Assembly: GCF_964204865.1 (NCBI RefSeq)
Contig: NC_135258.1
Coordinates: forward strand, 17,088,916-17,152,915
Length of the DNA: 64,000 nucleotides
Direction: 5' to 3'
Source of the DNA: Styela clava
Lineage: Eukaryota
Part shown: one piece after another, positions 1 to 64,000 of the stretch
Position numbering within the stretch: the first letter of the stretch is position 1
How the letters are laid out: each line of letters begins with the position of its first letter
Translations under genes and position numbers: made by a program
The notes under the pieces: generated by a model
Database searches by the model: none
Told to the model about the DNA's origin: nothing
What the model saw: only the letters and a program-made list of their open reading frames with translations

Positions 1-77
1 GGTGTTGTGTTTTAAGGCTGAGAGCGTCAATGAGCACAAAAACATTGTAATTTAGGTAAAGTATCGACGGTGTGAAA

Positions 78-286
78 CTAATTTTTTAAATTAAATGTAA
101 CTGTCACTGGAAGGTGGTCAGAGCCCGAACGAAGCGCTCGGTTCAAATTTTGATTATACTCGGAGCCATCAGACAGAGATGACATCAACTTCAAAAAACT
201 ACTGACATCCTTCCGGAAATTAGCTTTTTCATCTCCTAAATTTTTGAACAAAATATCCAACGCTCTCAAATGATGTTCTGCTTCTT
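78..286 (-). CDS. EEP-superfamily phosphodiesterase, terminal coding exon (includes stop TAG 78-80); encodes ...LRSGSDHLPVTVTFNLKN with the SDH catalytic motif
   Basis: Acceptor tgtttttcag|AA at 287-288. Phase fits the upstream exon (G|AA gives Glu). Open frame to the stop. SDHLPV is the canonical C-terminal EEP His motif. Confidence 0.55.
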
Positions 287-780
287 CTGAAAAACAAAAA
301 TGCTATGGCAATAAAAAAAAGTTTTATTACTATTTATTTTATTATTTATTATTTATAAAAAGTTTTAAATCATATCGTTCGAATCAAATCGTGAACGATA
401 TAAGTCGATTTCAAAGTCTCTCTATATCTAGACCTCCATTTATTTCAAAAAAATCCGTGGATTCTATGGAAATCGTTTTCGACTTTAAAGGTTTGTGTGA
501 TGATGTCTTCTAAAAAATTGTAATTAGCGCCTCATGCGGCGGTTCCGCTATGGCTAATTAGCGAACCGGATCAGCGAAATCAGAATAAGAAAGATTGTGG
601 GTACCCCAAAAAATTTGATACTACTCTGTTTTGGCCTTCGTTTTGATATATTTAAGTATTGATTTCTTGTTTAAACAAAATATTGAATAGTCTCCGACAA
701 GCTTGCGTCTTGCGAATTGCACTCAAATTTTTAAAATCTGAATACTACATTGGGAAGCCGCATTGGCAATAAATTCTTAC

Positions 781-1018
781 CCCTGTCCCCGGCCAGTATA
801 TTTGGAATAGTGAGGGATTTGAAGTCTACACGGCCACTTTCGATATCATCTTTCCTTGCAAATACTCGATCGAGAAATATCCCGTCGAAAGTTCGATTCA
901 AAGCTTTTGACACATGTGGAGTTGCATAAAAAAGGCTTAATATGTTGTCCGGTACATTCAGGGCCTGTTCAACAAAAATATCCGTGTTATCGTAGGTTAC
1001 CAAAACCAATATTTTCGA
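781..1018 (-). CDS. EEP phosphodiesterase internal exon (SKILVLVTYDNTDIFVEQ...RTFDGIFLDRVFARKDD...ILAGDR)
   Basis: Acceptor cgatgcag|TCG (AG 1019-1020) and donor G|GTAAGA (GT 779-780). Phase 0 in, phase 1 out. The FDGIFLDRVF motif resembles the F-D-R-I-F motif of TDP2-like EEP enzymes. Confidence 0.6.
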
Positions 1019-1562
1019 CTGCATCGAATGAATAAATCCGATAGTTACATTACAGTTAGGATAAATGAAGCATAGAGTTTTTATCGGTATTTAGAATTGA
1101 TGAAATATACTACATGACTGATGGCAACAGATGTAAAAAAATGTAAAGGTTTTATTTATTTTCCGAACATCAAAATTACGTTAGAAAATCAGAGAAGCTT
1201 TTTATTACAAAAACATTTTGCTGTAAATAATATATATATATATTGACTATCTGCAATACAATTACCATAAAGTGCCAATACTGATGTGTTTATATATTTT
1301 AGATGTAAATTAAAACAACATTGACAACTCAAAATACAGAAGTTTTATCAAATGTCAAAATAACGTTTTATGGATAATTGGAGAATGTTACAAATGTAAA
1401 ATTATTATAAATAAGTAATTTAAATTCCTCATTTTTGGCCTCGACAAAAGCTTTTGGGCAAATGTAGTCATTGACTTTGAGTAATGAATGACCTATTCAA
1501 ATCACTCTATATATCATAGCTTACGCTATTCTAAAATAGGATCGCGAAATATATAAACTTAC

Positions 1563-1721
1563 GGTTTTTGCGTCGACATATCCTAGGGAAGTAAGGTATT
1601 GCCATGCCGGATATCCGGTATCAGTGTTGAAATCTCCGGACAAAAATGTCAATGGTTTACCGTGTAAATTTTTCTCATGTTCATTGTATTGTTTTGTTAC
1701 CCATTCTACCATGCGATGTAC
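1563..1721 (-). CDS. EEP phosphodiesterase internal exon (VHRMVEWVTKQYNEHEKNLHGKPLTFLSGDFNTDTGYPAWQYLTSLGYVDAKT), carrying the GDFN catalytic motif
   Basis: Acceptor ttgttttag|GTA (AG 1722-1723). Donor ACC|GTAAGT (RC of plus 1558-1562 cttac). 159 nt, phase 0-0. Confidence 0.75.
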
Positions 1722-1813
1722 CTAAAACAAACATACAAAGGAGGCTTCAGAAAATTGAAAAAGAGAGAGCGAGAGAGAGAGGGATGGTGGGTAGAGAGAT
1801 GGAAAAAACTTAC

Positions 1814-2035
1814 TTGTCTTCTCCTGAGCAACGCATCTTTTAGTTCTGCATTGTGTTGTAAATGACAATTCATTACGGTTATTGGTGGCCCAATCAACGA
1901 TTCCTTTTGATGTGACATTTTTTTCATTCTAAATACCACTCCTAAAGCAAAATTTTTGTTATCAGAAAGAAGAACTTCTTCCGCTGATAATACCACAAAT
2001 TTACTCCTTTTGTAAAACGTTGATATTCCATTTTT
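1814..2035 (-). CDS. EEP phosphodiesterase internal exon (KNGISTFYKRSKFVVLSAEEVLL...GPPITVMNCHLQHNAELKDALLRRRQ), carrying the NxH motif
   Basis: Acceptor tattttcag|AAA (AG 2036-2037). Donor CAA|GTAAGT (RC of plus 1808-1813 acttac). 222 nt, phase 0-0. Confidence 0.75.
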
Positions 2036-2796
2036 CTGAAAATAATTTTTGCATTTTATTTTTATAATCTTATTCGCTTCATCGTTACCAACTGGGCGAA
2101 ATATTTACGCCAATTAAAGCAGACTTATCACATTTGTTTTCATATATACCAAAAACCAATGATGTTTCGTTACAGCCGAAATTGAAAAAACACAGAAAGA
2201 TATTTACAACAATTCAAATTTATCCGCTGGTAAATATCAAATTTATTATAAGTAAAAATAAATAGAATTACATCTATTTGCGAAACTATTTGCGCATTTA
2301 TATAAAACCTAAATATAAATCAAACAAAAATTATCATCATACGAACCACGTAGGTATCACTGCGTTCCACATATTCTTTCCAGTGTTCTTTTCCGTGCGC
2401 TGTGTGAGGTATTTCTGAATATACATCACGGATTGCTCTGGAAATAATTCTGTGAGTGTCATCTTGTGTCTGGATGGATATAAGAAGTTGAAAGTGCAAG
2501 TCAAAATTTGGTTGCAAAGATGTAGAATGTACACGTTTTCCGTAAATTGTTACTCAATAATCCGAAACATTCACCAAGAAATCAAAACTTTTTTTCTGGT
2601 ATTGGATGTTTACAGCGCTTATACAATGTGCAAAATATACTAGAAGTATTGTGAGTCCAACTTGAACAAAAAAAAGACGGATCTGTAATTAAAATTATGA
2701 CATATTTTCCTAAAGTGTATTTGACACAGAGGCAATTTTTTCAGTACCAAGAGATTAGCCAACATACTCAACTTCCCATATTTGCCCGGTACTCAC

Positions 2797-2979
2797 TTCT
2801 TGCAAGGTAACAATGTCAGCATCAATTCTTAATATTTCATGAGCAATCAGCTTCAATCTCATGTTAATATCAAGAAGATTCATGTCTACAATCCCAGTCT
2901 TTTTCAATTTTTCTTCTTCTACCCAAATTGGTGCCAGAACGTTCCACGTTAATATAGAGATTTCGTCTACCTTGTTCAA
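2797..2979 (-). CDS. EEP phosphodiesterase internal exon (NKVDEISILTWNVLAPIWVEEE...RIDADIVTLQE), with WNxLA and catalytic-Glu LQE motifs. It is preceded by an acceptor site, so a 5' exon exists upstream.
   Basis: In-frame upstream sequence is tcttttcatatatatttcag|TTG, with a TGA stop just upstream in frame, so this is an internal exon. Donor GAA|GTGAGT (RC of plus 2791-2796 actcac). 183 nt. Confidence 0.7.
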
Positions 2980-5900
2980 CTGAAATATATATGAAAAGAG
3001 TCATTTTCAACTAGTCTAGGCTCTCTAGAAGAATGGTTCTCAAACTTTTTGGGTGCCCTCTTAAGAAATTGCCATGCCACATTAAAATAACTAGCTAACA
3101 ATAAGCTGGAAAGACGAACGTAGTTTTCTTCAAAACATAGGTAAACATCTAAAATAAAGAAATGTAAATATCCCTAATAAGGCGGGCAAGATCAAATCTA
3201 ACAAACATTTTTCATTTTTAATTGGCTTCCCGCCATCTAAAAAATTTTCTGCGCCATCTCTAAAAATTTGTATGCCCCACCACTTGAGAATCACCGCAAT
3301 CGAATGACGGAGCATAATATGATAAATGGAAGATCGGAACGCTCTCTATATATTATTTCATATTACATGGAAATGTGACGTCATATTACTCGTTTTCAGT
3401 CGCGAGGAGTATAGGGCAATTTTTATATTCTGAAGAACAAGAAGTCTCCCTTGTCTTAGACTTTATCTTGTAACGATAGTGTGCACTTAACTGGGTGATA
3501 GAATTACAAAATATTTAAACATAGGTATTCACGCTGGACTCAAATCATAAGCGTTTTAGAGTGTTAGCCCACGTGACTTCTCTGCAGAAGCCGATCTTGT
3601 GCATATTCTGGTTTTGAGAAAAATTTCACCTAATACCGTCTTCATACGAAGCAAAAAGGTCTAATTGGGGCCTTTTGACGGGTAGTTTAACACATTTTTA
3701 TGGCTTATATAGCAAGTAACCCTGTTTAACCCTAAAACGATTGTAGGGTGATCAACTATATTTTGAATGTCGTGCATTCGGGCAACTACAAATTGATTTG
3801 TCGGGTATTCGACCATGGGGTATCCAATGGAATTGGTGTACGAGTGTACGGTCACTTCCATTACTGAAATTCTTTTTGTCGGTTAAGGTCTAAATGGAAG
3901 CGCCTTCAGATATCTGGACCTATCGTGTTTTATAATTGGTACACCGGATTCTTTCCGACGTGCACAGATGACTAAACTAATGGCCGAAGCTGTTGAAGAA
4001 AGTCGATATCCAATGGCATACTTTTAACTTAATTCTACCTTGTCGTCGTTTAACCACTTATAGGCGTGTGAACATAAAACTAGTAGGAAACTAGTAAAAA
4101 TAGTAGGAAATTTAGTATAATTTTGTAATAATATTTCACTCACTTCGATATTTTTCATGTAATGCGATGACCCATAAGCAAGCAGCATCAGTAGTTGAAA
4201 TCTAAACACGAAATTGTAAACTATAATTGCTATCTTCCAGTATTTTATATCATATAACAAGTTGTTAAATATGAAATTCATATTAACATATAACCCTTAT
4301 TATAGCGCACTGTTTGAAACAAGTTGCTTGGACAAGATAACATTGCATCCCACAAGTGAAAAGCGACAAGGCACGCTGCAGATTTGATCACTGATGTCTG
4401 AGAGAAAATACGATTTTTTGCTCAGCATGTTCACTTCTTTGTACTTAGTTATTTCTGACGTAACGACGCGTTTTGTTCCACTTTCTGGTGTAATGCATAA
4501 CCCATACTCTCGGAAAATATGTGTGGAGCACTATATAGAAAATATTCTAAAAATGCTTCGCAGCGTTCTATGAATATTTTTTAGTATTTTAAAGATTTTA
4601 GTTTACATTTTCCCACTTCCGAACTGTTTGAATAAATTTAAGGTAATATCTAACCCTGACGTTATTGTTGAATATGTGCCAAATGACTTACCTATCTTTG
4701 TTGTTATTGTTTAGCGGTAGCCTCAATGCTTTAGAACGTTTCGATTCATACTTGAAAAAAAAAAAATTTAGTTAACTATGGTTATTACAACTTTTAAATA
4801 TAAACAAATATTCTGATATTTGAACTACCTTTAATCCGCAGACGATATAACTCATCCAAACTATAACAACAGATATCACTGAAAACCTAAAGTTAGAAAC
4901 AAAACAAAATGACGTTAATTTTTGGACCACATTCTAAGTTTATTTTATTGAACTTTTTTTAAAAAGTTTTTAAAGCAACTTTTAATTCAGTTTTCGTAAA
5001 AAAGAAAATTGAGCATATTCTACATCTACATTTTTCTACTTATTTCAGAACATCCCAAAAGTGATCAAAAGATATTGCCAAATTTACCCTTCCAAACAAA
5101 ACAAAATTGAATAAAAAAAATTTCTGGAATATTCAATTTGAAGCTCGTTTCAAATACTCTTACCTCATGCTTTCTGCGCCACAGTTTGCCAGACGTCGCC
5201 AATCTACTCTAATTATATTTAATTAGTACTGTTTATATTAGAACAATTTTCTGCTCTTCTAAATATGAACTATGACACGTTCTAATGAGTGCCTAGCGGC
5301 GAACGTAGATGGATTTGGAAATTACCAAAAACAGAACGCCGTCATTTGTCAATTTTAAAGGATTCTCACGATTAGCATAATGGTATAAAACTGGAACAAG
5401 ACTGAAATTTTAATCACTCATTTCAACTTCCATTTATCTTATACTTAAGTTTCATTTAATACACATCATGCTCTAGAAAATATGTAGACTTCAATCTTTT
5501 GATAATAAATTTATTCTCTCTAACTTATGGTAAAATAAATTTATCTTTCGATCAAAATAGCACGTTTATAGTTATCGATTTTTATCGAAAATTCCGCTGT
5601 CGTTCGTATGCACTTACAGCGCCATTACAACAATACAGTGGGTGTAGTCTCAGTTATTTATATCCGGATGTTGTAATCTAAAGTAATTCGTATTGAGTCA
5701 ATATAACGAGCATGGACACTTCCATTTAGCGATTCATCACTACAATATTATTTTTCAATCATTTCATTTCAATTATTTTTGAACATTTTGCCCAGTTTTG
5801 ATAACAAGTGGATATAAAATGTTTGCAATGCTAACAATATAATGATAGGACCTATGGCAAGTTGTTAAAGTGTTAAAAATTATCATCTTTCACTTAAAAT

Positions 5901-7873
5901 CAAGTTTTAAGAAGCAAATTTCTTTTCGGGCCCATCTATAGTTTACCTTTACTTTAATCGCCATACGGTTTGACTTATCAGAAGTTATCAGAGCAGACTC
6001 GATTGCAAGTACTCATTTTAATATTTCTCCTTTCTGTTGAACTAAGATGTGAAAGTATTTTCGAAATCTTCACACTTTAAAAATATACCTCACATCAACT
6101 TTAGACCCCAGCACTCCCATGTAAATGAGTTAGTTATCTTGAGCGATTTCCCTATTTTATACAGATACGATAATTCTTGACACTATTGATTCGTGAAACA
6201 CAGCTCCGCCTATACTACAGCAACACTATTCATTATGATATTCTAAACCTATGCTGACAGTCAAAATATTTATGTTCATCTTGAGATTCATATTTTCATT
6301 CAAAGTAATAATATTAAATCCGATAAAACGAGAGAGAAGAGAAATAGTAGAGAAACAGAAAAAATCACGAAGAGCTACAGAGATAACTTTGAAAGAGTAT
6401 TCAACAAATGCAATTTTTCATGGAAAAAACATTCAAATTCTTTTAAAACCCAATTGTAATTAAAACGTATTAAACAGCATCAACGTGCGAACTGTAGAAT
6501 ATATTGCGCATTTTTCTGTTTCGTAATATAGTAGCAAAATGAAAAAAATGCACAGATATTTATAGTTTTATGTCGATTTCGATCAAGATAGGCAAATGAT
6601 CTGATCCCATTCGAAAAACACGATTGACATTCGTATCATATTCTGATCCATCTTTCGATATTTCATATAAATTTGAGAAGGATGCAGATTTCAGGCGAAA
6701 ACTGATTACATTGGTATATCCCAGGAGTGAGCAACATTTTTTAGTATAAGAGCCGCATACCGCAAAACAGAAACATGTGAGAGCCGCATAATTTTTGAAA
6801 TTAATAATACTGTATCAGAATACCGTGAAGTGAAAAGAACTTTACACAAACGTATAATGACAATATTGCAAAGTGTATATTCTTCAAACGATTAATGAAT
6901 TAAAAAAACAAAAAATTGTTACGCTACAGTTTCTTTTAGTTTGAATAATATATAATTATTGCCAGCGAGAAGAGCCGCATAAAAACTCCGGCAGGCCGCA
7001 TGTGTCTCGCGGGCCGCGGTTTGCCTACCGTTGGTGTATCCTCTAACTCGACTTCGATGTAGTTTTCTTTATCTAAAAATATTAAATTGAAAATAAAATA
7101 TTTGACTTCAAGTATGAAATTAGGTTTATTGATTTGTTAGGTATTTCAATTTGTCATACAATTTTAGCCATTATGTTTATGGAAATGGAAAGAGGTATTT
7201 ACATATTAGTTTAAATTAAATCACCAATAATTGTTGTATCATTATTTATTCAATGTTCAACTGAAAAGTTTATAAAAACAAATATGCAAATAGATATAAA
7301 TCTTACTTAGAAGATCAGATTTAATATCAGGTATCACGACGGATAAAATTTTGATTAATTCATTTGTCATGTCCGACCCACGTATGAATGTATGATCAAT
7401 AGGAATTTCAGTTCAAACTCCCAAACCAGGAATAAGAAATGGTACGGGATAGAAAAATGTATCCTTTCCAGTTCCAGACTCCTATGAAATACAAAAAGAT
7501 AACTTGTCACATGCTACTCAAGAAAATAAATTTAAAATTATCAACTTAAATTCAATAATATGTTCTCTTTCGAAATGTTAGTAATTTCTCCGGTTTGTTC
7601 AAGAATTATCAGTTTATATAAATATCAATACCAATTGAATTTCATGTTTTGATTCCTTGCATACTTATTATTGCTCTAATTTTTATGATATGTTTTTTAT
7701 TCTAATAACAATTTCCAGTTAATTGTCAAATATGACATGTATGGCAGATTGACCAGGGCGAGCTTCCATTATGTTTTAGATTGATACACTGGTAATTGTT
7801 TTAAATGGAATATTAATTAATATATTGTTACATTTGTATCCGAGACGGTATTACATAGACTCAATTGACTCAC

Positions 7874-9447
7874 CAGTAGAACATCTACATATATGTTGTC
7901 AAGAAAACTTGTGGAAGCAGGTAACTGATTTCCAGTGTTCATGTCTCCCGTAATCATAACGATTGGAATAGAAGTCGGAATCCTAGTTTTGATTCCTGTA
8001 TATATCCTCTTCGCCTCTTTCATCATTACAAGGCTCTTAAAATAAACAGCTTCGAGTTAAAAACAAAAAACAGTGATGTGACTCTGCGTCGTATTAGTAT
8101 CACCGGGATTTCAAATTCATGAATAATTATATTTCCACTTTAATCTTGTAATTGCTACCAGAGTAAGAATTTTACGGGTCAACATTGTGTTGATATATTA
8201 AGTGCTTATTCTATTTCAACACAATGCCGTTCATGACTGATGGACTATTCTACATAGAATGGGGATGGTGACACGCAACAAGAGAAAGAGAGTTTTTGCT
8301 GTTATTCAGGTTACCTGACTGACTCTAACTTTGATCTGATTCGCCGAATACCCAGTTTCCAGAAGACAATTAATAATTATAACTGGGTTTCCTCTTTGCC
8401 TCGGAGATGTTTCTAGTGAATATGCATTTGTTTTTGGCCTCAGAACTGAAGCTAGAGCCACATTTCCAGATGGGCTGGAAACGTATTGTGCCCAACAAGT
8501 GAAAACTTCTTCCATTTGTAAAATATGGCAACTCCGTTTCCTGAGAATAGTAAGCAGGTTATATATACGTGAGTTGGGTGTTAATTTACGATGAGAAGGT
8601 TTGTTTTCATACTCCACGTTCACGAAATATTTCTCCAAAAGTTTCTCAAAACAGAGCCGGGAACCGCGATAAAAGTTGACATAAATACGGGAAAACATAT
8701 TAGCCTCATAAGATACTCTAAATATTCTTCTAAATATTGATAAGTTGATAGCGAACGCTCCAGCTATAGGAGAGAATGGTGTTTTCGCATTACAGGCAAC
8801 AACAATAAAAATATTTGGGCAAAACGACCATAGAACAATTTCCTGAAAAAATCATACTGTCTCTATGAATACAGAAAAAATTCTGTAAAGCACAGCAAAG
8901 ATCTTACAGACCAGTCAGTTCGGTAGATTAAAATATTTTACAACATAGGTTGTGTCGTTAGACAAGTATGATCCCCATAATTATTTTCGTATGGTGCGAA
9001 CGCAACTGGTCTATAATACCGCGGTAGGCCCCCTATTCGTTTTTTGATTTTCAGCCTGGACTTGCAAAAAATTACTATTTGTGACATAAATAAATGAATA
9101 TTAAATCGACAATAGTGTTGTTAAGAGCAGTATTGGCTTCGAAAATAAGCGAAATGGAAGAGACAAGACATATGAAAAGAAAAAAGAGCAAGAAAGAAAT
9201 GAGAGAATGAAATGAAAAAAAAAATAACTACAAGATAAAATAGAAAATAGATAATGATCAACCAAAACTACCTCTTGCAGTGTGACAATATCTGCGTTTT
9301 CGTAATCTCCGAAGAAATTAATTTAAGTCGAATATCATTATTGAGAAAATTCATGTCCCAAAAATTCCCAATCGCCATCATTCCGGGTCTATCTACCCAT
9401 ATTGGTGCTAATATATTCCATGGAAGATGAGATATACTCACAGTATT
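7874..9447 (-). pseudogene. Tandem paralog of the EEP phosphodiesterase gene, likely decaying. Exon homologs at 9272-9447, about 8315-8540 and 7874-8035.
   Basis: Translations parallel the intact copy: NTVSISHLPWNILAPIWV...ENADIVTLQE; ...NPVIIINCLLETGYSANQIKVRVSQ; ...IPIVMITGDMNTGNQLPASTSFLDNIYVDVLL|gtgagt. Exon lengths of 176 and 226 nt give frameshifts against 183 and 222 nt in the intact copy. The NCHL catalytic His is replaced by Leu (NCLL). Donor is weak (GTAGTT). Confidence 0.5.
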
Positions 9448-12400
9448 CTGAATTAGTAAAAATGCGTAATACCCATGCCAAATGGGAATTCATATTATCA
9501 GTGAACGATTTCGAATAGAATTGCATTAATCTATTTCCATTCAAGCAGTGGCAAAACTTCTTGAGACAAAACAAATTCGTTACCCGACAATTATTGTGAT
9601 ATTTATCTTTGCAGTTTTATCAGATATTGACTATGTTCTAACGATAGCTAACAAATACACTTGCTATTTTATGGAAAAAGATAATGTTATTCCTATTTAT
9701 CTCTTAATATTATCTTGTTTAAGTATCATTGTGACAACGAACACATACGGATGCGAAGTAGGAAGTAGATGAAAACAAAAATGACCTGCAGTTCAATGTA
9801 CAATATCTAAGTACTCCATGTAATTTTTCATTATTTACATCGCCTAATCGATTTCCGCATCTACATCAGGCGATGGCATAGTGATTTGAGTTTCGAACTG
9901 CGTTGGGTTGGGGTTTCAATTTAAAGATCTCTGAATAAAAAATCTCATCTTAAGCACATCAACCAGGACGGGTTAAGTAATACCGAACGGGAGAATACTG
10001 GCTTTTCTAGTATCAGTGGTTATTTGGCCAGAGCCTTATGTAAAGTGAAGGTCGAAACGTTTCGCAAAGTAAAATTCTTACCCGTATCGAGTCTTCCGAA
10101 AGACAATGGACGAAAATAAGAGCAAACACTATTAATTACCAAAGGTGACCTGGAAAACGTTTAGAATAGCAACTGACAACAATCATAACATATTCTATCA
10201 GTCATAGTCTGTATCAGTAATACTATTAGGATTGTTGTAAAAATAAATCATTTGCCAGTTGCCATCGGGAATGGATAGGGAGTTAGTCTGACTGATAGTT
10301 ATATATATTTACAAATTTAAACTTATATGAATAATTTGGTAGATACCTAATATTCCATTTTAGGTTCAAAGATAGCCAAAATCGTGAACGGGTGTTTGAA
10401 CTTATCACCACGCACTACCCACGCTACGAATAACAATTCGAAAATAGACTTACCTCATTCTAGCATAAAACTGGAATTTTCTTCCCTATAATATTATAAT
10501 GTATTAGTAATTATCTGAAAAATAATTGATAATACTGGTATATATGTTTCGCTCATAGACGAAGTGGGGCGAATGAGCTCATGCAAGATCCGACGGAGAG
10601 AATGACACAGGCACATAAGACAGGCCATACAATTCGATTTCAGCAAAAAAATAATCCATATTCGTACATCTCTGAAAGCTAAAATCTGCATGAATTCAAA
10701 TTGAATGGGATGTGCCTTAAATAGTTGCTGATAGTCTGCTGCAATAACATCTTATCATTACGTATAATGTACAATGTATATAGTCCCCCTTTTTAAAATA
10801 CCAATTGTTTTTAAATGTTTGTTTACGGTTTGACCTAATTCATTTCGCATTTTCAGCTCTTATTGTGTAGGTAATTACTACACTTCTTGGTGTTATTTAA
10901 AGAGATTTGGCATTAAAATTTATTTGCTATTAAATTTTATGATTAAAGAATCGTAAGGAGAAAACAATGAACTTAATGAATGAACTTAAACGCACGAAGG
11001 TCTGTAGTTTAAAATCAGAATGCGCGTCAAATCGGTCTCGACAACACGGTTTAGTTATCTCATGTATATATGAAAATCTAGTTTTAAGCCATATATGTGT
11101 TTAATTAACAATCTCATATATAAAACACAGCACAACTTAATCTCCCCAAAATTGACGTGAACGCCGGGTTGTTTTATTGATGAATCCAACAGTCGAATGC
11201 CCCACTGTATTTGAGAACAAAATGAAGGTATATAGTCATAGTACATAATGTATCCAATTAAACCAGATTGTTTTGACGTTAAAATATTTCATATTAACGT
11301 GCGTTACTTTCGAGAGAGTCTCTAAGAGTCCGCTAATTATTAAACTATACGAGAATCACACTTTCGCAATATATATAATATATATACATTTGACGTGGAT
11401 TAACTTGTAGATGTTTATGGGACAATGTTTATTTATTTTATTCAAATGCGAGTTTGCACCAGAAACGACAAACAACGCTATAGACAAGCAGCCACTGGTA
11501 CATAACAAGACACTATTTTCGGACGAATTTAAATCTGTGTGCTTGGGGATTGCAACTCAATATATTAAACACTGGGTGATACGGTGGGCATAGGATGCAG
11601 CCATCGGGACTAGCGTTATAATCTTTGAAAATGCCATAACGCTCGCGTATATACTTTCATATGTACAGAGTGAGTGAAAACACCATAGTCAACTGTTCTC
11701 ATGAAAATGTAATCATGCATCTACCCCGGAATAATATCCGGTTAATGCCACTGAAGTTAGATTATTATAAGTTTGGTTAGGTGATTGCCGCACTTTCATT
11801 TGTATATCTTAGTGGGAAATTATTATTAATGAAACAGACAAATATAGATGGTTAAATCATCTAACCTATAAGTTATTCTAACCGAATTATTCTAACCGAA
11901 GAGTTGGCGGAGGGGAGATAACATGATAGTGCACTAATACGTATTGCCCTTCTTTTTGTTTTTTAGCCATAACCTAGACATTGAACATCCGGGCTTCATT
12001 GAGTCAGCTAATATATAAATATGTGGGTGAAAAGGCAACTCTAGAACAATAGCCTCCGTGATCAACACATATTGAATACCGGCAGTTGCGCATATATATT
12101 TAATGAAGTGTTTCAGCATTACTGAAAACTTAGTAAAAAGCAACAATAATCGAATGACAAAGCCAAGAATTTGGCTTTTAAGAATTTAAGTTTGATGCTC
12201 ATCTGTAATTTTAATTACAACTCACACTGGCATTATAATTTGATATCGTTTCTTGTTTAAAATGCCTCTTGTTACTTTCTACTGTCAAATTCATCCCTAT
12301 ATCGATATTGAATTATTTTGTCCAACATAGGCTACCGACATACCACAATCTGTTTTTAAAGTTACCTGCCTAGAGGTTGGAACCTACTGTTACACTTCCT

Positions 12401-14234
12401 GGCGAGTTACGAGCTGCCGGGGTGTACGGAATGACCAATTTATATATGATCTGCTGCCTGTTCTCCTTTACAAATCTAATTTCACAATAGAACAAATGTA
12501 CCACCAAACATTTTCTAGAATGGTCAAAAGTGAACTTGCCCTTCGGCACAAAATTCTGTGCATTCACGTATTTTACAACTTGCTTGTTAAAATTATTTAA
12601 TTTGCCTGAAGCAACTTATTTATCAAATGTTATCGGTATTTATGAAGAACTAACTACTCATGAAAAGCTGAGTTTTCGTTGCGATATTTTTGGAAAAAGT
12701 CGTTTCTTATTATATAGATAATAGAAAATAGTAAAAATATTATTGACAAATAGACGAGGCTTTCCATCCAGTTATTCGATGGCATGGGAATATTTCATGC
12801 AAACTTGAATGACGCGGATCTGGAAAAACAGAATTTTATATTTTTAAGTTCTATTTAATTTTTACTCTTTTTTATTTAGGTATAAATCCTTGCGCACACC
12901 GCTCAAAATTGAGGTTAGTAACGATAATTTTATCTAATATGGCACATCGTCATGATGTTATTGCACTGCAAAACAGAATAGTATTTAATCAGAAACAACG
13001 CGATGATAATGTTTCTAAAATTGGCCGATTCTAATAATCCAACTCTCGAAAAATCGGGTTGGATATTTCAGCTGAGATTATACAGATATTACACTATAAA
13101 GCCTCTTAAATTCGTAAGTTTGACTATGCTTTTGTGCTGTCGTTACGAAAAAGCTGTAGCCTACGCTGCATCTAGTATCGACGTTAGCCTGGGATTCTAT
13201 TAAGTGTACCCCAATAAATTTAAATAGAACCCTTACAGTGTCTGTTGTATGTATGAGAGTGTGAGGGCATGGGCTACAAAAACCTTACTAAATTAGTATT
13301 GTAAAATATTTATTAATCATTAAAAAAAACTGAGAAATGCAATGACTTTTGGATTCGGGCTCCATTGGACTCCAATGGAGCTCTAAAAGAAGTTTCGTTT
13401 GGTCGCGTGGTTATAAAGAACGTGATTTCCACAACAACCTCAACAGGAACAACAATTTAGCAGTTCGATCTATACAGGTTCACCTCGTGCCTTAACAGGA
13501 CATGAGACTGTTTTTTACACAGTTGCCAGTAATGCAATCACAACAGATCTTGCCACGTGTTTTGAATTGGGGCTAAACATCTTTTGAGCAAAAATATTTG
13601 AAATAATCACATGCTTAGTCTCGAGGCTAAATTGTTTGCCCGTCTTTCACAATGAAAGAATGCGCCCTGATTACATGCTGCAATATCGGGCCATACTCGA
13701 TTTTGCGCAAATATTATAATAAATTTCAGCTGGGCAGTACTATCGCGTGATCTACCCGACCCAAATCAAAGTGTGCGTGTTGCAAGACCTAATATTTGGG
13801 TTAATATTTAATTGAGCTATGACTATAACGCGAACTAAATACACACAGAACTATGATGTGAATGATATTCATTCAGCTACAGACTACGGATACATATCGG
13901 AAATGTGATAAGAACCTGCGCACGACTTTCTATATTTCTTATTAGAATATGACAGAGTAAATTTGCTCTCAAAGCGTCTGTAGGTGACAATGCAGCATGT
14001 TGAAACGTAGAACAATTTCACCTAATATACTTGTCAAATACATAAGCAAATACTAAACCCTTGTGTTGTATCAGCGCATGACGCAAACGTTTTTAGTTGT
14101 AATTCTTACAGAGTACGATGTACAATAACGTTTTATTCTGTATTTACTTGTTAATATTAGAAAGTGCCCTGTTTTATACCGTTTGTATTTTGACAGATCA
14201 ATCGCTGTTTTTATAGGTTAGTTCAAAGCTCAAA

Positions 14235-15656
14235 ATGAACAAGAAAATTGTGGTTCGAAATATCTGCATGGGACTATTTTTCTTCTTCAGCGGAGTAGAA
14301 TATGCTGTGATTTTACCGACTTTGAATGGATATCTTATAACGTTCGATGCAAAACAGAGCTTTTTAGGACTCGTCTTGGCTGCATTCAGCTTCTCTGGAA
14401 TGATATCTGCTCCCATTTACGGTATAATCGCAGACAAAACAAGATCGACAAAATTGTGTGTTATCGTTGCAAATTGTTTTGAAATATTGGGTAATATCCT
14501 ATACTTTACTAGTACAAATGAGTACATGGTGTTAGGTGCAAGACTTATTGCCGGAATTGGTTCAGGCGCAGCTTCATCTATATTTGGCATGATAGCCAGG
14601 ACAACTACACCTGAAGAGCGTACGAGCGTGTTTTCACTCCTTATGTCATTGCGACAGATAGGAATGATAGTGGGACCAGCGTTTAATATATTTCTACACG
14701 TTTTGGACTTTTATATTGGAAAGTTTCATATCAACGAGTATACATCTCCTGGATTTTTGATGACTATAATATGGTTTCTTCATAGTGTCTTATTGATAAT
14801 TGTGTATAAAGACGAAGATGAGAAAAGGCAAAAGATAGAAGAAACGCCGACTGTTGATGGAGTGGTTGAAATATCTGGCGATGGAGCAACGGGAGTTCGT
14901 GAGGAAGTCAGAACGAAACGTGCACCCTCAATGCTTGAGAATAAGAAAGTCAAGAGTTTTGTAAATGAATTCCTTCGAGAAGAAATTGTCATCTGCCTGT
15001 TTGCTACTTTCTTTGTCATGTTTGCTCAAACGGGCCTGGAAACTGCTGCAGCACCAATGACCCTGCTGTTTTTTGGTTGGGGCGGATTAGAAAATAGTTA
15101 CTTATTTTGCGCCGGGTCTGTAGTCGTAGTTTCCAGTTTTGTAGCTTTGAGCTTTTTAAGTAAAAAATTCTCGGATCGGCAACTAGTACTATTCGGATGT
15201 ATTGGTATGATAGCTACATATATCATGTATTTTGTTTACTCAGCTGTTCTGTCGTACGCAGAAAAATACGATGGTAACCCGAAAGATTGTCCAACATGGC
15301 TACTTCCAGTTTTTGCCATAAATATAACAATGCTGACCATTGCGGTGCCTTTTCTCTGGGTTCCACAAGCATCGCTATTTTCGAAAATTACCAGTAAAGA
15401 AACTCAGGCTTTTAACCAAGGAGTAAGAATGGTGACATTACGCATGGGTCAAATTATCGGTCCCATATGGGCTTCCCCTATGACAACAATAGATAGAATG
15501 CCTATTATGCTTGCCGTAGATTTATTTCTTACATGTATGCTGACTACAATGGTTTACCTCTCATACAATCGACTTCAACCATTAGAAGATTTACCAAAAT
15601 TGGATCAAAGCGAGGATGAAGAAAAAACTCCGTTATTGGGGGCAATAAACGACTGA
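14235..15656 (+). CDS. MFSD8: Major facilitator superfamily transporter, MFSD8/CLN7-like, 473 aa, apparently single-exon
   Basis: Uninterrupted 1422-nt ORF. About 12 hydrophobic segments. MFS motif A in loop 2-3 (GIIADKTRSTK). Long acidic central loop. Local similarity to MFSD8 blocks as recalled from memory (SFLG..V.A.S.G....P..G..., YM.....L.GIG.G, ERTS, IN.YT.P motif). The TATA-like tttttatagg sits about 20 nt upstream of the ATG. The MFSD8 assignment rests on memory, not a search. Confidence 0.8.
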   Translation: MNKKIVVRNICMGLFFFFSGVEYAVILPTLNGYLITFDAKQSFLGLVLAAFSFSGMISAPIYGIIADKTRSTKLCVIVANCFEILGNILYFTSTNEYMVLGARLIAGIGSGAASSIFGMIARTTTPEERTSVFSLLMSLRQIGMIVGPAFNIFLHVLDFYIGKFHINEYTSPGFLMTIIWFLHSVLLIIVYKDEDEKRQKIEETPTVDGVVEISGDGATGVREEVRTKRAPSMLENKKVKSFVNEFLREEIVICLFATFFVMFAQTGLETAAAPMTLLFFGWGGLENSYLFCAGSVVVVSSFVALSFLSKKFSDRQLVLFGCIGMIATYIMYFVYSAVLSYAEKYDGNPKDCPTWLLPVFAINITMLTIAVPFLWVPQASLFSKITSKETQAFNQGVRMVTLRMGQIIGPIWASPMTTIDRMPIMLAVDLFLTCMLTTMVYLSYNRLQPLEDLPKLDQSEDEEKTPLLGAIND

Positions 15657-16439
15657 TATGTAGCGATATTCTATTTTGCGTTACATCATATGGTCTTAGA
15701 ATTTTTGTCAGTAAGTTTTCGCACCAAACTGCGAATACTCTGTTTTACCACCTCTATGCAATAACAACCTTTTACTCGATTTTTTCCGCTTAAAATTTTC
15801 GTAAGCTTAATTTCGGTTTACCTTTTCGATGGTCAAAATTACATTTTGTTAAGTCTAAAAGTACTATTACGTGTATTTGCTGCCCAACATTCTGGTTGGG
15901 GCTTCTCGTACTTATGAAACGTTGTAGAAGTGCAACATTTCTGCATTGTCGTTACTTTAATTACATCATCCAATTTTAGCAAGTGAAGAATGAATTAATG
16001 TCTTATCATTATTACTCTTTTCTAATTCAGTTGTTTTAATTGTGAACGTTTTGTTTTTATCCAATCCTATTTAAATTGAGCTTACTTACTACAATATGTC
16101 TCACTGGGAATTTTTTAACAATCTTTCAGCTACAATTTTTTATACGCCATTCCATTTATTTATATGCCAACAGCCAGAAATGTCCAAATTTAAGGGTCAT
16201 AAAACGATTCCAGATTTTTTCTATGTATTTACTGTGATATTTTGATATATTATTGTTGAAAATGTGCAATATTTTTTAAATAAGTTGGCTGGTACTTGAG
16301 CATTTTGCAATAATGAAAAAATACATATGACAATAGTCCTTCTTTTACTTTTGGGTTATTCATACCGTTTAATATTGATGTATAATATCAACAAAAAGCA
16401 TATATCACGAGCATATGACTTCTCAAAATTAATCAGATC

Positions 16440-16560
16440 ATCCTGAAGATCGAATTCCAAAAATTGTGGAAGAGCGTTTATAGTTCTGATAATGTTTAAA
16501 CAGCAGGATTCGGAGTCGCAGTAAAAGACCATAATTATGATGTAAACACCTGGAGGTGAT
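16440..16560. repeat. Dispersed repeat, related copy at 18660-18800 (attccaaaa...g.g.gcgtt.atag.t.tgataatg.t..aaca..ggatt.ggagt...agtaaaag.cc.ta..atg.aa.cacctg)
   Basis: Co-linear shared blocks between the two loci. Confidence 0.4.
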
Positions 16561-16943
16561 TTCGTTTTTGAGCCAAGACGATCGAAACTATTAATCTACT
16601 TTGAATAGGTATACTCAAATATGTATATTCCATTATGATTCAAACCAAAAAAACTTCATAAAATTAAATAAATTGTTATGCAAGAATAATATTTTACTCT
16701 ATAGTGAGTCATATATTCTACATATATATTAGAATTTTGAGTTATGATACGATATGAATACGCTATAGAAATTAATAATATGACTAGTAGAATTGGGTTG
16801 CTGGAAACAGCAATAAAAATTTTCAATTTTGGTACACTTGCCAGTTAATTTTATTAAACGACCTGTGTACCTCTATGAAAGCCAAATATTCTATCATCAA
16901 TTTCCCGAAAATCATATGAAGTAATTCACCAGTACACCGGAAC

Positions 16944-17093
16944 GTAGTATGTGCACCAGCTTAGGGTTAGGCCATAATTTCATGTACAACTACTAATAGA
17001 GTCATTTGGCTAGTCCCCGAACTGGTAATATAACTAAAAATAGGAAAATTGGAATAAAATTATGGCCTAACCCTAACCTGGTACACATACTAC
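16944..17093. repeat. Foldback / hairpin element: 35-bp inverted arms (gtagtatgtgcaccagcttagggttaggccataatt) around a 79-bp spacer. The arms contain the telomere-like TTAGGGTTAGG.
   Basis: 16944-16978 matches the reverse complement of 17058-17093 with two mismatches. Confidence 0.6.
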
Positions 17094-20000
17094 AATAAAA
17101 CTATGAACTCAATTAAAAGTATAAATGGGTTCAAGCAGATTCATATAAAGGCAGTAGTATCAGGCAATGCTTCAGTCATTTGCGATCGAATCTCCTCCGT
17201 CAACGCGAGGTACCGATTACGATTACGTGGTATCTATAACAAGATTAACTTATTTATGTTACTAACTGCATAGTATAAACGGCGTAATTACCGGAGAAAT
17301 CGCTAGCACATTTCATAATCTACTCATAGTTGAATCCAAACTAAATATGTATCCTATGTAGGCACGCAGCTAAGGATATTCAAAGTTATAAATTTGTCTG
17401 TCTCGCACACTTTGTCAACTATCACAATGTTGAAACTTACTTATATCAAAAAGCAACATCATTCCACAGTGGGCGTTTAGTTTTTCACATACACAAGTAC
17501 GATCGTGAATTGACTCGGAATGCGTAAAAAAACAAGAAGACGAAACACTTTTTTTTTGTATCGAACTGAATTGTGGTGCAAATTGCCCCATTTCGGTCAG
17601 AAACTAAACAGTATAGCCGAAACTGCAATAGATATCTTTAAGGAACTATATTTATTTAATGTGAGGTGAAATTGATTGTGAAATTGATGACCCCCTAGGA
17701 ATGTCTATTTACTTTTGTCTGCAATTCAACTAAATTGTTACAGATATTTGCACGGACCTTCAGACTTTGCACACATGTAGAGGTTTCAAACGCATACTTG
17801 TACTCGGTAACATAAATATGTACCAGCGATCGGATGCATGTTTCGGCAATACTTATTCATCACACGCATTCGAACCCAGTGGAACGTATATGTTGGCAAT
17901 TGTACCTATATTTTGAGGTTCTTTACTGTGTTATTCGTGAAAATATAATACTCTGTCGGAAATTATATATATCACTAATGATATATTCATACTAAGCTAC
18001 AACAAACCCCTTAGAAATTGGTTGGCTGTTACAACGTAATTTTATTGTTACAAGTTCCTTATTGTCAATTTATATTTTGAATTGGATTCTGGATATAGTT
18101 TTGTACGTTTATGTATGCTTTTTCCAAAATTTTATTAGGGTTGTAATTTTTGTAAGTTCTGTTGAGTACAAAAAAATTGCCATGTCAATATGAAAACGAA
18201 AAATGTTGTGACAGATACCAGCTGGTGCTATCTGATTGAGAAATTCGAATTAGGCTATGCTTGTAAATAGACTACACAAGGGAAAAGTTGCTTTGTTTTA
18301 TTTTTTACACAAATTGTGATTGATTTTATGAGACATATGGAACTTGTCAACGTCGGCATTCGACATTTTCTGATTAGTTTCGTTACAATTTCTCAGAACA
18401 ACTGTACAGGCGACCTGAAAGTAACAAGTGACACAGAACAACAAGTAACATTTTGTCTTTAAAATCCAAGCAAAAAACGGTATGACGAATTACCAATCGG
18501 TTCAAATCGACACGACCGGGTACTTTTATCTTTCGAGAAAATTTCACAGACTAGCAAAATTCTGGTGGAAATATAAGCAATGTACTATATCGACAAGGTG
18601 GAATTTGTTCTGAATAAATGTTTAAATGTATATATATATATATATCATTCTTTTAGCTTATTCCGTAAAGTCAATCAACTTCTTGGAACAACCTGAAAGC
18701 TTGAATTTCGGTCGAATTCCAAAATCGCTGAGGGCGTTAATAGCTTTGATAATGGTTGGAACATCTGGATTAGGAGTTAGTAGTAAAAGCCCATATCATG
18801 TAACCACCTGAGAATAGCAAATTTATTATTACTTTGATACAAGAATAATTCAATTTTTCATTTCCGCTCTTGTTACCGTTTACTATTTACTTTTTCATCG
18901 CAGCTAATGTTAAAAAAGTAAGATTCGTTGTCCGTCAAGTGAAGTGTCTCGCCTTCGCGACTGTTCAATCGATTTTCTACGTTATATAAACAAATGAAAT
19001 TAATGAATTAATTTATTAAATGGGAATATTGAGATTAGAATCCTTCCAAAATCATTTAATTACTATATTACTAACTATTATATTACATACCTTATCCCAA
19101 TCAATCCGATTTTTGCTTTGGGGAACGTTACATACATTTTCCCCTCTTATAACCACAGATAAAACATATAAAATTCAGCAAAAATATTGCTTCCTTAATC
19201 TCGAATGGAATGAAAACCACTGAGTACAGACATAAATAAAAACTCCAGACAACTGCAAATATTTTGGTTCGTGAACGATCATGTCATAAACGGAAATGAT
19301 TCGCAAGGCGTTGCATGTTGCTTCGACATTTCTGTATTTTTTGAAAATGTGAATCGGGAGAATAATGGACTTCGTGATCTTCAGCTATGATATTTAAGGC
19401 GTCAAGAAGTATTATATTCAGTGAGCCCTTGATTATACCACTCGAGTAAAAACCCGTTCAGCGCTTTTTATCAGTATATATCACAAAATAAGGCCCGAAT
19501 AACAATGAAAATATATCGCTAACATCGCCGTGAAAATAAAGCTACAATTATAAGAGTATCACCGAATTGAGCTATAATATGAATGTCTTACAATAAACAG
19601 AAATCTGAAATTTCATTTTGCTTGTAAAAGTATGTTTTGATTGGTATAATATGTTTAGTGAAGTAAATTATCCTCTGTCTACTTTATTTGCTTTCAGTAA
19701 AATATTCAATCTGCTGTGTTGGACATCCCTATTTCAAGCAAAGTTTGACAATTTGGTATGATGACACATTTGAATTGAGCCCTCAATTTGTGAAGCAATG
19801 CATGTTAGGCAGATGGTATTACGAGACGTTAAAGCAAGTTTAAGTCACATGTAAAGATGTGAGTTCCAGAATTTTGAATCAACTTCAATTAAAATCCAAT
19901 CGAAACAATTTTAAGACTAGGTTCGTTATTTTGATTGAAACGACGTACCTATCCCAATGACAATAAATCGACAAGCCATGCGCACAATGGTGGAATTCAC

Positions 20001-20487
20001 TGAATAATTGATTCATATCAATCTGTCCTATGGATATGATTTGGTTTAGTCAATAAGGCAATAAAATAGATGGAATAATGCTTGACGATTTTTGATCCTC
20101 CTTTATCACAATGTATTCAAATTACAATTTAGAAAATTTTAGACTCTTTTCAAGCCCCTGCGACATCTCCAGCAAACCTAGGGGACTAATCAGGGTTTTG
20201 TTTTTTAATATTTCTGAAAAAACATCTCGTGTAATGTAAGTAAAAATTCTTGTTTTGACTTTTACTATTATCGCGTACATTTATCGCCAAGTTTGTACCT
20301 ACACCAAAGTCATAAGATTTTAACAGGAATGTTTATCGGAGATATCAGAGAGCCCTTTCGTGCAAGAAAAATATCTCACGAGCCTACTACAATCCAAAAG
20401 TAATTGGATCAAGGCCGCCTTCGACAACGAGTGTGTTGCCATAATGAAGAATATTCTTAGGTCGGCAACCTGCGGATTTAGTTAGAC

Positions 20488-21301
20488 CAGCGGTCGGCAA
20501 CCACCGGGCCGCGGCCCAGCGCTGGTCCGCGGAAAGGTTACCGCCGGTCCGCAGAGAGGTGACACAAAAACAGACAAGACCGTAATAAAATTTCTACAAT
20601 ATAAACACAAACCCTACGATTAATAAACAACAGCCAACAGCAAACCAGACAAACAATTCACAAACATTTGCTATGTCAGTATGTCGCAATAATGCTGGGT
20701 CAATTGTTTCCACTACGCCCCTAAAAGAATGTTTCTCATCAGTCCGTACAAGCGATGAGCATATATGCTCATTGGGTATAAGATATCTGCAACAAAATAA
20801 TTCTCGCTAAGAACGTGACTACTCCACTACTGGCTCATTGCTAACCGGTCATGCCTAGTCAGTGCTAATTTTATACTTCAGAATCCGGATAATCATAAAG
20901 TTAGCACATCGGGCAAAAATAGTTTTGGCAAAACAAACATCAAGCAATACCCAGACCAGAGTCAGAAGGTCTGCACTACAGGCATTGGTACCTTTCCCGA
21001 AATCTTAATTAATGTGAGGCCTGGTTTTCAATATTGATAATGATAACTGCAAAAAGGAAATATCAAAGTAGTCTGGATGTAGTGCGTCAATGTCGACCAT
21101 ATGGGAACAGTTAATGGCCAGCAAACAAATACAGATATCGCATCAAATAGCATCACTTTCGTTTTTTAGTATATTGTCAACATGAATTTCCTAATGTGTA
21201 TAATTTATTGCATAGGCTTAGTCCGTTTGTATAAAAGTGGTCCGCCGAAGGTTTGGTCAGGCTTTACCGGTCCGTCACTTGAAAAAGGTTGCCGACCACT
21301 G
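20488..21301. mobile_element. Nonautonomous hAT-superfamily element (MITE-like, 814 bp) with imperfect roughly 60-bp TIRs and an 8-bp target-site duplication (AGTTAGAC)
   Basis: Left end is cagcggtcggcaaccaccgggccgcgg... and the right end is ...ggttgccgaccactg. The direct repeat agttagac lies at 20480-20487 and 21302-21309. The TIR start CAGxGGTxxxCAAC is hAT-like. Confidence 0.7.
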
Positions 21302-24300
21302 AGTTAGACGATGAGACACACTGGCCTAGGCTATGCTTTTGTAATACCTCTCTGATACAATGACGTCACAACTAATCTGTTATAACGTCATAATAGAGAT
21401 TTCGAGTTTATTTATTAGCACTTTTTCCATACAAATTAAGTCATTATTTCTGTTAATACTGTTCGGTTAATTTAAATTAGCATACTTTGTTTTTAAGGTG
21501 AAAGGAATAGAGTTTTTCAAAGTTATACAAACTCATTTATTTAACGTATTTCCATTTTCGCCAGGTGGTTTACAGGGCGGTTTCGTCGCAGGGTGGTTTA
21601 CAAACGACTTATCTGCGCCAACCACGTTCGCGGACGCATTGAGCTATAGCCTGAGAAGGCGTATATGGTCAAGTCATCGATATTTGTGGCATTTCGAAGA
21701 GTTTATTGCGAATACGAAGTGCTTGGAAGGTTTTGAAATCCATTTTTCTTTAACATATTCAAGAAAAAAAATAATAAAAAACCTCGATTTAAAACAATTC
21801 TCTTTGAACAAATCCCAAGTAATAATCAACGAATCGGTATAAATGTATTTAATTCTTCGGATAAATGAAAATAATAATCTTTTTAACCTTAGTCACATGC
21901 AAAACTTTTTCATAGTCGAGTAGTCGTGTCATATTATTAAGACAATTGTGCCGTGTTGTTAGCTGACTGGTGTAAACATCATAAACTGCGTGAACGACTT
22001 GTTCGGTATATTCTTATAAAACAATAGTTTGTAGCTGGGCACGATATGTAGAAACTTGTAATGTTCTTTGTCATGTTAGTCAGCAATGTAGTGTATTTTA
22101 ATTGAGCCATATTTTTATATAATTTATTTGAGCCTTGCTCTCTTGTTACGGAGTCTCTCTTTGATCCATAAAAAGGTGAACTGGATAAAATGAAAAATTG
22201 TGGGCAGATATCGTTAATAAATACTGATTACAAAATCCTAACGAAGAAATTAGCGATTAGTTTGAAATATCTTTTACGAAATATAATATATATATAAATT
22301 GCATATTTGCCATTTTACAACCGACCGTTATAAATATATTCAATGGGTGCATTGGCTTTAACATAATTTTGGTAATTTTGAATCATGAGCCACCACGTAC
22401 TATTTTTACCAGTCGGTTTTGGCGTGCTCATTTCAAACTGATTTCATAAGAAGAGACGGGTGAAAGAATTAATTGCAGTGCACATGGATTCTCTCAGGGT
22501 CGCCATATTAGTAGCATAAGATACTATTTACCTCTGGAAAGAGGAAATCTAATAACAATGATTAACGTATTGCAAACCATGTCAAGTCAATCAGTACATT
22601 TGTGATCATGACCATTCCAATATATTGTATTCGAAATTCATATAATGTGAAAATTGTGGTAAAGTGTACGTAATTATATCAGGAAAAGCTAAAACATCAT
22701 CAATTTACAACTTTACTCGAAGAATATAAACCAGCACATGGACGTATTTTTTTAATCAGTTGGTAATCTTGGGGATAATACAGGCCTTGGCATTCAGTTT
22801 CCGAGATAAATATAGCGATGAGTACATGTTAAGTCTGTTACTCGTAAAAGCTCATAAAATGATTAGGGTGCTCGCCGTACATGGAGTTTGTGCATTCCTT
22901 CTATATGCAGTCAGAGCAAAGAGTGTGTGTTTGTATAAGCAAATTTACTGAAAGCAAGGATACGCGCATCGCTCAAAAATATAAAATAATGATCTCTGAG
23001 CAAAGTTACAGGAGGCAAATGAAGTTGAGAGAGCTTGTGATACTTTAAATAATCATGGCGTAGAAATAAGAATTGTTATTCGTTAGGACTGCTACACGAA
23101 ATAAAAACTTCATCACAAAACTTAGATTTTGAAATGTTTGTTTGTTGAATACAAAATTTATCACGAATGTAAAATTCGAATTATTCGTTTGCTGAATATG
23201 GAAATATTTACAAAATCTCGAATTTTAAATCTTTGATTACCGAATATGAGATATAATCTGCACAGCTATTTGCAAATTTACGAAATTTCTTTTCTGCACT
23301 TGTTTCAGTCCTATACATCGTTCAAAAGAATATGAGACAAAATAGGCATATGGTTTGCATTGTAGTGTTGGGAGTGACGGTGTCGTAGCAATTGTGTTCA
23401 TCAGACAGTGGGTAAAAATTACTAATCGAGTACGCTGTGAACAATCAAATGGAGATAAACAAGAGATCTATGTTCAAATATATGGGCACGTGGCGCCACA
23501 TAGCGATTGGTCCAGTAATCAAAGCGAATTTTTTCTGTTACAAAGAACAACAACAACATAATAATAAATAATACAGAATGCAGCCAGGCACAATGAATAC
23601 GACGGCAAAATAAATGACAAGAAAAAGTAAACACTTAAAAGGTGGTAATCACGCCCTAACGGTCTAGATCAGTGTTCTTCAACCTTTTTTTAGTGTGGTA
23701 TACTTTTTACATATTTGCAAGAACTTTAAGCAGATTGTGAAATAAACTAAAACTGCCATACTGCAATGTCACCATGAAATCTAATAGGCTACTGTCCGCG
23801 AGTTTTAAACGGTGTACATTTGACTGACGGCCCGATCATCAACGGAAATAATGTTCAACGTAAATCAAGCAAAAAAAAGTCGGTGATTGGACAACAATTT
23901 TGATTTTTAAGTTTACCGCAGACAATACTTTCCATTGAAGTTACACTTTAATTACTCATTGTATTTGTAGATGTGTTAACAACTAATTCATTTCACCATT
24001 TTAACCCAATTTTCTTAAATGTGTGATAATTATGATAGAAATACATTCGGTCATTATCGATTGTTTGAGCAAAAATTCATTTCATCTCAAAAGTATTCCA
24101 AGATATTAGGAGGAAGTAAAAATCTACCACGGAGGGTTAATTCATACCTCAGAAAGAATACCTAAGTTCATAATATGCACTATTTTTTACGGCGATCAAC
24201 GAGATCCGTCAAAGATTTTAGGCTAGAGCGAAATGTTATCAGGAAAACATGTTTCTGCCTGGGCCCGAACCACTTTATGGGGATCGTTTGCAAACGCGAC

Positions 24301-24361
24301 GACCACTACACTACGGAAAAACATCAGGGTCGGTTTCAAGCCGATTCGACGAACCACGGAT

Positions 24362-24516
24362 GTATGCGTTTCCTATGTGTAGAAGTCATCACGTTCGCCT
24401 AACACGCGAAAGATCATTGTTAAGTCTCCCAAGAGTATTGTTTCTTATAATATGACCCACCGGCGTATGCGTTTCTGTAGTGTAGTAGTCATCACGTTCG
24501 CATTACACGCAAACGG
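24362..24516. repeat. Local tandem duplication, two units of about 103 bp (gtatgcgtttc.t.tgtgtag..gtcatcacgttcgc.t.acacgc)
   Basis: Units are at 24362-24415 and 24465-24516. The two overlapping track ORFs share MRF..V.VITFA. Confidence 0.5.
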
Positions 24517-25180
24517 CCCGCATCGTTTTAAAATTAGTATTTATCTAGTTGTATTAGGAAGGATTCGAAAATTGGAATTTCCTATTTTTATTTTAACCTT
24601 CTTAATTTTGAGCGGTAGCGAGGGTGTTTATTTTTTGCCCTTGCTTTAGAAAGGATCCGAAATTTTGGAACGAACGATTTCATGGCATTCAAAGTAAGAC
24701 ACAAAGTGGTAAGGGCGTCGTTTTTAACACTATTTTTCTCTATTCAAGAGCTAATCACTGATAATTGGCCGTTTTGGGGCTTACTATCAATTCATACTCC
24801 AAATTAATAATCCGATTTGGCAAAAATGCGCGATTGTATAGCCTGGAGAACTCGGCGGTGAAATAAGTCTATAAAGGGGAATTTAACGTAACATTAGATA
24901 TCAGTGGCTGCCTATATCTTGCCTTGTTCGTAGCGAAATCGGGCGAATAAGCATCCGTGATACGTCATATCAAAAAAAATAAAATTGGGTTGCCAAATTT
25001 TGGGCTGGCTACGCCCTTACCGATGTAAATAAAGCAGGCGATTATTACGGAATCATCAATTCTTATCGATACTTGGAAGTATAAGATTGGGATTTCAAAT
25101 TTGGGGATAAAAAATGGAAAAAGTTCACACATTTATATATTGTAGAAAGTAAGCATAAACAACAGATAGGCTATAAAAGG

Positions 25181-25388
25181 GATGTTTTGTACAAAACTTC
25201 CACCAATGCTTAAAAGGAGAAAATTAGTAATTATCCAGTTAAGAATGCATATTGCGCCAAACATGACAATTTTTATTCAATCCGAACCAACTGGATAATT
25301 ATAAATTTTTAATTTAAAACATGGCAGGATTGTTTCTATCAAATCTTACAATTTGTGTATTAGTGGCGGAGGCTTTGTACAAAAGATT
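25181..25388. mobile_element. MITE, same family (about 208 bp)
   Basis: The terminals gatgttttgtacaaaacttccacc ... ggcggaggctttgtacaaaagattc are inverted, and the internal block is the family's ccagtt...ggttcgg block in reverse-complement (ccgaaccaactggataatt). Confidence 0.5.
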
Positions 25389-25714
25389 CAATGAGATTTC
25401 CAATAAAATTTGAAAGCATGATCATGAATATGTTGCTAGCTTAATTCGTAAAGTGAGATCTTTTGAACTATGGGAGAAGTGAAACAAAAAAATAGCTTAC
25501 TTACGTTGGTAGGGAAAAATATCAGCCTTTGACATATAAATGCGAAATGTATATTGTATTCCAGACTGAGAAATCGGTGCCTTTTTATTAATAAAATTGC
25601 ATTCTTACCTATTCCGGGGATCGGTGAAGAATCAGCCACAAGGCAAACCTACAATTTAAGTTTTATATGTCCTGACTTCTTCAATTCACTTATTTTTATA
25701 CCCTGGTGACTCTC

Positions 25715-26035
25715 CTCTCTCTGGTTTCTGCGACTGACCCCGACTGGATGCCGTCCTTGCATGTTATAATTACCTGTGGTATCCGACTTCCTTCTTGTGT
25801 GTTGCCGGCGCTCTGTCTGTTTTGTGCCTGACCCCGTCCTGCTAACTTCAGTTCAGTAACTTCAGTTACTGGCTTTTTGATTTCCCTAAAGTGTTTTTGG
25901 GTACTCACTCTGCTTTCTGCCGCTGACCCGGACCTTCTTACTCTGCCTAGTTCACAACTAACTTCCTTCCCGTGTCATGGGGCACTCTGTCCTTCACACC
26001 CACTCAGCGCCAGATTAACCATTAAACAATATAAG
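25715..26035. repeat. Tandem pair of roughly 150-bp units (motif acttccttc..gtg....ggc.ctctgtc...ctgacccc) with related copies at 28385-28500, both next to GGGGCACCAA motifs
   Basis: The pairs ctctggtttctgcgactgaccccgac / ctctgctttctgccgctgacccggac and cttccttcttgtgtg / cttccttcccgtgtc / cttccttcctgtgc / cttccttggtgtg are seen by direct comparison. Confidence 0.4.
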
Positions 26036-26876
26036 CACGTGCTTGGGGCACCAAGCAAAGAGGGGCACCACAGAAACTTTCGAACAGAATTTTATATAGT
26101 TTATCGGTGTTTATTAAAATATTATGAGTTCACCAGACAACTCAAACTTCAAAATGTTTGCTTATTTTTTGTCTTCAAGTATCATTTTAACCTTCTTCAT
26201 TAAAAATAAACACTGAAACTTATTTATTGGACACGGAACGGCCTATGAGTCGTTTTTTTAAATTGTTGTTTTTTCTTCCTAATATTCTCCTTGTTGCTGC
26301 AATTTTGTTTTAAAAAAAAATTTTTTTTTCTACAACAATTGGACCAATGAACTATTTGCACTATATGGCGGTTCCACGACCGCATTTCAACGATCTAGTG
26401 GTCAGAGGAGTCGGGAGTTTTTTGGTAAGGTAGACCGGGGTGGTCCAAACCATGTCATGCTGACACATTTCGTGCTGCACACAGAACAATTTTAGCGTAT
26501 ATTTGTATCTAATAGCAGAACGCTTTTGAGTTTTTTTTTAGCTATTTCAACTGGGTTGGGATTCCGAGATTCAAACTCTTTTTTTCTAACGCTTTGTGCC
26601 TTTATTTTAGTAACAATACTCCTCTGTTTTCAAGCGTGGGCCATGTGCCAGTAGTGACGAAACGCAGAGCCGATTTAACGCCGCGCAATCCAGTTTTTTT
26701 TAGCTAGGTCCCGAAATACCAACTTCGACGGACTTGGTTGTTATTTGACGATGGCACTAAGCTTGCTCACGCTGCCAGTTTTTAAATTACCCAAATATAA
26801 CAATTGGTAATTAAATGCGGAAAACACGGCGGAAATTATTGCCCCTCATTCAGTGTCTGGTATAATTTCAGGTAAT

Positions 26877-27705
26877 ATATCGTCACGCTAATAACCGAAT
26901 TGCGTAAGTCATTTTTGGCGATTTTGAGTTTTTTATAAAATAGGTATTTATGTAATGCTGCGCACCTGTCTGTTAACTCAGATTTTATTTTAGGAATTTC
27001 GAAACCCCTAAAAATGGAGATTTAGTATGACATGCACATTTGTGCAATTATTTCGTCATACTGAATTATCCTTGTTACCGCAGTACTATTGTGACGTCAC
27101 AAAGGCAAAATAACCTCGGCGAAGTATTTTCGAGTTTTTGCATCTTGGATTCTAGCTTAGCGCGTATTAATTTGAATTTTTACTACAGTATAGGAAGATG
27201 TACACTTGTGATATTCACTGTCCGAGTCAAATTTACCTTGGTTGGCTTTTATATTGGGTGCATTGCTGTTTTATTCTTTATATTTAATCTTAGTCCTATT
27301 TCGGTGGGTGTGCAGAACGTGTTATATTGATGAAATATATATTTTTAAACATAAAAAATGATTTAATTGAAACTGATTAGCTATTTTGGGGATTAGACAT
27401 TGTAGATACTGAGAATTACATTCGTTTTTGGAATGTTTAGTTTTCAGGACTGGTGCATATAGTGAAGTTGCAAATTGCGTATGTCACCAAGTCATAGACA
27501 CATTTCTGCCTAAGTCACAGTGCGCCATTATGGCGTCACTTAACTGCGTCATACAAATTAACTTAAATCCGGCTACGATCAAAAAATTGAACCATGGCAA
27601 ATTATTGACTCTCAATTGCATAACAAAATCATTAGGAAGTTTTTTACGTTTTTCTCATAACTGCTAAAAATGACTTACGCAATTCGGTTATTAGCGTGAC
27701 GATAT
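26877..27705. mobile_element. Nonautonomous DNA transposon / MITE-like element bounded by a perfect 40-bp terminal inverted repeat (atatcgtcacgctaataaccgaattgcgtaagtcattttt)
   Basis: 26877-26916 is the exact reverse complement of 27666-27705. Similarity continues imperfectly for about 12 bp inward. The internal 750 bp has no transposase-like ORF. TSD is ambiguous (TA or ATAT). Confidence 0.6.
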
Positions 27706-30249
27706 GTTACGAATAAATATAGTTTGAAGCGACATTAAACGCGATGTGCGGAAAATACAACGGTAATTCCCGGGAATTAATTTTGAAATAACTGGAGGCT
27801 TTATATATCTTTTTTAAAAGAACGCGTCCAATGCAACATGATATTACTATGATCAGAACGGTAAACTCTCGTTAAATTTAAAGTTAAATGTAAAGTAAGT
27901 TAACTCGCGATATTTCTATCACTTTTGGGTTTTTTTCGACTTGCGGCCCGCGAGACCTTCTCAAAAGTTGTTGCGGCCCTTCAACCTCTCAACCTTGAAC
28001 CAGACAAAGTTAGATCACTAGGTACCGGTCAAATGTTAAACTACAACTGTGATTTATATCGTTTGGTATTTCGATTCACGTTGAGACTGGAGGCAGGAAT
28101 TTCTATTGTCACACTCTATCAGGATTAGAGCTCAACCGATATATCGGTCCGTTATTGGGTGTTTACCGATATATCATATCGGCAGTAAGCGGCTGATATT
28201 TTATAACAGTTAAAAAACCTAAAAATGTTCGTAAAAGTCGTTTTATTTACTGTTGGTTGTGATTATTTTTAATGAATAATAACTTATGTGGTTTATTGTT
28301 TTTTATGATTAAATTACACATAAGGGGGCACCAAAGTCTTCAGGGCTTAGGGCACCAAAAAGGCATATTCCGCCCCTGCACCTTGTTCCTGACTACCTTC
28401 CTGTGCTTTGGCCACTATGTCTGACCCTGGCCTGCTCTACATGGTTTACAACTTCCTTGGTGTGTTTCGGCCACTATGCCTGCGTTCTACCGCTGACCAC
28501 GTCTCTTGACCCACCGTCAAAATATCACTTAGCAGCTTTTCGTCGAGGATAATTCGGTAATTACCATGCTGCGTTCGTTTGCGCCGTAGCCTGTATGATG
28601 CACATGAAATAAATCCAACCAAGAGTGTAAAATCTTTCAACAAAAGTTTGTAAAGAAGGCCCTCTTGCCAGGTTACCAGTCCGTGTCAGTTATAGGGTAA
28701 ATCGGTTATGCTGTCCAGTTAGTCTAGTTATCAAACATAGAATCATTTATTGATGCAATCCAGTGATTTTGAATTTCTTTTATTGGTGAAGCATAACCCC
28801 AATGGAACATTTAAGAGGCTCGAGGAATCCAGTGCGATTGATTAGTTGTTTGAATGGCAGGCAACATATAGCAAATCTAATACAGACACAAAATGATTTT
28901 TATCCAAGTGTCGCAAGTTTTACAATAGTGGCAAATGTAATAGGATTACGAGTTGGGTTGCGCGAGACTAACTTACTATATTTTAAGATGTTGTTGACTA
29001 TAGGTCGAGTATTTCATGTATTTTTATAGTTTTTCTTGGCAGTTTAGTGTGGTGGCCTGTAACTTTGCTCAGAGATCGGTGTCCTTTATTTCTGAGTGAG
29101 TGCGCGTGATGTTATCAAGCTAGGCTTTTTCAGCTCATCCACCTATTAGACACTGAGTGTGCATATGGATTGTTACAAGTCAGTGAAACAAATATGCATT
29201 ATACAACTGGAGATCCAGAGTTCAGAGCTAAGTCGCGCTTATATGCAGATCCTAACCTAAACTAAAACCATAAAGGCACAAGTAAGCATTCTTACTGCTC
29301 CAACTTAAAATGGGCCGGAATCGCTTCTCTTGTGTTCTTCCTTAGCTTGGTAAGTTGGGAGAGAGCCTTCAAAGGATCAATGAAATTGTGCATGAATTAA
29401 CAAAATTCAACAGTCAATGTTATGGTTGACACGCATCATTCAACTGAGCCAAGTTTGGCAAATTTTTCCAACCAGTAGTAGCTAGACTAGCCCTACTCGT
29501 GGCCACAGTTATGAAGTTGAGACGTTGAGCCCTAGTTTTGTGAAGCTGATGACTTTATGTAAATGTTTAATCTATGGCTGCAAAAATGATATATCATGAG
29601 ATTTTTCCACCGGTAGTGGGAATGCATACAAAAAAAAACATCTCTTGCATAGGGCGTTCGCATAGGGCTAAATTGGTCGCCATGTCAATCACGCCATTGT
29701 GAAGTTGTCGCCCAACTAACGACCGTTGAATATCGCGTCACCGTCGGTCTAAAGCTGACTAACTTTTTGCGGGTGGTGGCATTTTCGTTAACCGTCGGCC
29801 TAGCTTTTTGATTGTCAAGTTCAATATCAAGTTTACAGCTTTTGGTTTTGCTGTAAAGCAACAAACCTCCAAGAACTGTACAGAGAGAACGGGATCGCAA
29901 GTGTTACCGTATTCATATTACTGGCAACAACACTATTTCCAACACATTTTTTGGGGTCATCGATACCTCTAACAATAGATCAAAATGACCAATGTCGTAG
30001 CATAGTTACGCTCTCTTATCGGCAAACGCATACGGTTTAATAGAGAAGGAGTAATCTCACTTTATGAAAATGTGATATTTTTGTGCACGATAGATGTGAT
30101 ATTCCAAAGTAATAAAAAGTTTATAACTTCTGCTCAATGATTTTAAAACAATGGTAGATCTCTAAAAAATGCCTACGTTTTATAAATCAGTTAATCGTGA
30201 TTAGAGGGATTCGTTTACAATTTTTGTTTCCGAAGGCCTGCAAAATACG

Positions 30250-30494
30250 GATCTTTTGTACAGAGCCTCCATTGCTAATGCAAAATGTGAAAAAAACCAC
30301 GTTCTGAAATAACAAGTTAGTAACTATCCAGTTGCGGTTCGGGTTAGGAATGATTTGAGGTTTTGAATTTCCGACGCAATCTGGATTCTTATCCCCCACC
30401 CACCCTAGAAATGTAATTGAAATATTTATAATTTACATTTAATTTTTTGAGCGAAGGCGGTGGTTTTTTATAAAGAATCTTCATACAAAGGATC
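30250..30494. mobile_element. MITE, 'GATCTTTTGTACAAAG' family copy (245 bp) with a 7/8-matching 8-bp TSD (CAAAATAC / CGAAATAC)
   Basis: The terminals ggatcttttgtacagagcctcc ... ggcggtgg...tacaaaggatcc are inverted. The internal block tatccagttgcggttcgggttaggaatgatttgagg is shared with the other family copies. Confidence 0.6.
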
Positions 30495-31060
30495 CCGAAA
30501 TACTTTCTGAGGCATTATCAACCAGAATTTTGCATATTAACGCGACACAAAATGTCATGAAGAAAGATTCGATAATGTGTAGGTTGATATTACCATTGGG
30601 GGAAAGGGTAAATCGTAACGAATCCTAAAATTTTTATGCAACTGTCGACGCAATTAGGCAGGCCACTCGTGAAAAGAGACCACTTTTTCGACAATTAATG
30701 TTTTTTACCGGTATGTTATGTTGTCGGTTAGCGATTTTGCAGTTGTGCAAAGTATTTCATTGGCGACCATAGTAGTCTATTTATAATTTATTATAAATTA
30801 AATATAAATATATAATGCGGCTGCGCCCACAAATTAAAAACATTACTATGATGAAATATCACTTCACATCCAATCAATCAATCTACCGCCATAAAAATGC
30901 TGTGGTATTCGAATGGAAATTCGGATCTCGAACATCCGAGCCGAGCGTTTATATTGCATTATATAATTGAATAACATCAGCTGTATGGATGCCGTTGTTC
31001 GTTTAGTAGATGAAAAACAACAGGTATCATACGGTAGCACAACTAAAAATTGTGCGGCCC

Positions 31061-31106
31061 GCTCACTCAGCGGTGACTGATAAAGTGGCCCGCGGCAGCA
31101 AATGGG
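31061..31106. mobile_element. Miniature hAT-derived remnant (cagcggtgac ... gtggcccgcgg ... gtcacccctg)
   Basis: A 10-bp inverted terminus matches the TIR and subterminal GC-rich motif of the 20488 hAT element. No clear TSD. Confidence 0.3.
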
Positions 31107-31554
31107 TTCGTCACCCCTGGTCTAAAGGATAATGGCAAAAGGTAAATTTTTCTTCCTCCACCCCTGCCTGGTTTTACTTTGAAATGTGAAAAAAATTACT
31201 CATGTTTGCTAAACTCGATTCTGCAGATAAATAAAAATAAAGTACTTCATTGTTACGTAACATTAAAGGCAAACACTACGCAATGAAAAGTAATCGACAT
31301 AGAAAGGTAAAATGAATTTATTGATTCATATACGCAGCATTTATATAAAAAAAAATATATATCCAATCATATTTTAGGTATGTTTAACACAATTCTGTTA
31401 GTTTTCGCGGCGCATTTGGCAACTCGCTGCATTACATCATTTTTCTTTATCAATTTCATTTTTGGTGTTCCGTGAGGCGACATAAAAATTGCGAATGTTC
31501 CGTGGCGAAAAAAGTTTGAGAAACGCTGGTTTAGGGTAGGGGTGGCGGGAGTAA

Positions 31555-31690
31555 GCCGCCGGCAATCCCCTGATACTAAATTATCGCCTACGGTATTCGA
31601 ACCTGCGAATCCAAGCGGGGTAAGAGATCAAGCGTATTCCTGAGGCTTAGCACGATGCGCCACTCAACGCGAACGACGTCAGCTGCAGTG
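31555..31690 (-). other. Degenerate tRNA-like sequence (type-II/Leu-like with GGTTCGAAT T-loop), probably a tRNA pseudogene or tRNA-derived SINE head. Not a functional tRNA.
   Basis: The minus strand reads GCGTTGAGTGGCGCATCGTGCTAAGCC...GATCTCTTACCCCGC...GCAGGTTCGAATACCGTAG. The T-stem and anticodon stem do not pair properly. A hAT-like end (caggggtgggcaac, 31745) is adjacent. Confidence 0.25.
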
Positions 31691-32651
31691 CACTGGCTGA
31701 CATAGATACTGAATACATTAAAATACGTGTATACCCTTACCCTGAATCAGGGGTGGGCAACTTATCTAGTCGACAGGCCAGATGTGAGAAAATGAAGTCC
31801 TCGGTGCGACGGATTATTACAAAAAATACTTCGGTATCCAATCGTTGTTAAATGCTCGACACTCTCTGTCAACTTTACGTTTCTTGGGATATTCCATGGT
31901 TAATAAAGTGCTTCATACGGACATAGGGTCTCCGCGATCTATTCGTTTACTCAAAATGGCATTAACAACATTTAAAAGGCAGCAAATACATCCGAGTTAT
32001 TAAATATAGTAATTTCAATTCACTCATTAATATTGATCGGTAAGTTAAAATTTGTTTTTGTTACCTTCTTATTGTGGGGTTACGTCAATAACAGTCCACC
32101 TCTTCACGAACTCCATAACACCAAATATTTGAATGGTCTCGAATAGATGATTTATATATTATCAGTTGTTGTCGTCGGTTTGCTCTTGTATTGAGCAGTC
32201 AATTATTTACTTCACATAGAACCGTGATTAATGCTGTTGCTGATGTTATGTTTCCGCCGTTTGGTTTGGGCGAAGAAATTACTATACAGTAGGCACCAAA
32301 ACAACTTCACATTATGACCTCCCTTTTTAAACGACATAGCCGGCACGTTTTTGTACGAAAACTTAAAATTATTCTTGGCTGCGCAAATCAATGAGCTAAG
32401 ATTTGTACGCCAATGCATAGAATGCATTGATATAACGCTAAACTTGTACACGCCGTTATTCTTTCATTGAGTTGTGGGAGGGTTACATTTTTGATGGCAT
32501 TCACGTGCGCGTTTACTCTACAAATATAAACAGACAAATATAATGGAATTGCTGGATTCTTTGTACTAAGCTCCCGTCACTGATGCAAAAGTGTGTGATC
32601 TGAGATAAACACCCCTGTCACGTTTTAAAATAAAAAATAAGTAAATATGCA

Positions 32652-32796
32652 GTTAGGGTTTTGGGTTAGGAACGATTTGAAAATTTGAATTTCCGACTGA
32701 ATCTGAATCCCTCACCATATCTGAATATTTACTATTTCTATTTAATACGAGCGTTGGCGGGGTGTTGTTTTGGGGCGGTGTTTGGTACAAAAGATC
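32652..32796. mobile_element. 5'-truncated copy of the same MITE family
   Basis: It has gggttaggaacgatttgaaaatttgaatttccgac ... ggcggggtg...ggtacaaaagatc. The right TIR is present and the left TIR is absent. Confidence 0.4.
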
Positions 32797-33508
32797 ATGA
32801 GAATATTACTGTGAACTAGGTATTATACGATGCATGAAGCAAATCCCAACCGTCATTTGCATTCTGCATCGTTGAGATCATGCGTCAGAAGCGTGATCGG
32901 CTAGTAACGACAACCTGGAGTAATTAAAGTAATCAGTTAAAAACAATTGATTACTAACAATCAGTTAGCTTTTTTCGTCAAATATTTTTGCGCGGGAAGC
33001 CACAAGCGACATCGCGTTTAGTCAGTCACAAATGTTCGTGGTAAAATGAGGTTTGATTTTGTGTATGATGTGTGGATAGGCTGACTGTGGGTTATGACAG
33101 TGAGTTCGAAACAATATTCAGGTGAGCTAAATGTTCTTTATACCTATTGTTTTCATTGATATTATATTTCTTTCATTTTACTATTGTATAAGTGGTAAAT
33201 TAGAGGTTTTCGGGCATATACGAATTGGGATTATTAACCAAATACAGAAGTCTAGATTGATGGATGATTCTCTTTTGTATCGAACTCACTAACAGCGGGT
33301 TCCGTCGTTTCCTCACAAATAGGCCGTAAAAAGAAACTTAAACGTGATACACTGATCTACGTGACTACGTAAGCTGCATTCAACATGGTACGCTTTACAT
33401 GAATGTAATGCATAACTTTCAAATCTTTCGCAAATGTAGCGCAAAATCCATGGTTTAATAGAGATTCGCCGTAGCCTTTCAACTTTAATATATTACTGTG
33501 TATAGATT

Positions 33509-33685
33509 GGATCTTTGTACAAAGACCCTACTAACGTTCAAAATAAGAGAATTCGTAATTATCCAGTTTAAGTTAGAAAGGCAGATTGCGCTGAAACTTC
33601 AAATTTTTAAATCATTCCTAACCCCAAATGGATAATAACTAATATGTCATTTTAAAACGTGGCGGGAGCTTTGTGCAAAAGATCC
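33509..33685. mobile_element. MITE, same family (177 bp, opposite orientation), TSD TATAGATT / GATAGATT
   Basis: The terminals ggatctttgtacaaagaccc ... ggcgggagctttgtgcaaaagatcc are inverted. It shares the internal ccagtt...cctaacccc block. Confidence 0.6.
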
Positions 33686-34689
33686 GATAGATTCAGTCCA
33701 ACTGTCCATCGAGTATGCTAGCTACAGTTCTGCGATAGTTTATTTATCAATATCTTAACTTTTTTTCAGGTGCAGAAATATTAAAGGTTAAAGATTCAAA
33801 GACACAAAGTAACGGACGGGGAATATTACAAGTAAATATTATTTGAACATTTTATTTGACTTTCGACGCCTATTGATTCCTGTATACCACTGTTTTCGTC
33901 TAAAATGCTAAACAATTCGATGCGAGCGCACCGCGTCTCGGGTCTTCCGATCAGAGTCAGCATTGTTATGCCATGGGCACTAATTTGATCGCGTGTTTTC
34001 TCTCGAAATTGTAAGATTTACATTTTGCACAAGTTTTAATAATTGTATTTCGAAGCAGAAGTCCAAAACAGTACTATAAATATAATACCTTGTATCAAAT
34101 TGGTGTACTCTTTGCGCCCCCTAAAATTCGTTGCGCGCTTCCCTGCTCGATAGCGATCCCGAGTTTGCGATCCCAACCGTGAACAATGCGATACTGCTAC
34201 AAGTTACTGATCATAGGTAATTAGTCATATACTCCATCAAACAGTAATAAAACTACATTGGGTATTTTGTTGTTATTTCAATATTTGCACTTTGAAAACT
34301 ACACCTGATATGTTATAAAGTATATACCTATTTGAAATTTAATGGCAATCGCTGAAGAAATTTTATTCGTCTAAATTTTCTAAGTTTTGGATTTTATAAA
34401 ATTATATGTCAAAATTTACCCGTTACGTATTTTATTAAAACTCACGTATATTTTTGAAGAAAATATTCAGAAAAGAGTCTTACTTTAAGAATACAAACTG
34501 AGGTACAATATGATACACTAACCTATCATTTTAAATAACTATCATTTTAACATAAGCATAGCTTTGCAGTGTCTCTGTCAAATAACATTTGTGTGAATTA
34601 ACTACTTGGAAATGCCATAGTATGCTCAACAAAATTTATTTTAATTCAAATTTAGAATTGGCTTAAACAAAATCACGACATATATATTA

Positions 34690-35010
34690 ATTTTCAGCAT
34701 TTTAAAACAGGACAATTTATCATTGCACCAAAAGAAATTTGTCAAGTGTCAGGTTTTCATCATTGAGTGAGATGGAGGCCCATCAAGTCTGAAGAGCAAG
34801 TATGTAACCAAATCATTTGAAATCTTTCAATTTACATGTCTATAAATAAATGATATATTGTATTTTTTCGGAAAATCTACAGACAAATTATTCCTTTTAA
34901 TATATTGAGTATAAGCTTAGTTTTGTTTCGTCTGTCAAATGAAATTTTCTATAAATTACAACCTCAAAATTTCATAACAACATGATTCGCACAACTACCG
35001 TTTTATTCTG
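34690..35010. repeat. Dispersed repeat family (..caatttatcatt...gagtgagatgga.gcc...tctgaagagcaagtatgtaa....ttcgcacaactaccgtttt.ttctggcta), copies also at 36285-36600, 38640-38830, 44270-44700 and a fragment at 45250-45300
   Basis: Multiple shared blocks were read directly (gacagagttcgaacaactata, aagagcaagtatgt, atgattcgcacaacta.cgttt). Confidence 0.4.
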
Positions 35011-38000
35011 GCTATTGAGTCGGCCCAATGAATAAGGCGGGGGTCATTTTTTAGAAATAAAATTGGGCTTTTTTTCGTTCCCACCCAATAGCCGAGACAC
35101 AATATTGCATTACATTATATATGTAGTATATTATATATGTAGTATATAGTATAATGGCCGTTTATGTCACACAATATTCAGTCCATGACAACGACAAGAA
35201 TTTAAAATGTCTTTCTATTTTAATTTAATTGTGTTCATGGTAACTCGCGGTTGCGTCGACTTACAACAAGATGAAAGCATTACTTTTTTAAAATGCCACG
35301 GCAATCGGCGAACATAATAATGTGAGAATATATTTCCCGATTATATTTAATTTTGATACATATTTTTTGCGATCTTGCGAATTTGTTATCGCCGTTAGGA
35401 AAATCCTACTTTCTGCTATAAAGTTCCAGAAAGTACAACTTGATTTAGTACTTATTAAAAAGATATTCAAAGTTTATTAGTAAATCAAAAATACATATTC
35501 ATCGTCTTGCTTTACTATTAAATTAATTGTGATGATTTTAATCTGCAATTGTGTTGACGAAATAAAAGCAATATTACTCAGAAAATATCAAAGTGGTTAA
35601 GTGTCCGATTATATATATTTTTTGATTCGTATTTTTGTGAATTCGCCAAATAAGAGCTATTCGTACAATAGCGCTCCAGTACTGTACGTACCAATGTAGG
35701 GCAAAGAATCGTAAGGAAGAATGCCCTGGTACGTACGTATAATACGGTAGCACCCGAAATTTTGCGATATGTAATGTCTAAAAAAGCGTTATTAATCGGT
35801 CTCGGACGATCATAAAACAAAACTTATGGTGCTATCCGTTTTATTTTTAGTATTTTGTATTACCACTTTTCAATTTAAAAAATTTAAGTTGCCACCACAT
35901 TGACACCTACCAGAAATAAAATATTTTTCGTTGTTCGAACTCGGAAATTCGTAAGTGAGTTGTGAAATCCAATCGTTTGATTAAGCGACGCGTCACCTGT
36001 TACCAAATTTTCGAATAGTAAATTGCTATTCTAATAGTTGAATATTGAAGTATATGCCCAGTCCAACACATTGACCAGTAATTATTTACTCGAATAATTT
36101 ACTCGTTATTTGAATAAACTTCCCTTTTATGTTTCATGTAAATCGTAACTTGGCTGATAGTTTCGCAAGTTTCATTTGCAGCCCGCAGTGAATTTCTGGC
36201 TCGTTGCGGACTTATTCAAATGCTCCGCGGACTCATTTGAGACCGCGGATTCTGGTTGGGAAACACTATTCTAAAGTATAAGCATGGCTTCTCTGTGCTC
36301 CTGTCAAATTACATTTTCTGTAACCTGTAAACTTAGACTTAATAATGACAGAGTTCGAACAACTATATTTAATTCAAATCAATATTATACAAAATTTACC
36401 TACATTTTATTATTTCATATAAATTTCAGCTTTCTGAAACACTTCTTGAAAGCGGGAAAGACAATTTATCATTATATTTAAAGACATGCTGGAGGCAATT
36501 GTCCGATTATGCATCACTGAGAGAGGTGGCTGCCTCGAGTCTAAAGAGCAAGTATGTTATCATAATCTATTGAATTTTCCTAATTTACATTCATCACCAT
36601 TATTCACAGATCCCCACAATAAATTTTGAAATTGTTATTTATTACTATTCCTAAGTAGGTTAAAATTACTTTACTTAATTTAAATGGTAAACATTTTTGA
36701 TAGGCTTAATACCAGACATAAATAAATCTAAATTTCATAGATAAATATATTAAGGCTGTAAACTCAACAAACATAATATCAAATTTGAGGTCGAACACCC
36801 TTTTGGTGTTTTTGGAATACTGAAAAAGTTCCAATAACGTACGCGATGGCATTTTGGTAGAATCGCCGATAGTTTTTGTCAGCGTGACGTGTTTTTATTA
36901 AACAACTTATGTGCTTATTCTCGTTGAATCACAAATTTTCCCTGGCATATGCATGTATTGTTCCACGAGGCCTACGATAACTTTTTTTTTTCTTGTGCGG
37001 AATTATGAGTTCAGTGTGGAAACAAGTTGGAATACTATATTATAAAAATCGGTGGGGAGAATCGGCATTATAAAATATTAAAACTAAAATCAAAAACGGA
37101 AGATTTCACCATTAGTTTTGTTTTGGCAGTCTCGTAGCAGATTGAAAACGCTTTTGAGACATTGTAAATTTGTATTATATTAGGATTTCTTTAAATTGTG
37201 TACAACTATACAATATAGTAACTGAAATCGAAACACGGTGAATTGTTCGCGCGATGTACCTTTTGTCTATTTTAAAACTAACGATGGAGCCCAATACGAC
37301 TTTTTCTCCGTATGTGACGATATATAAGATAATTAATGCAAAATATATCGATCAATTTTTTTTGCAATATTTTAAATTACAATCGTCCGTATTTTGTCCA
37401 TATCTTTAAAACAATTTTGAGTGCCGAAAAAACAAATCAAATTTGACTAACCTCAAAATACGATTCCGGTCTACGTATAGTTGGCAGTTTGAAACGTATT
37501 ATATGCAGTTTTTAAATAGTGATTTTTCATTTTAATAATCGTAAAAGTTTTCTCGACTAAATTCAAGTAACGAGAACACCATTAAATTACTATGAAATTA
37601 CTATCACAAGACATTTTAAATGCTTGCACCGGCTATGAATGGAATTTTTTACTCGAGAAAAAACTTTTTATCCACTGCGATCCTACTTATAGATAATGTC
37701 ACATTTGAATTTACGCTCGTTATCATATTTCGACGCTACTGGTGTCAAATTTTATCAATGATGTTATTACTTTTTTTGACAGTCACAAAATTAGCCAAGT
37801 CATTATTTTAATAAGTAATCGAATGGCTCGCGGAGCCCCTAAGTTTCTCTCACCGAGCACATTGAGAACCTCAGCACTAATAGACCAAGGGAGAAATTTT
37901 CGTAAGAGTGTTTGAAGTATCGTTGTACATGTTTAATACCCGAGTTTTAGGCAGAATATTGTACAATTTTAGCATCTTTTCGAAAATTAGCTGTTTGCAT

Positions 38001-39294
38001 CTAATATTTAAATATTCACTCCAGCTTACCATATTAAGATTTTGTGGCAACGCTTCCAAATGGCCAAAAACTTAATATGGATACGCATTATCGCGATAGT
38101 TACCTTATGGGCAGGCTTGTCCATGGGAACGTCCCATGGGATGGGACACTACACATTTGTATTTTACGTGGGACACGAAATCAGTATGATTTTCGGGAAA
38201 ATGGTAGTAAAAAATTCATTATGGATTCCGTGTTCATATATTTGAGCATAGCCCTCTTGTTAGGTATAAAGAGCAAAACATATACACTATACAGCATCAA
38301 CAATATACTTCGTGAAGGGGCTGACACATAGATATGAATATAAAGTTAACAAAGTCCGTAAATGTTGTTGTTTTGCATGTCTCTTCTTACATGTAGTTCT
38401 ATTTATTAGACGCTAAACCTAAATTTAACAATTTTTATTGAATTTTATTACAATGGGAATCCCATGGGATGGGATGGGAATGGGACAAAAAAACATGATC
38501 CAAGGACAGGCCTGCTTATGTCTATATTTATTAGCATGTGTCGCATAATCATATATTGTTATTTATTTTGTTAAATTCATTTTGAAACTGATTTGTTTTT
38601 TCCAATCGTGTGAATTATACTTGTAAGTTGTATATCTATCAACAAATATTATTGGTAATTTTTCGGGAAACCTGCAGACAGAGTATTATTTTTATTATAT
38701 TAAGTATAAACTCAGCTTTGGTTTGTCTGTCAAAAGAAATTTTCTATGGAAAACCCCCAAAATACTTTATAATATCATGATTCGCACAACTATCGTTTTT
38801 TTCTGGCTAATAAGCGAATAAGACAAGAATAAATTTTAGCAATATAAAATTGTGTTTTTGTCATATTACTGCCCAATATTCGAGTTAAAATTTGCATTAC
38901 TTTGTTCCAAATTTTGTCAGATTTTTGTCATTCCTGAGAAGGAACTTTTTCCTTTGTGTTTGCAGTAATGATGTTAGTTTAGACACCAAAGCACTCTCAT
39001 AGTTTTATATGGCAAAGTCTTTAGAACCGGACCCGTGTTCATTTCTACGTCGGCATGAAACTTAATATTCTACTCCAAAAAACTGACCGTAATTTAGCAT
39101 TAAAAAGGTATCAGCAATTATTCACTGGGACAATGGTTTTCAAACGATGGGGCGCGCCTTGTAAAATGGGCGTAGAAATTTTTGAGGGAGGATGTAGATA
39201 ATTAAATCTATTTTTTGTTTGTTGGAATGGCATTTTTTGGATATTTACATTAATTCTTAAACATGGCAACTCATTTCTATGTATAATGAATTAA

Positions 39295-39480
39295 ATTGAG
39301 CACACACTGAGTTTTGCGGATACAAGCATGTCTGTATATCCTGTATCATTTCTATAAGTATATTGCGTCCTTCATTAATAGCATAGTCATTATTATCCTG
39401 CATAGGATTTACTGATTTAATTTTATGAGCCAATCTGGCTAATCTCATATATGTAATTTGAAATTATCATGGTCTATGAT
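39295..39480. repeat. Dispersed or segmental repeat, second copy at 41165-41375 (gcggatacaagcatgtct.tat ... ttatgagc.aa ... aattatcatggtctat)
   Basis: Shared ordered blocks in the same orientation. The second copy abuts a hAT-like end (ccagtggtttccaaac, 41385). Confidence 0.5.
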
Positions 39481-42224
39481 CATGGTACTAACCAAAGCGT
39501 GTATATAATATTATAATATAAGCGAGGCAACGCTCAGACAATGGACGCCATTTTGTGCCTATTGTTCTCGGCAATTTAACACGGCGCCTTATGAGAAGTT
39601 CCAACACAATTATTGAAACATACCTATTATTTTCATTAATATTTTAGGTAGAAAAATTTTGTGAAGGTTGCGTTTTGAAGTAGAATCTTAGCCGAACATG
39701 CTTATATCCTTTCATGTTGGCCAAATTACATTTATAGTACATTAAATTGTCTTTGAAGACAGGTATACCGGTTCCGAGTTGCTTCCGAAGTAAATTGGCC
39801 ATTCTAATCGTCATAATTAACCATTTGACGATGGCGTTCCTTATGATGTCACAGATGAAAAGTTGTATTTATTCGTCGAAATTACCGGCCGACCCAACTT
39901 TGCTTCAATGGCCGTTTCTATTTTATGGTTAACATTTTTCGTCTATCAAGCTCCATAATGCCTTACTGCTCGGCTCCAAGCTGCGCTAGAAGAACAAATG
40001 ACATTATAGGATTGTTGCGGAGACATTTTACTGCCTCAAATTAGCGTATCACTATAAAATCTTTGAAAAAATGACCAAAAATGGATCTAAGCTGTGTTTG
40101 GGGTCAAATTTAACGCATTAGATAGTTTTTTTATTCTTAATTTATTTATATATTTAGATAGCATATATCTTAAAGTTCAAAGCCCACCCTTCAGTTTCAT
40201 TCTAGCCCTTATAGCAGCGGACTTATTCGATTCGGTACAACAACACGACGAAAATTTCCCATAAGACTCCATTGTTTCGCGTTTCCCAAATATGGCACAA
40301 GATGGCGTCCATGAACTTGTTTAACATTAGGCAAGTTAGTTGCCGGCCGTTGGTACTAACCAGTTAACCGTGCCATTTTTGCGATGAGTTTTTAAAGTCA
40401 GTAAAATTGCATTCAATGGGATGGGAATACTTTCGTCTTTTTACAATTGTCACTGTCTGAACTTTGGTAAGAATTGTGAGAGCCGCACGCATTTCCCTCT
40501 CAACATTTACTCGAGATCAATATTTTGTGTGTATTACGGCCATGGTCGAAAAACCTGCTTTACATGAATACGGAGTCCCAAAAGGGATCAGAGTGCACAA
40601 CGCATTTTCTACCAAGGAGGGATAATCCTTATTGAAGGAAATCCAATAACTCAATACATTTTCAGAATTAAAATTTCTTTTTAAAACGATTACGTTCAAA
40701 AACGGCGAAGAAAGCAGTATTGTTGAAGCAAGATTTTGGCCAGTGAAACATGTTATCTAATGCATCCCCATATGCAACAAAAACCACGGAGCCTTTTTAC
40801 TTGAACGATCCAAAGTCAATGTAGCCTACGTCATACTTGCGTTTTTAGACTTCTTGTATAGTATCGTTTTCACGCTTGTAATATTACTTTTTTCTATGCG
40901 CCCAAAAGAGATTCTGCAAAAAAAGAAAAAAAATTTCGCGATGCCCGAGCAAAATTGAAACGACGCCCACTTTGTCAACCACTGCTGTAACGTATCAATA
41001 TAGCCATAAATTCTATTGGTAATAGTCCGTTCATGTTCATAATTGTCTGCATTTAGAAATGTATTTCGTATTGCTATATCGTTGAATGCTGGTACTAATA
41101 TATATGTTAGGTTATTATGGGTATACGAGTACATCTAAATAAATGGTAAAATAGAATAAATACACGGGTTTTACGGATACAAGCATGTCTATATTTCTTA
41201 TGTTTTATTTATACAGGTATTACGTTATTGATAAAATGGTCATTAATATTCAGTGTAGAATTTACTTGTTTAATCTTATGAGCAAAACTTGTTTTTACCA
41301 CAAAATAATATCATACTATAAAAAAAGAATCCGACTAAGATCAGAAAGGTAATTGTAAATTATCATGGTCTATACCAGTGGTTTCCAAACTTTTTAGTCG
41401 CAGTAATATATAGGGTAAATATACAATTTCATCGCCTCCCCGTTTACAAAAACATTTGAGGTCAGAAACGAATATAATACAGAACAAATAAACAAGATAA
41501 ATCATAGTTTATTGTGTTTTTAATGAGATATATTAGCTTAGTGGTCTTCCAGCGAGTTTTTTTTTTAAATTTTTGGTGACATTTTCGTAAGCCACAATCT
41601 CAAATCACCCCGTTTACTGATCGAATTCGATTTCTTTGTTTTGACAGCACTTGTTTTGTTACAAACCCCTTCTTCACCATAAAACAGGTCGTAAGTAAAG
41701 GAATCCAGGTTTCTGCCTTCTGCCTTTTTTGCAAGGTTTGTCAAATTATGAGAAATTTTCATTAAAAAAATGCATCTTTATAAAAATCACGCATTGATGC
41801 ATCTCTCGAATCTAACATATGAATTTTATTTCCTCATTTCATTGCATTTCAAGAAGCATTGTAAAGGAGCATTTAAATATTTTCTGCGGTATTGAACCCC
41901 TGCACAGTGGACTCAGCGTCAACTTTTTTGCGTGTTATTATTCGTCTAATTATATTTAAATTGTAGGCTCGTTAAACGATTAACTGGTTTATACCACCTG
42001 GTAGTAAACAGTTAATAACCATGCCATTCATGTTCCAATCCAGAATCGCAATAAATTTTCAATACTGGTAATATTGGAGTGAGTCTAATCTAGTACATTA
42101 ATATAACCGTGGATCTTACTACCTTCGGTGCTGGTTAACCATGTACTTCGTGTCCCAAACTGAAATTTTCAATAGGGATAATATTAGGCCAATTTCACCA
42201 ATGTAGGCGTAAATCCCCTACATT

Positions 42225-43045
42225 CGACTTATACTTCCGTTGGTAGTCCCAGTAATCAATAACCATACGTTTCATGTTGATATGTGTTCAAAGCTGGCAA
42301 TCCTTGTTACTCCCAGTAATCATACAATTCATGTTGATACGTGTTCGAACCCGCAATCTTTGGTAGTCCAAGTAACCATACAATTCATATTCATAAGTGT
42401 TCAAAGCTGGCAATTCTTGGTAGTCCTAGAAACCACGCGTTTCATATTGATAAGTGTTCGAAGCTGGCAATATTTGGTAATCCAAGTAACCATACAATTC
42501 ATATTGAAAAGTGTTCGAAGCTGGCAATCCTTGGTAGTCCAAGTAACCATACGATTCATATTGATAAGTGTTCGAAGCTGGCAATCCTTGGTAGTCCAAG
42601 TAACCATACAGTTCATATTAATAAGTGTTCGAAGCTGGCAATCTTTGGTAATCCAAGTAACCATACAATTCATATTGATAAGTGTTCGAAGCTGGCAATT
42701 CATGGTAGTCCAAGTAACCATACGATTCATATTGATAAGTGTTCGAAGCTGGCAATTCATGGTAGTCCAAGTAACCATACAATTCATATTGATAAGTGTT
42801 CGAAGCTGGCAATTCATGGTAGTCCAAGTAACCATACGATTCATATTGATAAGTGTTCGAAGCTGGCAATCCTTGATAGTCCAAGTAACCATACAGTTCA
42901 TATTGATAAGTGTTTAAAGCTGGCAATTCTTGTTAGTCCAAGTAACCTTACTATTCATATTGATAAGTGTTAGAAGCAAGTAATCCTTGGTAGTCACTGT
43001 AATCATATGTTTCATGTTGATAAGTGTTCGAAGCTGGCAATATTC
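42225..43045. repeat. Minisatellite, 57-bp unit (aagctggcaatccttggtagtccaagtaaccatacaattcatattgataagtgttcg), about 14 tandem copies
   Basis: The motif aagctggcaa recurs at 57-bp spacing (42461, 42518, and so on through 43031). Degenerate relatives of the unit flank the array (41980-42200, 43230-43480, 40340). Confidence 0.9.
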
Positions 43046-43784
43046 CTAATGTGCGAGTATTCATATCTTATATTCATGTGTGTATGTAATATGTATGACG
43101 CTGTATTAATGCAAATATTACGACTCTAAAATTGTTTATCATGAGGTACCTAGGCTAACATGTCTAACTTCGTTACAGGCATAGTCCTTATCATTCTGTA
43201 TACCATATACCCATTTTTATTAAACTTGAAACCCGTTTTCACCACAAATGGTAGTTCACGCGAAGTACCATACTATGTAAGTGGATCTGACAAAGTGTTA
43301 ACGTAGTTGTACAACCCCTTGTATGTTGATACCGTTATCGATATTCTGTTGAGCGTTGGAAGGTGAAATGTGTTTCGAATAACGATAACATACAAATTTA
43401 TTAATATAATCTTGAATCTCACACCCATTGGTACTGGTTTAACAATATGGTTCGTGTTCTAAAATTAAATTTCCCATAATTTACTATAGCCGTAAGTATC
43501 TTATAACCAGTATAGACCTTCATTGGTAGTGTTTCTATACCCCCATGCCTTTATGTCCATAAGTTTTCTAGAAATATATTCTCTAGTCCCTAGTTTATTT
43601 TGAGTATTAATATTTTATGTTCTTATAATGAATGTATAATATCTACAATCTCTGTGGCTAATGTAACTTAATTGAAAATTAATTGATGAAATATATATTT
43701 TTAGTTGTTGGGAAGAAAAAGAAGAGAGGACCTGAATATTAAGGTAAATATAACGCACAATGCCTGTGGGCTGTGGTACACAAA

Positions 43785-44062
43785 CATTTTGAGCCGCCCA
43801 AGTTTGGAATTTCTCAAGTCTCGCGCCCCACCTCAAAATAACTAGTTAACAATGTGCTACAAAAACACAGATAGTTAAGGCGGAAGTTTTTGTCAAGAAG
43901 CACGTTGCAAAAACGTGGATGGAACGTAAATAATGAAATAAATTAGGAAAATAAAGCGGACAAGATTTTAGGCTTTTTTTAAGTTTCATCAATCAGCTTC
44001 ACGTCCCCTTAAAATGTTTACGTTTCCTTGTGAGGCGCGCCCCACCGTTTGAAACCACTGAA
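43785..44062. mobile_element. hAT-like MITE copy of the CAGTGGTTTCAAACGGTGGGGCGCGCC-terminus family. Related termini occur at 3035-3106, 39131-39160 and 41385-41420.
   Basis: The right end (reverse complement) cagtggtttcaaacggtggggcgcgcctc matches 39131 caatggttttcaaacgatggggcgcgcctt and 3040 ggttctcaaactttttgggtgccctc. The shared internal tail is cc.ac.t.aaaataactag.taac. Confidence 0.4.
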
Positions 44063-47000
44063 CTAGTAAAAAATTGACTGGTCAATATTTATATGATGAG
44101 ATACAATATATTGCACTGACAGATCATTCAAATTAAGTACAAATTGTAATTTTCGTGGAAATTTTGGAAAATTGGAAAAAATAATTTTAGAATAAACGAA
44201 AAATTAATAATAATTTTTTTTTAAATTTCTAGTATAACCTTAGCTTCGCTGTATTTCTGTTAATTACAATTCCAAAGGTTGATAATGACATAGTTCGAAC
44301 AACTATATCTCTTCTCTGTATTTCTGTCAAATAGCATTTTTTGTGATTTGAATAACTTGATAGTGTCTTAGGGCAACGAAATTTAGTTTCACCTAAAGTT
44401 AGATAGACATAATCATGACATTAGATTGATTTTTTTATGTATTTTTAATATAAGCTTACCTTTTCTTCACCTCAGTATTTTTCTTTGATTTATTAATCCA
44501 ATACTTGATAATGAAACTATATATTTATTTTCAGTTTTCTAAAACACTGCTTGAAAGAGTCATTGCATCAAACGGAATCGGCATTGTTAATAGTCTGGTG
44601 CATCACGGAGTGAGATGGAAGCCTATATAGTAAAGAGCGAGTATGTAATCTTATAAATCTTTCAATTTATATTTTGTCAGGTATAAACTGATATATCATG
44701 TTAAATCCCGCTAGTCAGGAAGAGCTGCAAATGTTTGAATTATTCTCACAAAATGTCCAAAATATTTCGCCCAATTTTATTGATATAATTTCGTAAAGTT
44801 ATGTGATGCAGTTGTACGTTTTTGTTAACCTGTCATCTCCACGGATGTCGCGCGCTTGGGTGTTTGTGCTTATATGATAGTGCCCTTATGACTTTGAAAC
44901 ATCTTGGGTTGTTATTGAAAATCTAGGATTTTCGAGATGAATCTTTTCATTTTCTGTAACCTTGCACGAAATTAGGTTTCCCCTTTATAAAGTTAGGATT
45001 GGGCACCTAATTTCAACTGTTCGGTACGATTGGGTTTGGCGAGAGCTTTCATGATAGCGCAGGGGTTCGACAGGATCGAGAAGGTTAAGGTTAACTAGAA
45101 TTTGAAAAATCACACATTGTTACGTAGTATTATTTTTTTCGATGTTGCCATAAAGTATAGACAGACAGGTACAAATAGATTTGATGAAATATATATCCAA
45201 TTCATATCGAATTATATTTTCTGTCATTCATAAACTCAAAACTTGACATAGTTCATATAGTTCACATAATGACATAGTTCGAAAAACTACTGGTACATTC
45301 AAATTTTAACCCCCAAGTCGGAATTAGATCGAAATAATTGAATATTCTTCTGAAATTAATCAATTTTTGTAAAAGTTACCGTCTTCGAATACCACATTGT
45401 GCCACCGCAACTTTTTGTTGAATAAGTTTTTTATATCAGTGTTCGATTTAATGGAATTTTCAAATTTTTCCCCGCTAGGTCGGAAAAGTTTGAAATAGTT
45501 CAATATTTTTGAAAAAACTTATTGTGTTCCAAGTATATTACCACAATTAAGAATGTTTCTTAAGAAAAATGAGAGATTTGGGAAAACACCCCCGGGTTCG
45601 GGTTGAGAATGATTTAAAAATTTGAAATCTGCATTTTTTTTTTGTTTTTTTGAAAAAAATGCTTCAATTGAATTGAACTTAAATTTGTCATTAACTCAAA
45701 TGCCCGACTCAGATTTGTGTTTGGCAAATTTAAATTTTTATTAAAATACAAAAAAGTCTGATAAACAATAATTTATTTCTTAGTCATTGTCGCATGAATG
45801 TCTTATCCGTACAAAAATACATTGGGAAATGCTAAATGATGTTCATTGTTTTTACTTGAGTGAAACGGTAAAGATGGAAAGTAAGTATGTTAAGCTAAAT
45901 ATTGGGGAAATTAAAGCAAACGTATCAACAAAAAAGCGCTGAACGTTTCCACGAATTTATGAAAGAAATGAAATGGTCACTTATAATTCTCTGATAAAGC
46001 GTAATAAATTGATAGATTTGAAATCACGTAACACGAGGACTTTTTATAATTTTTTTAGAATTTTCTGATTTTGTCGTAACGATACTGATCAGTTTGTTCG
46101 TTATTAGGACTTGCGAGTACTTTTGCAGAGCAATGCTGTATTACACAATGATATTTTGCGAAAATCTTAAGCTATGTGGTGATGAGAGGAAAATGAACTG
46201 CAAAATTATTGTTCCTCCATGTTCCATAGAAAGCAGTTCTAAACAGGCTGGCAAGCCAGAAAATATCCAATTTACACTCACACATGCCGAGTCATATTAA
46301 TAAACCCCTCGCTCAATCATTTGTTCTTCTATAATAGCTGATCGACTGCTGATAAGCGGACATTTATAAACTTGTTTTGGTATCCCAAGGGCATGACACT
46401 GTAATATCGTTGTACCATACGTAGTTCGTCAAATAGCCGCGTTTTTATTACTTTAACTTGTTTCTAATTTTAATGTTGGAGAGTGTTGGAATAATTTTAG
46501 GTTAAAACACGTCCAACTAACTGTCAACTAAAGGCGCTTAAATTCACCCAATAGGCTAGATAATTTCTCTGCTACAAATGCGGTGCACTGGTTAAACTTG
46601 TGCGTGCATTGAAAAATATACACGAAAGGAAACAGAGAATGAGACAGAACGTTTTTATGTGTTAAACTGTGTTTGGAAAGACAAAGTTTTGGCGTTGGTT
46701 AAATTTAAATTTTGCCGACAGATTACTGGAATGCTTTGCTTTTATTCATTTCGTATCACATTAATAAAAATAAAAAAATACGTTTTCTTTAATATTTATA
46801 GTTACGTTAACATATTTTAAAAATATGAATTCAAAACCATCGCACCACAAATGAGATGTTTAGGATGTACCTACATGAAAGCAAGTAGAATCCTTATTTT
46901 TATAAGGATAGGATTTAAAGTAGTATAATTTGTTTAAATAGTATAATTACAGCCAACAAGGCTCATTAACGCATTTTCTAACCGAACACCGATATAATTA

Positions 47001-48789
47001 CCGTCAGTGTGCAATGTATTTAAACTAAAAAACGTATCTGGACCCAAAACATTAATTTCTTTTTATCTGAAATATGTTTTTTCAATCTGAAAAAGTGTGG
47101 CATGAATAATGCTTGCAAACTGTTACTTTACCTATAGTCTGGACTGCACTCTTGAGATAATATTTACATAGCATGTAAACGTCGGCAATTTCTGCTTCAA
47201 AATATTGATATCGGCGTTTTATCGTTGTTGTCGAATCGGTATCGGCGACAAGTAGTATTGGTACATCTCTCATGTTGGAATCTCTAGTATAATGTAATGG
47301 ACGTTAATGTAATGTTTAAAATTGATATCCACCGCATGCGTTTTGTATCAAATGATACGTTGTAAAACAATGTACTCTCTTTCTGCAAACATTAAAACTC
47401 GTATGATATTAAATAGCATCTCTTATTAAGCCATCTTAAGCGTGTAATTGGATACACATACTACTACCAAGATTCATTTTCTCATCTACAGACAAAGTTT
47501 AATTGTTTTATTCCGTATATGAATTTGACCCGGTGTTATTTCGGAAGTTATCGGGAATTGTACTTTTGGTGAATGACCGCTCATAGACTACTCTCTTTGA
47601 GGCAATTTCATCTTCTGTTCGTGGGAAGAAAATAGTCATGTTGACGTAAACAAAATCTTATATCGGTCTTGTCTTCTCATATTCTTGTTTGTTTATTATT
47701 ATTTTGGTATTTCGGATCATTGCGAGTCGGCTATTTAAGAGTTAATTCGCATTAGAAGTTTGTCGTTTAAGTAGTGTTAATTCAATTGCCGTAATAAACT
47801 GATTGTTGGCTTGTATTATATTTTGGTTAAATGGGTTAAATTATATTGCATAAATTAATGTTGCTATTGTTTGCATCTTTCGGAATTAAGTATGTTGTCG
47901 ATCTACTTAGGTTGGTCGTAAACTTTAGCAACCCTATACATTAATAGTTTTGGCTTCTACATTATTGCGTTTTGCACATATTATTTGTTTTTTCGTACTT
48001 TGTTCATGTAGACTGGATATTTCATTGCCAGTGATAGACTTCAATCATATTCAAAGTTGTGGAGTTGTTAATATCGAGAAAACTGGCAGGTTATAAGTCT
48101 AAGGTAGTTAGTTGATGACGCGCAACGTCACCGCCCAACACGTTATAGGCGTCTTGTAGAGTCTCATCATACGTAATAAGTTGCTCTTAATTTACTTCCT
48201 CTATTATAAAAAGACATGATAACTCAATGTATATATATATTTTACAGGTTCCTCAGTTATGGAACTTGACGACTCTTTCTGTTTTTCAAAAAAAAAAAAA
48301 AATAGAACTCAATTATTCAAATATGAAGAAGAGTTTTATTAAAGATAATCAAGATGTGCTAGCCAACAAATGCATTGAGTCCACACAAAAGACTTTGATA
48401 TAGAAAAAGTCACCCTTTGTTTGAGACTTAATCCCATTGCCATACGTACTTTAAGCTCGTATGCATGTGCACTGATTACCAATATGTGGTAGCAAACAAA
48501 TGCATTGGGCAGCACACACAAATGCCTTCATATCAAATAAGACTGTTGTTTAAAGCTATACCAAAATGCCATACACAATGTAAAAGGATTATATGCGGAA
48601 GTTTAACATGGGTCAACCCGTGAGGAATTAACTATTTGTATAATTTGAACAATTGCAAACGGATTCTTGATTGTATATTTATCAATGAATTAAATCATAG
48701 CTCAGAAAACTAAATACAATTGGTATTTGTATTTTGACACCCTGCAATGTAATCCTGTATTTGATGTCCTGGTATGAAAAATTTAAAAT

Positions 48790-51700
48790 AATTCTTACGA
48801 TTTACGTTATTCTTATATTTTTATTGCTGTTATTATATGTTACTGATTTGTGAATTATATTATTGTTTATTACTGATATTGTATATTTTAATGAGCTTTT
48901 TTGTAATATGCAGTTTCCATATCTTATTTATATCTATCTTATTTGCTGTAGTCATTATTTTCTATTGTATTTTTTGAGATATTTTCAACAGGAAAACAAG
49001 ATATCGTGCCAACGACAATGGAAGAAAAGTATTAACAGGGCTTGCCATAGCTTTTTTTGAATATTTTTTCATTGTAGATAGATTTAGACCCATCCCCGCC
49101 ATTAGGAATAATAGGGATTTTATTAGGCTTAGATATTTTTAATGTTATTCTAGCTTCTCAGGCACAGAACTATGAAGACACTGGAAAAATCAAGAAAATA
49201 CGAATAGAAGGAAAATCTACAAATTACATGTAAATATTTTTTAAATTTTAGGAGACTTAGGTATTTTTAATGGTATTCTAGCTTCTCAGGCCCAGAATTA
49301 TGAAGAAGTGAGAAAACGACTGATACAAGGAAACAATGAAGAAATTAAGAGAAAACTGAAACAAGGAAAATCTACAAATTGAATGTAAATATTTTTTACA
49401 AATTTTATTAGGCTTAGATATTGTTAATAATATTTTAGCTTCTCAGGCACAGAATTTTAAAGGTACTGAAGAAATTGAAAGAAGACGGAGCCAGAGACAA
49501 ATACCGGTAAATATGTTACATTTGTTTCATTAGGCAGACTTACTATTTCCATTTAGTGTTCATTTCCATTTTAATTCGATATAATATTTTTCTGATTATA
49601 TTATTACTGACACAATAATGCACAAAGTATTATGTTTATTGCTGGCATTCAATATTTATTTAATAAAGCTTTTTTTAGTAATATGCTGTATCCATACTTA
49701 CCTATCTTATTTGTTATAATCAATATTTTCTCTTCTATTTTTGAGATATTTTCAACTGGAAACGATATCGTGACACCAACAAAAGAAGAAAAGTATTAAC
49801 AGGGCTCGCTATGGCTTTTTTGTTTTTAATATTTTATTTGTTATAGATAGATTAGTCCCAATCCCTCCATTAAAAATAATAGGGTTTTTAATAGGCTTAG
49901 ATATTTTTAATGTTATTCCAGCTTCTCAGGCACACAACTATGAAGACGCTGGAAAAATCAAGAAAAGACGAATAGAAGGAAAATCTACAAATTACATGTA
50001 ACCATTTTTCGAATTTTATGTGGCTTAGATATTTTTAATGGTATTCTAGATTCTCAGGCACAGAATTATGAAGAAGTAAGAAAAAAGACTGATACAAGGA
50101 AACAACGAAGAAATTAGGAAAAAACTGAAACAAGGAAAATCTACAAATTGAATGTAAATATTTTTACAAATTTTATTAGGCTTAGATATTGTTAATAATA
50201 TTTTAGCTTCTCAGACACAGAATTTAAAAGGTACTGAAGAAATTGAAAGAAGACGGAATCAGAGACAAATACCGGAAAATTTGTTACATTTGTTTCATTA
50301 GACAGACTTACTATTTCCATTTAGTGTTCATTTCCATTTTAATTCGATATAATATTTTAGATAGGGCTTAGATTTAGGCTTAGATATATTTAATGTTATT
50401 CTAGTTTCTCAGGCACACAACTATGAAGACACTGGAAAAATCAAGAGAAGACGAATAGAAGGAAAATCTACAAATTACATGTAAATATTTTTCGAATTTT
50501 ATGAGGCTTAGGTCTTTTTAATGGTAATCTAGCTTCTCAGGCACAGAATTATGAAGAAGTAAGTAAAAAGACTGATACAAGGAAACAATGAAGAAATTAG
50601 GAAAGAACTGAAACAAGGAAAATCTACAAATTGAATGTAAATATTTTTACAAATTTTATTAGGCTTTGATATTGTTAATAATATTTTAGCTTCTCAGGCA
50701 CAGAATTTTAAAGGTACTGAAGTAATTGAAAGAAGACGGAACCAGAGACAAATACAGGTAAATATGTTACATTTGTTTCATTAGGCAGACTTACTACTTC
50801 CATTTAGTGTTCTTTTCCATTTTAATTCGATATAATATTTTTCTGATTATATTATTACTGATGCAATAATGCACCAGGTATTATGTTTATTGCTGGCATT
50901 CCATATTTATTAAGAAAGCTTTTTTTGGTAATATGCTGTATCCATACTTACCTATCTTCTTTGTTATAATCAATATTTTCTCTTCTATTTTTGAGATATT
51001 TTCAACTGGAAACGATATCGTGACACCAACAAAAGAAGAAAAGTATTAACACGGCTCGCCATGGCTTTTTTGTTTTTAATATTTTATTTGTTATAGATAG
51101 AATAGTCCCAATCCCTTCATTAGGAATAATAGGGTTTTTAATAGGCTTAGATATTTTTAATGTTATTCTGGCATCTCAGGCACACAACTATGAAGACACT
51201 GGAAAAATCAAGAAAAGACGAATAGAAGGAAAATCTACAAATTACATGTATGAGGCTTAGATCTTTTAAATGGTAATCTAGCTTCTCGGGCACAGAATTA
51301 TGAAGAAGTAAATGAAAAGACTTATACAAGGAAACAATGAAGAAATTAGGAAAAGACTGAAACAAGGAAAATCTACAAATTGAATGTAAATATTTTTACA
51401 AATTTTATTAGGCTTTGATGTTGCTAATATTTTCTTAGCTTCTCAGGCACAGAATTTTGAAGGCACTGAAGAAATTGAAAGAGGACGAAACCAGAGACAG
51501 ATCTAAAATACCGGTAAATTTGTTCCATTAGGCAGGCTGACTTTTTCCATTTAGTGTTCATTTTGATTTTATTTCGATATAATATTTTTCTAATTATATT
51601 ATTACTGATACAATAATGCACCAAGTATTATATTTATTGCTGGCATTTAATATTCATTAATAAAGCTTTTTAGTAGTATGCTGTATCCATACTTGCCTAT

Positions 51701-54700
51701 CTTATTTGTTATAATCATTATTTTCTCTTCTGTTTTTGAGATATTTTCAACTGGAAATGATATCGTGACACCAACAAAAGAAGAAAAGTATTAACAGGGC
51801 TCGCCATGGATTTTTTGTTTTTAATATTTCATTTGTTATAGATAGATTAGTCCCAATCCCTCCATTAGGAATATTAGGGTTTTTAATAGGCTTAGATATA
51901 TTTAATGTTATTCTAGTTTCTCAGGCACACAACTATGAAGACACTGGAAAAATCAAGAAAAGACGAATAGAAGGAAAATCTACAAATTACATGTAAATAT
52001 TTTTCGAATTTTATGAGGCTTAGATCTTTTTAATGGTAATCTAGCTTCTCAGGCACAGAATTATGAAGAAGTAAGTAAAAAGACTGATACAAGGAAACAA
52101 TGAAGAAATTAGGAAAGAACTGAAACAAGGAAAATCTACAAATTGAATGTAAATATTTTTACAAATTTTATTAGGCTTTGATATTGTTAATAATATTTTA
52201 GCTTCTCAGGCAAAGAATTTTAAAGGTACTGAAGAAATTGAAAGAAGACGAAACCAGAGACAAATACCGGTAAATATGTTACATTTGTTTCATTAGGCAG
52301 ACTTACTATTTCCATTTAGTGTTCATTTCCATTTTTATTCGATATAATATTTTTCTGATTATATTATTACTGATACAATAATGCACCAAGTATTATGTTT
52401 ATTGCTGGCATTTCATATTTATTAAGAAAGCTTTTTTTGATAATATGCTGTATCCATACTTACCTATCTTCTTTGTTATAATCAATATGTTCTCTTCTAT
52501 TTTTGAGATATTTTCAACTGGAAACGATATCGTGACACCAACAAAAGAAGAAAAGTATTAACACGGCTCGCCATGACTTTTTTGTTTTTAATATTTTATT
52601 TGTTATAGATAGAATAGTCCCAATCCCTCCATTAGGAATAATAGGGTTTTTAATAGGCTGAGATATTTTTAATGTTATTCTGGCATCTCAGGCACACAAC
52701 TATGAAGACACTGGAAAAATCAAGAAAAGACGAATAGAAGGAAAATCTACAAATTACATGTATGAGGCTTAGATCTTTTAAATGGTAATCTAGCTTCTCG
52801 GGCACAGAATTATGAAAAAGTAAAGAAAAGACTTATACAAGGAAACAAGGAAGAAATTAGGAAAAGACTGAAACAAGGAAAATCTACAAATTGAATGTAA
52901 ATATTTTTACAAATTTTATTAGGCTTTGATGTTGTTAATATTTTCTTAGCTTCTCAGGCACAGAATTTTGAAGGCACTGAAGAAATTGAAAGAGGACAAA
53001 ACCAGAGACAGATCTAAAATACCGGTAAATATGTTACATTTGTTCCATTAGGCAGGCTGACTTTTTCCATTTAGTTTTCTTTTTGATTTTATTTCGATAT
53101 AATATTTTTCTAATTATACTATTACTGATACAATAATGCACCAAGTATTATATTTATTGCTGGCATTTAATATTTATTAATAAAGCTTTTTAGTAGTATG
53201 CTGTATCCATACTTGCCTATCTTATTTGTTATAATCATTATTTTCTCTTCTGTTTTTGAGATATTTTCAACTGGAAACGATATCGTGACACCAACAAAAG
53301 AAGAAAAGTATTAACACGGCTCGCCATGACTTTTTTGTTTTTAATATTTTATTTGTTATAGATAGAATAGTCCCAATCCCTCCATTAGGAATAATAGGGT
53401 TTTTAATAGGCTGAGATATTTTTAATGTTATTCTGGCATCTCAGGCACACAACTATGAAGACACTGGAAAAATCAAGAAAAGACGAATGGAAGGAAAATC
53501 TACAAATTACATGTATGAGGCTTAGATCTTTTAAATGGTAATCTAGCTTCTCGGGCACAGAATTATGAAGAAGTAAAGAAAAGACTTATACAAGGAAACA
53601 AGGAAGAAATTAGGAAAAGACTGAAACAAGGAAAATCTACAAATTGAATGTAAATATTTTTACAAATTTTATTAGGCTTTGATGTTGTTAATATTTTCTT
53701 AGCTTCTCAGGCACAGAATTTTGAAGGCACTGAAGAAATTGAAAGAGGACAAAACCAGAGACAGATCTAAAATACCGGTAAATATGTTACATTTGTTCCA
53801 TTAGGCAGGCTGACTTTTTCCATTTAGTTTTCATTTTGATTTTATTTCGATATAATATTTTTCTAATTATACTATTACTGATACAATAATGCACCAAGTA
53901 TTATATTTATTGCTGGCATTTAATATTTATTAATAAAGCTTTTTAGTAGTATGCTGTATCCATACTTGCCTATCTTATTTGTTATAATCATTATTTTCTC
54001 TTCTGTTTTTGAGATATTTTCAACTGGAAACGATATCGTGACACCAACAAAAGAAGAAAAGTATTAACAGGGCTCGCCATGGATTTTTTGTTTTTAATAT
54101 TTCATTTGTTATAGATAGATTAGTCCCAATCCCTCCATTAGGAATAATAGGGTTTTTAATAGGCTTAGATATATTTAATGTTATTCTAGTTTCTCAGGCA
54201 CACAACTATGAAGACACTGGAAAAATCAAGAAAAGACGAATAGAAGGAAAATCTACAAAAAACATGTAAATATTTTTCGAATTTTATGAGGCTTAGATTT
54301 TTTCAATGGTAATCTAGCTTCTCAGGCACAGAATTATGAAGAAGTAAGTAAAAAGACTGATACAAGGAAACAATGAAGAAATTAGGAAAGAACTGAAACA
54401 AGGAAAATCTACAAATTGAATGTAAATATTTTTACAAATTTATTAGGCTTAGATATTGTTAATAATATTTTAGCTTCTCAGGCACAGAATTTTAAAGGTA
54501 CTGAAGAAATTGAAAGAAGACGAAACCAGAGACAAATACCGGTAAAAATGTTACATTTGTTTCATTAGGCAGACTTACTATTTCCATTCAGTGTTCATTT
54601 CCATTTTTATTCGATATAATATTTTTCTGATTATATTATTACTGATACAATAATGCACCAAGTATTATGTTTATTGCTGGCATTCCATATTTATTAAGAA

Positions 54701-57700
54701 AGCTTTTTTTGGTAATATGCTGTATCCATACTTACCTATCTTCTTTGTTATAATCAATATTGTCTCTTCTATTTTTGAGATATTTTCAACTGGAAACGAT
54801 ATCGTGACACCAACAAAAGAAGAAAAGTAATAACACGGCTCGCCATGGCTTTTTTTGTTTTTAATATTTTATTTGTTATAGATAGAATAGTCCCAATCCC
54901 TCCATTAGGAATAATAGGGTTTTTAATAGGCTTAGATATTTTTAATGTTATTCTGGCATCTCAGGCACACAACTATGAAGACACTGGAAAAATCAAGAAA
55001 AGACGAATAGAAGGAAAATCTACAAATTACATGTATGAGGCTTAGATCTTTTAAATGGTAATCTAGCTTCTCGGGCACAGAATTATGAAGAAGTAAAGAA
55101 AAGACTTATACAAGGAAACAATGAAGAAATTAGGAAAAGACTGAAACAAGGAAAATCTACAAATTGAATGTAAATATTTTTACAAATTTTATTAGGCTTT
55201 GATGTTGTTAATATTTTCTTAGCTTCTCAGGCACAGAATTTTGAAGGCACTGATGAAATTGAAAGAGGACGAAACCAGAGACAGATCTAAAATACCGGTA
55301 AATATGTTACATTTGTTCCATTAGGCAGGCTGACTTTTTCCATTTAGTGTTCATTTTGATTTTATTTCGATATAATATTTTTCTAATTATATTATTACTG
55401 ATACAATAATGCACCAAGTATTATACTTATTGCTGGCATTTAATATTTATTAATAAAGCTTTTTAGTAGTATGCTGTATCCATACTTGCCTATCTTATTT
55501 GTTATAATCATTATTTTCTCTTCTGTTTTTGAGATATTTTCAACTGGAAACGATATCGTGACACCAACAAAAGAAGAAAAGTATTAACACGGCTCGCCAT
55601 GGCTTTTTTGTTTTTAATATTTTATTTGTTATAGATAGAATAGTCCCAATCCCTCCATTAGGAATAATAGGGTTTTTAATAGGCTTAGATATTTTTAATG
55701 TTATTCTGGCATCTCAGGCACACAACTATGAAGACACTGGAAAAATCAAGAAAAGACGAATAGAAGGAAAATCTACAAATTACATGTATGAGGCTTAGAT
55801 CTTTTAAATGGTAATCTAGCTTGTCGGGCACAGAATTATGAGGAAGTAAAGAAAAGACTTATACAAGGAAACAATGAAGAAATTAGGAAAAGACTGAAAC
55901 AAGGAAAATCTACAAATTGAATGTAAATATTTTTACAAATTTTATTAGGCTTTGATGTTGTTAATATTTTCTTAGCTTCTCAGGCACAGAATTTTGAAGG
56001 CACTGAAGAAATTGAAAGAGGACGAAACCAGAGACAGATCTAAAATACCGGTAAATATGTTACATTTGTTCCATTAGGCAGGCTGACTTTTTCCATTTAG
56101 TGTTCATTTTGATTTTATTTCGATATAATATTTTTCTAATTATATTATTACTGATACAATAATGCACCAAGTATTTTATTTATTGCTGGCATTTAATATT
56201 TAATAATAAAGCTTTTTAGTAGTATGCTGTATCCATACTTGCCTATCTTATTTGTTATAATCATTATTTTCTCTTCTGTTTTTGAGATATTTTCAACTGG
56301 AAACGATATCGTGACACCAACAAAAGAAGAAAAGTATTAACAGGGCTCGCCATGGATTTTTTGTTTTTAATATTTCATTTGTTATAGATAGATTAGTCCC
56401 AATCCCTCCATTAGGAATAATAGGGTTTTTAATAGGCTTAGATATTTTTAATGTTATTCTAGTTTCTCAGGCACACAACTATGAAGACACTGGAAAAATC
56501 AAGAAAAGACGAATAGAAGGAAAATTTACAAATTACATGTAAATATTTTTCGAATTTTATGAGGCTTAGATATTGTTAATGGTATTCTAGCTTATCAGGC
56601 ACAGAATTATGAAGAAGTAAGAAAAAAGACTGATACAAGGAAACAATGAAGAAATTAGGAAAAGAATGAAACAAAGAAAATCTACAAATTGAATGTAAAT
56701 ATTTTTACAAATTTTATTAGGCTTTGATGTTGTTAATATTTTCTTAGCTTCTTAGGCACAGGATTTTGAGGGCACTGAAGAAATTGAAAGAAGACGAAAC
56801 CAGAGAAAAATCTAAAATACCGGTAAATATGTTCCATTTGTTCCATTAGACAGGCTGACTTTTTCCATTTAGTGTTCATTTTGATTTTAATTCAATATAA
56901 TATTTTTCTAATTATATTATTACTGATACAATAATGCACCAAGTATTATGTTTATTGCTGGCATTTAATATTTATTAATAAAGCTTTTTATAGTAATATG
57001 CTGAATCCATACTTACCTATTTTATTTGTTATAATCAATATTTTCTCTTCTATTTTTGAGATATTTTCAACTGGAAACGATATCGTGACACCAACAAAAG
57101 AAGAAAAGTATTGACACGGCTCGCCATGGCTTTTTTGTTTTTAATATTTTATTTGTTATAGATAGAATAGTCCCAATCCCTCCATTAGGAATAATAGGGT
57201 TTTTAATAGGCTTAGATATATTTAATGTTATTCTAGTTTCTCAGGCACACAACTATGAAGACACTGGAAAAATCAAGAAAAGACGAATAGAAGGAAAATC
57301 TACAAATTACATGTAAATATTTTTCGAATTTTATGAGGCTTAGATCTTTTTAAATGGTAATCTAGCTTCTCAGGCACAGAATTATAAAGAAGTAAGTAAA
57401 AAGACTGATACAAGGAAACAATGAAGAAATTAGGAAAGAACTGAAACAAGGAAAATCTACAAATTGAATGTAAATATTTTTACAAATTTTATTAGGCTTA
57501 GATATTGTTAATAATATTTTAGCTTCTCAGGCACAGAATTTTAAAGGTACTGAAGAAATTGAAAGAAGACGAAACCAGAGACAAATACCGGTATATATGT
57601 TACATTTGTTTCATTAGGCAGACTTACTATTTCCATTTAGTGTTCATTTCCATTTTTATTCGATATAATATTTTTCTGATTATATTATTACTGATACAAT

Positions 57701-60700
57701 AATGCACCAAGTATTATGTTTATTGCTGGCATTCCATATTTATTAAGAAAGCTTTTTTTGGTAATATGCTGTATCCATACTTACCTATCTTCTTCGTTAT
57801 AATCAATATTTTCTCTTCTATTTTTGAGATATTTTCAACTGGAAACGATATCGTGACACCAACAAAAGAAGAAAAGTATTAACACGGCTCGCCATGGCTT
57901 TTTTGTTTTTAATATTTTATTTGTTATGGATAGAATAGTCCCAATCCCTCCATTAGGAATAATAGAGTTTTTAATAGGCTTAGATATTTTTAATGTAATT
58001 CTGGCATCTCAGGCACACAACTATGAAGACACTGGAAAAATCAAGAAGAGACGAATAGAAGGAAAATCTACAAATTACATGTATGAGGCTTAGATCTTTT
58101 AAATGGTAATCTAGCTTCTCGGGCACATAATTATGAAGAAGTAAAGAAAAGACTTATACAAGGAAACAATGAAGAAATTAGGAAAAGACTGAAACAAGGA
58201 AAATCTACAAATTGAATGTAAATATTTTTACAAATTTTATTAGGCTTTGATGTTGTTAATATTTTCTTAGCTTCTCAGGCACAGAATTTTGAAGGCACAG
58301 AAGAAATTGAAAGAGGACGAAACCAGAGACAGATCTAAAACACCGGTAAATATGTTACATTTGTTCCATTAGGCAGGCTGACTTTTTCCATTTAGTGTTC
58401 ATTTTGATTTTATTTCGATATAATATTTTTCTAATTATATTATTACTGATACAATAATGCACCAAGTATTATGTTTATTGCTGGCATTTAATATTTATTA
58501 ATAAAGCTTTTTAGTAGTATGCTGTATCCATACTTGCCTATCTTATTTGTTAAAATGAATATTTTCTCTTCTATTTTTGAGATATTTTCAACTGGAAACG
58601 ATATCGTGACACCAACAAAAGAAGAAAAGTATTAACAGGGCTCGCCATGGATTTTTTGTTTTTAATATTTTATTTGTTATAGATAGATTAGTCCCAATCC
58701 CTACATTAGGAATAATAGGGTTTTTGATAGGCTTAGATATTTTTAATGTTATTCTAGCTTCTCAGGCACACAACTATGAAGACACTGGAAAAATCAAGAA
58801 AAGACGAATAGAAGGAAAATCTACAAATTACATGTAGATATTTTTCGAATTTTATGATACTTAGATATTTTTAATGGTATTCTAGCTTCTCAGGCACAGA
58901 ATTATAAAGAAGTAAGAAAAAAGACTGATTCAAGGAAACAATGAAGAAATTAGGAAAGAACTAAAACAAGGAAAATCTACAAATTGAATGTAAATATTTT
59001 TAAAAATTTTATTAGGCTTAGATATTGTTAATAATATTTTAGCTTCTCAGGCACTGAATTTTAAAGGTACTGAAGAAATTGAAGGAAGACGGAGCCAGAG
59101 ACAAATACCGGTAAATATGTTACATTTGTTTCATTAGACAGACTTACTATTTACATTTAGTGTTCATTTCCTATTTAATTCGTTAGAATATTTTTCTGAT
59201 TATATTATTACTGATACAATAATGCACCAAGTATTATGTTTATTGCTGGCATTCAATATTTATTAATAAAGCTTTTTTTGGTAATATGCTGTATCCATAC
59301 TTACCTATTTTATTTGTTATAATCAATATTTTCTCTTCTATTTTTGAGATATTTTCAACTGGAAACGATATCGTGACACCCACAAAAGAAGAAAAGTATT
59401 AACACGGCTCGCCATGGCTTTTTTGTTTTTAATATTTTATTTGTTATAGATAGAATAGTCCCAATCCCTCCATTAGGAATAATAGGGTTTTTATCAGGCT
59501 AAGATATATTTAATGTTATTCTAGTTTCTCAGGCACACAACTATGAAGACACTGGAAAAATCAAGAAAAGACGAATAGAAGGAAAATCTACAAATTACAT
59601 GTAAATATTTATCGAATTTTACGAGGCTTAGATCTTTTTAATGGTAATCTAGCTTCTCAGGCACAGAATTATAAAGAAGTAAGAAAAAAGACTGATTCAA
59701 GGAAACAATGAAGAAATTAGGAAAGAACTAAAACAAGGAAAATCTACAAATTGAATGTAAATATTTTTACAAATTTTATTAGGCTTAGATATTGGTAATA
59801 ATATTTTAGCTTCTCAGGCACTGAATTTTAAAGGTACTGAAGAAATTGAAGGAAGACGGAGCCAGAGACAAATACCGGTATATATGTTACATTTGTTTCA
59901 TTAGACAGACTTACTATTTACATTTAGTGTTCATTTCCATTTTAATTCGTTAGAATATTTTTCTGATTATATTATTACTGATACAATAATGCACCTAGTA
60001 TTATGTTTATTGCTGGCATTCAATATTTATTAATAAAGCTTTTTTTAGTAATATGTTGTATCCATACTTACCTATTTTATTTGTTATAATCAATATTTTC
60101 TCTTCTATTTTTGAGATATTTTCAACTGGAAACGATATCGTGACACCAACAAAAGAAGAAAAGTATTAACACGGCTCGCCATGGCTTTTTTGTTTTTAAT
60201 ATTTTATTTGTTATAGATAGAATAGTCCTAATCCCTCCATTAGGAATAATAGGGTTTTTAATAGGCTTAGATATTTTTAATGTTATTCTGGCATCTCAGG
60301 CACACAACTATGAAGACACTGGAAAAATCAAGAAAAGACGAATAGAAGGAAAATCTACAAATTACATGTATGAGGCTTAGATCTTTTAAATGGTAATCTA
60401 GCTTCTCGGGCACAGAATTATGAAGAAGTAAAGAAAAGACTTATACAAGAAAACAATGAAGAAATTTAAGAAAAGACTGAAACAAGGAAAATCTACAAAT
60501 TGAATGTAAATAATTTTACAAATTTTATTAGGCTGTGATGTTGTTAATATTTTCTTAGCTTCTCAGGCACAGAATTTTGAAGGCACTGAAGAAATTGAAA
60601 GAGGACGAAACCAGAAACAGATCTAAAATACCGGTAAATATGTTACATTTGTTCCATTAGGCAGGCTGACTTTTTCCATTTAGTGTTCATTTTGATTTTA

Positions 60701-63700
60701 TTTCGATATAATATTTTTCTAATTATATTATTACTGATACAATAATGCACCAAGTATTATGTTTATTGCTGGCATTTAATATTTATTAATAAAGCTTTTT
60801 AGTAGTATGCTGTATCCATACTTGCCTATCTTATTTGTTATAATCATTATTTTCTCTTCTGTTTTTGAGATATTTTCAACTGGAAACGATATCGTGACAC
60901 CAACAAAAGAAGAAAAGTATTAACAGGGCTCGCCATGGATTTTTTGTTTTTAATATTTCATTTGTTATAGATAGATTAGTCCCAATCCCTCCATTAGGAA
61001 TAATAGGGTTTTTAATAGGCTTAGATATTTTAAATGTTATTCTAGTTTCTCAGGCACACAACTATTAAGACACTGGAAAAATCAAGAAAAGACGAATAGA
61101 AGGAAAATCTACAAATTACATGTAAATATTTTTCGAATTTTATGAGGCTTAGATCTTTTTAATGGTAAACTAGCTTCTCAGGCACAGAATTATGAAGAAG
61201 TAAGAAAAAAGACTGATACAAGGAAACAATGAAGAAATTAGGAAAGAACTGAAACAAGGAAAATCTACAAATTGAATGTAAATATTTTACAAATTTTATT
61301 AGGCTTAGATATTGTTAATAATATTTTAGCTTCTCAGGCACAGAATTTTAAAGGTACTGAAGAAATTGAAAGAAGACGGAACCAGAGATAAATACCGGTA
61401 AATATGTTACATTTGTTTCATTAGGCTGACTTACTATTTCCATTTAGTGTTCATTTCCATTTTAATTCGATATAATATTTTTCTGATTATATTATTACTG
61501 ATACAATAATGCACCAAGTATTATGTTTATTGCTGGCATTCCATATTTATTAAGATAGCTTTTTTTGGTAATATGCTGTATCTATACTTACCTTTTCTTT
61601 GTTATAATCAATATTTTCTCTTCTATTTTTGATATATTTTCAACTGGAAACGATATCGTGACACCAACAAAAGAAGAAAAGTATTAACACGGCTCGCCAT
61701 GGCTTTTTTGTTTTTAATATTTTATTTGTTATAGATAGAATAGTCCCAATCCCTCCATTAGGAATAATAGGGTTTTTAATAGGCTTAGATATTTTTAATG
61801 TTATTCTGGCATCTCAGGCACACAACTATGAAGACACTGAAAAAATCAAGAAAAGACGAATAGAAGGAATATCTACAAATTACATGTAAATAATTTTCGA
61901 ATTTTATGAGGCTTACATCTTCTCAATGGTAATCTAGCTTCTCAGGCACAGAATTATGAAGAAGTAAGAAAAAAGACTGATACAATAAAAACAATGAAGA
62001 AATTAGGAGAAGACTGAAACAAGGAAAATCTACAAATTGGATGTAAATATTTTTACAAATTTTATTAGGCTTTGATGTTGTTAATATTCTCTTAGCTTCT
62101 CAGGCACAGAATTTTGAAGGCACTGAAGAAATTGAAAGAGGACGAAACCAGAGACAGATCTAAAATACCGGTAAATATGTTACATTTGTTCCATTAGGCA
62201 GGCTGACATTTTCCATTTAGTGTTCATTTTGATTTTATTTCGATATAATATTTTTCTAATAATATTATTACTGATACAATAATGCACCAAGTATTATGTT
62301 TATTGCTGGCATTTAATATTTATTAATAAAGCTTTTTAGTAGTATGCTGTATCCATACTTGCCTATCTTATTTGTTATAATCATTATTTTCTCTTCTATT
62401 TTTGAGATATTTCCAACTGGAAACGATATCGTGACACCAACAAAAGAAGAAAAGTATTAACAGGGCTCGCCATGGATTTTTTGTTTTTAATATTTCATTT
62501 GTTATAGATAGAATAGTCCCAATCCCTCCATTAGGAATAATAGGGTTTTTAATAGGCTTAGATATTTTTGATGTTATTCTGGCATCTCAGGCACACAACT
62601 ATGAAGACACTGGAAAAATCAAGAAAAGACGAATAGAAGGAATATCTACAAATTACAAGTAAATATTTTTCGAATTTTATGAGGCTTAGATCTTTTTAAA
62701 TGGTAATCTAGCTTCTCAGGCACAGAATTATAAAGAAGTAAGTAAAAAGACTGATACAAGGAAACAATGAAGAAATTAGGAAAGAACTGAAACAAGGAAA
62801 ATCTACAAATTGAATGTAAATATTTTTACAAATTTTATTAGGCTTAGATATTGTTAATAATATTTTAGCTTCTCAGGCACAGAATTTTAAAGGTACTGAA
62901 GAAATTGAAAGAAGACGAAACCAGAGACAAATACCGGTATATATGTTACATTTGTTTCATTAGGCAGACTTACTATTTCCATTTAGTGTTCATTTCCATT
63001 TTTATTCGATATAATATTTTTCTGATTATATTATTACTGATACAATAATGCACCAAGTATTATGTTTATTGCTGGCATTCCATATTTATTAAGAAAGCTT
63101 TTTTTGGTAATATGCTGTATCCATACTTACCTATCTTCTTCGTTATAATCAATATTTTCTCTTCTATTTTTGAGATATTTTCAACTGGAAACGATATCGT
63201 GACACCAACAAAAGAAGAAAAGTATTAACACGGCTCGCCATGGCTTTTTTGTTTTTAATATTTTATTTGTTATGGATAGAATAGTCCCAATCCCTCCATT
63301 AGGAATAATAGAGTTTTTAATAGGCTTAGATATTTTTAATGTAATTCTGGCATCTCAGGCACACAACTATGAAGACACTGGAAAAATCAAGAAGAGACGA
63401 ATAGAAGGAAAATCTACAAATTACATGTATGAGGCTTAGATCTTTTAAATGGTAATCTAGCTTCTCGGGCACATAATTATGAAGAAGTAAAGAAAAGACT
63501 TATACAAGGAAACAATGAAGAAATTAGGAAAAGACTGAAACAAGGAAAATCTACAAATTGAATGTAAATATTTTTACAAATTTTATTAGGCTTTGATGTT
63601 GTTAATATTTTCTTAGCTTCTCAGGCACAGAATTTTGAAGGCACAGAAGAAATTGAAAGAGGACGAAACCAGAGACAGATCTAAAACACCGGTAAATATG

Positions 63701-64000
63701 TTACATTTGTTCCATTAGGCAGGCTGACTTTTTCCATTTAGTGTTCATTTTGATTTTATTTCGATATAATATTTTTCTAATTATATTATTACTGATACAA
63801 TAATGCACCAAGTATTATGTTTATTGCTGGCATTTAATATTTATTAATAAAGCTTTTTAGTAGTATGCTGTATCCATACTTGCCTATCTTATTTGTTAAA
63901 ATGAATATTTTCTCTTCTATTTTTGAGATATTTTCAACTGGAAACGATATCGTGACACCAACAAAAGAAGAAAAGTATTAACAGGGCTCGCCATGGATTT
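48790..64000. repeat. Complex satellite / tandem array, about 20 monomers of roughly 735-775 bp, continuing past the window end. Each monomer is three related 110-130-bp sub-repeats (core gcttctcaggcaca[gc]aa[ct]t) plus a roughly 390-bp unique segment.
   Basis: The marker ctcgccatgg recurs at 49803, 51056, 51790, 52566, 53310, 54073, 54838, 55589, 56345, 57118, 57888, 58641, 59405, 60175, 60925, 61691, 62464, 63236 and 63987. Two monomer body types differ by a 17-bp indel (acatgtaaatatttttcgaattttatgagg versus acatgtatgagg). The first two monomers (48790-51050) are more diverged, and one carries an internal ABC duplication. Confidence 0.92.

Follow-up and report, generated by a model that had tools for sequence, protein, structure and literature searches.

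Two homologous genes of the EEP hydrolase family lie in tandem on the minus strand of the window (the whole 64-kb stretch of Styela clava DNA analysed here), and very probably the pair consists of an intact gene, copy A, and an ancient tandem paralog, copy B, which is now an unprocessed pseudogene. A tblastn search with the exon peptides of copy A found these two copies, both on the minus strand, and no further ones in the 64 kb, so that the tandem, same-strand pair of homologous EEP genes described in an earlier note on this DNA is confirmed. Copy A corresponds to LOC120339383 in RefSeq and copy B to LOC120339384. Both loci of the earlier note are real, but the spans given for them were too short: copy A extends to 5168, with four more 5′ exons, and copy B covers at least 9447..6560, its last stop being only ~1.4 kb upstream of the A start codon. 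The exons of B beyond the earlier span or list are those at 9060-8942 and 7481-7307 and the terminal exon with the SDH motif, which ends at 6560.

Structure of copy A

Copy A is an intact, working gene. Its coding sequence of 1260 nt runs on the minus strand from an ATG at 5168 to a stop at 78 in 10 coding exons (5168..78), and the joined exons translate into a protein identical to P0001 (XP_039263427.2, 419 aa). The exons are bounded by GT-AG and the phases are consistent, in agreement with the earlier note (checked for 2979-2797 and 2035-1814). Exon 1 (5164..5168) provides the start codon, with ATGAG followed by a GT donor, and exon 2 (4829..4886) encodes a hydrophobic N-terminal segment, RFSVISVVIVWMSYIVCGLK, which is either a signal peptide or a membrane anchor. 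Exon 3 (4692..4750) was placed from the exact translation to P0001, and exon 4 (4144..4201) encodes the RFQLL... segment, which is also conserved in P0003 and P0004. The catalytic motifs begin in exon 5 (2797..2979, 183 nt) with WNVLAPIW (Asn73) and ADIVTLQE (Glu121). The frame of exon 6 (2347..2469, 123 nt) is confirmed by homologs; another frame, reading MTLTELFPEQSVMYIQKYL, is excluded by the splice phases, the RefSeq protein and the same homologs. Exon 7 (1814..2035, 222 nt) contains the NGISTFYK strand and the NCHL motif (His220), exon 8 (1563..1721, 159 nt) the GDFN motif (Asp266, Asn268) and exon 9 (781..964, 184 nt) the FLDRVF motif (Asp321); for exon 9 RefSeq takes the acceptor at 964, and a second in-frame acceptor is found at 1018. 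Exon 10 (78..286, 209 nt) encodes the tunicate-specific helical insert and GSDHLPV (Asp407, His408), and ends with the TAG stop.

The catalytic and metal-binding residues of the family are thus all present in A (N73, E121, H220, D266, N268, D321, D407 and H408), as had been claimed, and they follow one another in the order Asn, Glu, His, Asp-x-Asn, Asp, Asp-His; the columns that hold them show little or no variation in an 18-sequence alignment. The protein matches Pfam PF03372 (Exo_endo_phos) with 32.9 bits (E = 7e-8, cut-off 24.5). Its AF2 model has a pLDDT of 78.7 and 179 residues that reach at least 90, and a Foldseek search of this fold against the PDB gave 103 matches at E <= 1e-3, of which the best 50 listed are all EEP enzymes. 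A helical insert of ~45 aa is found ahead of the final Asp-His motif. The N-terminal 60 residues are modelled as a hydrophobic helix (residues 5-24) and a low-confidence linker. Signal-like N-terminal segments are also found in the relatives P0003, P0004, P0008 and P0011, and the A protein, along with its family, is probably secreted. In the secretory pathway or extracellularly, A would act as a phosphodiesterase or phosphatase that depends on Mg2+ and takes a phosphate ester of a nucleic acid or nucleotide as substrate.

Copy B and its lesions

A profile built from six family members matches copy B in five colinear minus-strand segments (E = 2e-13, 1e-7, 2e-6, 4e-5 and 2e-11). The homolog of A exon 5 (9272..9447, 176 nt) contains both LPWNILAPIWV and ADIVTLQE, in different frames, and directly after 9272 follows the GTAGTT donor that the earlier note had pointed out. 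The homolog of exon 6 (8942..9060, 119 nt) was located with the profile and by tblastn with P0005; another placement of it, in the ORF 8843-8590 ('IFRRIFRVSYE') with a 49-nt intron at 8589-8541, was rejected because the profile and P0005/P0003 put the exon at 9060-8942. The homolog of exon 7 (8315..8540, 226 nt) carries two lesions and a Leu codon; neither this length nor the 176 nt of 9447-9272 is a multiple of three, as noted previously. In the homolog of exon 8 (7874..8035, 162 nt), which is in frame, GDMN stands where A has GDFN, and the homolog of exon 9 (7307..7481, 175 nt) has the PIDHTFIRG motif and a phase-1 donor, as in A. The 3′ part of the terminal exon (6560..6721) reads ...DGSEYDTNVNRVFRMGSDHLPILIEIDIKL followed by a TAA stop and contains the SDH motif (profile E = 1.6e-11). 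The five introns common to A and B are at the same alignment positions and in the same phases (0, 0, 0, 0 and 1), and once its frame is repaired the B protein matches PF03372 with 40.5 bits (E = 3.4e-10).

At the expected place of the 5′ third of the last exon of B lies an unrelated segment of ~320 bp (6722..7040), in which AAGAGCCGCATA occurs three times and which has a GC-rich palindromic core. A tentative 5′ stub of the exon lies beyond it (7041..7072, KENYIEVELE), with an acceptor compatible with phase 1 and an E-x-Y-I/V pattern weakly similar to P0005 and P0003, scoring only -2.5 bits with the profile. The segment is probably an insertion, tentatively so, as the stub is itself tentative. 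That it is a MITE bounded by terminal inverted repeats was rejected, since in the alignment of its inverted ends 258 of 500 shuffles score at least as well, and no other copy of it was found within the window. At the other end of the locus, P0059 maps the upstream exons of older RefSeq B transcripts to 9785..10153 (~10153-10083 and 9934-9785), and exon 9934-9785 holds a stop in the present assembly in a three-frame view. No signal-peptide exon of the A type is recognisable in B, profile positions 1-47 being unmatched up to 12.5 kb. The hydrophobic stretch LIVFALIFVHCLS in 10153-10083 was discarded as a B signal peptide, since its frame lacks a start codon and a stop precedes it.

The spliced reconstruction of B, which had been set beforehand as the refuting test, gives no open frame, so that one copy is indeed intact and the other decaying. 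The reconstruction contains four 1-nt frameshifts, an in-frame TGA and the disrupted last exon. Between the colinear profile matches the frame switches at 9301, 8977 and 8479. In the exon 5 homolog the frameshift lies at 9297-9296, within an A4 run. In the exon 6 homolog it lies at 8977/8976, between TAT and GGGG, and the repaired exon scores 19.2 bits (profile positions 118-146) compared to -0.2 and 3.1 bits for the unrepaired halves. In the exon 7 homolog the phase does not match over the first 2 nt (8540-8539), and a 1-nt frameshift follows at 8479; the repaired exon scores 45.5 bits and the separate pieces 10.4 and 24.8 bits. The TGA at 7415-7413 is upstream of PIDHTFIRG, with profile matches in the same frame on either side, and no AG is found between it and the IDH motif, so that the stop cannot be spliced around. 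The catalytic His position is occupied by a Leu codon (CTT at 8365-8363; IIINCLL in B vs TVMNCHL in A). This change, also pointed out earlier, is real in the present assembly; however, the B protein of the older release reads NCHLE, with the catalytic His in place, and the change is allelic and not fixed. The other catalytic residues of B (N, E, D-x-N, D and D-H) are kept as codons, scattered over the broken frames.

RefSeq treats LOC120339384 as protein-coding, with four isoforms of 143-204 aa named 'uncharacterized protein', and from these spliced gene models B is probably still transcribed. It is nevertheless improbable that B encodes a functional truncated or neofunctionalised protein of this size (143-204 aa), for example a catalytically dead regulator. 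The annotation as a coding gene with several spliced isoforms does speak for such a protein, and so does the 181-codon ORF 8851-8309, which is unusually long for DNA of 35% GC (for the part without homology, a chance of ~1e-4) and stays open in both releases. However, every B isoform of the old and new releases stops at the TGA (...PGLGV), 106 nt upstream of the exon 7′-8′ junction, where a stop would typically trigger nonsense-mediated decay, and as much as half of each ORF comes from an intron or from the NGVAIFYK strand read out of frame. Isoform P0061, for instance, runs through the first frameshift (...SSEITKTQILSHCKR) and splices 9272 to 8540, and both P0061 and P0059 skip the exon 6 homolog (9060-8942). 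No Pfam domain matches the annotated B isoforms (P0058 and P0059 included), and the 8851-8541 stretch, which isoform X1 uses as ORF, has neither a Pfam nor a family match. The residues that differ between releases (9 of 204) include three in the non-homologous part. With the Asn, Glu, IDH and SDH motifs missing, an EEP beta-sandwich is impossible. The dead regulatory paralog considered in the earlier note is unlikely, since neither the N-terminal portion of the fold (Asn, Glu) nor the C-terminal one (Asp, Asp-His) is present in the annotated ORFs. The ORFs of B are, in our reading, non-functional and none would be able to form an EEP domain.

It is very improbable that B is intact in the animal, as a functional second enzyme whose frameshifts are homopolymer errors of long reads. 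All four frameshifts need +1 nt and are next to short homopolymers (A4, TT/G4, A3 and T3), as in long-read errors, and the published S. clava assembly is based on PacBio RS II reads with Illumina correction (PMC7540406). However, the TGA is a substitution and not an indel. Both this stop and the relation of frames on the two sides of 8479 recur in the older-release proteins P0059 and P0064, which differ from the present ones at 6-9 residues and so belong to another haplotype or assembly; errors of assembly are thus unlikely for these two lesions, while the other three of the four frameshifts are seen in one assembly only. Furthermore, the ~320 bp interrupt the terminal exon, the coding sequence of A has no frameshift despite 26 homopolymer runs of 4 nt or longer, and RefSeq gave truncated ORFs only, with B neither flagged nor repaired as a low-quality protein. 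The sequencing-error explanation left open in the earlier note is thereby largely closed. Amino-acid differences between the releases amount to 4.4% in B and 2.1% in A, a ~2-fold difference based on small numbers.

Age of the pair

Sequence comparison shows the duplication that separated A and B to be ancient, and the 'snapshot of pseudogenisation after tandem duplication' proposed in the earlier note does not hold. The two proteins are 31% identical, and the DNA can be aligned in one exon only (exon 5, 65%). In a neighbour-joining tree B groups with P0005, a protein from another dataset, with a bootstrap of 96%, while A and B group together in 0 of 300 replicates. The codons of ADIVTLQE, read from the sequence, differ between A and B by synonymous changes only, which points to long purifying selection on both copies. 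Because intron positions and phases are common with A, B must come from a DNA-level duplication, and the 31% identity together with the tree suggests that B is an old, long-conserved paralog that died only recently. That B split from A recently by tandem duplication and began to decay soon afterwards is hardly credible, barring an extreme acceleration of rate in B: the copies are same-strand neighbours with common intron positions, but the low identity, the grouping with P0005 and never with A, and the synonymous-only differences all stand against it.

Our preferred reading, an intact gene next to an ancient paralog turned pseudogene, draws on the gene structures, the lesions and their sharing between two annotation releases, the homology and the age of the paralogs. 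In this history B would have been duplicated long ago and maintained by selection for most of its existence, hence the conservation of its motifs. It would then have become an unprocessed pseudogene by acquiring the four frameshifts, the TGA ahead of the last two catalytic motifs and the broken terminal exon, and would also have lost a recognisable signal-peptide exon and, on the present haplotype, the catalytic His (replaced by Leu). Such pseudogenisation is an ordinary outcome. Like other unprocessed pseudogenes that are annotated as protein-coding, B has kept its intron positions and shows frameshifts, a nonsense codon, spliced models and leftover ORFs. Unlike the usual unprocessed pseudogene, it does not have its parent in the neighbour A, and belongs instead, as a dead copy, to an old paralog lineage, of which no intact S. 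clava copy was found in sequence searches.

Relatives of the family

A single-sequence phmmer search of 1.84 billion cluster representatives returned 50 matches, among which names are carried by tunicate proteins and metagenomic EEP hydrolases only; CCR4, ANGEL or nocturnin names are absent. The tunicate members are LOC120339383, LOC120339384 and LOC120326684 of S. clava, LOC104265579 of Ciona and transcripts from other datasets; a literature search found no papers on the four LOC identifiers. Against PDB sequences the profile ranks Nocturnin first (9e-22), followed by ANGEL2 (2.6e-18), Ccr4 (2.9e-18), PDE12 (2e-17), CNOT6L (4e-16) and TDP2 (6e-13), with CNOT6 also ahead of TDP2, while in a single-sequence search against solved structures ANGEL2 is the only EEP match, with no TDP2 at E <= 1. 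By sequence profile the family therefore lies nearest, among solved structures, to nocturnin, ANGEL2 and CCR4.

The name 'TDP2-like' given in the earlier note is justified in so far as TDP2 has the same EEP fold and provides the top Foldseek matches (lowest E 2.3e-14, target-normalised TM 0.71-0.75). However, the E-values of nocturnin and CNOT6L differ from those of TDP2 by less than one order of magnitude, so that the fold search cannot separate the three, and TDP2 has the lower query-normalised TM, at 0.46 compared to 0.51-0.53 for nocturnin and CNOT6L. By sequence profile TDP2 is ~9 orders of magnitude below nocturnin. TDP2 also has an N-terminal UBA domain, whereas A has PF03372 only in Pfam and a hydrophobic, signal-like N-terminus. 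The family is not an ortholog of TDP2.

The CCR4-type enzymes (Nocturnin, ANGEL2, Ccr4/CNOT6/CNOT6L and PDE12) have the same motif order N, E, H, D-x-N, D, D-H, and vertebrate ANGEL2 is the first named family that the tunicate profile reaches, with 58 bits. Their N-termini are LRR, mitochondrial-targeting or cytosolic, in contrast to the signal-like ones of the tunicate proteins, which also differ by the ~45-aa helical insert before the SDH motif. The same profile scores higher, at 83-91 bits, with bacterial EEP hydrolases (from Acidimicrobiia and other Actinomycetota MAGs); 14 MAG loci confirm that these are genomic in origin. They share WN(V/I)LA.(P)W, LQE, GDFN, (I/L)DH and GSDHLPV with the tunicate proteins, and one of them, P0002, is 28-29% identical to A. 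They are, however, ~250-290 aa long, intronless and without the signal-like extension or the C-terminal helical insert. It is conceivable, although we regard it as unlikely, that the tunicate family came from such a bacterial or other microbial EEP enzyme by horizontal transfer to an early tunicate, rather than from animal CCR4/ANGEL/nocturnin. Introns, a signal peptide and the helical insert would have been later gains of the transferred gene, and tandem duplication would have followed; were this the case, B would mark where one of the duplicated lineages was lost.

In the annotation, LOC120339384 should be corrected to its best reading, an unprocessed pseudogene of the EEP hydrolase family. 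The pair illustrates that physical neighbours need not be recent duplicates, as the dead copy here comes from a separate old paralog lineage. The EEP family to which A and B belong is small and secreted-looking and has no characterised member, and its nearest relatives outside tunicates appear to be microbial.

Structure of the two EEP genes

Both EEP genes lie on the minus strand, with copy B (LOC120339384) upstream of copy A (LOC120339383) in the direction of transcription, and the pair described in the earlier note is confirmed and extended here. Joined translation of ten coding exons of A (5168-5164, 4886-4829, 4750-4692, 4201-4144, 2979-2797, 2469-2347, 2035-1814, 1721-1563, 964-781 and 286-78) is residue for residue XP_039263427.2 (P0001, 419 aa, 'uncharacterized protein LOC120339383 [Styela clava]'), and every intron has GT-AG borders. 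The span originally proposed for A covered the last six of these exons and missed the first four; its acceptor at 1018 for the ninth exon is an alternative that is also in frame, while P0001 is matched with the exon at 964-781. Pfam PF03372 matches the protein (E = 7e-8) and the catalytic positions N73, E121, H220, D266/N268, D321 and D407/H408 are all retained in an 18-sequence family alignment. The AlphaFold model from this alignment has a mean pLDDT of 78.7 (at least 90 for 179 residues) and contains at lower confidence a helical insert (~residues 347-400) that bacterial relatives lack. Since residues 1-24 of A are hydrophobic and its relatives P0003, P0004, P0008 and P0011 open with classical-looking signal peptides, the family is probably secreted or lumenal.

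For B, a profile of six family members was run over every stop-to-stop segment of the minus strand between 12.5 and 5.0 kb, with frames labelled (f1, f2) relative to one fixed origin. The matches form a colinear chain on the minus strand: 9444-9292 (f2, profile 48-97, E = 2e-13), 9301-9269 (f1, 96-106, E = 0.089), 9027-8977 (f2, 118-134, E = 17), 8977-8942 (f1, 135-146, E = 0.85), 8541-8479 (f2, 147-167, E = 0.003), 8479-8309 (f1, 169-219, E = 1e-7), 8020-7877 (223-267, E = 2e-6), 7460-7428 and 7406-7314 in one frame with a stop codon between them (276-286 and 295-325, E = 36 and 4e-5), and 6706-6566 (354-400, E = 2e-11). Splice sites bound exons at 9447-9272 (176 nt), 9060-8942 (119 nt), 8540-8315 (226 nt), 8035-7874 (162 nt) and 7481-7307 (175 nt), and the terminal piece ends with TAA at 6562-6560. 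In the alignment the five exon junctions of B coincide with those of A, and their phases agree (0, 0, 0, 0 and 1 in the homologous frames), so B is a DNA-level duplicate and not a retrocopy. The frame-repaired protein reaches 40.5 bits against Pfam EEP, and the reconstruction is therefore sound. No homolog of the signal-peptide exons was found within 3 kb upstream of B.

Lesions in copy B

Frameshift 1 (1 nt at 9297/9296) splits LPWNILAPIWV...SSEITK from ADIVTLQE, and frameshift 2 (1 nt at 8977/8976) falls between ...FAPYENNY and WGSYLSNDTTYV, where one added base raises the profile score to 19.2 bits from -0.2 and 3.1 unrepaired. At the acceptor 8541/8540 two nucleotides precede NGVAIFYK despite the phase-0 donor before it, a phase mismatch that counts as frameshift 3. 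Frameshift 4 (1 nt at 8479) lies between ...FSLVGHNTF and SSPSGNVALASVL..., and the repaired exon 8540-8315 scores 45.5 bits, its pieces 10.4 and 24.8 bits. The catalytic histidine is replaced by leucine (CTT, 8365-8363). An in-frame TGA at 7415-7413 precedes PIDHTFIRG and cannot be avoided by splicing, as there is no AG dinucleotide between the two. The 3' part of the terminal exon (6721-6560, ...GSDHLPILIEIDIKL*) directly follows ~320 bp of unrelated DNA, which is probably an insertion; a candidate 5' stub of this exon at 7072-7041 fits in phase but lacks profile support. In the 6722-7040 segment AAGAGCCGCATA occurs three times, and there is a palindromic, GC-rich core (GGCCGCATG...CGCGGGCCGCGG). 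The segment has no second copy within the window and may represent part of an ascidian repeat not yet catalogued. Reading it as a MITE was rejected, its terminal inverted repeats being not above chance.

Repeats are also found elsewhere in this AT-rich window (GC ~0.33 over 64 kb). In a satellite-like array on the plus strand (49200-64000) a unit of 750-770 bp is repeated head to tail at least 18-20 times, the copies being mostly 95-99% identical. The array continues past the window end and is the lowest-GC stretch (0.28-0.30), with a steady positive GC skew. A 57-bp tandem repeat at 42260-43041 (13.7 copies, 87% matches) stays open in three frames (ORFs of 166-225 codons) and may be a minisatellite or a coding exon built of repeats. 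An intronless ORF of 473 codons at 14235-15656 (plus strand) codes for a transporter of the Major Facilitator Superfamily (Pfam MFS_1, E = 1.3e-34); among its intron-rich neighbours so large a single-exon gene is unusual.

Could the frameshifts in B be long-read assembly errors? All four require one additional nucleotide and adjoin short homopolymers, a pattern with which such errors are compatible, and the published assembly was built from PacBio RS II reads corrected with Illumina data (PMC7540406). However, the A coding sequence (1260 nt, 5 kb away) is free of frameshifts despite 26 homopolymer runs of at least 4 nt, the TGA is a substitution without any indel, and the disruption of the terminal exon extends over hundreds of bases. 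Moreover, all six B isoforms end in ...PGLGV, that is at the TGA, and B proteins of both RefSeq annotation releases stay open across 8479 in a single frame. The older sequence therefore has frameshift 4 and the nonsense codon too; the evidence for frameshifts 1-3 comes from a single assembly. The current isoforms (P0058, P0061, P0062 and P0063, 143-204 aa) are 100% identical to the window where mapped. Between these and the older P0059 and P0064 there are 6-9 residue differences. One is L112H, so that the catalytic motif is NCHLE in the older sequence, and the His-to-Leu replacement is allelic. Differences between releases (9/419 residues in A, P0001 vs the older P0060; 9/204 in B, P0058 vs P0064 and P0059) match the high heterozygosity reported for the solitary ascidian S. 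clava, 1.72% (PMC7540406). The picture of an intact A next to a decaying B is supported, and B is very probably an ordinary unprocessed pseudogene beside a functional paralog.

Among the RefSeq models of B, X2 (P0061) has its start within exon 9447-9272, runs through frameshift 1 (...SSEITKTQILSHCKR) to the GTAGTT donor, skips 9060-8942, enters at 8540 out of frame (KRSCHILQMEEVF...) and regains the ancestral frame only past 8479, and X1 (P0058) starts within an intronic ORF of 181 codons (8851-8309). No annotated B product has a Pfam domain, and the Asn, Glu, IDH and SDH motifs are missing from all of them; they would appear to be the longest ORFs that remain in transcripts of a pseudogene. 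The 181-codon ORF is longer than readily expected by chance, and its intronic part (8541-8851, minus strand) is without family or Pfam homology, is open in both releases and is coding in X1.

Age of the duplication and family placement

The idea of a recent duplicate caught decaying is not supported. Protein identity is 31% between A and repaired B, 37% between B and P0005 and 34% between B and P0003; P0005 and P0003 are family relatives encoded on transcript-sized contigs from other sequencing runs. As DNA, A and B can be aligned over a single exon, the one with the WN...LQE motifs (65%), and within its ADIVTLQE codons every difference is synonymous on direct reading. A neighbour-joining tree (276 columns, 300 bootstraps) groups B with P0005 at 96% and never with A, and recovers a clade of the tunicate sequences at 87%. 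The tandem duplication is therefore ancient. B was subject to purifying selection through most of its history and was inactivated comparatively recently.

Single-sequence HMMER searching of 1.84 billion cluster representatives returned only 50 matches at E ≤ 1e-3, the close ones being S. clava LOC120326684, Ciona intestinalis LOC104265579 and unnamed transcript contigs and the remainder metagenome proteins of ~250-350 aa. Against PDB sequences the family profile places nocturnin (E = 9e-22), followed by ANGEL2, Ccr4, PDE12 and CNOT6L/CNOT6, ahead of TDP2 (6e-13). In a Foldseek search with the A model TDP2 ranks first (2.3e-14); nocturnin (1e-13) and CNOT6L follow closely, and both exceed TDP2 in query-normalised TM-score. 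NCBIfam gave sub-threshold matches only, to extracellular nuclease families and ExoIII. Since TDP2 is not the nearest relative and a UBA domain is absent, the earlier label 'TDP2-like' can stand for the fold but should not be used to assign the family.

Proteins of the P0002 type (bacterial EEP) are present in MAGs of Acidimicrobiia and other Actinomycetota, where bacterial EEP proteins of ~280 aa (loci L001-L014) have the WNVLAAPW...GSDHLPVTV signature in common with the tunicate family. The tunicate profile scores bacterial-type proteins at 83-91 bits, above vertebrate ANGEL2 at 58 bits, which hints at a microbial affinity and would be compatible with an origin by horizontal transfer without establishing it. 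In the literature library searched, no paper mentions either LOC120339383 or LOC120339384. In practical terms the analysis provides an annotation correction for LOC120339384, and it points to a small uncharacterised family of EEP enzymes that, judging from their N-termini, are probably secreted.

What the first reader, a model, noticed from the sequence alone, without database searches (positions are those of the whole stretch)
14235..15656. Intronless MFSD8/CLN7-like transporter with a C-terminal acidic dileucine motif: a possible retrogene
The 473-aa MFS ORF is uninterrupted, while the nearby EEP gene in the same window has at least four introns, and vertebrate MFSD8 is multi-exonic. So this copy may be a processed retrocopy that stayed intact. 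Alternatively, an in-frame stop 21 nt upstream of the ATG shows the true N-terminus lacks the N-terminal cytosolic tail, where CLN7 carries its lysosomal dileucine signal. Instead the C-terminus ends ...DQSEDEEKTPLLGAIND, which fits the [DE]xxxL[LI] sorting consensus (EKTPLL). That suggests lysosomal or endosomal targeting through a relocated signal.
Basis: partly seen in the sequence, partly recalled or inferred. Interest (0 to 1): 0.6.

Follow-up and report, generated by a model that had tools for sequence, protein, structure and literature searches.

The report
Old intronless MFSD8-like transporter gene
This is an intact sea-squirt (Styela clava) membrane-transporter gene from the MFSD8-like sister family of the Batten-disease gene CLN7; it lost all its ancestral introns long ago, probably through an RNA copy, and its C-terminal sorting motif is an ancient family feature, so the finding is real but fairly ordinary.

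Summary
Window 14235-15656 (+) is an uninterrupted 473-aa MFS ORF in Styela clava, with an in-frame TAG 21 nt upstream and a C-terminal EKTPLL.

- Family: the protein is not a CLN7 orthologue. It belongs to the MFSD8-like (mfsd8l1-type) sister family (456 bits on that HMM, 257 on canonical MFSD8; 25% identity to human CLN7).
- Intron loss: this is real and complete. Ciona and Clavelina homologues have 8 introns at positions and phases shared with a coral (8/8) and a brachiopod (7/8). The Styela gene has none.
- Age: this is not a young retrocopy. All seven checked genes of the Styela-type group (the window gene plus six on four contigs from three sequencing runs, some in tandem) are also single-ORF. 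They are 42-62% identical, with saturated synonymous sites and pN well below pS. There is no poly-A remnant or target-site duplication. One old reverse-transcriptase-mediated event followed by duplication fits best.
- Sorting motif: it is not relocated. [DE]xxxL[LI] occurs in the C-tail of 32/41 non-vertebrate family members, cnidarians to tunicates. The short N-terminus is also family-wide.

RefSeq's 501/503-aa models bridge the stop codon through non-consensus donors and are doubtful. Interest is low to moderate.

The parts
14235..15656 (+). Complete single-exon coding sequence (473 aa plus TGA) of an MFSD8-like MFS transporter
   Evidence: ORF list. Pfam MFS_1 at 1.3e-34. 100% identity to RefSeq XP_077972707.1. 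AF2 model with 12 TM helices, pLDDT 87.9. Scores 456 bits on the L-family HMM and 257 on the canonical MFSD8 HMM.
14214..14216 (+). In-frame TAG 21 nt upstream of the ATG, which bounds the N-terminus
   Evidence: Read. The six-frame fragment begins at 14217. The N-terminal length (19 aa before G-V-E-Y) equals the family median of about 21.
15621..15638 (+). EKTPLL (aa 463-468), an acidic dileucine [DE]xxxL[LI] motif in the disordered C-terminal tail
   Evidence: Sequence. The tail from about aa 451 has low AF2 confidence: block-mean pLDDT 67, 48 and 40 for aa 451-473, with 461-464 and 468-473 below 50. The motif is present in 32/41 non-vertebrate family members against a shuffle mean of 4.1.
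14181..14198 (+). Pyrimidine-rich tract ending in AG, 37 nt upstream of the ATG. It could be a 5'-UTR intron acceptor or a trans-splice acceptor (inference only).
   Evidence: Read (ccgtttgtattttgacag|atcaatcg). No transcript data were available.
20241..20274 (+). First small downstream exon used in the RefSeq models (KILVLTFTIIA). Probably not part of the true CDS.
   Evidence: It joins the ORF only through non-consensus donors (AC at 15649-50 or GA at 15655-56). Its similarity to CLN7 is not above background.
21592..21649 (+). Second downstream exon of the RefSeq models (VVYKRLICANHVRGRIEL*). It resembles the extreme C-terminus of vertebrate CLN7. Its status is unresolved.
   Evidence: It is the best six-frame match in the whole window to the human CLN7 C-terminal 18-mer (score 39, next best 24). 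A GT(20275-76)/AG(21590-91) intron links it to the previous exon.

Best explanation
The ORF is a functional, single-coding-exon member of the MFSD8-like (MFSD8L, mfsd8l1-type) branch of the major facilitator superfamily. It is one of at least seven paralogues in Styela clava.

Its ancestor lost all eight introns that tunicate MFSD8L genes inherited from the metazoan ancestor. The loss most probably happened in one step through a reverse-transcribed mRNA, either by retroposition or by gene conversion with a cDNA. This occurred early in the Styela-type lineage. The intronless gene then multiplied, giving tandem pairs in some species and copies dispersed over several chromosomes in Styela. The window gene therefore inherited its intronless state and is not itself a fresh retrocopy.

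The protein is a 12-helix transporter with both ends in the cytosol. Its disordered C-terminal tail carries the family's ancestral ExxPLL acidic dileucine motif. By analogy with the N-terminal EQEPLL of CLN7, this motif most likely binds AP adaptor complexes and directs the protein to endosomes and lysosomes, or drives its internalisation.

Shown: gene structure, family placement, intron homology, motif conservation, fold and purifying selection. Inferred: the reverse-transcriptase mechanism, the timing, adaptor binding and localisation. The substrate is unknown.
For: - Family placement. The top hits are tunicate 'MFSD8-like' proteins, then fish mfsd8l1 (37-38% identity). BLASTP gives 25% identity to human CLN7 and 38% to fish mfsd8l1. 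The ORF scores 456 bits on an L-family HMM built without tunicates and 257 bits on the canonical HMM, and 0/150 canonical representatives prefer the L HMM.
- Introns. Exact splice maps give 9 coding exons in Ciona and Clavelina, with 8 introns at identical positions and phases. All 8 coincide in column and phase with Stylophora introns, and 7/8 with Lingula. The Styela ORF is continuous across all of them.
- Shared single-exon state. Full-length single ORFs occur on L003, L004 (two in tandem, next to split RNase_PH and zf-CHY/zinc-ribbon exons, so the contig is genomic), L005 (two in tandem) and L006.
- Phylogeny. WIN+P0002-4 is supported 183/200 and the tunicate clade 178/200. No Styela paralogue groups with the Ciona/Clavelina gene.
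- Selection and age. pN is 0.24-0.27 against pS 0.80-0.85, which is saturated.
- Dispersal. Styela paralogues lie on contigs of five different lengths, 21.4-24.9 Mb.
- Genome background. S. clava has long introns and fewer intron-less genes than Ciona (PMC7540406).
- Motif. 32/41 non-vertebrate members carry it, against a shuffle mean of 4.1 and maximum of 11. The tail around it has low AF2 confidence.
- Precedent. The CLN7 N-terminal dileucine is required for lysosomal targeting (PMC8673761).
Against: - Monophyly of the Styela plus single-ORF group is only weakly supported (97/200).
- The gene structures of the other Styela paralogues could not be read, because the Styela genome is not in the contig index.
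- The species behind the Logan contigs are unknown.
- There is no poly-A tract or TSD, so no direct trace of retroposition remains.
- Synteny tests were uninformative, even for Ciona against Clavelina. Retroposition to a new site cannot be told apart from in-situ cDNA conversion or from stepwise loss.
- No expression, localisation or adaptor-binding data exist.
- Fish members of the family lack the motif (0/56), so it is dispensable in some lineages.
Confidence: 0.65

Rival explanations
1. This is a young processed retrocopy of an intron-containing MFSD8-type parent still present in the Styela genome.
For: The coding sequence is uninterrupted while homologues in Ciona and Clavelina have 8 introns. 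The gene stands alone, with no paralogous exons within 64 kb.
Against: The closest relatives (55-62% identity) in other species are already single-ORF. Synonymous sites are saturated. No poly-A remnant is present and flanking direct repeats are at chance level, 5 observed against 5.5 expected. No Styela protein in the search is closer than 50% identity.
Confidence: 0.05
2. The eight introns were lost one by one through independent genomic deletions or partial cDNA conversions, without retroposition of a full-length mRNA.
For: Tunicates do lose introns. The Ciona/Clavelina gene already lacks 4 of the 12 Stylophora introns.
Against: The pattern is all-or-none. All seven checked genes of the Styela-type group have 0 of 8 introns, and both enterogonan genes have 8 of 8, with no intermediates.
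Confidence: 0.2
3. The gene is really multi-exonic, as in RefSeq (501 or 503 aa), with two small 3' coding exons that give a CLN7-like C-terminus.
For: Two RefSeq releases model it this way. The last exon peptide is the best match in the whole window to the human CLN7 C-terminal 18-mer, scoring 39 against a next best of 24. A canonical GT/AG intron lies between the two small exons.
Against: The two releases use different non-consensus donors, GA and AC, and both are placed so as to skip the TGA. The ORF's own end...ExxPLL...IN[D/A], is the conserved family C-terminus, and the model would add a 13th hydrophobic segment. A canonical GT sits 4 nt after the stop (15660-61), so the small exons could be 3'-UTR exons. 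No other canonical MFSD8 exons are found in the window.
Confidence: 0.1
4. The ORF is a bacterial contaminant or a horizontally acquired MFS efflux pump.
For: It is intronless, and the best solved-structure matches are bacterial NorA.
Against: All close homologues are metazoan, and the gene nests within a tunicate clade. The flanks are AT-rich eukaryotic DNA. Bacterial promoter and terminator motifs are at chance level. NorA comes top only because no MFSD8-family structure has been solved.
Confidence: 0.01

Closest known systems
MFSD8-like proteins (fish mfsd8l1; the 'MFSD8L' group of Perland et al. 2017, PMC5627054)
   Same: Same family by HMM preference, tree and end-to-end alignment. Members share the short N-terminus with the G-V-E-Y-A-V-I-L-P-T motif in TM1 and 12 TM helices.
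   Different: Fish, cnidarian, brachiopod, Ciona and Clavelina genes are multi-exonic where checked (9-13 coding exons), whereas this one has a single coding exon. Fish members lack the C-terminal ExxPLL (0/56), and this protein keeps it.
Human MFSD8/CLN7 (lysosomal MFS protein; mutated in the CLN7 form of Batten disease (vLINCL))
   Same: It is the nearest human MFS relative (257 bits on the canonical profile). It has the same 12-TM fold and the same type of E-x-x-P-L-L acidic dileucine signal.
   Different: Identity is only 25%, and the two belong to separate ancient clades. In CLN7 the signal lies in a roughly 40-aa N-terminal tail (EQEPLL, aa 9-14). Here the N-tail is about 10 residues with no motif, and the signal is C-terminal. 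A shared substrate or channel activity is untested.
Functional ('orphan') retrogenes and intronless gene families derived from multi-exon ancestors
   Same: All ancestral introns are absent while the reading frame and purifying selection are maintained, and paralogues are dispersed on several chromosomes.
   Different: No poly-A tail, TSD or identifiable intron-bearing parent was found. The event is old and was followed by DNA-level tandem duplication in relatives.

Membership tests
Major facilitator superfamily | Match to the MFS_1 profile above the curated threshold | tested here: met
   PF07690 at E=1.3e-34, 120 bits against a cut-off of 33.4.
Major facilitator superfamily | Twelve TM helices in two six-helix bundles | tested here: met
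   The AF2 model has pLDDT 87.9 and pTM 0.85, with 6+6 long helices separated by a disordered loop at about aa 204-233. Foldseek top hits are all MFS transporters.
MFSD8/CLN7 orthology group | Scores better with canonical MFSD8 than with any sister family, and clusters with CLN7 | tested here: not met
   257 bits on the canonical HMM against 456 on the L-family HMM. Human CLN7 is the most distant sequence in the tree, at d=2.04 against 1.05 for fish mfsd8l1.
MFSD8/CLN7 orthology group | Long cytosolic N-terminal tail carrying the dileucine lysosomal signal | tested here: not met
   Only 19 residues precede G-V-E-Y, there is no N-terminal motif, and an upstream in-frame stop bounds the N-terminus.
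MFSD8-like (mfsd8l1-type) family | Preference for the family profile and end-to-end alignment with family members | tested here: met
   456 bits on an HMM built only from non-tunicate members, and 95-100% query coverage.
MFSD8-like (mfsd8l1-type) family | C-terminal E-x-x-P-L-L in non-vertebrate members | tested here: met
   EKTPLL at aa 463-468. The motif is present in 32/41 non-vertebrate members.
Processed retrogene | Lacks all introns of the parental or ancestral gene | tested here: met
   0 of 8 ancestral tunicate introns, and 0 of 12 cnidarian introns.
Processed retrogene | Poly-A remnant 3' of the copy | tested here: not met
   No A-run of 8 or more in the 3.3 kb downstream. This is expected if the event is old.
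Processed retrogene | Flanking target-site duplications | tested here: not met
   The longest flanking direct repeat is 11 nt. 10-mer matches number 5 against 5.5 expected.
Processed retrogene | Intron-containing parent elsewhere in the same genome, and a new genomic location | not testable with these tools
   Styela genome loci could not be retrieved. Synteny with 4-kb flanks was uninformative.
[DE]xxxL[LI] adaptor-binding sorting signal | Consensus sequence in an accessible cytosolic segment away from the membrane | tested here: met
   EKTPLL lies about 20 residues after the end of TM12 (aa 442), in a tail of low AF2 confidence (block-mean pLDDT 40-67). A cytosolic C-terminus follows from the 12-TM MFS topology (plus established knowledge).
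[DE]xxxL[LI] adaptor-binding sorting signal | Binds AP complexes, and mutating LL mislocalises the protein | not testable with these tools
   This needs an experiment.

The most novel reading that the evidence does not exclude
An 'orphan' retrogene replaced the multi-exon MFSD8L gene at the base of the Styela-type (stolidobranch) ascidians and seeded an expanded intronless family of at least seven copies in Styela. This particular copy lies inside, or directly upstream of the 3' end of, the true CLN7 orthologue, whose terminal exon is the CLN7-like sequence at 21592-21649. The two sister-family genes would then be physically nested or transcriptionally linked.
Probability: 0.15. Interest if true: 0.45.

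Novelty: new member of a known kind. Interest (0 to 1): 0.25.

Why it matters
The result is mainly an annotation and evolution point. It is a clean, datable example of complete intron loss (8 of 8 ancestral introns) followed by family expansion in a chordate whose genome is otherwise intron-rich. It also shows that the MFSD8-like sister family of the Batten-disease gene CLN7 carries the same kind of acidic dileucine signal at the opposite end of the protein, conserved from cnidarians to tunicates. That could help in studying how this poorly known family is sorted. Finally, it flags that both RefSeq protein models for this gene probably have a wrong C-terminus that removes the conserved end of the protein.

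Tried and rejected
- I searched the window for a multi-exon paralogue or parent, using tblastn with 101 family members, 150 canonical MFSD8 representatives and human CLN7, plus profile HMM and PSSM-segment scans against six-frame fragments with a reversed-sequence null. Nothing beyond the ORF exceeded the null. Weak hits at 3825-3884, 6948-7093, 23151-23222, 38467-39069 and 13776(-) contain stops or lack splice sites, and I treated them as noise.
- I first judged the RefSeq tail to be a protein-guided prediction artefact, because it resembles only mammalian CLN7. I then found that the 18-mer match is a window-wide outlier, so the matter is left unresolved rather than rejected.
- I tried to retrieve Styela paralogue loci and the window's own product from the contig index. 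None are on record.
- I tried to identify the species of the Logan runs through the literature and found none.
- Flank comparisons for synteny gave no signal, even in the positive control.
- RefSeq isoform pairs (P0005/P0090, P0011/P0013) told nothing about introns.
- The bacterial promoter and terminator scan was at chance level.

Full report
**Observation**

The window is AT-rich eukaryotic DNA (GC 0.28-0.40) with a single long ORF, 14235-15656 on the + strand, encoding 473 aa. An in-frame TAG lies at 14214-14216, 21 nt upstream of the ATG, and the protein ends ...DQSEDEEKTPLLGAIND. Pfam MFS_1 matches at E=1.3e-34. [quoted passage not shown] The window is therefore from the ascidian S. clava.

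The neighbouring EEP gene is only weakly verified. One minus-strand fragment (3000-2758) hits the Exo_endo_phos N-terminus at E=6e-4, and further stop-separated fragments lie nearby.

**Family**

The best hits after the tunicate proteins are fish mfsd8l1 (37-38% identity) and 'MFSD8-like' proteins of sea urchin, brachiopod, nemertean and cnidarians. I recalled the human MFSD8/CLN7 sequence from memory and verified it as 100% identical to database protein P0102. It is only 25% identical to the ORF.

An HMM built from 70 non-tunicate members of the 'like' family scores the ORF at 456 bits. An HMM built from 103 canonical MFSD8 proteins (human P0102 plus 102 representatives) scores it at 257 bits. 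None of the 150 canonical representatives prefers the L-family HMM. In an NJ tree human CLN7 is the most distant sequence. Perland et al. had already noted 'MFSD8L' proteins that fall outside the human MFSD8 cluster (PMC5627054).

The gene is therefore a member of the MFSD8-like sister family, not a CLN7 orthologue.

**Completeness and the RefSeq C-terminus**

The two RefSeq models are 501 and 503 aa. They equal the ORF up to ...GAI or ...GAIND and then add KILVLTFTIIA and VVYKRLIC(A/V)NHVRGRIEL, encoded at 20241-20274 and 21592-21649.

The junction to the ORF would need donor AC (15649-50) in one release and GA (15655-56) in the other. Both are non-consensus and both are placed just so as to avoid the TGA. 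A canonical GT sits at 15660-61, 4 nt after the stop.

The ORF's own end matches the family pattern ExxPLL...IN[A/D] seen in most tunicate members. I conclude that the CDS ends at 15656. The two small exons are either 3'-UTR exons or belong to something else.

One point remains unexplained. The last exon's peptide is the single best six-frame match in the whole window to the human CLN7 C-terminal 18-mer (score 39, next best 24 among 127,894 positions). No other canonical MFSD8 exon can be found in the window. The 11-mer exon is not above background.

**Intron loss**

Exact splice maps show that the Ciona intestinalis and Clavelina lepadiformis homologues each have 9 coding exons, with 8 introns at identical positions and phases. 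The Stylophora gene has 12 introns and the Lingula gene 11.

On a protein alignment, all 8 tunicate introns fall in the same column and phase as Stylophora introns, and 7 of 8 as Lingula introns. They are ancestral metazoan introns. The Styela ORF runs uninterrupted through all eight positions (aa 23, 85, 173, 244, 297, 351, 391, 437).

The S. clava genome paper reports long introns and fewer intron-less genes than Ciona (PMC7540406), so this is not a genome-wide habit.

**Age and mode**

The closest relatives (P0002-P0012, 46-60% identity) lie on anonymous Logan contigs.
- L003 has a single 473-aa ORF with 5 kb of non-coding upstream flank.
- L004 has two single-ORF copies in tandem, beside split RNase_PH and zf-CHY/zinc-ribbon fragments, which makes it genomic DNA.
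- L005 has two in tandem.
- L006 has one.

All seven genes checked in the Styela-type group are therefore single-ORF.

WIN plus P0002-P0004 form a clade (183/200). All Styela paralogues fall with the single-ORF sequences rather than with the Ciona/Clavelina gene, although monophyly of that large group is weakly supported (97/200).

Synonymous differences are saturated (pS 0.76-0.85) while pN is 0.19-0.42. This shows both great age and purifying selection. Downstream of the stop there is no A-run of 8 or more, and flanking direct repeats are at chance level. Styela paralogues sit on contigs of at least five different lengths, so they are dispersed.

The all-or-none pattern argues for one reverse-transcriptase-mediated event in an early ancestor of this lineage, followed by duplication. 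Whether that event was retroposition to a new site or in-situ conversion by a cDNA cannot be decided, because synteny tests with the available 4-kb flanks gave no signal even between Ciona and Clavelina.

**The sorting motif**

[DE]xxxL[LI] occurs in the last 40 residues of 32 of 41 non-vertebrate family members: 13/16 non-chordate and 19/25 tunicate-type. Composition-matched shuffles give a mean of 4.1 and a maximum of 11. The motif occurs in 0 of 56 fish members. It is typically E-x-x-P-L-L, the same flavour as CLN7's N-terminal EQEPLL. That CLN7 signal is needed for lysosomal targeting, and LL13/14AA sends CLN7 to the plasma membrane (PMC8673761).

The short N-terminus (about 19-21 residues before G-V-E-Y) is also family-wide. 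So the signal was not relocated when the introns were lost. It is an old difference between the two sister families.

The AlphaFold model (pLDDT 87.9, pTM 0.85) shows 12 TM helices. Confidence is low in the central loop and in the C-terminal tail from about aa 451, which contains the motif. This fits an exposed linear signal on the cytosolic side. Structural neighbours are generic MFS transporters (NorA, VMAT2, SV2A, GLUTs), and no MFSD8-family structure is solved.

**Mechanism, with its status**

- Shown: an intact, conserved 12-TM MFS protein with a conserved acidic dileucine in a flexible C-tail.
- Inferred from established knowledge of [DE]xxxL[LI] signals and of CLN7: AP-adaptor-dependent sorting to endosomes and lysosomes, or endocytosis from the plasma membrane.
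- Unknown: the substrate. CLN7 has been reported as an endolysosomal chloride channel (PMC8673761), but at 25% identity this cannot be transferred.

**Verdict**

The finding is real but ordinary: a lineage-specific intronless paralogue of a known, already annotated family. The retrogene idea is right about the origin and wrong about the age. The relocation idea is wrong. The most useful by-products are the intron-homology result, the family-wide C-terminal motif and the probable error in the RefSeq C-terminus.

Noticed in passing
window 21592-21649 (+), with 20241-20274 (+): An orphan exon encodes VVYKRLICANHVRGRIEL*. It is the best six-frame match in the whole window to the extreme C-terminus of human CLN7 (11/18 identical, score 39 against a next best of 24). 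It resembles the mammalian CLN7 representatives much more than the mostly non-mammalian ones I hold. No other canonical MFSD8 exon is detectable in the window. It could be the terminal exon of the true CLN7 orthologue with a very long upstream intron, or a relic, or a 3'-UTR exon of the single-exon gene.
   Followed up: partly
window 15648-15661: The two RefSeq releases (XP_039263246.1 and XP_077972707.1) bridge the TGA stop with different non-consensus donors (GA and AC). A canonical GT lies 4 nt after the stop. The RefSeq protein C-terminus is probably wrong.
   Followed up: partly
window about 48860-64000 (runs off the end): A tandem satellite with a monomer of about 760 bp and a higher-order unit of about 1520 bp. 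Copies are 88-97% identical. It coincides with low GC (0.28-0.30) and a persistent positive GC skew.
   Followed up: partly
window 42260-43041: A 57-bp tandem repeat of 13.7 copies at 87% identity. It produces the spurious 100-225-aa ORFs on both strands at 42240-42973.
   Followed up: no
window 734-3000 (-) and 6563-6814 (-): Stop-separated fragments of an endonuclease/exonuclease/phosphatase gene. The N-terminal motif is at 3000-2758. A separate fragment at 6814-6563 ends ...GSDHLPI, which resembles an EEP C-terminus and may mean a second tandem copy.
   Followed up: partly
window about 13732-13776 (-): A stop-interrupted peptide, GRVDHAIVLPS*N..YL, resembles the family's TM1 motif GVEYAVILPTLN.YL. 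It lies about 460 bp upstream of the gene on the opposite strand. Its score (19.7) only just exceeds the null maximum (19.4), so it is either a relic of an inverted paralogue exon or chance.
   Followed up: partly
C-termini of tunicate MFSD8L proteins (P0008, P0014, P0016-P0018, P0022, P0029; window aa 470-473): Many tunicate family members end ...[ST]-I-N-A, and the window protein ends A-I-N-D. Two protist-like sequences (P0098, P0099) end ...IN. This is a second conserved C-terminal element downstream of ExxPLL, and its role is unknown.
   Followed up: no
L004 4538-9410 and L005 849-4790: Tandem pairs of single-ORF MFSD8L genes sit 1.1-2.1 kb apart on genomic contigs of unidentified species. 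The partners are only 42-56% identical, so the tandem arrangement is itself old.
   Followed up: partly

Follow-up and report, generated by a model that had tools for sequence, protein, structure and literature searches.

The window, by which we mean the whole 64,000-bp stretch of Styela clava DNA that was analyzed, ends in a tandem array that begins at approximately position 48800. Roughly 33 kb separate the start of the array from an intact gene. The composition of the flank is unremarkable, with 34% G+C compared with 29% in the array. The array is built of 19 full monomers of 745-774 bp, one shortened monomer of 483 bp, and a partial copy at each edge. The coordinates of these units and of features within them are collected in Table 1.

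Table 1. Features of the tandem array, in window coordinates.
Feature	Position	Strand	Basis or description
Left edge, diverged partial monomer tail	48800..48971	+	~70% identity to monomer positions 592-767 (blastn)
Monomer m01, 767 bp, old L-like copy	48972..49738	+	93.3% identity to L consensus
m02 interval, 1250 bp	49739..50988	+	L-like monomer (96%) plus 483-bp shortened monomer
Monomers m03-m19	50989..63920	+	Identity matrix, type consensus sequences, diagnostic-site patterns
Sub-repeat A, example in m04, 128 bp	51881..52008	+	Consensus self-blast, MAFFT
Sub-repeat B, example in m04, 157 bp	52009..52165	+	Consensus self-blast, MAFFT
Sub-repeat C, example in m04, 128 bp	52166..52293	+	66-67% identity to A and B
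Mosaic monomer m10, 774 bp	56280..57053	+	5' L type with 18-bp segment, 3' S type with 7-bp insertion
1342-bp exact duplication, first copy	57313..58654	+	Exact-repeat search
Mosaic monomer m17, 773 bp	61627..62399	+	S-L-S pattern
1342-bp exact duplication, second copy	62659..64000	+	Exact-repeat search; 5346 bp (7 monomers) downstream of the first
Start of 20th anchored monomer	63921..64000	+	Clipped by window end

Organization of the tandem array

The monomers were delimited with an 18-mer anchor, TTTTGAGATATTTTCAAC, which occurs 20 times between 48972 and 63921 at a spacing of 745-774 bp. The single exception is an interval of 1250 bp, which holds a full monomer together with the shortened 483-bp monomer. 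Distances between identical fourteen-mers peak at 753 and 767 bp. The monomers lie head to tail without spacer, and their alignment is unbroken across all junctions. The visible array thus measures at least 15.2 kb, or approximately 20 units, and is open-ended at position 64000; because the 20th monomer is clipped there, the array extends past the window. The initial annotation had described a monomer of roughly 760 bp, repeated about 20 times and running off the window, and the anchors, their spacing and the 14-mer peaks bear this out far beyond chance. The start that it gave, position 48790, is also correct, since a blastn search of the type consensus against positions 1-49000 found no match beyond the left edge of the array and thus no other monomer sequence in 1-48800.

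The shortened monomer consists of the three sub-repeats A, B and C with approximately 70 bp of spacer, and lacks about 284 bp of the unit. Within the m02 interval the 483-bp copies are paired, at approximately 49884-50366 and 50367-50849, and TRF reports a period of 483 with 2.0 copies and 94% matches at 49892-50841. Toward the edge the copies are more diverged, as had been proposed: identity rises from 70% in the partial copy through 93% in m01 and 96% in m02 to 98-99% further in. In the interior, most copies match the consensus of their own type at 98.4-99.6%. Off-consensus copies nevertheless occur there too, namely m13 and m14 (at 96%), along with the two mosaics, m10 and m17.

Each monomer combines internal sub-repeats of approximately 128 bp with about 350 bp of unique flanking sequence. 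The sub-repeat core, GCTTCTCAGGCACAGAAT, has 60 matches, three per monomer. Sub-repeat C is 128 bp and sub-repeat B is 157 bp, while sub-repeat A measures 128 bp in one monomer type (L) and 110 bp in the other (S) because of an 18-bp deletion. In a MAFFT alignment, A and B are 81% identical, A and C 66%, and B and C 67%. Sub-repeat B corresponds to an A-like unit with an internal duplication of period ~37 bp, for a net gain of 29 bp. An ending motif, AAGGAAAATCTACAAATT..ATGTAAAT, was matched 32 times where 0 matches were expected; it is found in every B, in A only of the long-type monomers, and in no C. The initial annotation had put all three sub-repeats at 110-130 bp with a common ending. 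Three units per monomer sharing a core, and the sizes of A and C, agree with that description, whereas B is longer; the ending holds for every B and for the long-type A, but C lacks it.

Monomer types and probable exchange between them

The monomers fall into two main types, S (753 bp) and L (767 bp), which differ by 42 substitutions and by indels of 18, 1, 7 and 2 bp, and are 92-94% identical to one another. The S type includes m03, m05, m06, m08, m09, m12, m15 and m19, and the L type m04, m07, m11, m16 and m18; m13 and m14 are older L-like copies. Two types with linked substitutions had been noted before, although the indel that was said to separate them as 17 bp is in fact 18 bp. From the third monomer onward the order is S L S S L S S (hybrid) L S. 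This matches the order recorded earlier as II, I, II, II, I, II, II, I, I, II, but the interleaving does not seem purely irregular, given a weak three-monomer periodicity.

This higher-order periodicity, of approximately 2.3 kb, amounts to 1-2 percentage points and is interrupted in the window. Here monomers three apart are 95.7% identical, compared with 94-94.8% at other lags (shuffle P=0.06). A public contig that carries the same repeat, ENA contig ERZ26858995:ctg112026_4x_c (7117 bp; hereafter L001), gives 97.9% against 96.1-96.4% (shuffle P=0.002). The S type stands at every third position from m03 to m15, and in L001 at x03, x06 and x09.

Two monomers are mosaics of the types. In m10, L gives way to S between 56632 and 56663, and m17 switches at 61811-61885 and again at 61979-62011, the second being the same interval as in m10. 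This L-to-S switch, at monomer positions 353-384, is common to m10, m17 and the L001 monomers x01, x04, x05 and x07. Short S tracts are also carried by the 5' ends of m11, m14 and m18. The second copy of the 1342-bp exact duplication reaches the end of the window, so the duplication may be longer.

An independent contig

The one independent contig that turned up, L001, consists entirely of S, L and mosaic monomers of this satellite, at least nine of them full, in an order that differs from that of the window; aligned colinearly, it matches the window at 95.5% at best. It may represent a different part of this array or the allele of another individual. Other routes to further sequence gave nothing: two conserved monomer motifs had 0 exact-pattern matches in JGI metagenome contigs, array ORFs of 55 aa and 38 aa, as a route to further satellite contigs, are not on record in the contig index, and neither are the MFSD8-like ORF and the NCBI protein P0001, which would have served for chromosome walking.

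The contig bears on whether the array was produced by the assembler, either by expansion of one or a few copies or by collapse of a larger array. Tandem repeats are error-prone in long-read assemblies, and the second copy of the 1342-bp exact duplication stops exactly where the window does; for this perfect duplicate a local assembly error is conceivable. The 19 monomers are not identical, however, but differ by type-linked structured variants, mosaics and private substitutions, and single-base indels within a type are few. The same subfamilies also recur, in another order and in at least nine monomers, on L001, from an independent assembly, which argues against an artefact and makes this explanation of the array very improbable.

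Coding potential

Several features of the sub-repeats resemble exons. Under a reading as repeated exons or as tandem mini-genes, a short exon would correspond to each sub-repeat and specify a membrane-anchor-like segment together with a charged tail (e.g. ...PPLGIIGFLIGLDIFNVILASQAHNYEDTGKIKKRRIEGKSTNYM). Splice-site-like borders, ttctag/CTTCTCAGG ... ACAT/gtaaat, place a pyrimidine tract and AG before the core and GTAAAT after it; most monomers contain an open frame of 75-78 codons, and a gene caller predicted a 66-aa ORF on the independent contig. The open frame designated ORF-A spans 75 codons in DNA of 29% G+C. Against these features, the ORFs through the cores are cut short in m05, m06, m14 and m16, and the 1-bp and 7-bp indels between types break the frame in B and C. 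The three codon positions carry similar numbers of variants (21/23/17, 13/12/13 and 14/9/9), the synonymous fraction is 0.15-0.26 where 0.21 is expected at random, and six variants are stop gains. The frame conservation and purifying selection on codons expected of a repeated-exon gene were thus not found.

Homology searches gave the same picture. The 164-aa concatenated translation had no match at E<=1 among 5.8 billion proteins. The neighboring MFSD8-like gene is 100% identical to its S. clava entry at NCBI. When ORF-A was searched with phmmer against 1.84 billion representatives, the only matches were the ORF of the satellite itself (P0101) and three giant repetitive proteins (E ~2e-4), which we judge to be spurious; no parent gene for the monomer was therefore identified in that search. 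Coding exons were rejected on the frame breaks, the codon-position spectrum and the missing homologues, and a protein-coding array is highly unlikely. A candidate upstream gene running into the array was rejected as a translated 57-bp minisatellite without a homologous protein. With its splice-like borders and the 75-codon ORF-A, the array may nevertheless be transcribed, including in a non-coding RNA role.

RNA genes and transposable elements

Small RNA genes are often arranged in tandem units of 0.3-1 kb, and ascidians use spliced-leader trans-splicing, so that genes for 5S rRNA, snRNA, spliced-leader RNA or tRNA could form an array of this kind. Rfam had 0 matches in the whole window at the gathering threshold and 0 on two monomers at E<=1, and ARAGORN found 0 tRNAs. 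The Ciona spliced-leader sequence, ATTCTATTTGAATAAG, was not found in the array even when 3 mismatches were allowed. With Rfam (twice), ARAGORN and the leader motif all negative, an RNA gene array was rejected and is extremely unlikely.

The units may alternatively derive from a transposable element, either non-autonomous or Helitron-like with internal tandem repeats, which was then amplified in tandem. Complex monomers with sub-repeats and a unique portion, such as this one, resemble satellites born from these elements in other invertebrates. The monomer has no terminal inverted repeats or poly-A, however, and its units have no spacer between them; the only dyad symmetry in it consists of weak A+T-rich pairs. 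No transposase-like ORF was found, and the other 48.8 kb of the window hold no dispersed copy or fragment. Judged from the window, this origin is improbable.

Chromosomal setting

A centromeric, pericentromeric or subtelomeric location had been suggested for the array, but nothing in the window supports one. The telomere repeat TTAGGGTTAGGG ((TTAGGG)n) was not found in or next to the array within the window with up to 1 mismatch. The only matches to the telomere motif, at 16961 and 17065, are part of a small inverted repeat. The CENP-B-box pattern TTCGNNNNANNCGGG is likewise absent from the array when 1 mismatch is allowed, and this box is not universal outside mammals. The ratio of observed to expected CpG is 0.52-0.56 in the monomer compared with 1.09 in the flank, and CpG sites in the monomer are 1.8 times as variable as other sites. 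In ascidians, DNA methylation is regarded as largely confined to gene bodies. In the searchable literature we came across no defined centromere sequence for any tunicate. There is a minor possibility that this satellite, methylated in the germline, belongs to the centromere of a Styela clava chromosome or otherwise forms heterochromatin.

Discussion

The array very likely represents a non-coding satellite family of the ascidian Styela clava, with a complex monomer of approximately 760 bp that is homogenized by recombination. It is a long, many-copy, head-to-tail array, it is non-coding, and its copies are homogenized with subfamilies and recombinants. The original reading as a satellite is upheld by the analysis of monomers, sub-repeats and types, by the non-coding tests, and by the independent contig with the same satellite. 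We infer that it is DNA without a sequence-specific product.

The monomer itself probably arose by triplication of a unit of approximately 128 bp. Where monomers misalign, unequal crossing-over and gene conversion would allow the array to grow and shrink while keeping its copies alike. Signs of such exchange are the mosaics with their common switch interval, the short S tracts, the 483-bp monomer, the 1342-bp duplicate and the identity peak at lag 3. The same exchange probably gave rise to the homogenized S and L subfamilies and to the amplified L/S recombinant subfamily, as well as to the weak three-monomer higher-order unit and the recent multi-monomer duplications. Copies at the edge would have drifted because exchange reaches the edge of an array less often.

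By general class, the array is similar to the complex-monomer satellites of other animals, which are likewise arranged head to tail without spacer, A+T-rich and internally sub-repeated, with homogenized subfamilies, diverged edges and no coding capacity. As in the higher-order repeats of primate alpha satellite, neighboring monomers tend to be less alike than those three apart; the alpha satellite monomer, however, is ~171 bp rather than ~760 bp, and the periodicity here is weak, interrupted and without a CENP-B box. In Botryllus schlosseri, also of the Styelidae, tandem repeats have been put forward as putative centromeres on the basis of CentroMiner output and Hi-C (PMC12448946). These too are tandem-repeat arrays in a styelid ascidian genome, and the Botryllus region is ~1 Mb compared with the at least 15 kb visible in Styela clava. 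Satellites of this kind are common, and this is ordinary sequence with nothing pointing to a new mechanism.

Satellite DNA and centromere sequences of tunicates are hardly covered in the searchable literature; we found in it no description of a satellite from Styela clava or any ascidian, and the ~760-bp repeat seems to be undescribed so far. The 753/767-bp satellite can serve directly as a probe, both in FISH and in mapping of the centromeric histone in Styela clava. Its subfamilies can be told apart at diagnostic sites, and it further shows a shared recombinant subfamily along with a higher-order tendency of ~2.3 kb; the array is also a small, clean case for the study of how unequal exchange shapes an array.

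Extent and anatomy of the array

The satellite array at the right end of the window is real. Recurring 14-mers are nearly absent up to ~48750, except in a 57-bp minisatellite (see table), and from 49250 on they fill 70-100% of nearly all 250-bp bins (58% in one bin), the commonest distances being 753 and 767 bp. An 18-mer anchor, TTTTGAGATATTTTCAAC, occurs 20 times across 48972-63921 at spacings of 745-774 bp, save for one 1250-bp interval, which TRF and direct reading resolve into a full monomer and a 483-bp truncated monomer that keeps sub-repeats A, B and C with ~70 bp of spacer and is missing ~284 bp. The stretch just before that anchor's first copy, 48800-48970, matches the monomer tail with only 70% identity, and 1-48800 has no other monomer-like sequence; the start at 48790 proposed in the initial annotation is thus correct, and the array is open-ended at the window end, as was also claimed. 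G+C is 31-40% per 2-kb window over the first 48.8 kb (34% overall) and falls to 28-30% in the last 15 kb, where GC skew is steadily positive.

The core GCTTCTCAGGCACAGAAT is found 60 times in the array, or three times per monomer, and self-comparison of the consensus delimits sub-repeats of 128 bp (A), 157 bp (B) and 128 bp (C). The earlier description of three sub-repeats of 110-130 bp therefore fits A and C but not B, which resembles A and in addition has an internal duplication of ~37-bp period (TRF, 1.9 copies). Identity is 81% between A and B and 66-67% for A-C and B-C, and the ~350 bp beside the sub-repeats is without internal repetition within the unit. The ending motif thought to be common to all three (32 matches versus 0 expected) is present in every B and in the A of long-type monomers only, and is absent from C.

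Monomer types, mosaics and higher-order structure

All-against-all comparison of the monomers, numbered m01-m19 from left to right, separates a short type, S, of 753 bp (m03, m05, m06, m08, m09, m12, m15, m19) from a long type, L, of 767 bp (m04, m07, m11, m16, m18), with 98.4-99.6% identity to the own type consensus and 92-94% between types. Between the two consensus sequences there are 42 substitutions and four indels, of 18, 1, 7 and 2 bp, so that two types do exist as proposed, with the supposed 17-bp indel being one of 18 bp accompanied by three others. Starting at m03, the monomers run S L S S L S S H L S L' L' S L H' L S, in agreement with the initial annotation, where H and H' are mosaic monomers (m10, m17) and L' denotes older L-like copies (m13 and m14, 96% to L); m01 (93%) and m02 (96%) are also older L-like copies. 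Identity rises inward from the array edge, from 70% through 93% and 96% to 98-99%.

Monomer m10 is of type L through monomer position 353 and of type S from 384 (a switch within 56632-56663 of the window). Monomer m17 has the pattern S-L-S with its L-to-S switch in the same interval, and short S tracts are found at the 5' ends of m11, m14 and m18. When the longest ORF of the array served as query in a sensitive protein search, one real match came back, a 66-aa ORF (P0101) that m08 encodes exactly; the other phmmer matches were repetitive giants only, at E about 2e-4. The locus of P0101 is a 7117-bp ENA metagenome-assembly contig, ERZ26858995:ctg112026_4x_c (L001), which is this satellite throughout, with 10 anchors spaced 752-777 bp apart. 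Besides S and L monomers it carries four mosaics of the m10 kind, with their switch in m10's interval. The satellite thus occurs in an independent data set, and the L/S recombinant forms a third, amplified subfamily of it. Monomer order in L001 is unlike that of every window stretch, the best colinear match having 95.5% identity.

Since L001 consists entirely of Styela satellite, it presumably represents host DNA inside a metagenome data set. Its record name ends in "_c", which might, speculatively, denote a circular contig; closure would then be out of monomer phase (68 bp of tail and 142 bp of head), which would point, no less speculatively, to a repeat-caused graph cycle rather than a real circle.

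Interleaving of the types had been described as irregular, and it is not purely so, since identity by lag peaks at lag 3 and S recurs at every third place. In the window the lag-3 peak is 95.7% versus 94-94.8% at lags 1, 2 and 4 (order-shuffling P=0.06), and in L001 it is 97.9% versus 96.1-96.4% (P=0.002); S occupies every third position across m03-m15, and in L001 it is found at x03, x06 and x09. This three-monomer periodicity is weak, and a higher-order unit of ~2.3 kb is likely. An exact repeat of 1342 bp (57313-58654 and 62659-64000), with copies 5346 bp or seven monomers apart, runs up to the window end. It stems either from very recent segmental duplication within the array or from a local problem in the assembly.

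Coding and RNA-gene interpretations

The sub-repeats look exon-like, with a pyrimidine tract and AG ahead of the core and GTAAAT behind it, and one array frame yields an ORF of 75-78 codons. A coding array was nevertheless rejected on frame breaks, frame-shifting indels, a random variant spectrum and lack of homologues. The ORFs are cut short in m05, m06, m14 and m16, and the 1-bp and 7-bp S/L indels shift the B and C frames. Variants among copies are even across codon positions (21/23/17, 13/12/13, 14/9/9), their synonymous fraction of 0.15-0.26 equals random expectation (0.21), and six make stops; the 164-aa concatenated translation, compared with 5.8 billion proteins, has no match at E<=1. 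An array of known RNA genes was likewise rejected: Rfam gave nothing at gathering threshold for the whole window and nothing at E<=1 for two monomers, no tRNAs were found, and the Ciona spliced-leader sequence was unmatched in the array. Telomere repeats and CENP-B-like boxes are also absent from the array, as is any marked dyad symmetry.

Other features of the window

Features of the window outside the satellite array
Feature	Position	Strand	Details
Exon-like ORFs, two sets	81-3000, 6563-9489	-	endonuclease/exonuclease/phosphatase-family motifs (e.g. ...GSDHLPVTVTFNLKN, ...ADIVTLQEV)
MFS transporter ORF, intronless, MFSD8-like	14235-15656	+	Pfam MFS_1, E 1.3e-34
150-bp foldback	16944-17093		40-nt arms, 93% complementary, 70 nt between
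Higher-G+C block	24000-32000		G+C 36-40% vs 31-35% elsewhere
68-nt inverted repeat pair in the block	26861-26928, 27654-27721		85% complementary
57-bp minisatellite	42260-43041		13.7 copies, 87% matches

The transporter ORF is 100% identical to an NCBI S. clava protein (P0001), encoded on a 23.5-Mb sequence, and has many S. clava paralogues at 42-50% identity. Its continuous frame is 473 aa versus 501 aa in the NCBI model, which probably has an additional N-terminal exon or upstream start. The two exon-like sets are probably paralogous multi-exon genes; one fragment matches Pfam Exo_endo_phos at E 5.8e-4, short of the curated cut-off. Five of the six minisatellite frames are open, and the plus-strand frame at 42338-42970 encodes a 19-aa repeat, SPSNHTIHIDKCSKLAILG, matching the beta-helix repeat families CAP_C (Pfam, E 3.5e-13) and TBCC. 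The Pfam match is probably inflated by repetition, and at E<=1e-5 the 5.8-billion-protein database contains no protein homologous to the translation. Both foldback arms hold TTAGGGTTAGGC, a telomere-like dimer, and the foldback may be a small mobile element of the inverted-repeat kind. The higher-G+C block may be a decayed mobile element; the single long ORF tested from it (25832-26200) matched no Pfam family.

Origin and setting of the satellite

The initial annotation suggested that the array could be centromeric, pericentromeric or subtelomeric DNA. On its visible (left) side the array adjoins sequence of ordinary character, and the distance to an intact gene is 33 kb. CpG observed/expected is 0.52-0.56 in the monomer consensus, and in the flank (1-48790) it averages 1.09 (sd 0.24), with all 253 overlapping 760-bp windows at 0.57 or more. 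Variability is 1.8 times as frequent in alignment columns with a CpG as in the rest (Fisher P=0.015). The depletion is possibly a footprint of germline methylation, which is only a lead because the array amounts to repeated sampling of one sequence and shows no TpG excess.

From established models of satellite evolution, we infer that the array would have been shaped by misaligned units undergoing unequal crossing-over and gene conversion. Expected products of these processes include homogenised subfamilies, a recombinant subfamily with one common breakpoint, short tracts resembling conversion, a unit with a deletion, exact duplication of several monomers and lag-3 periodicity, each of which is observed here, and the edge-inward identity gradient suggests that homogenisation is weaker at the array border. 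Our literature search found no satellite description for Styela clava or another ascidian, and satellites go unmentioned in the S. clava genome paper; for Botryllus, one article mentions putative centromeric monomers (PMC12448946). The array is a seemingly undescribed satellite of a well-known sequence kind.
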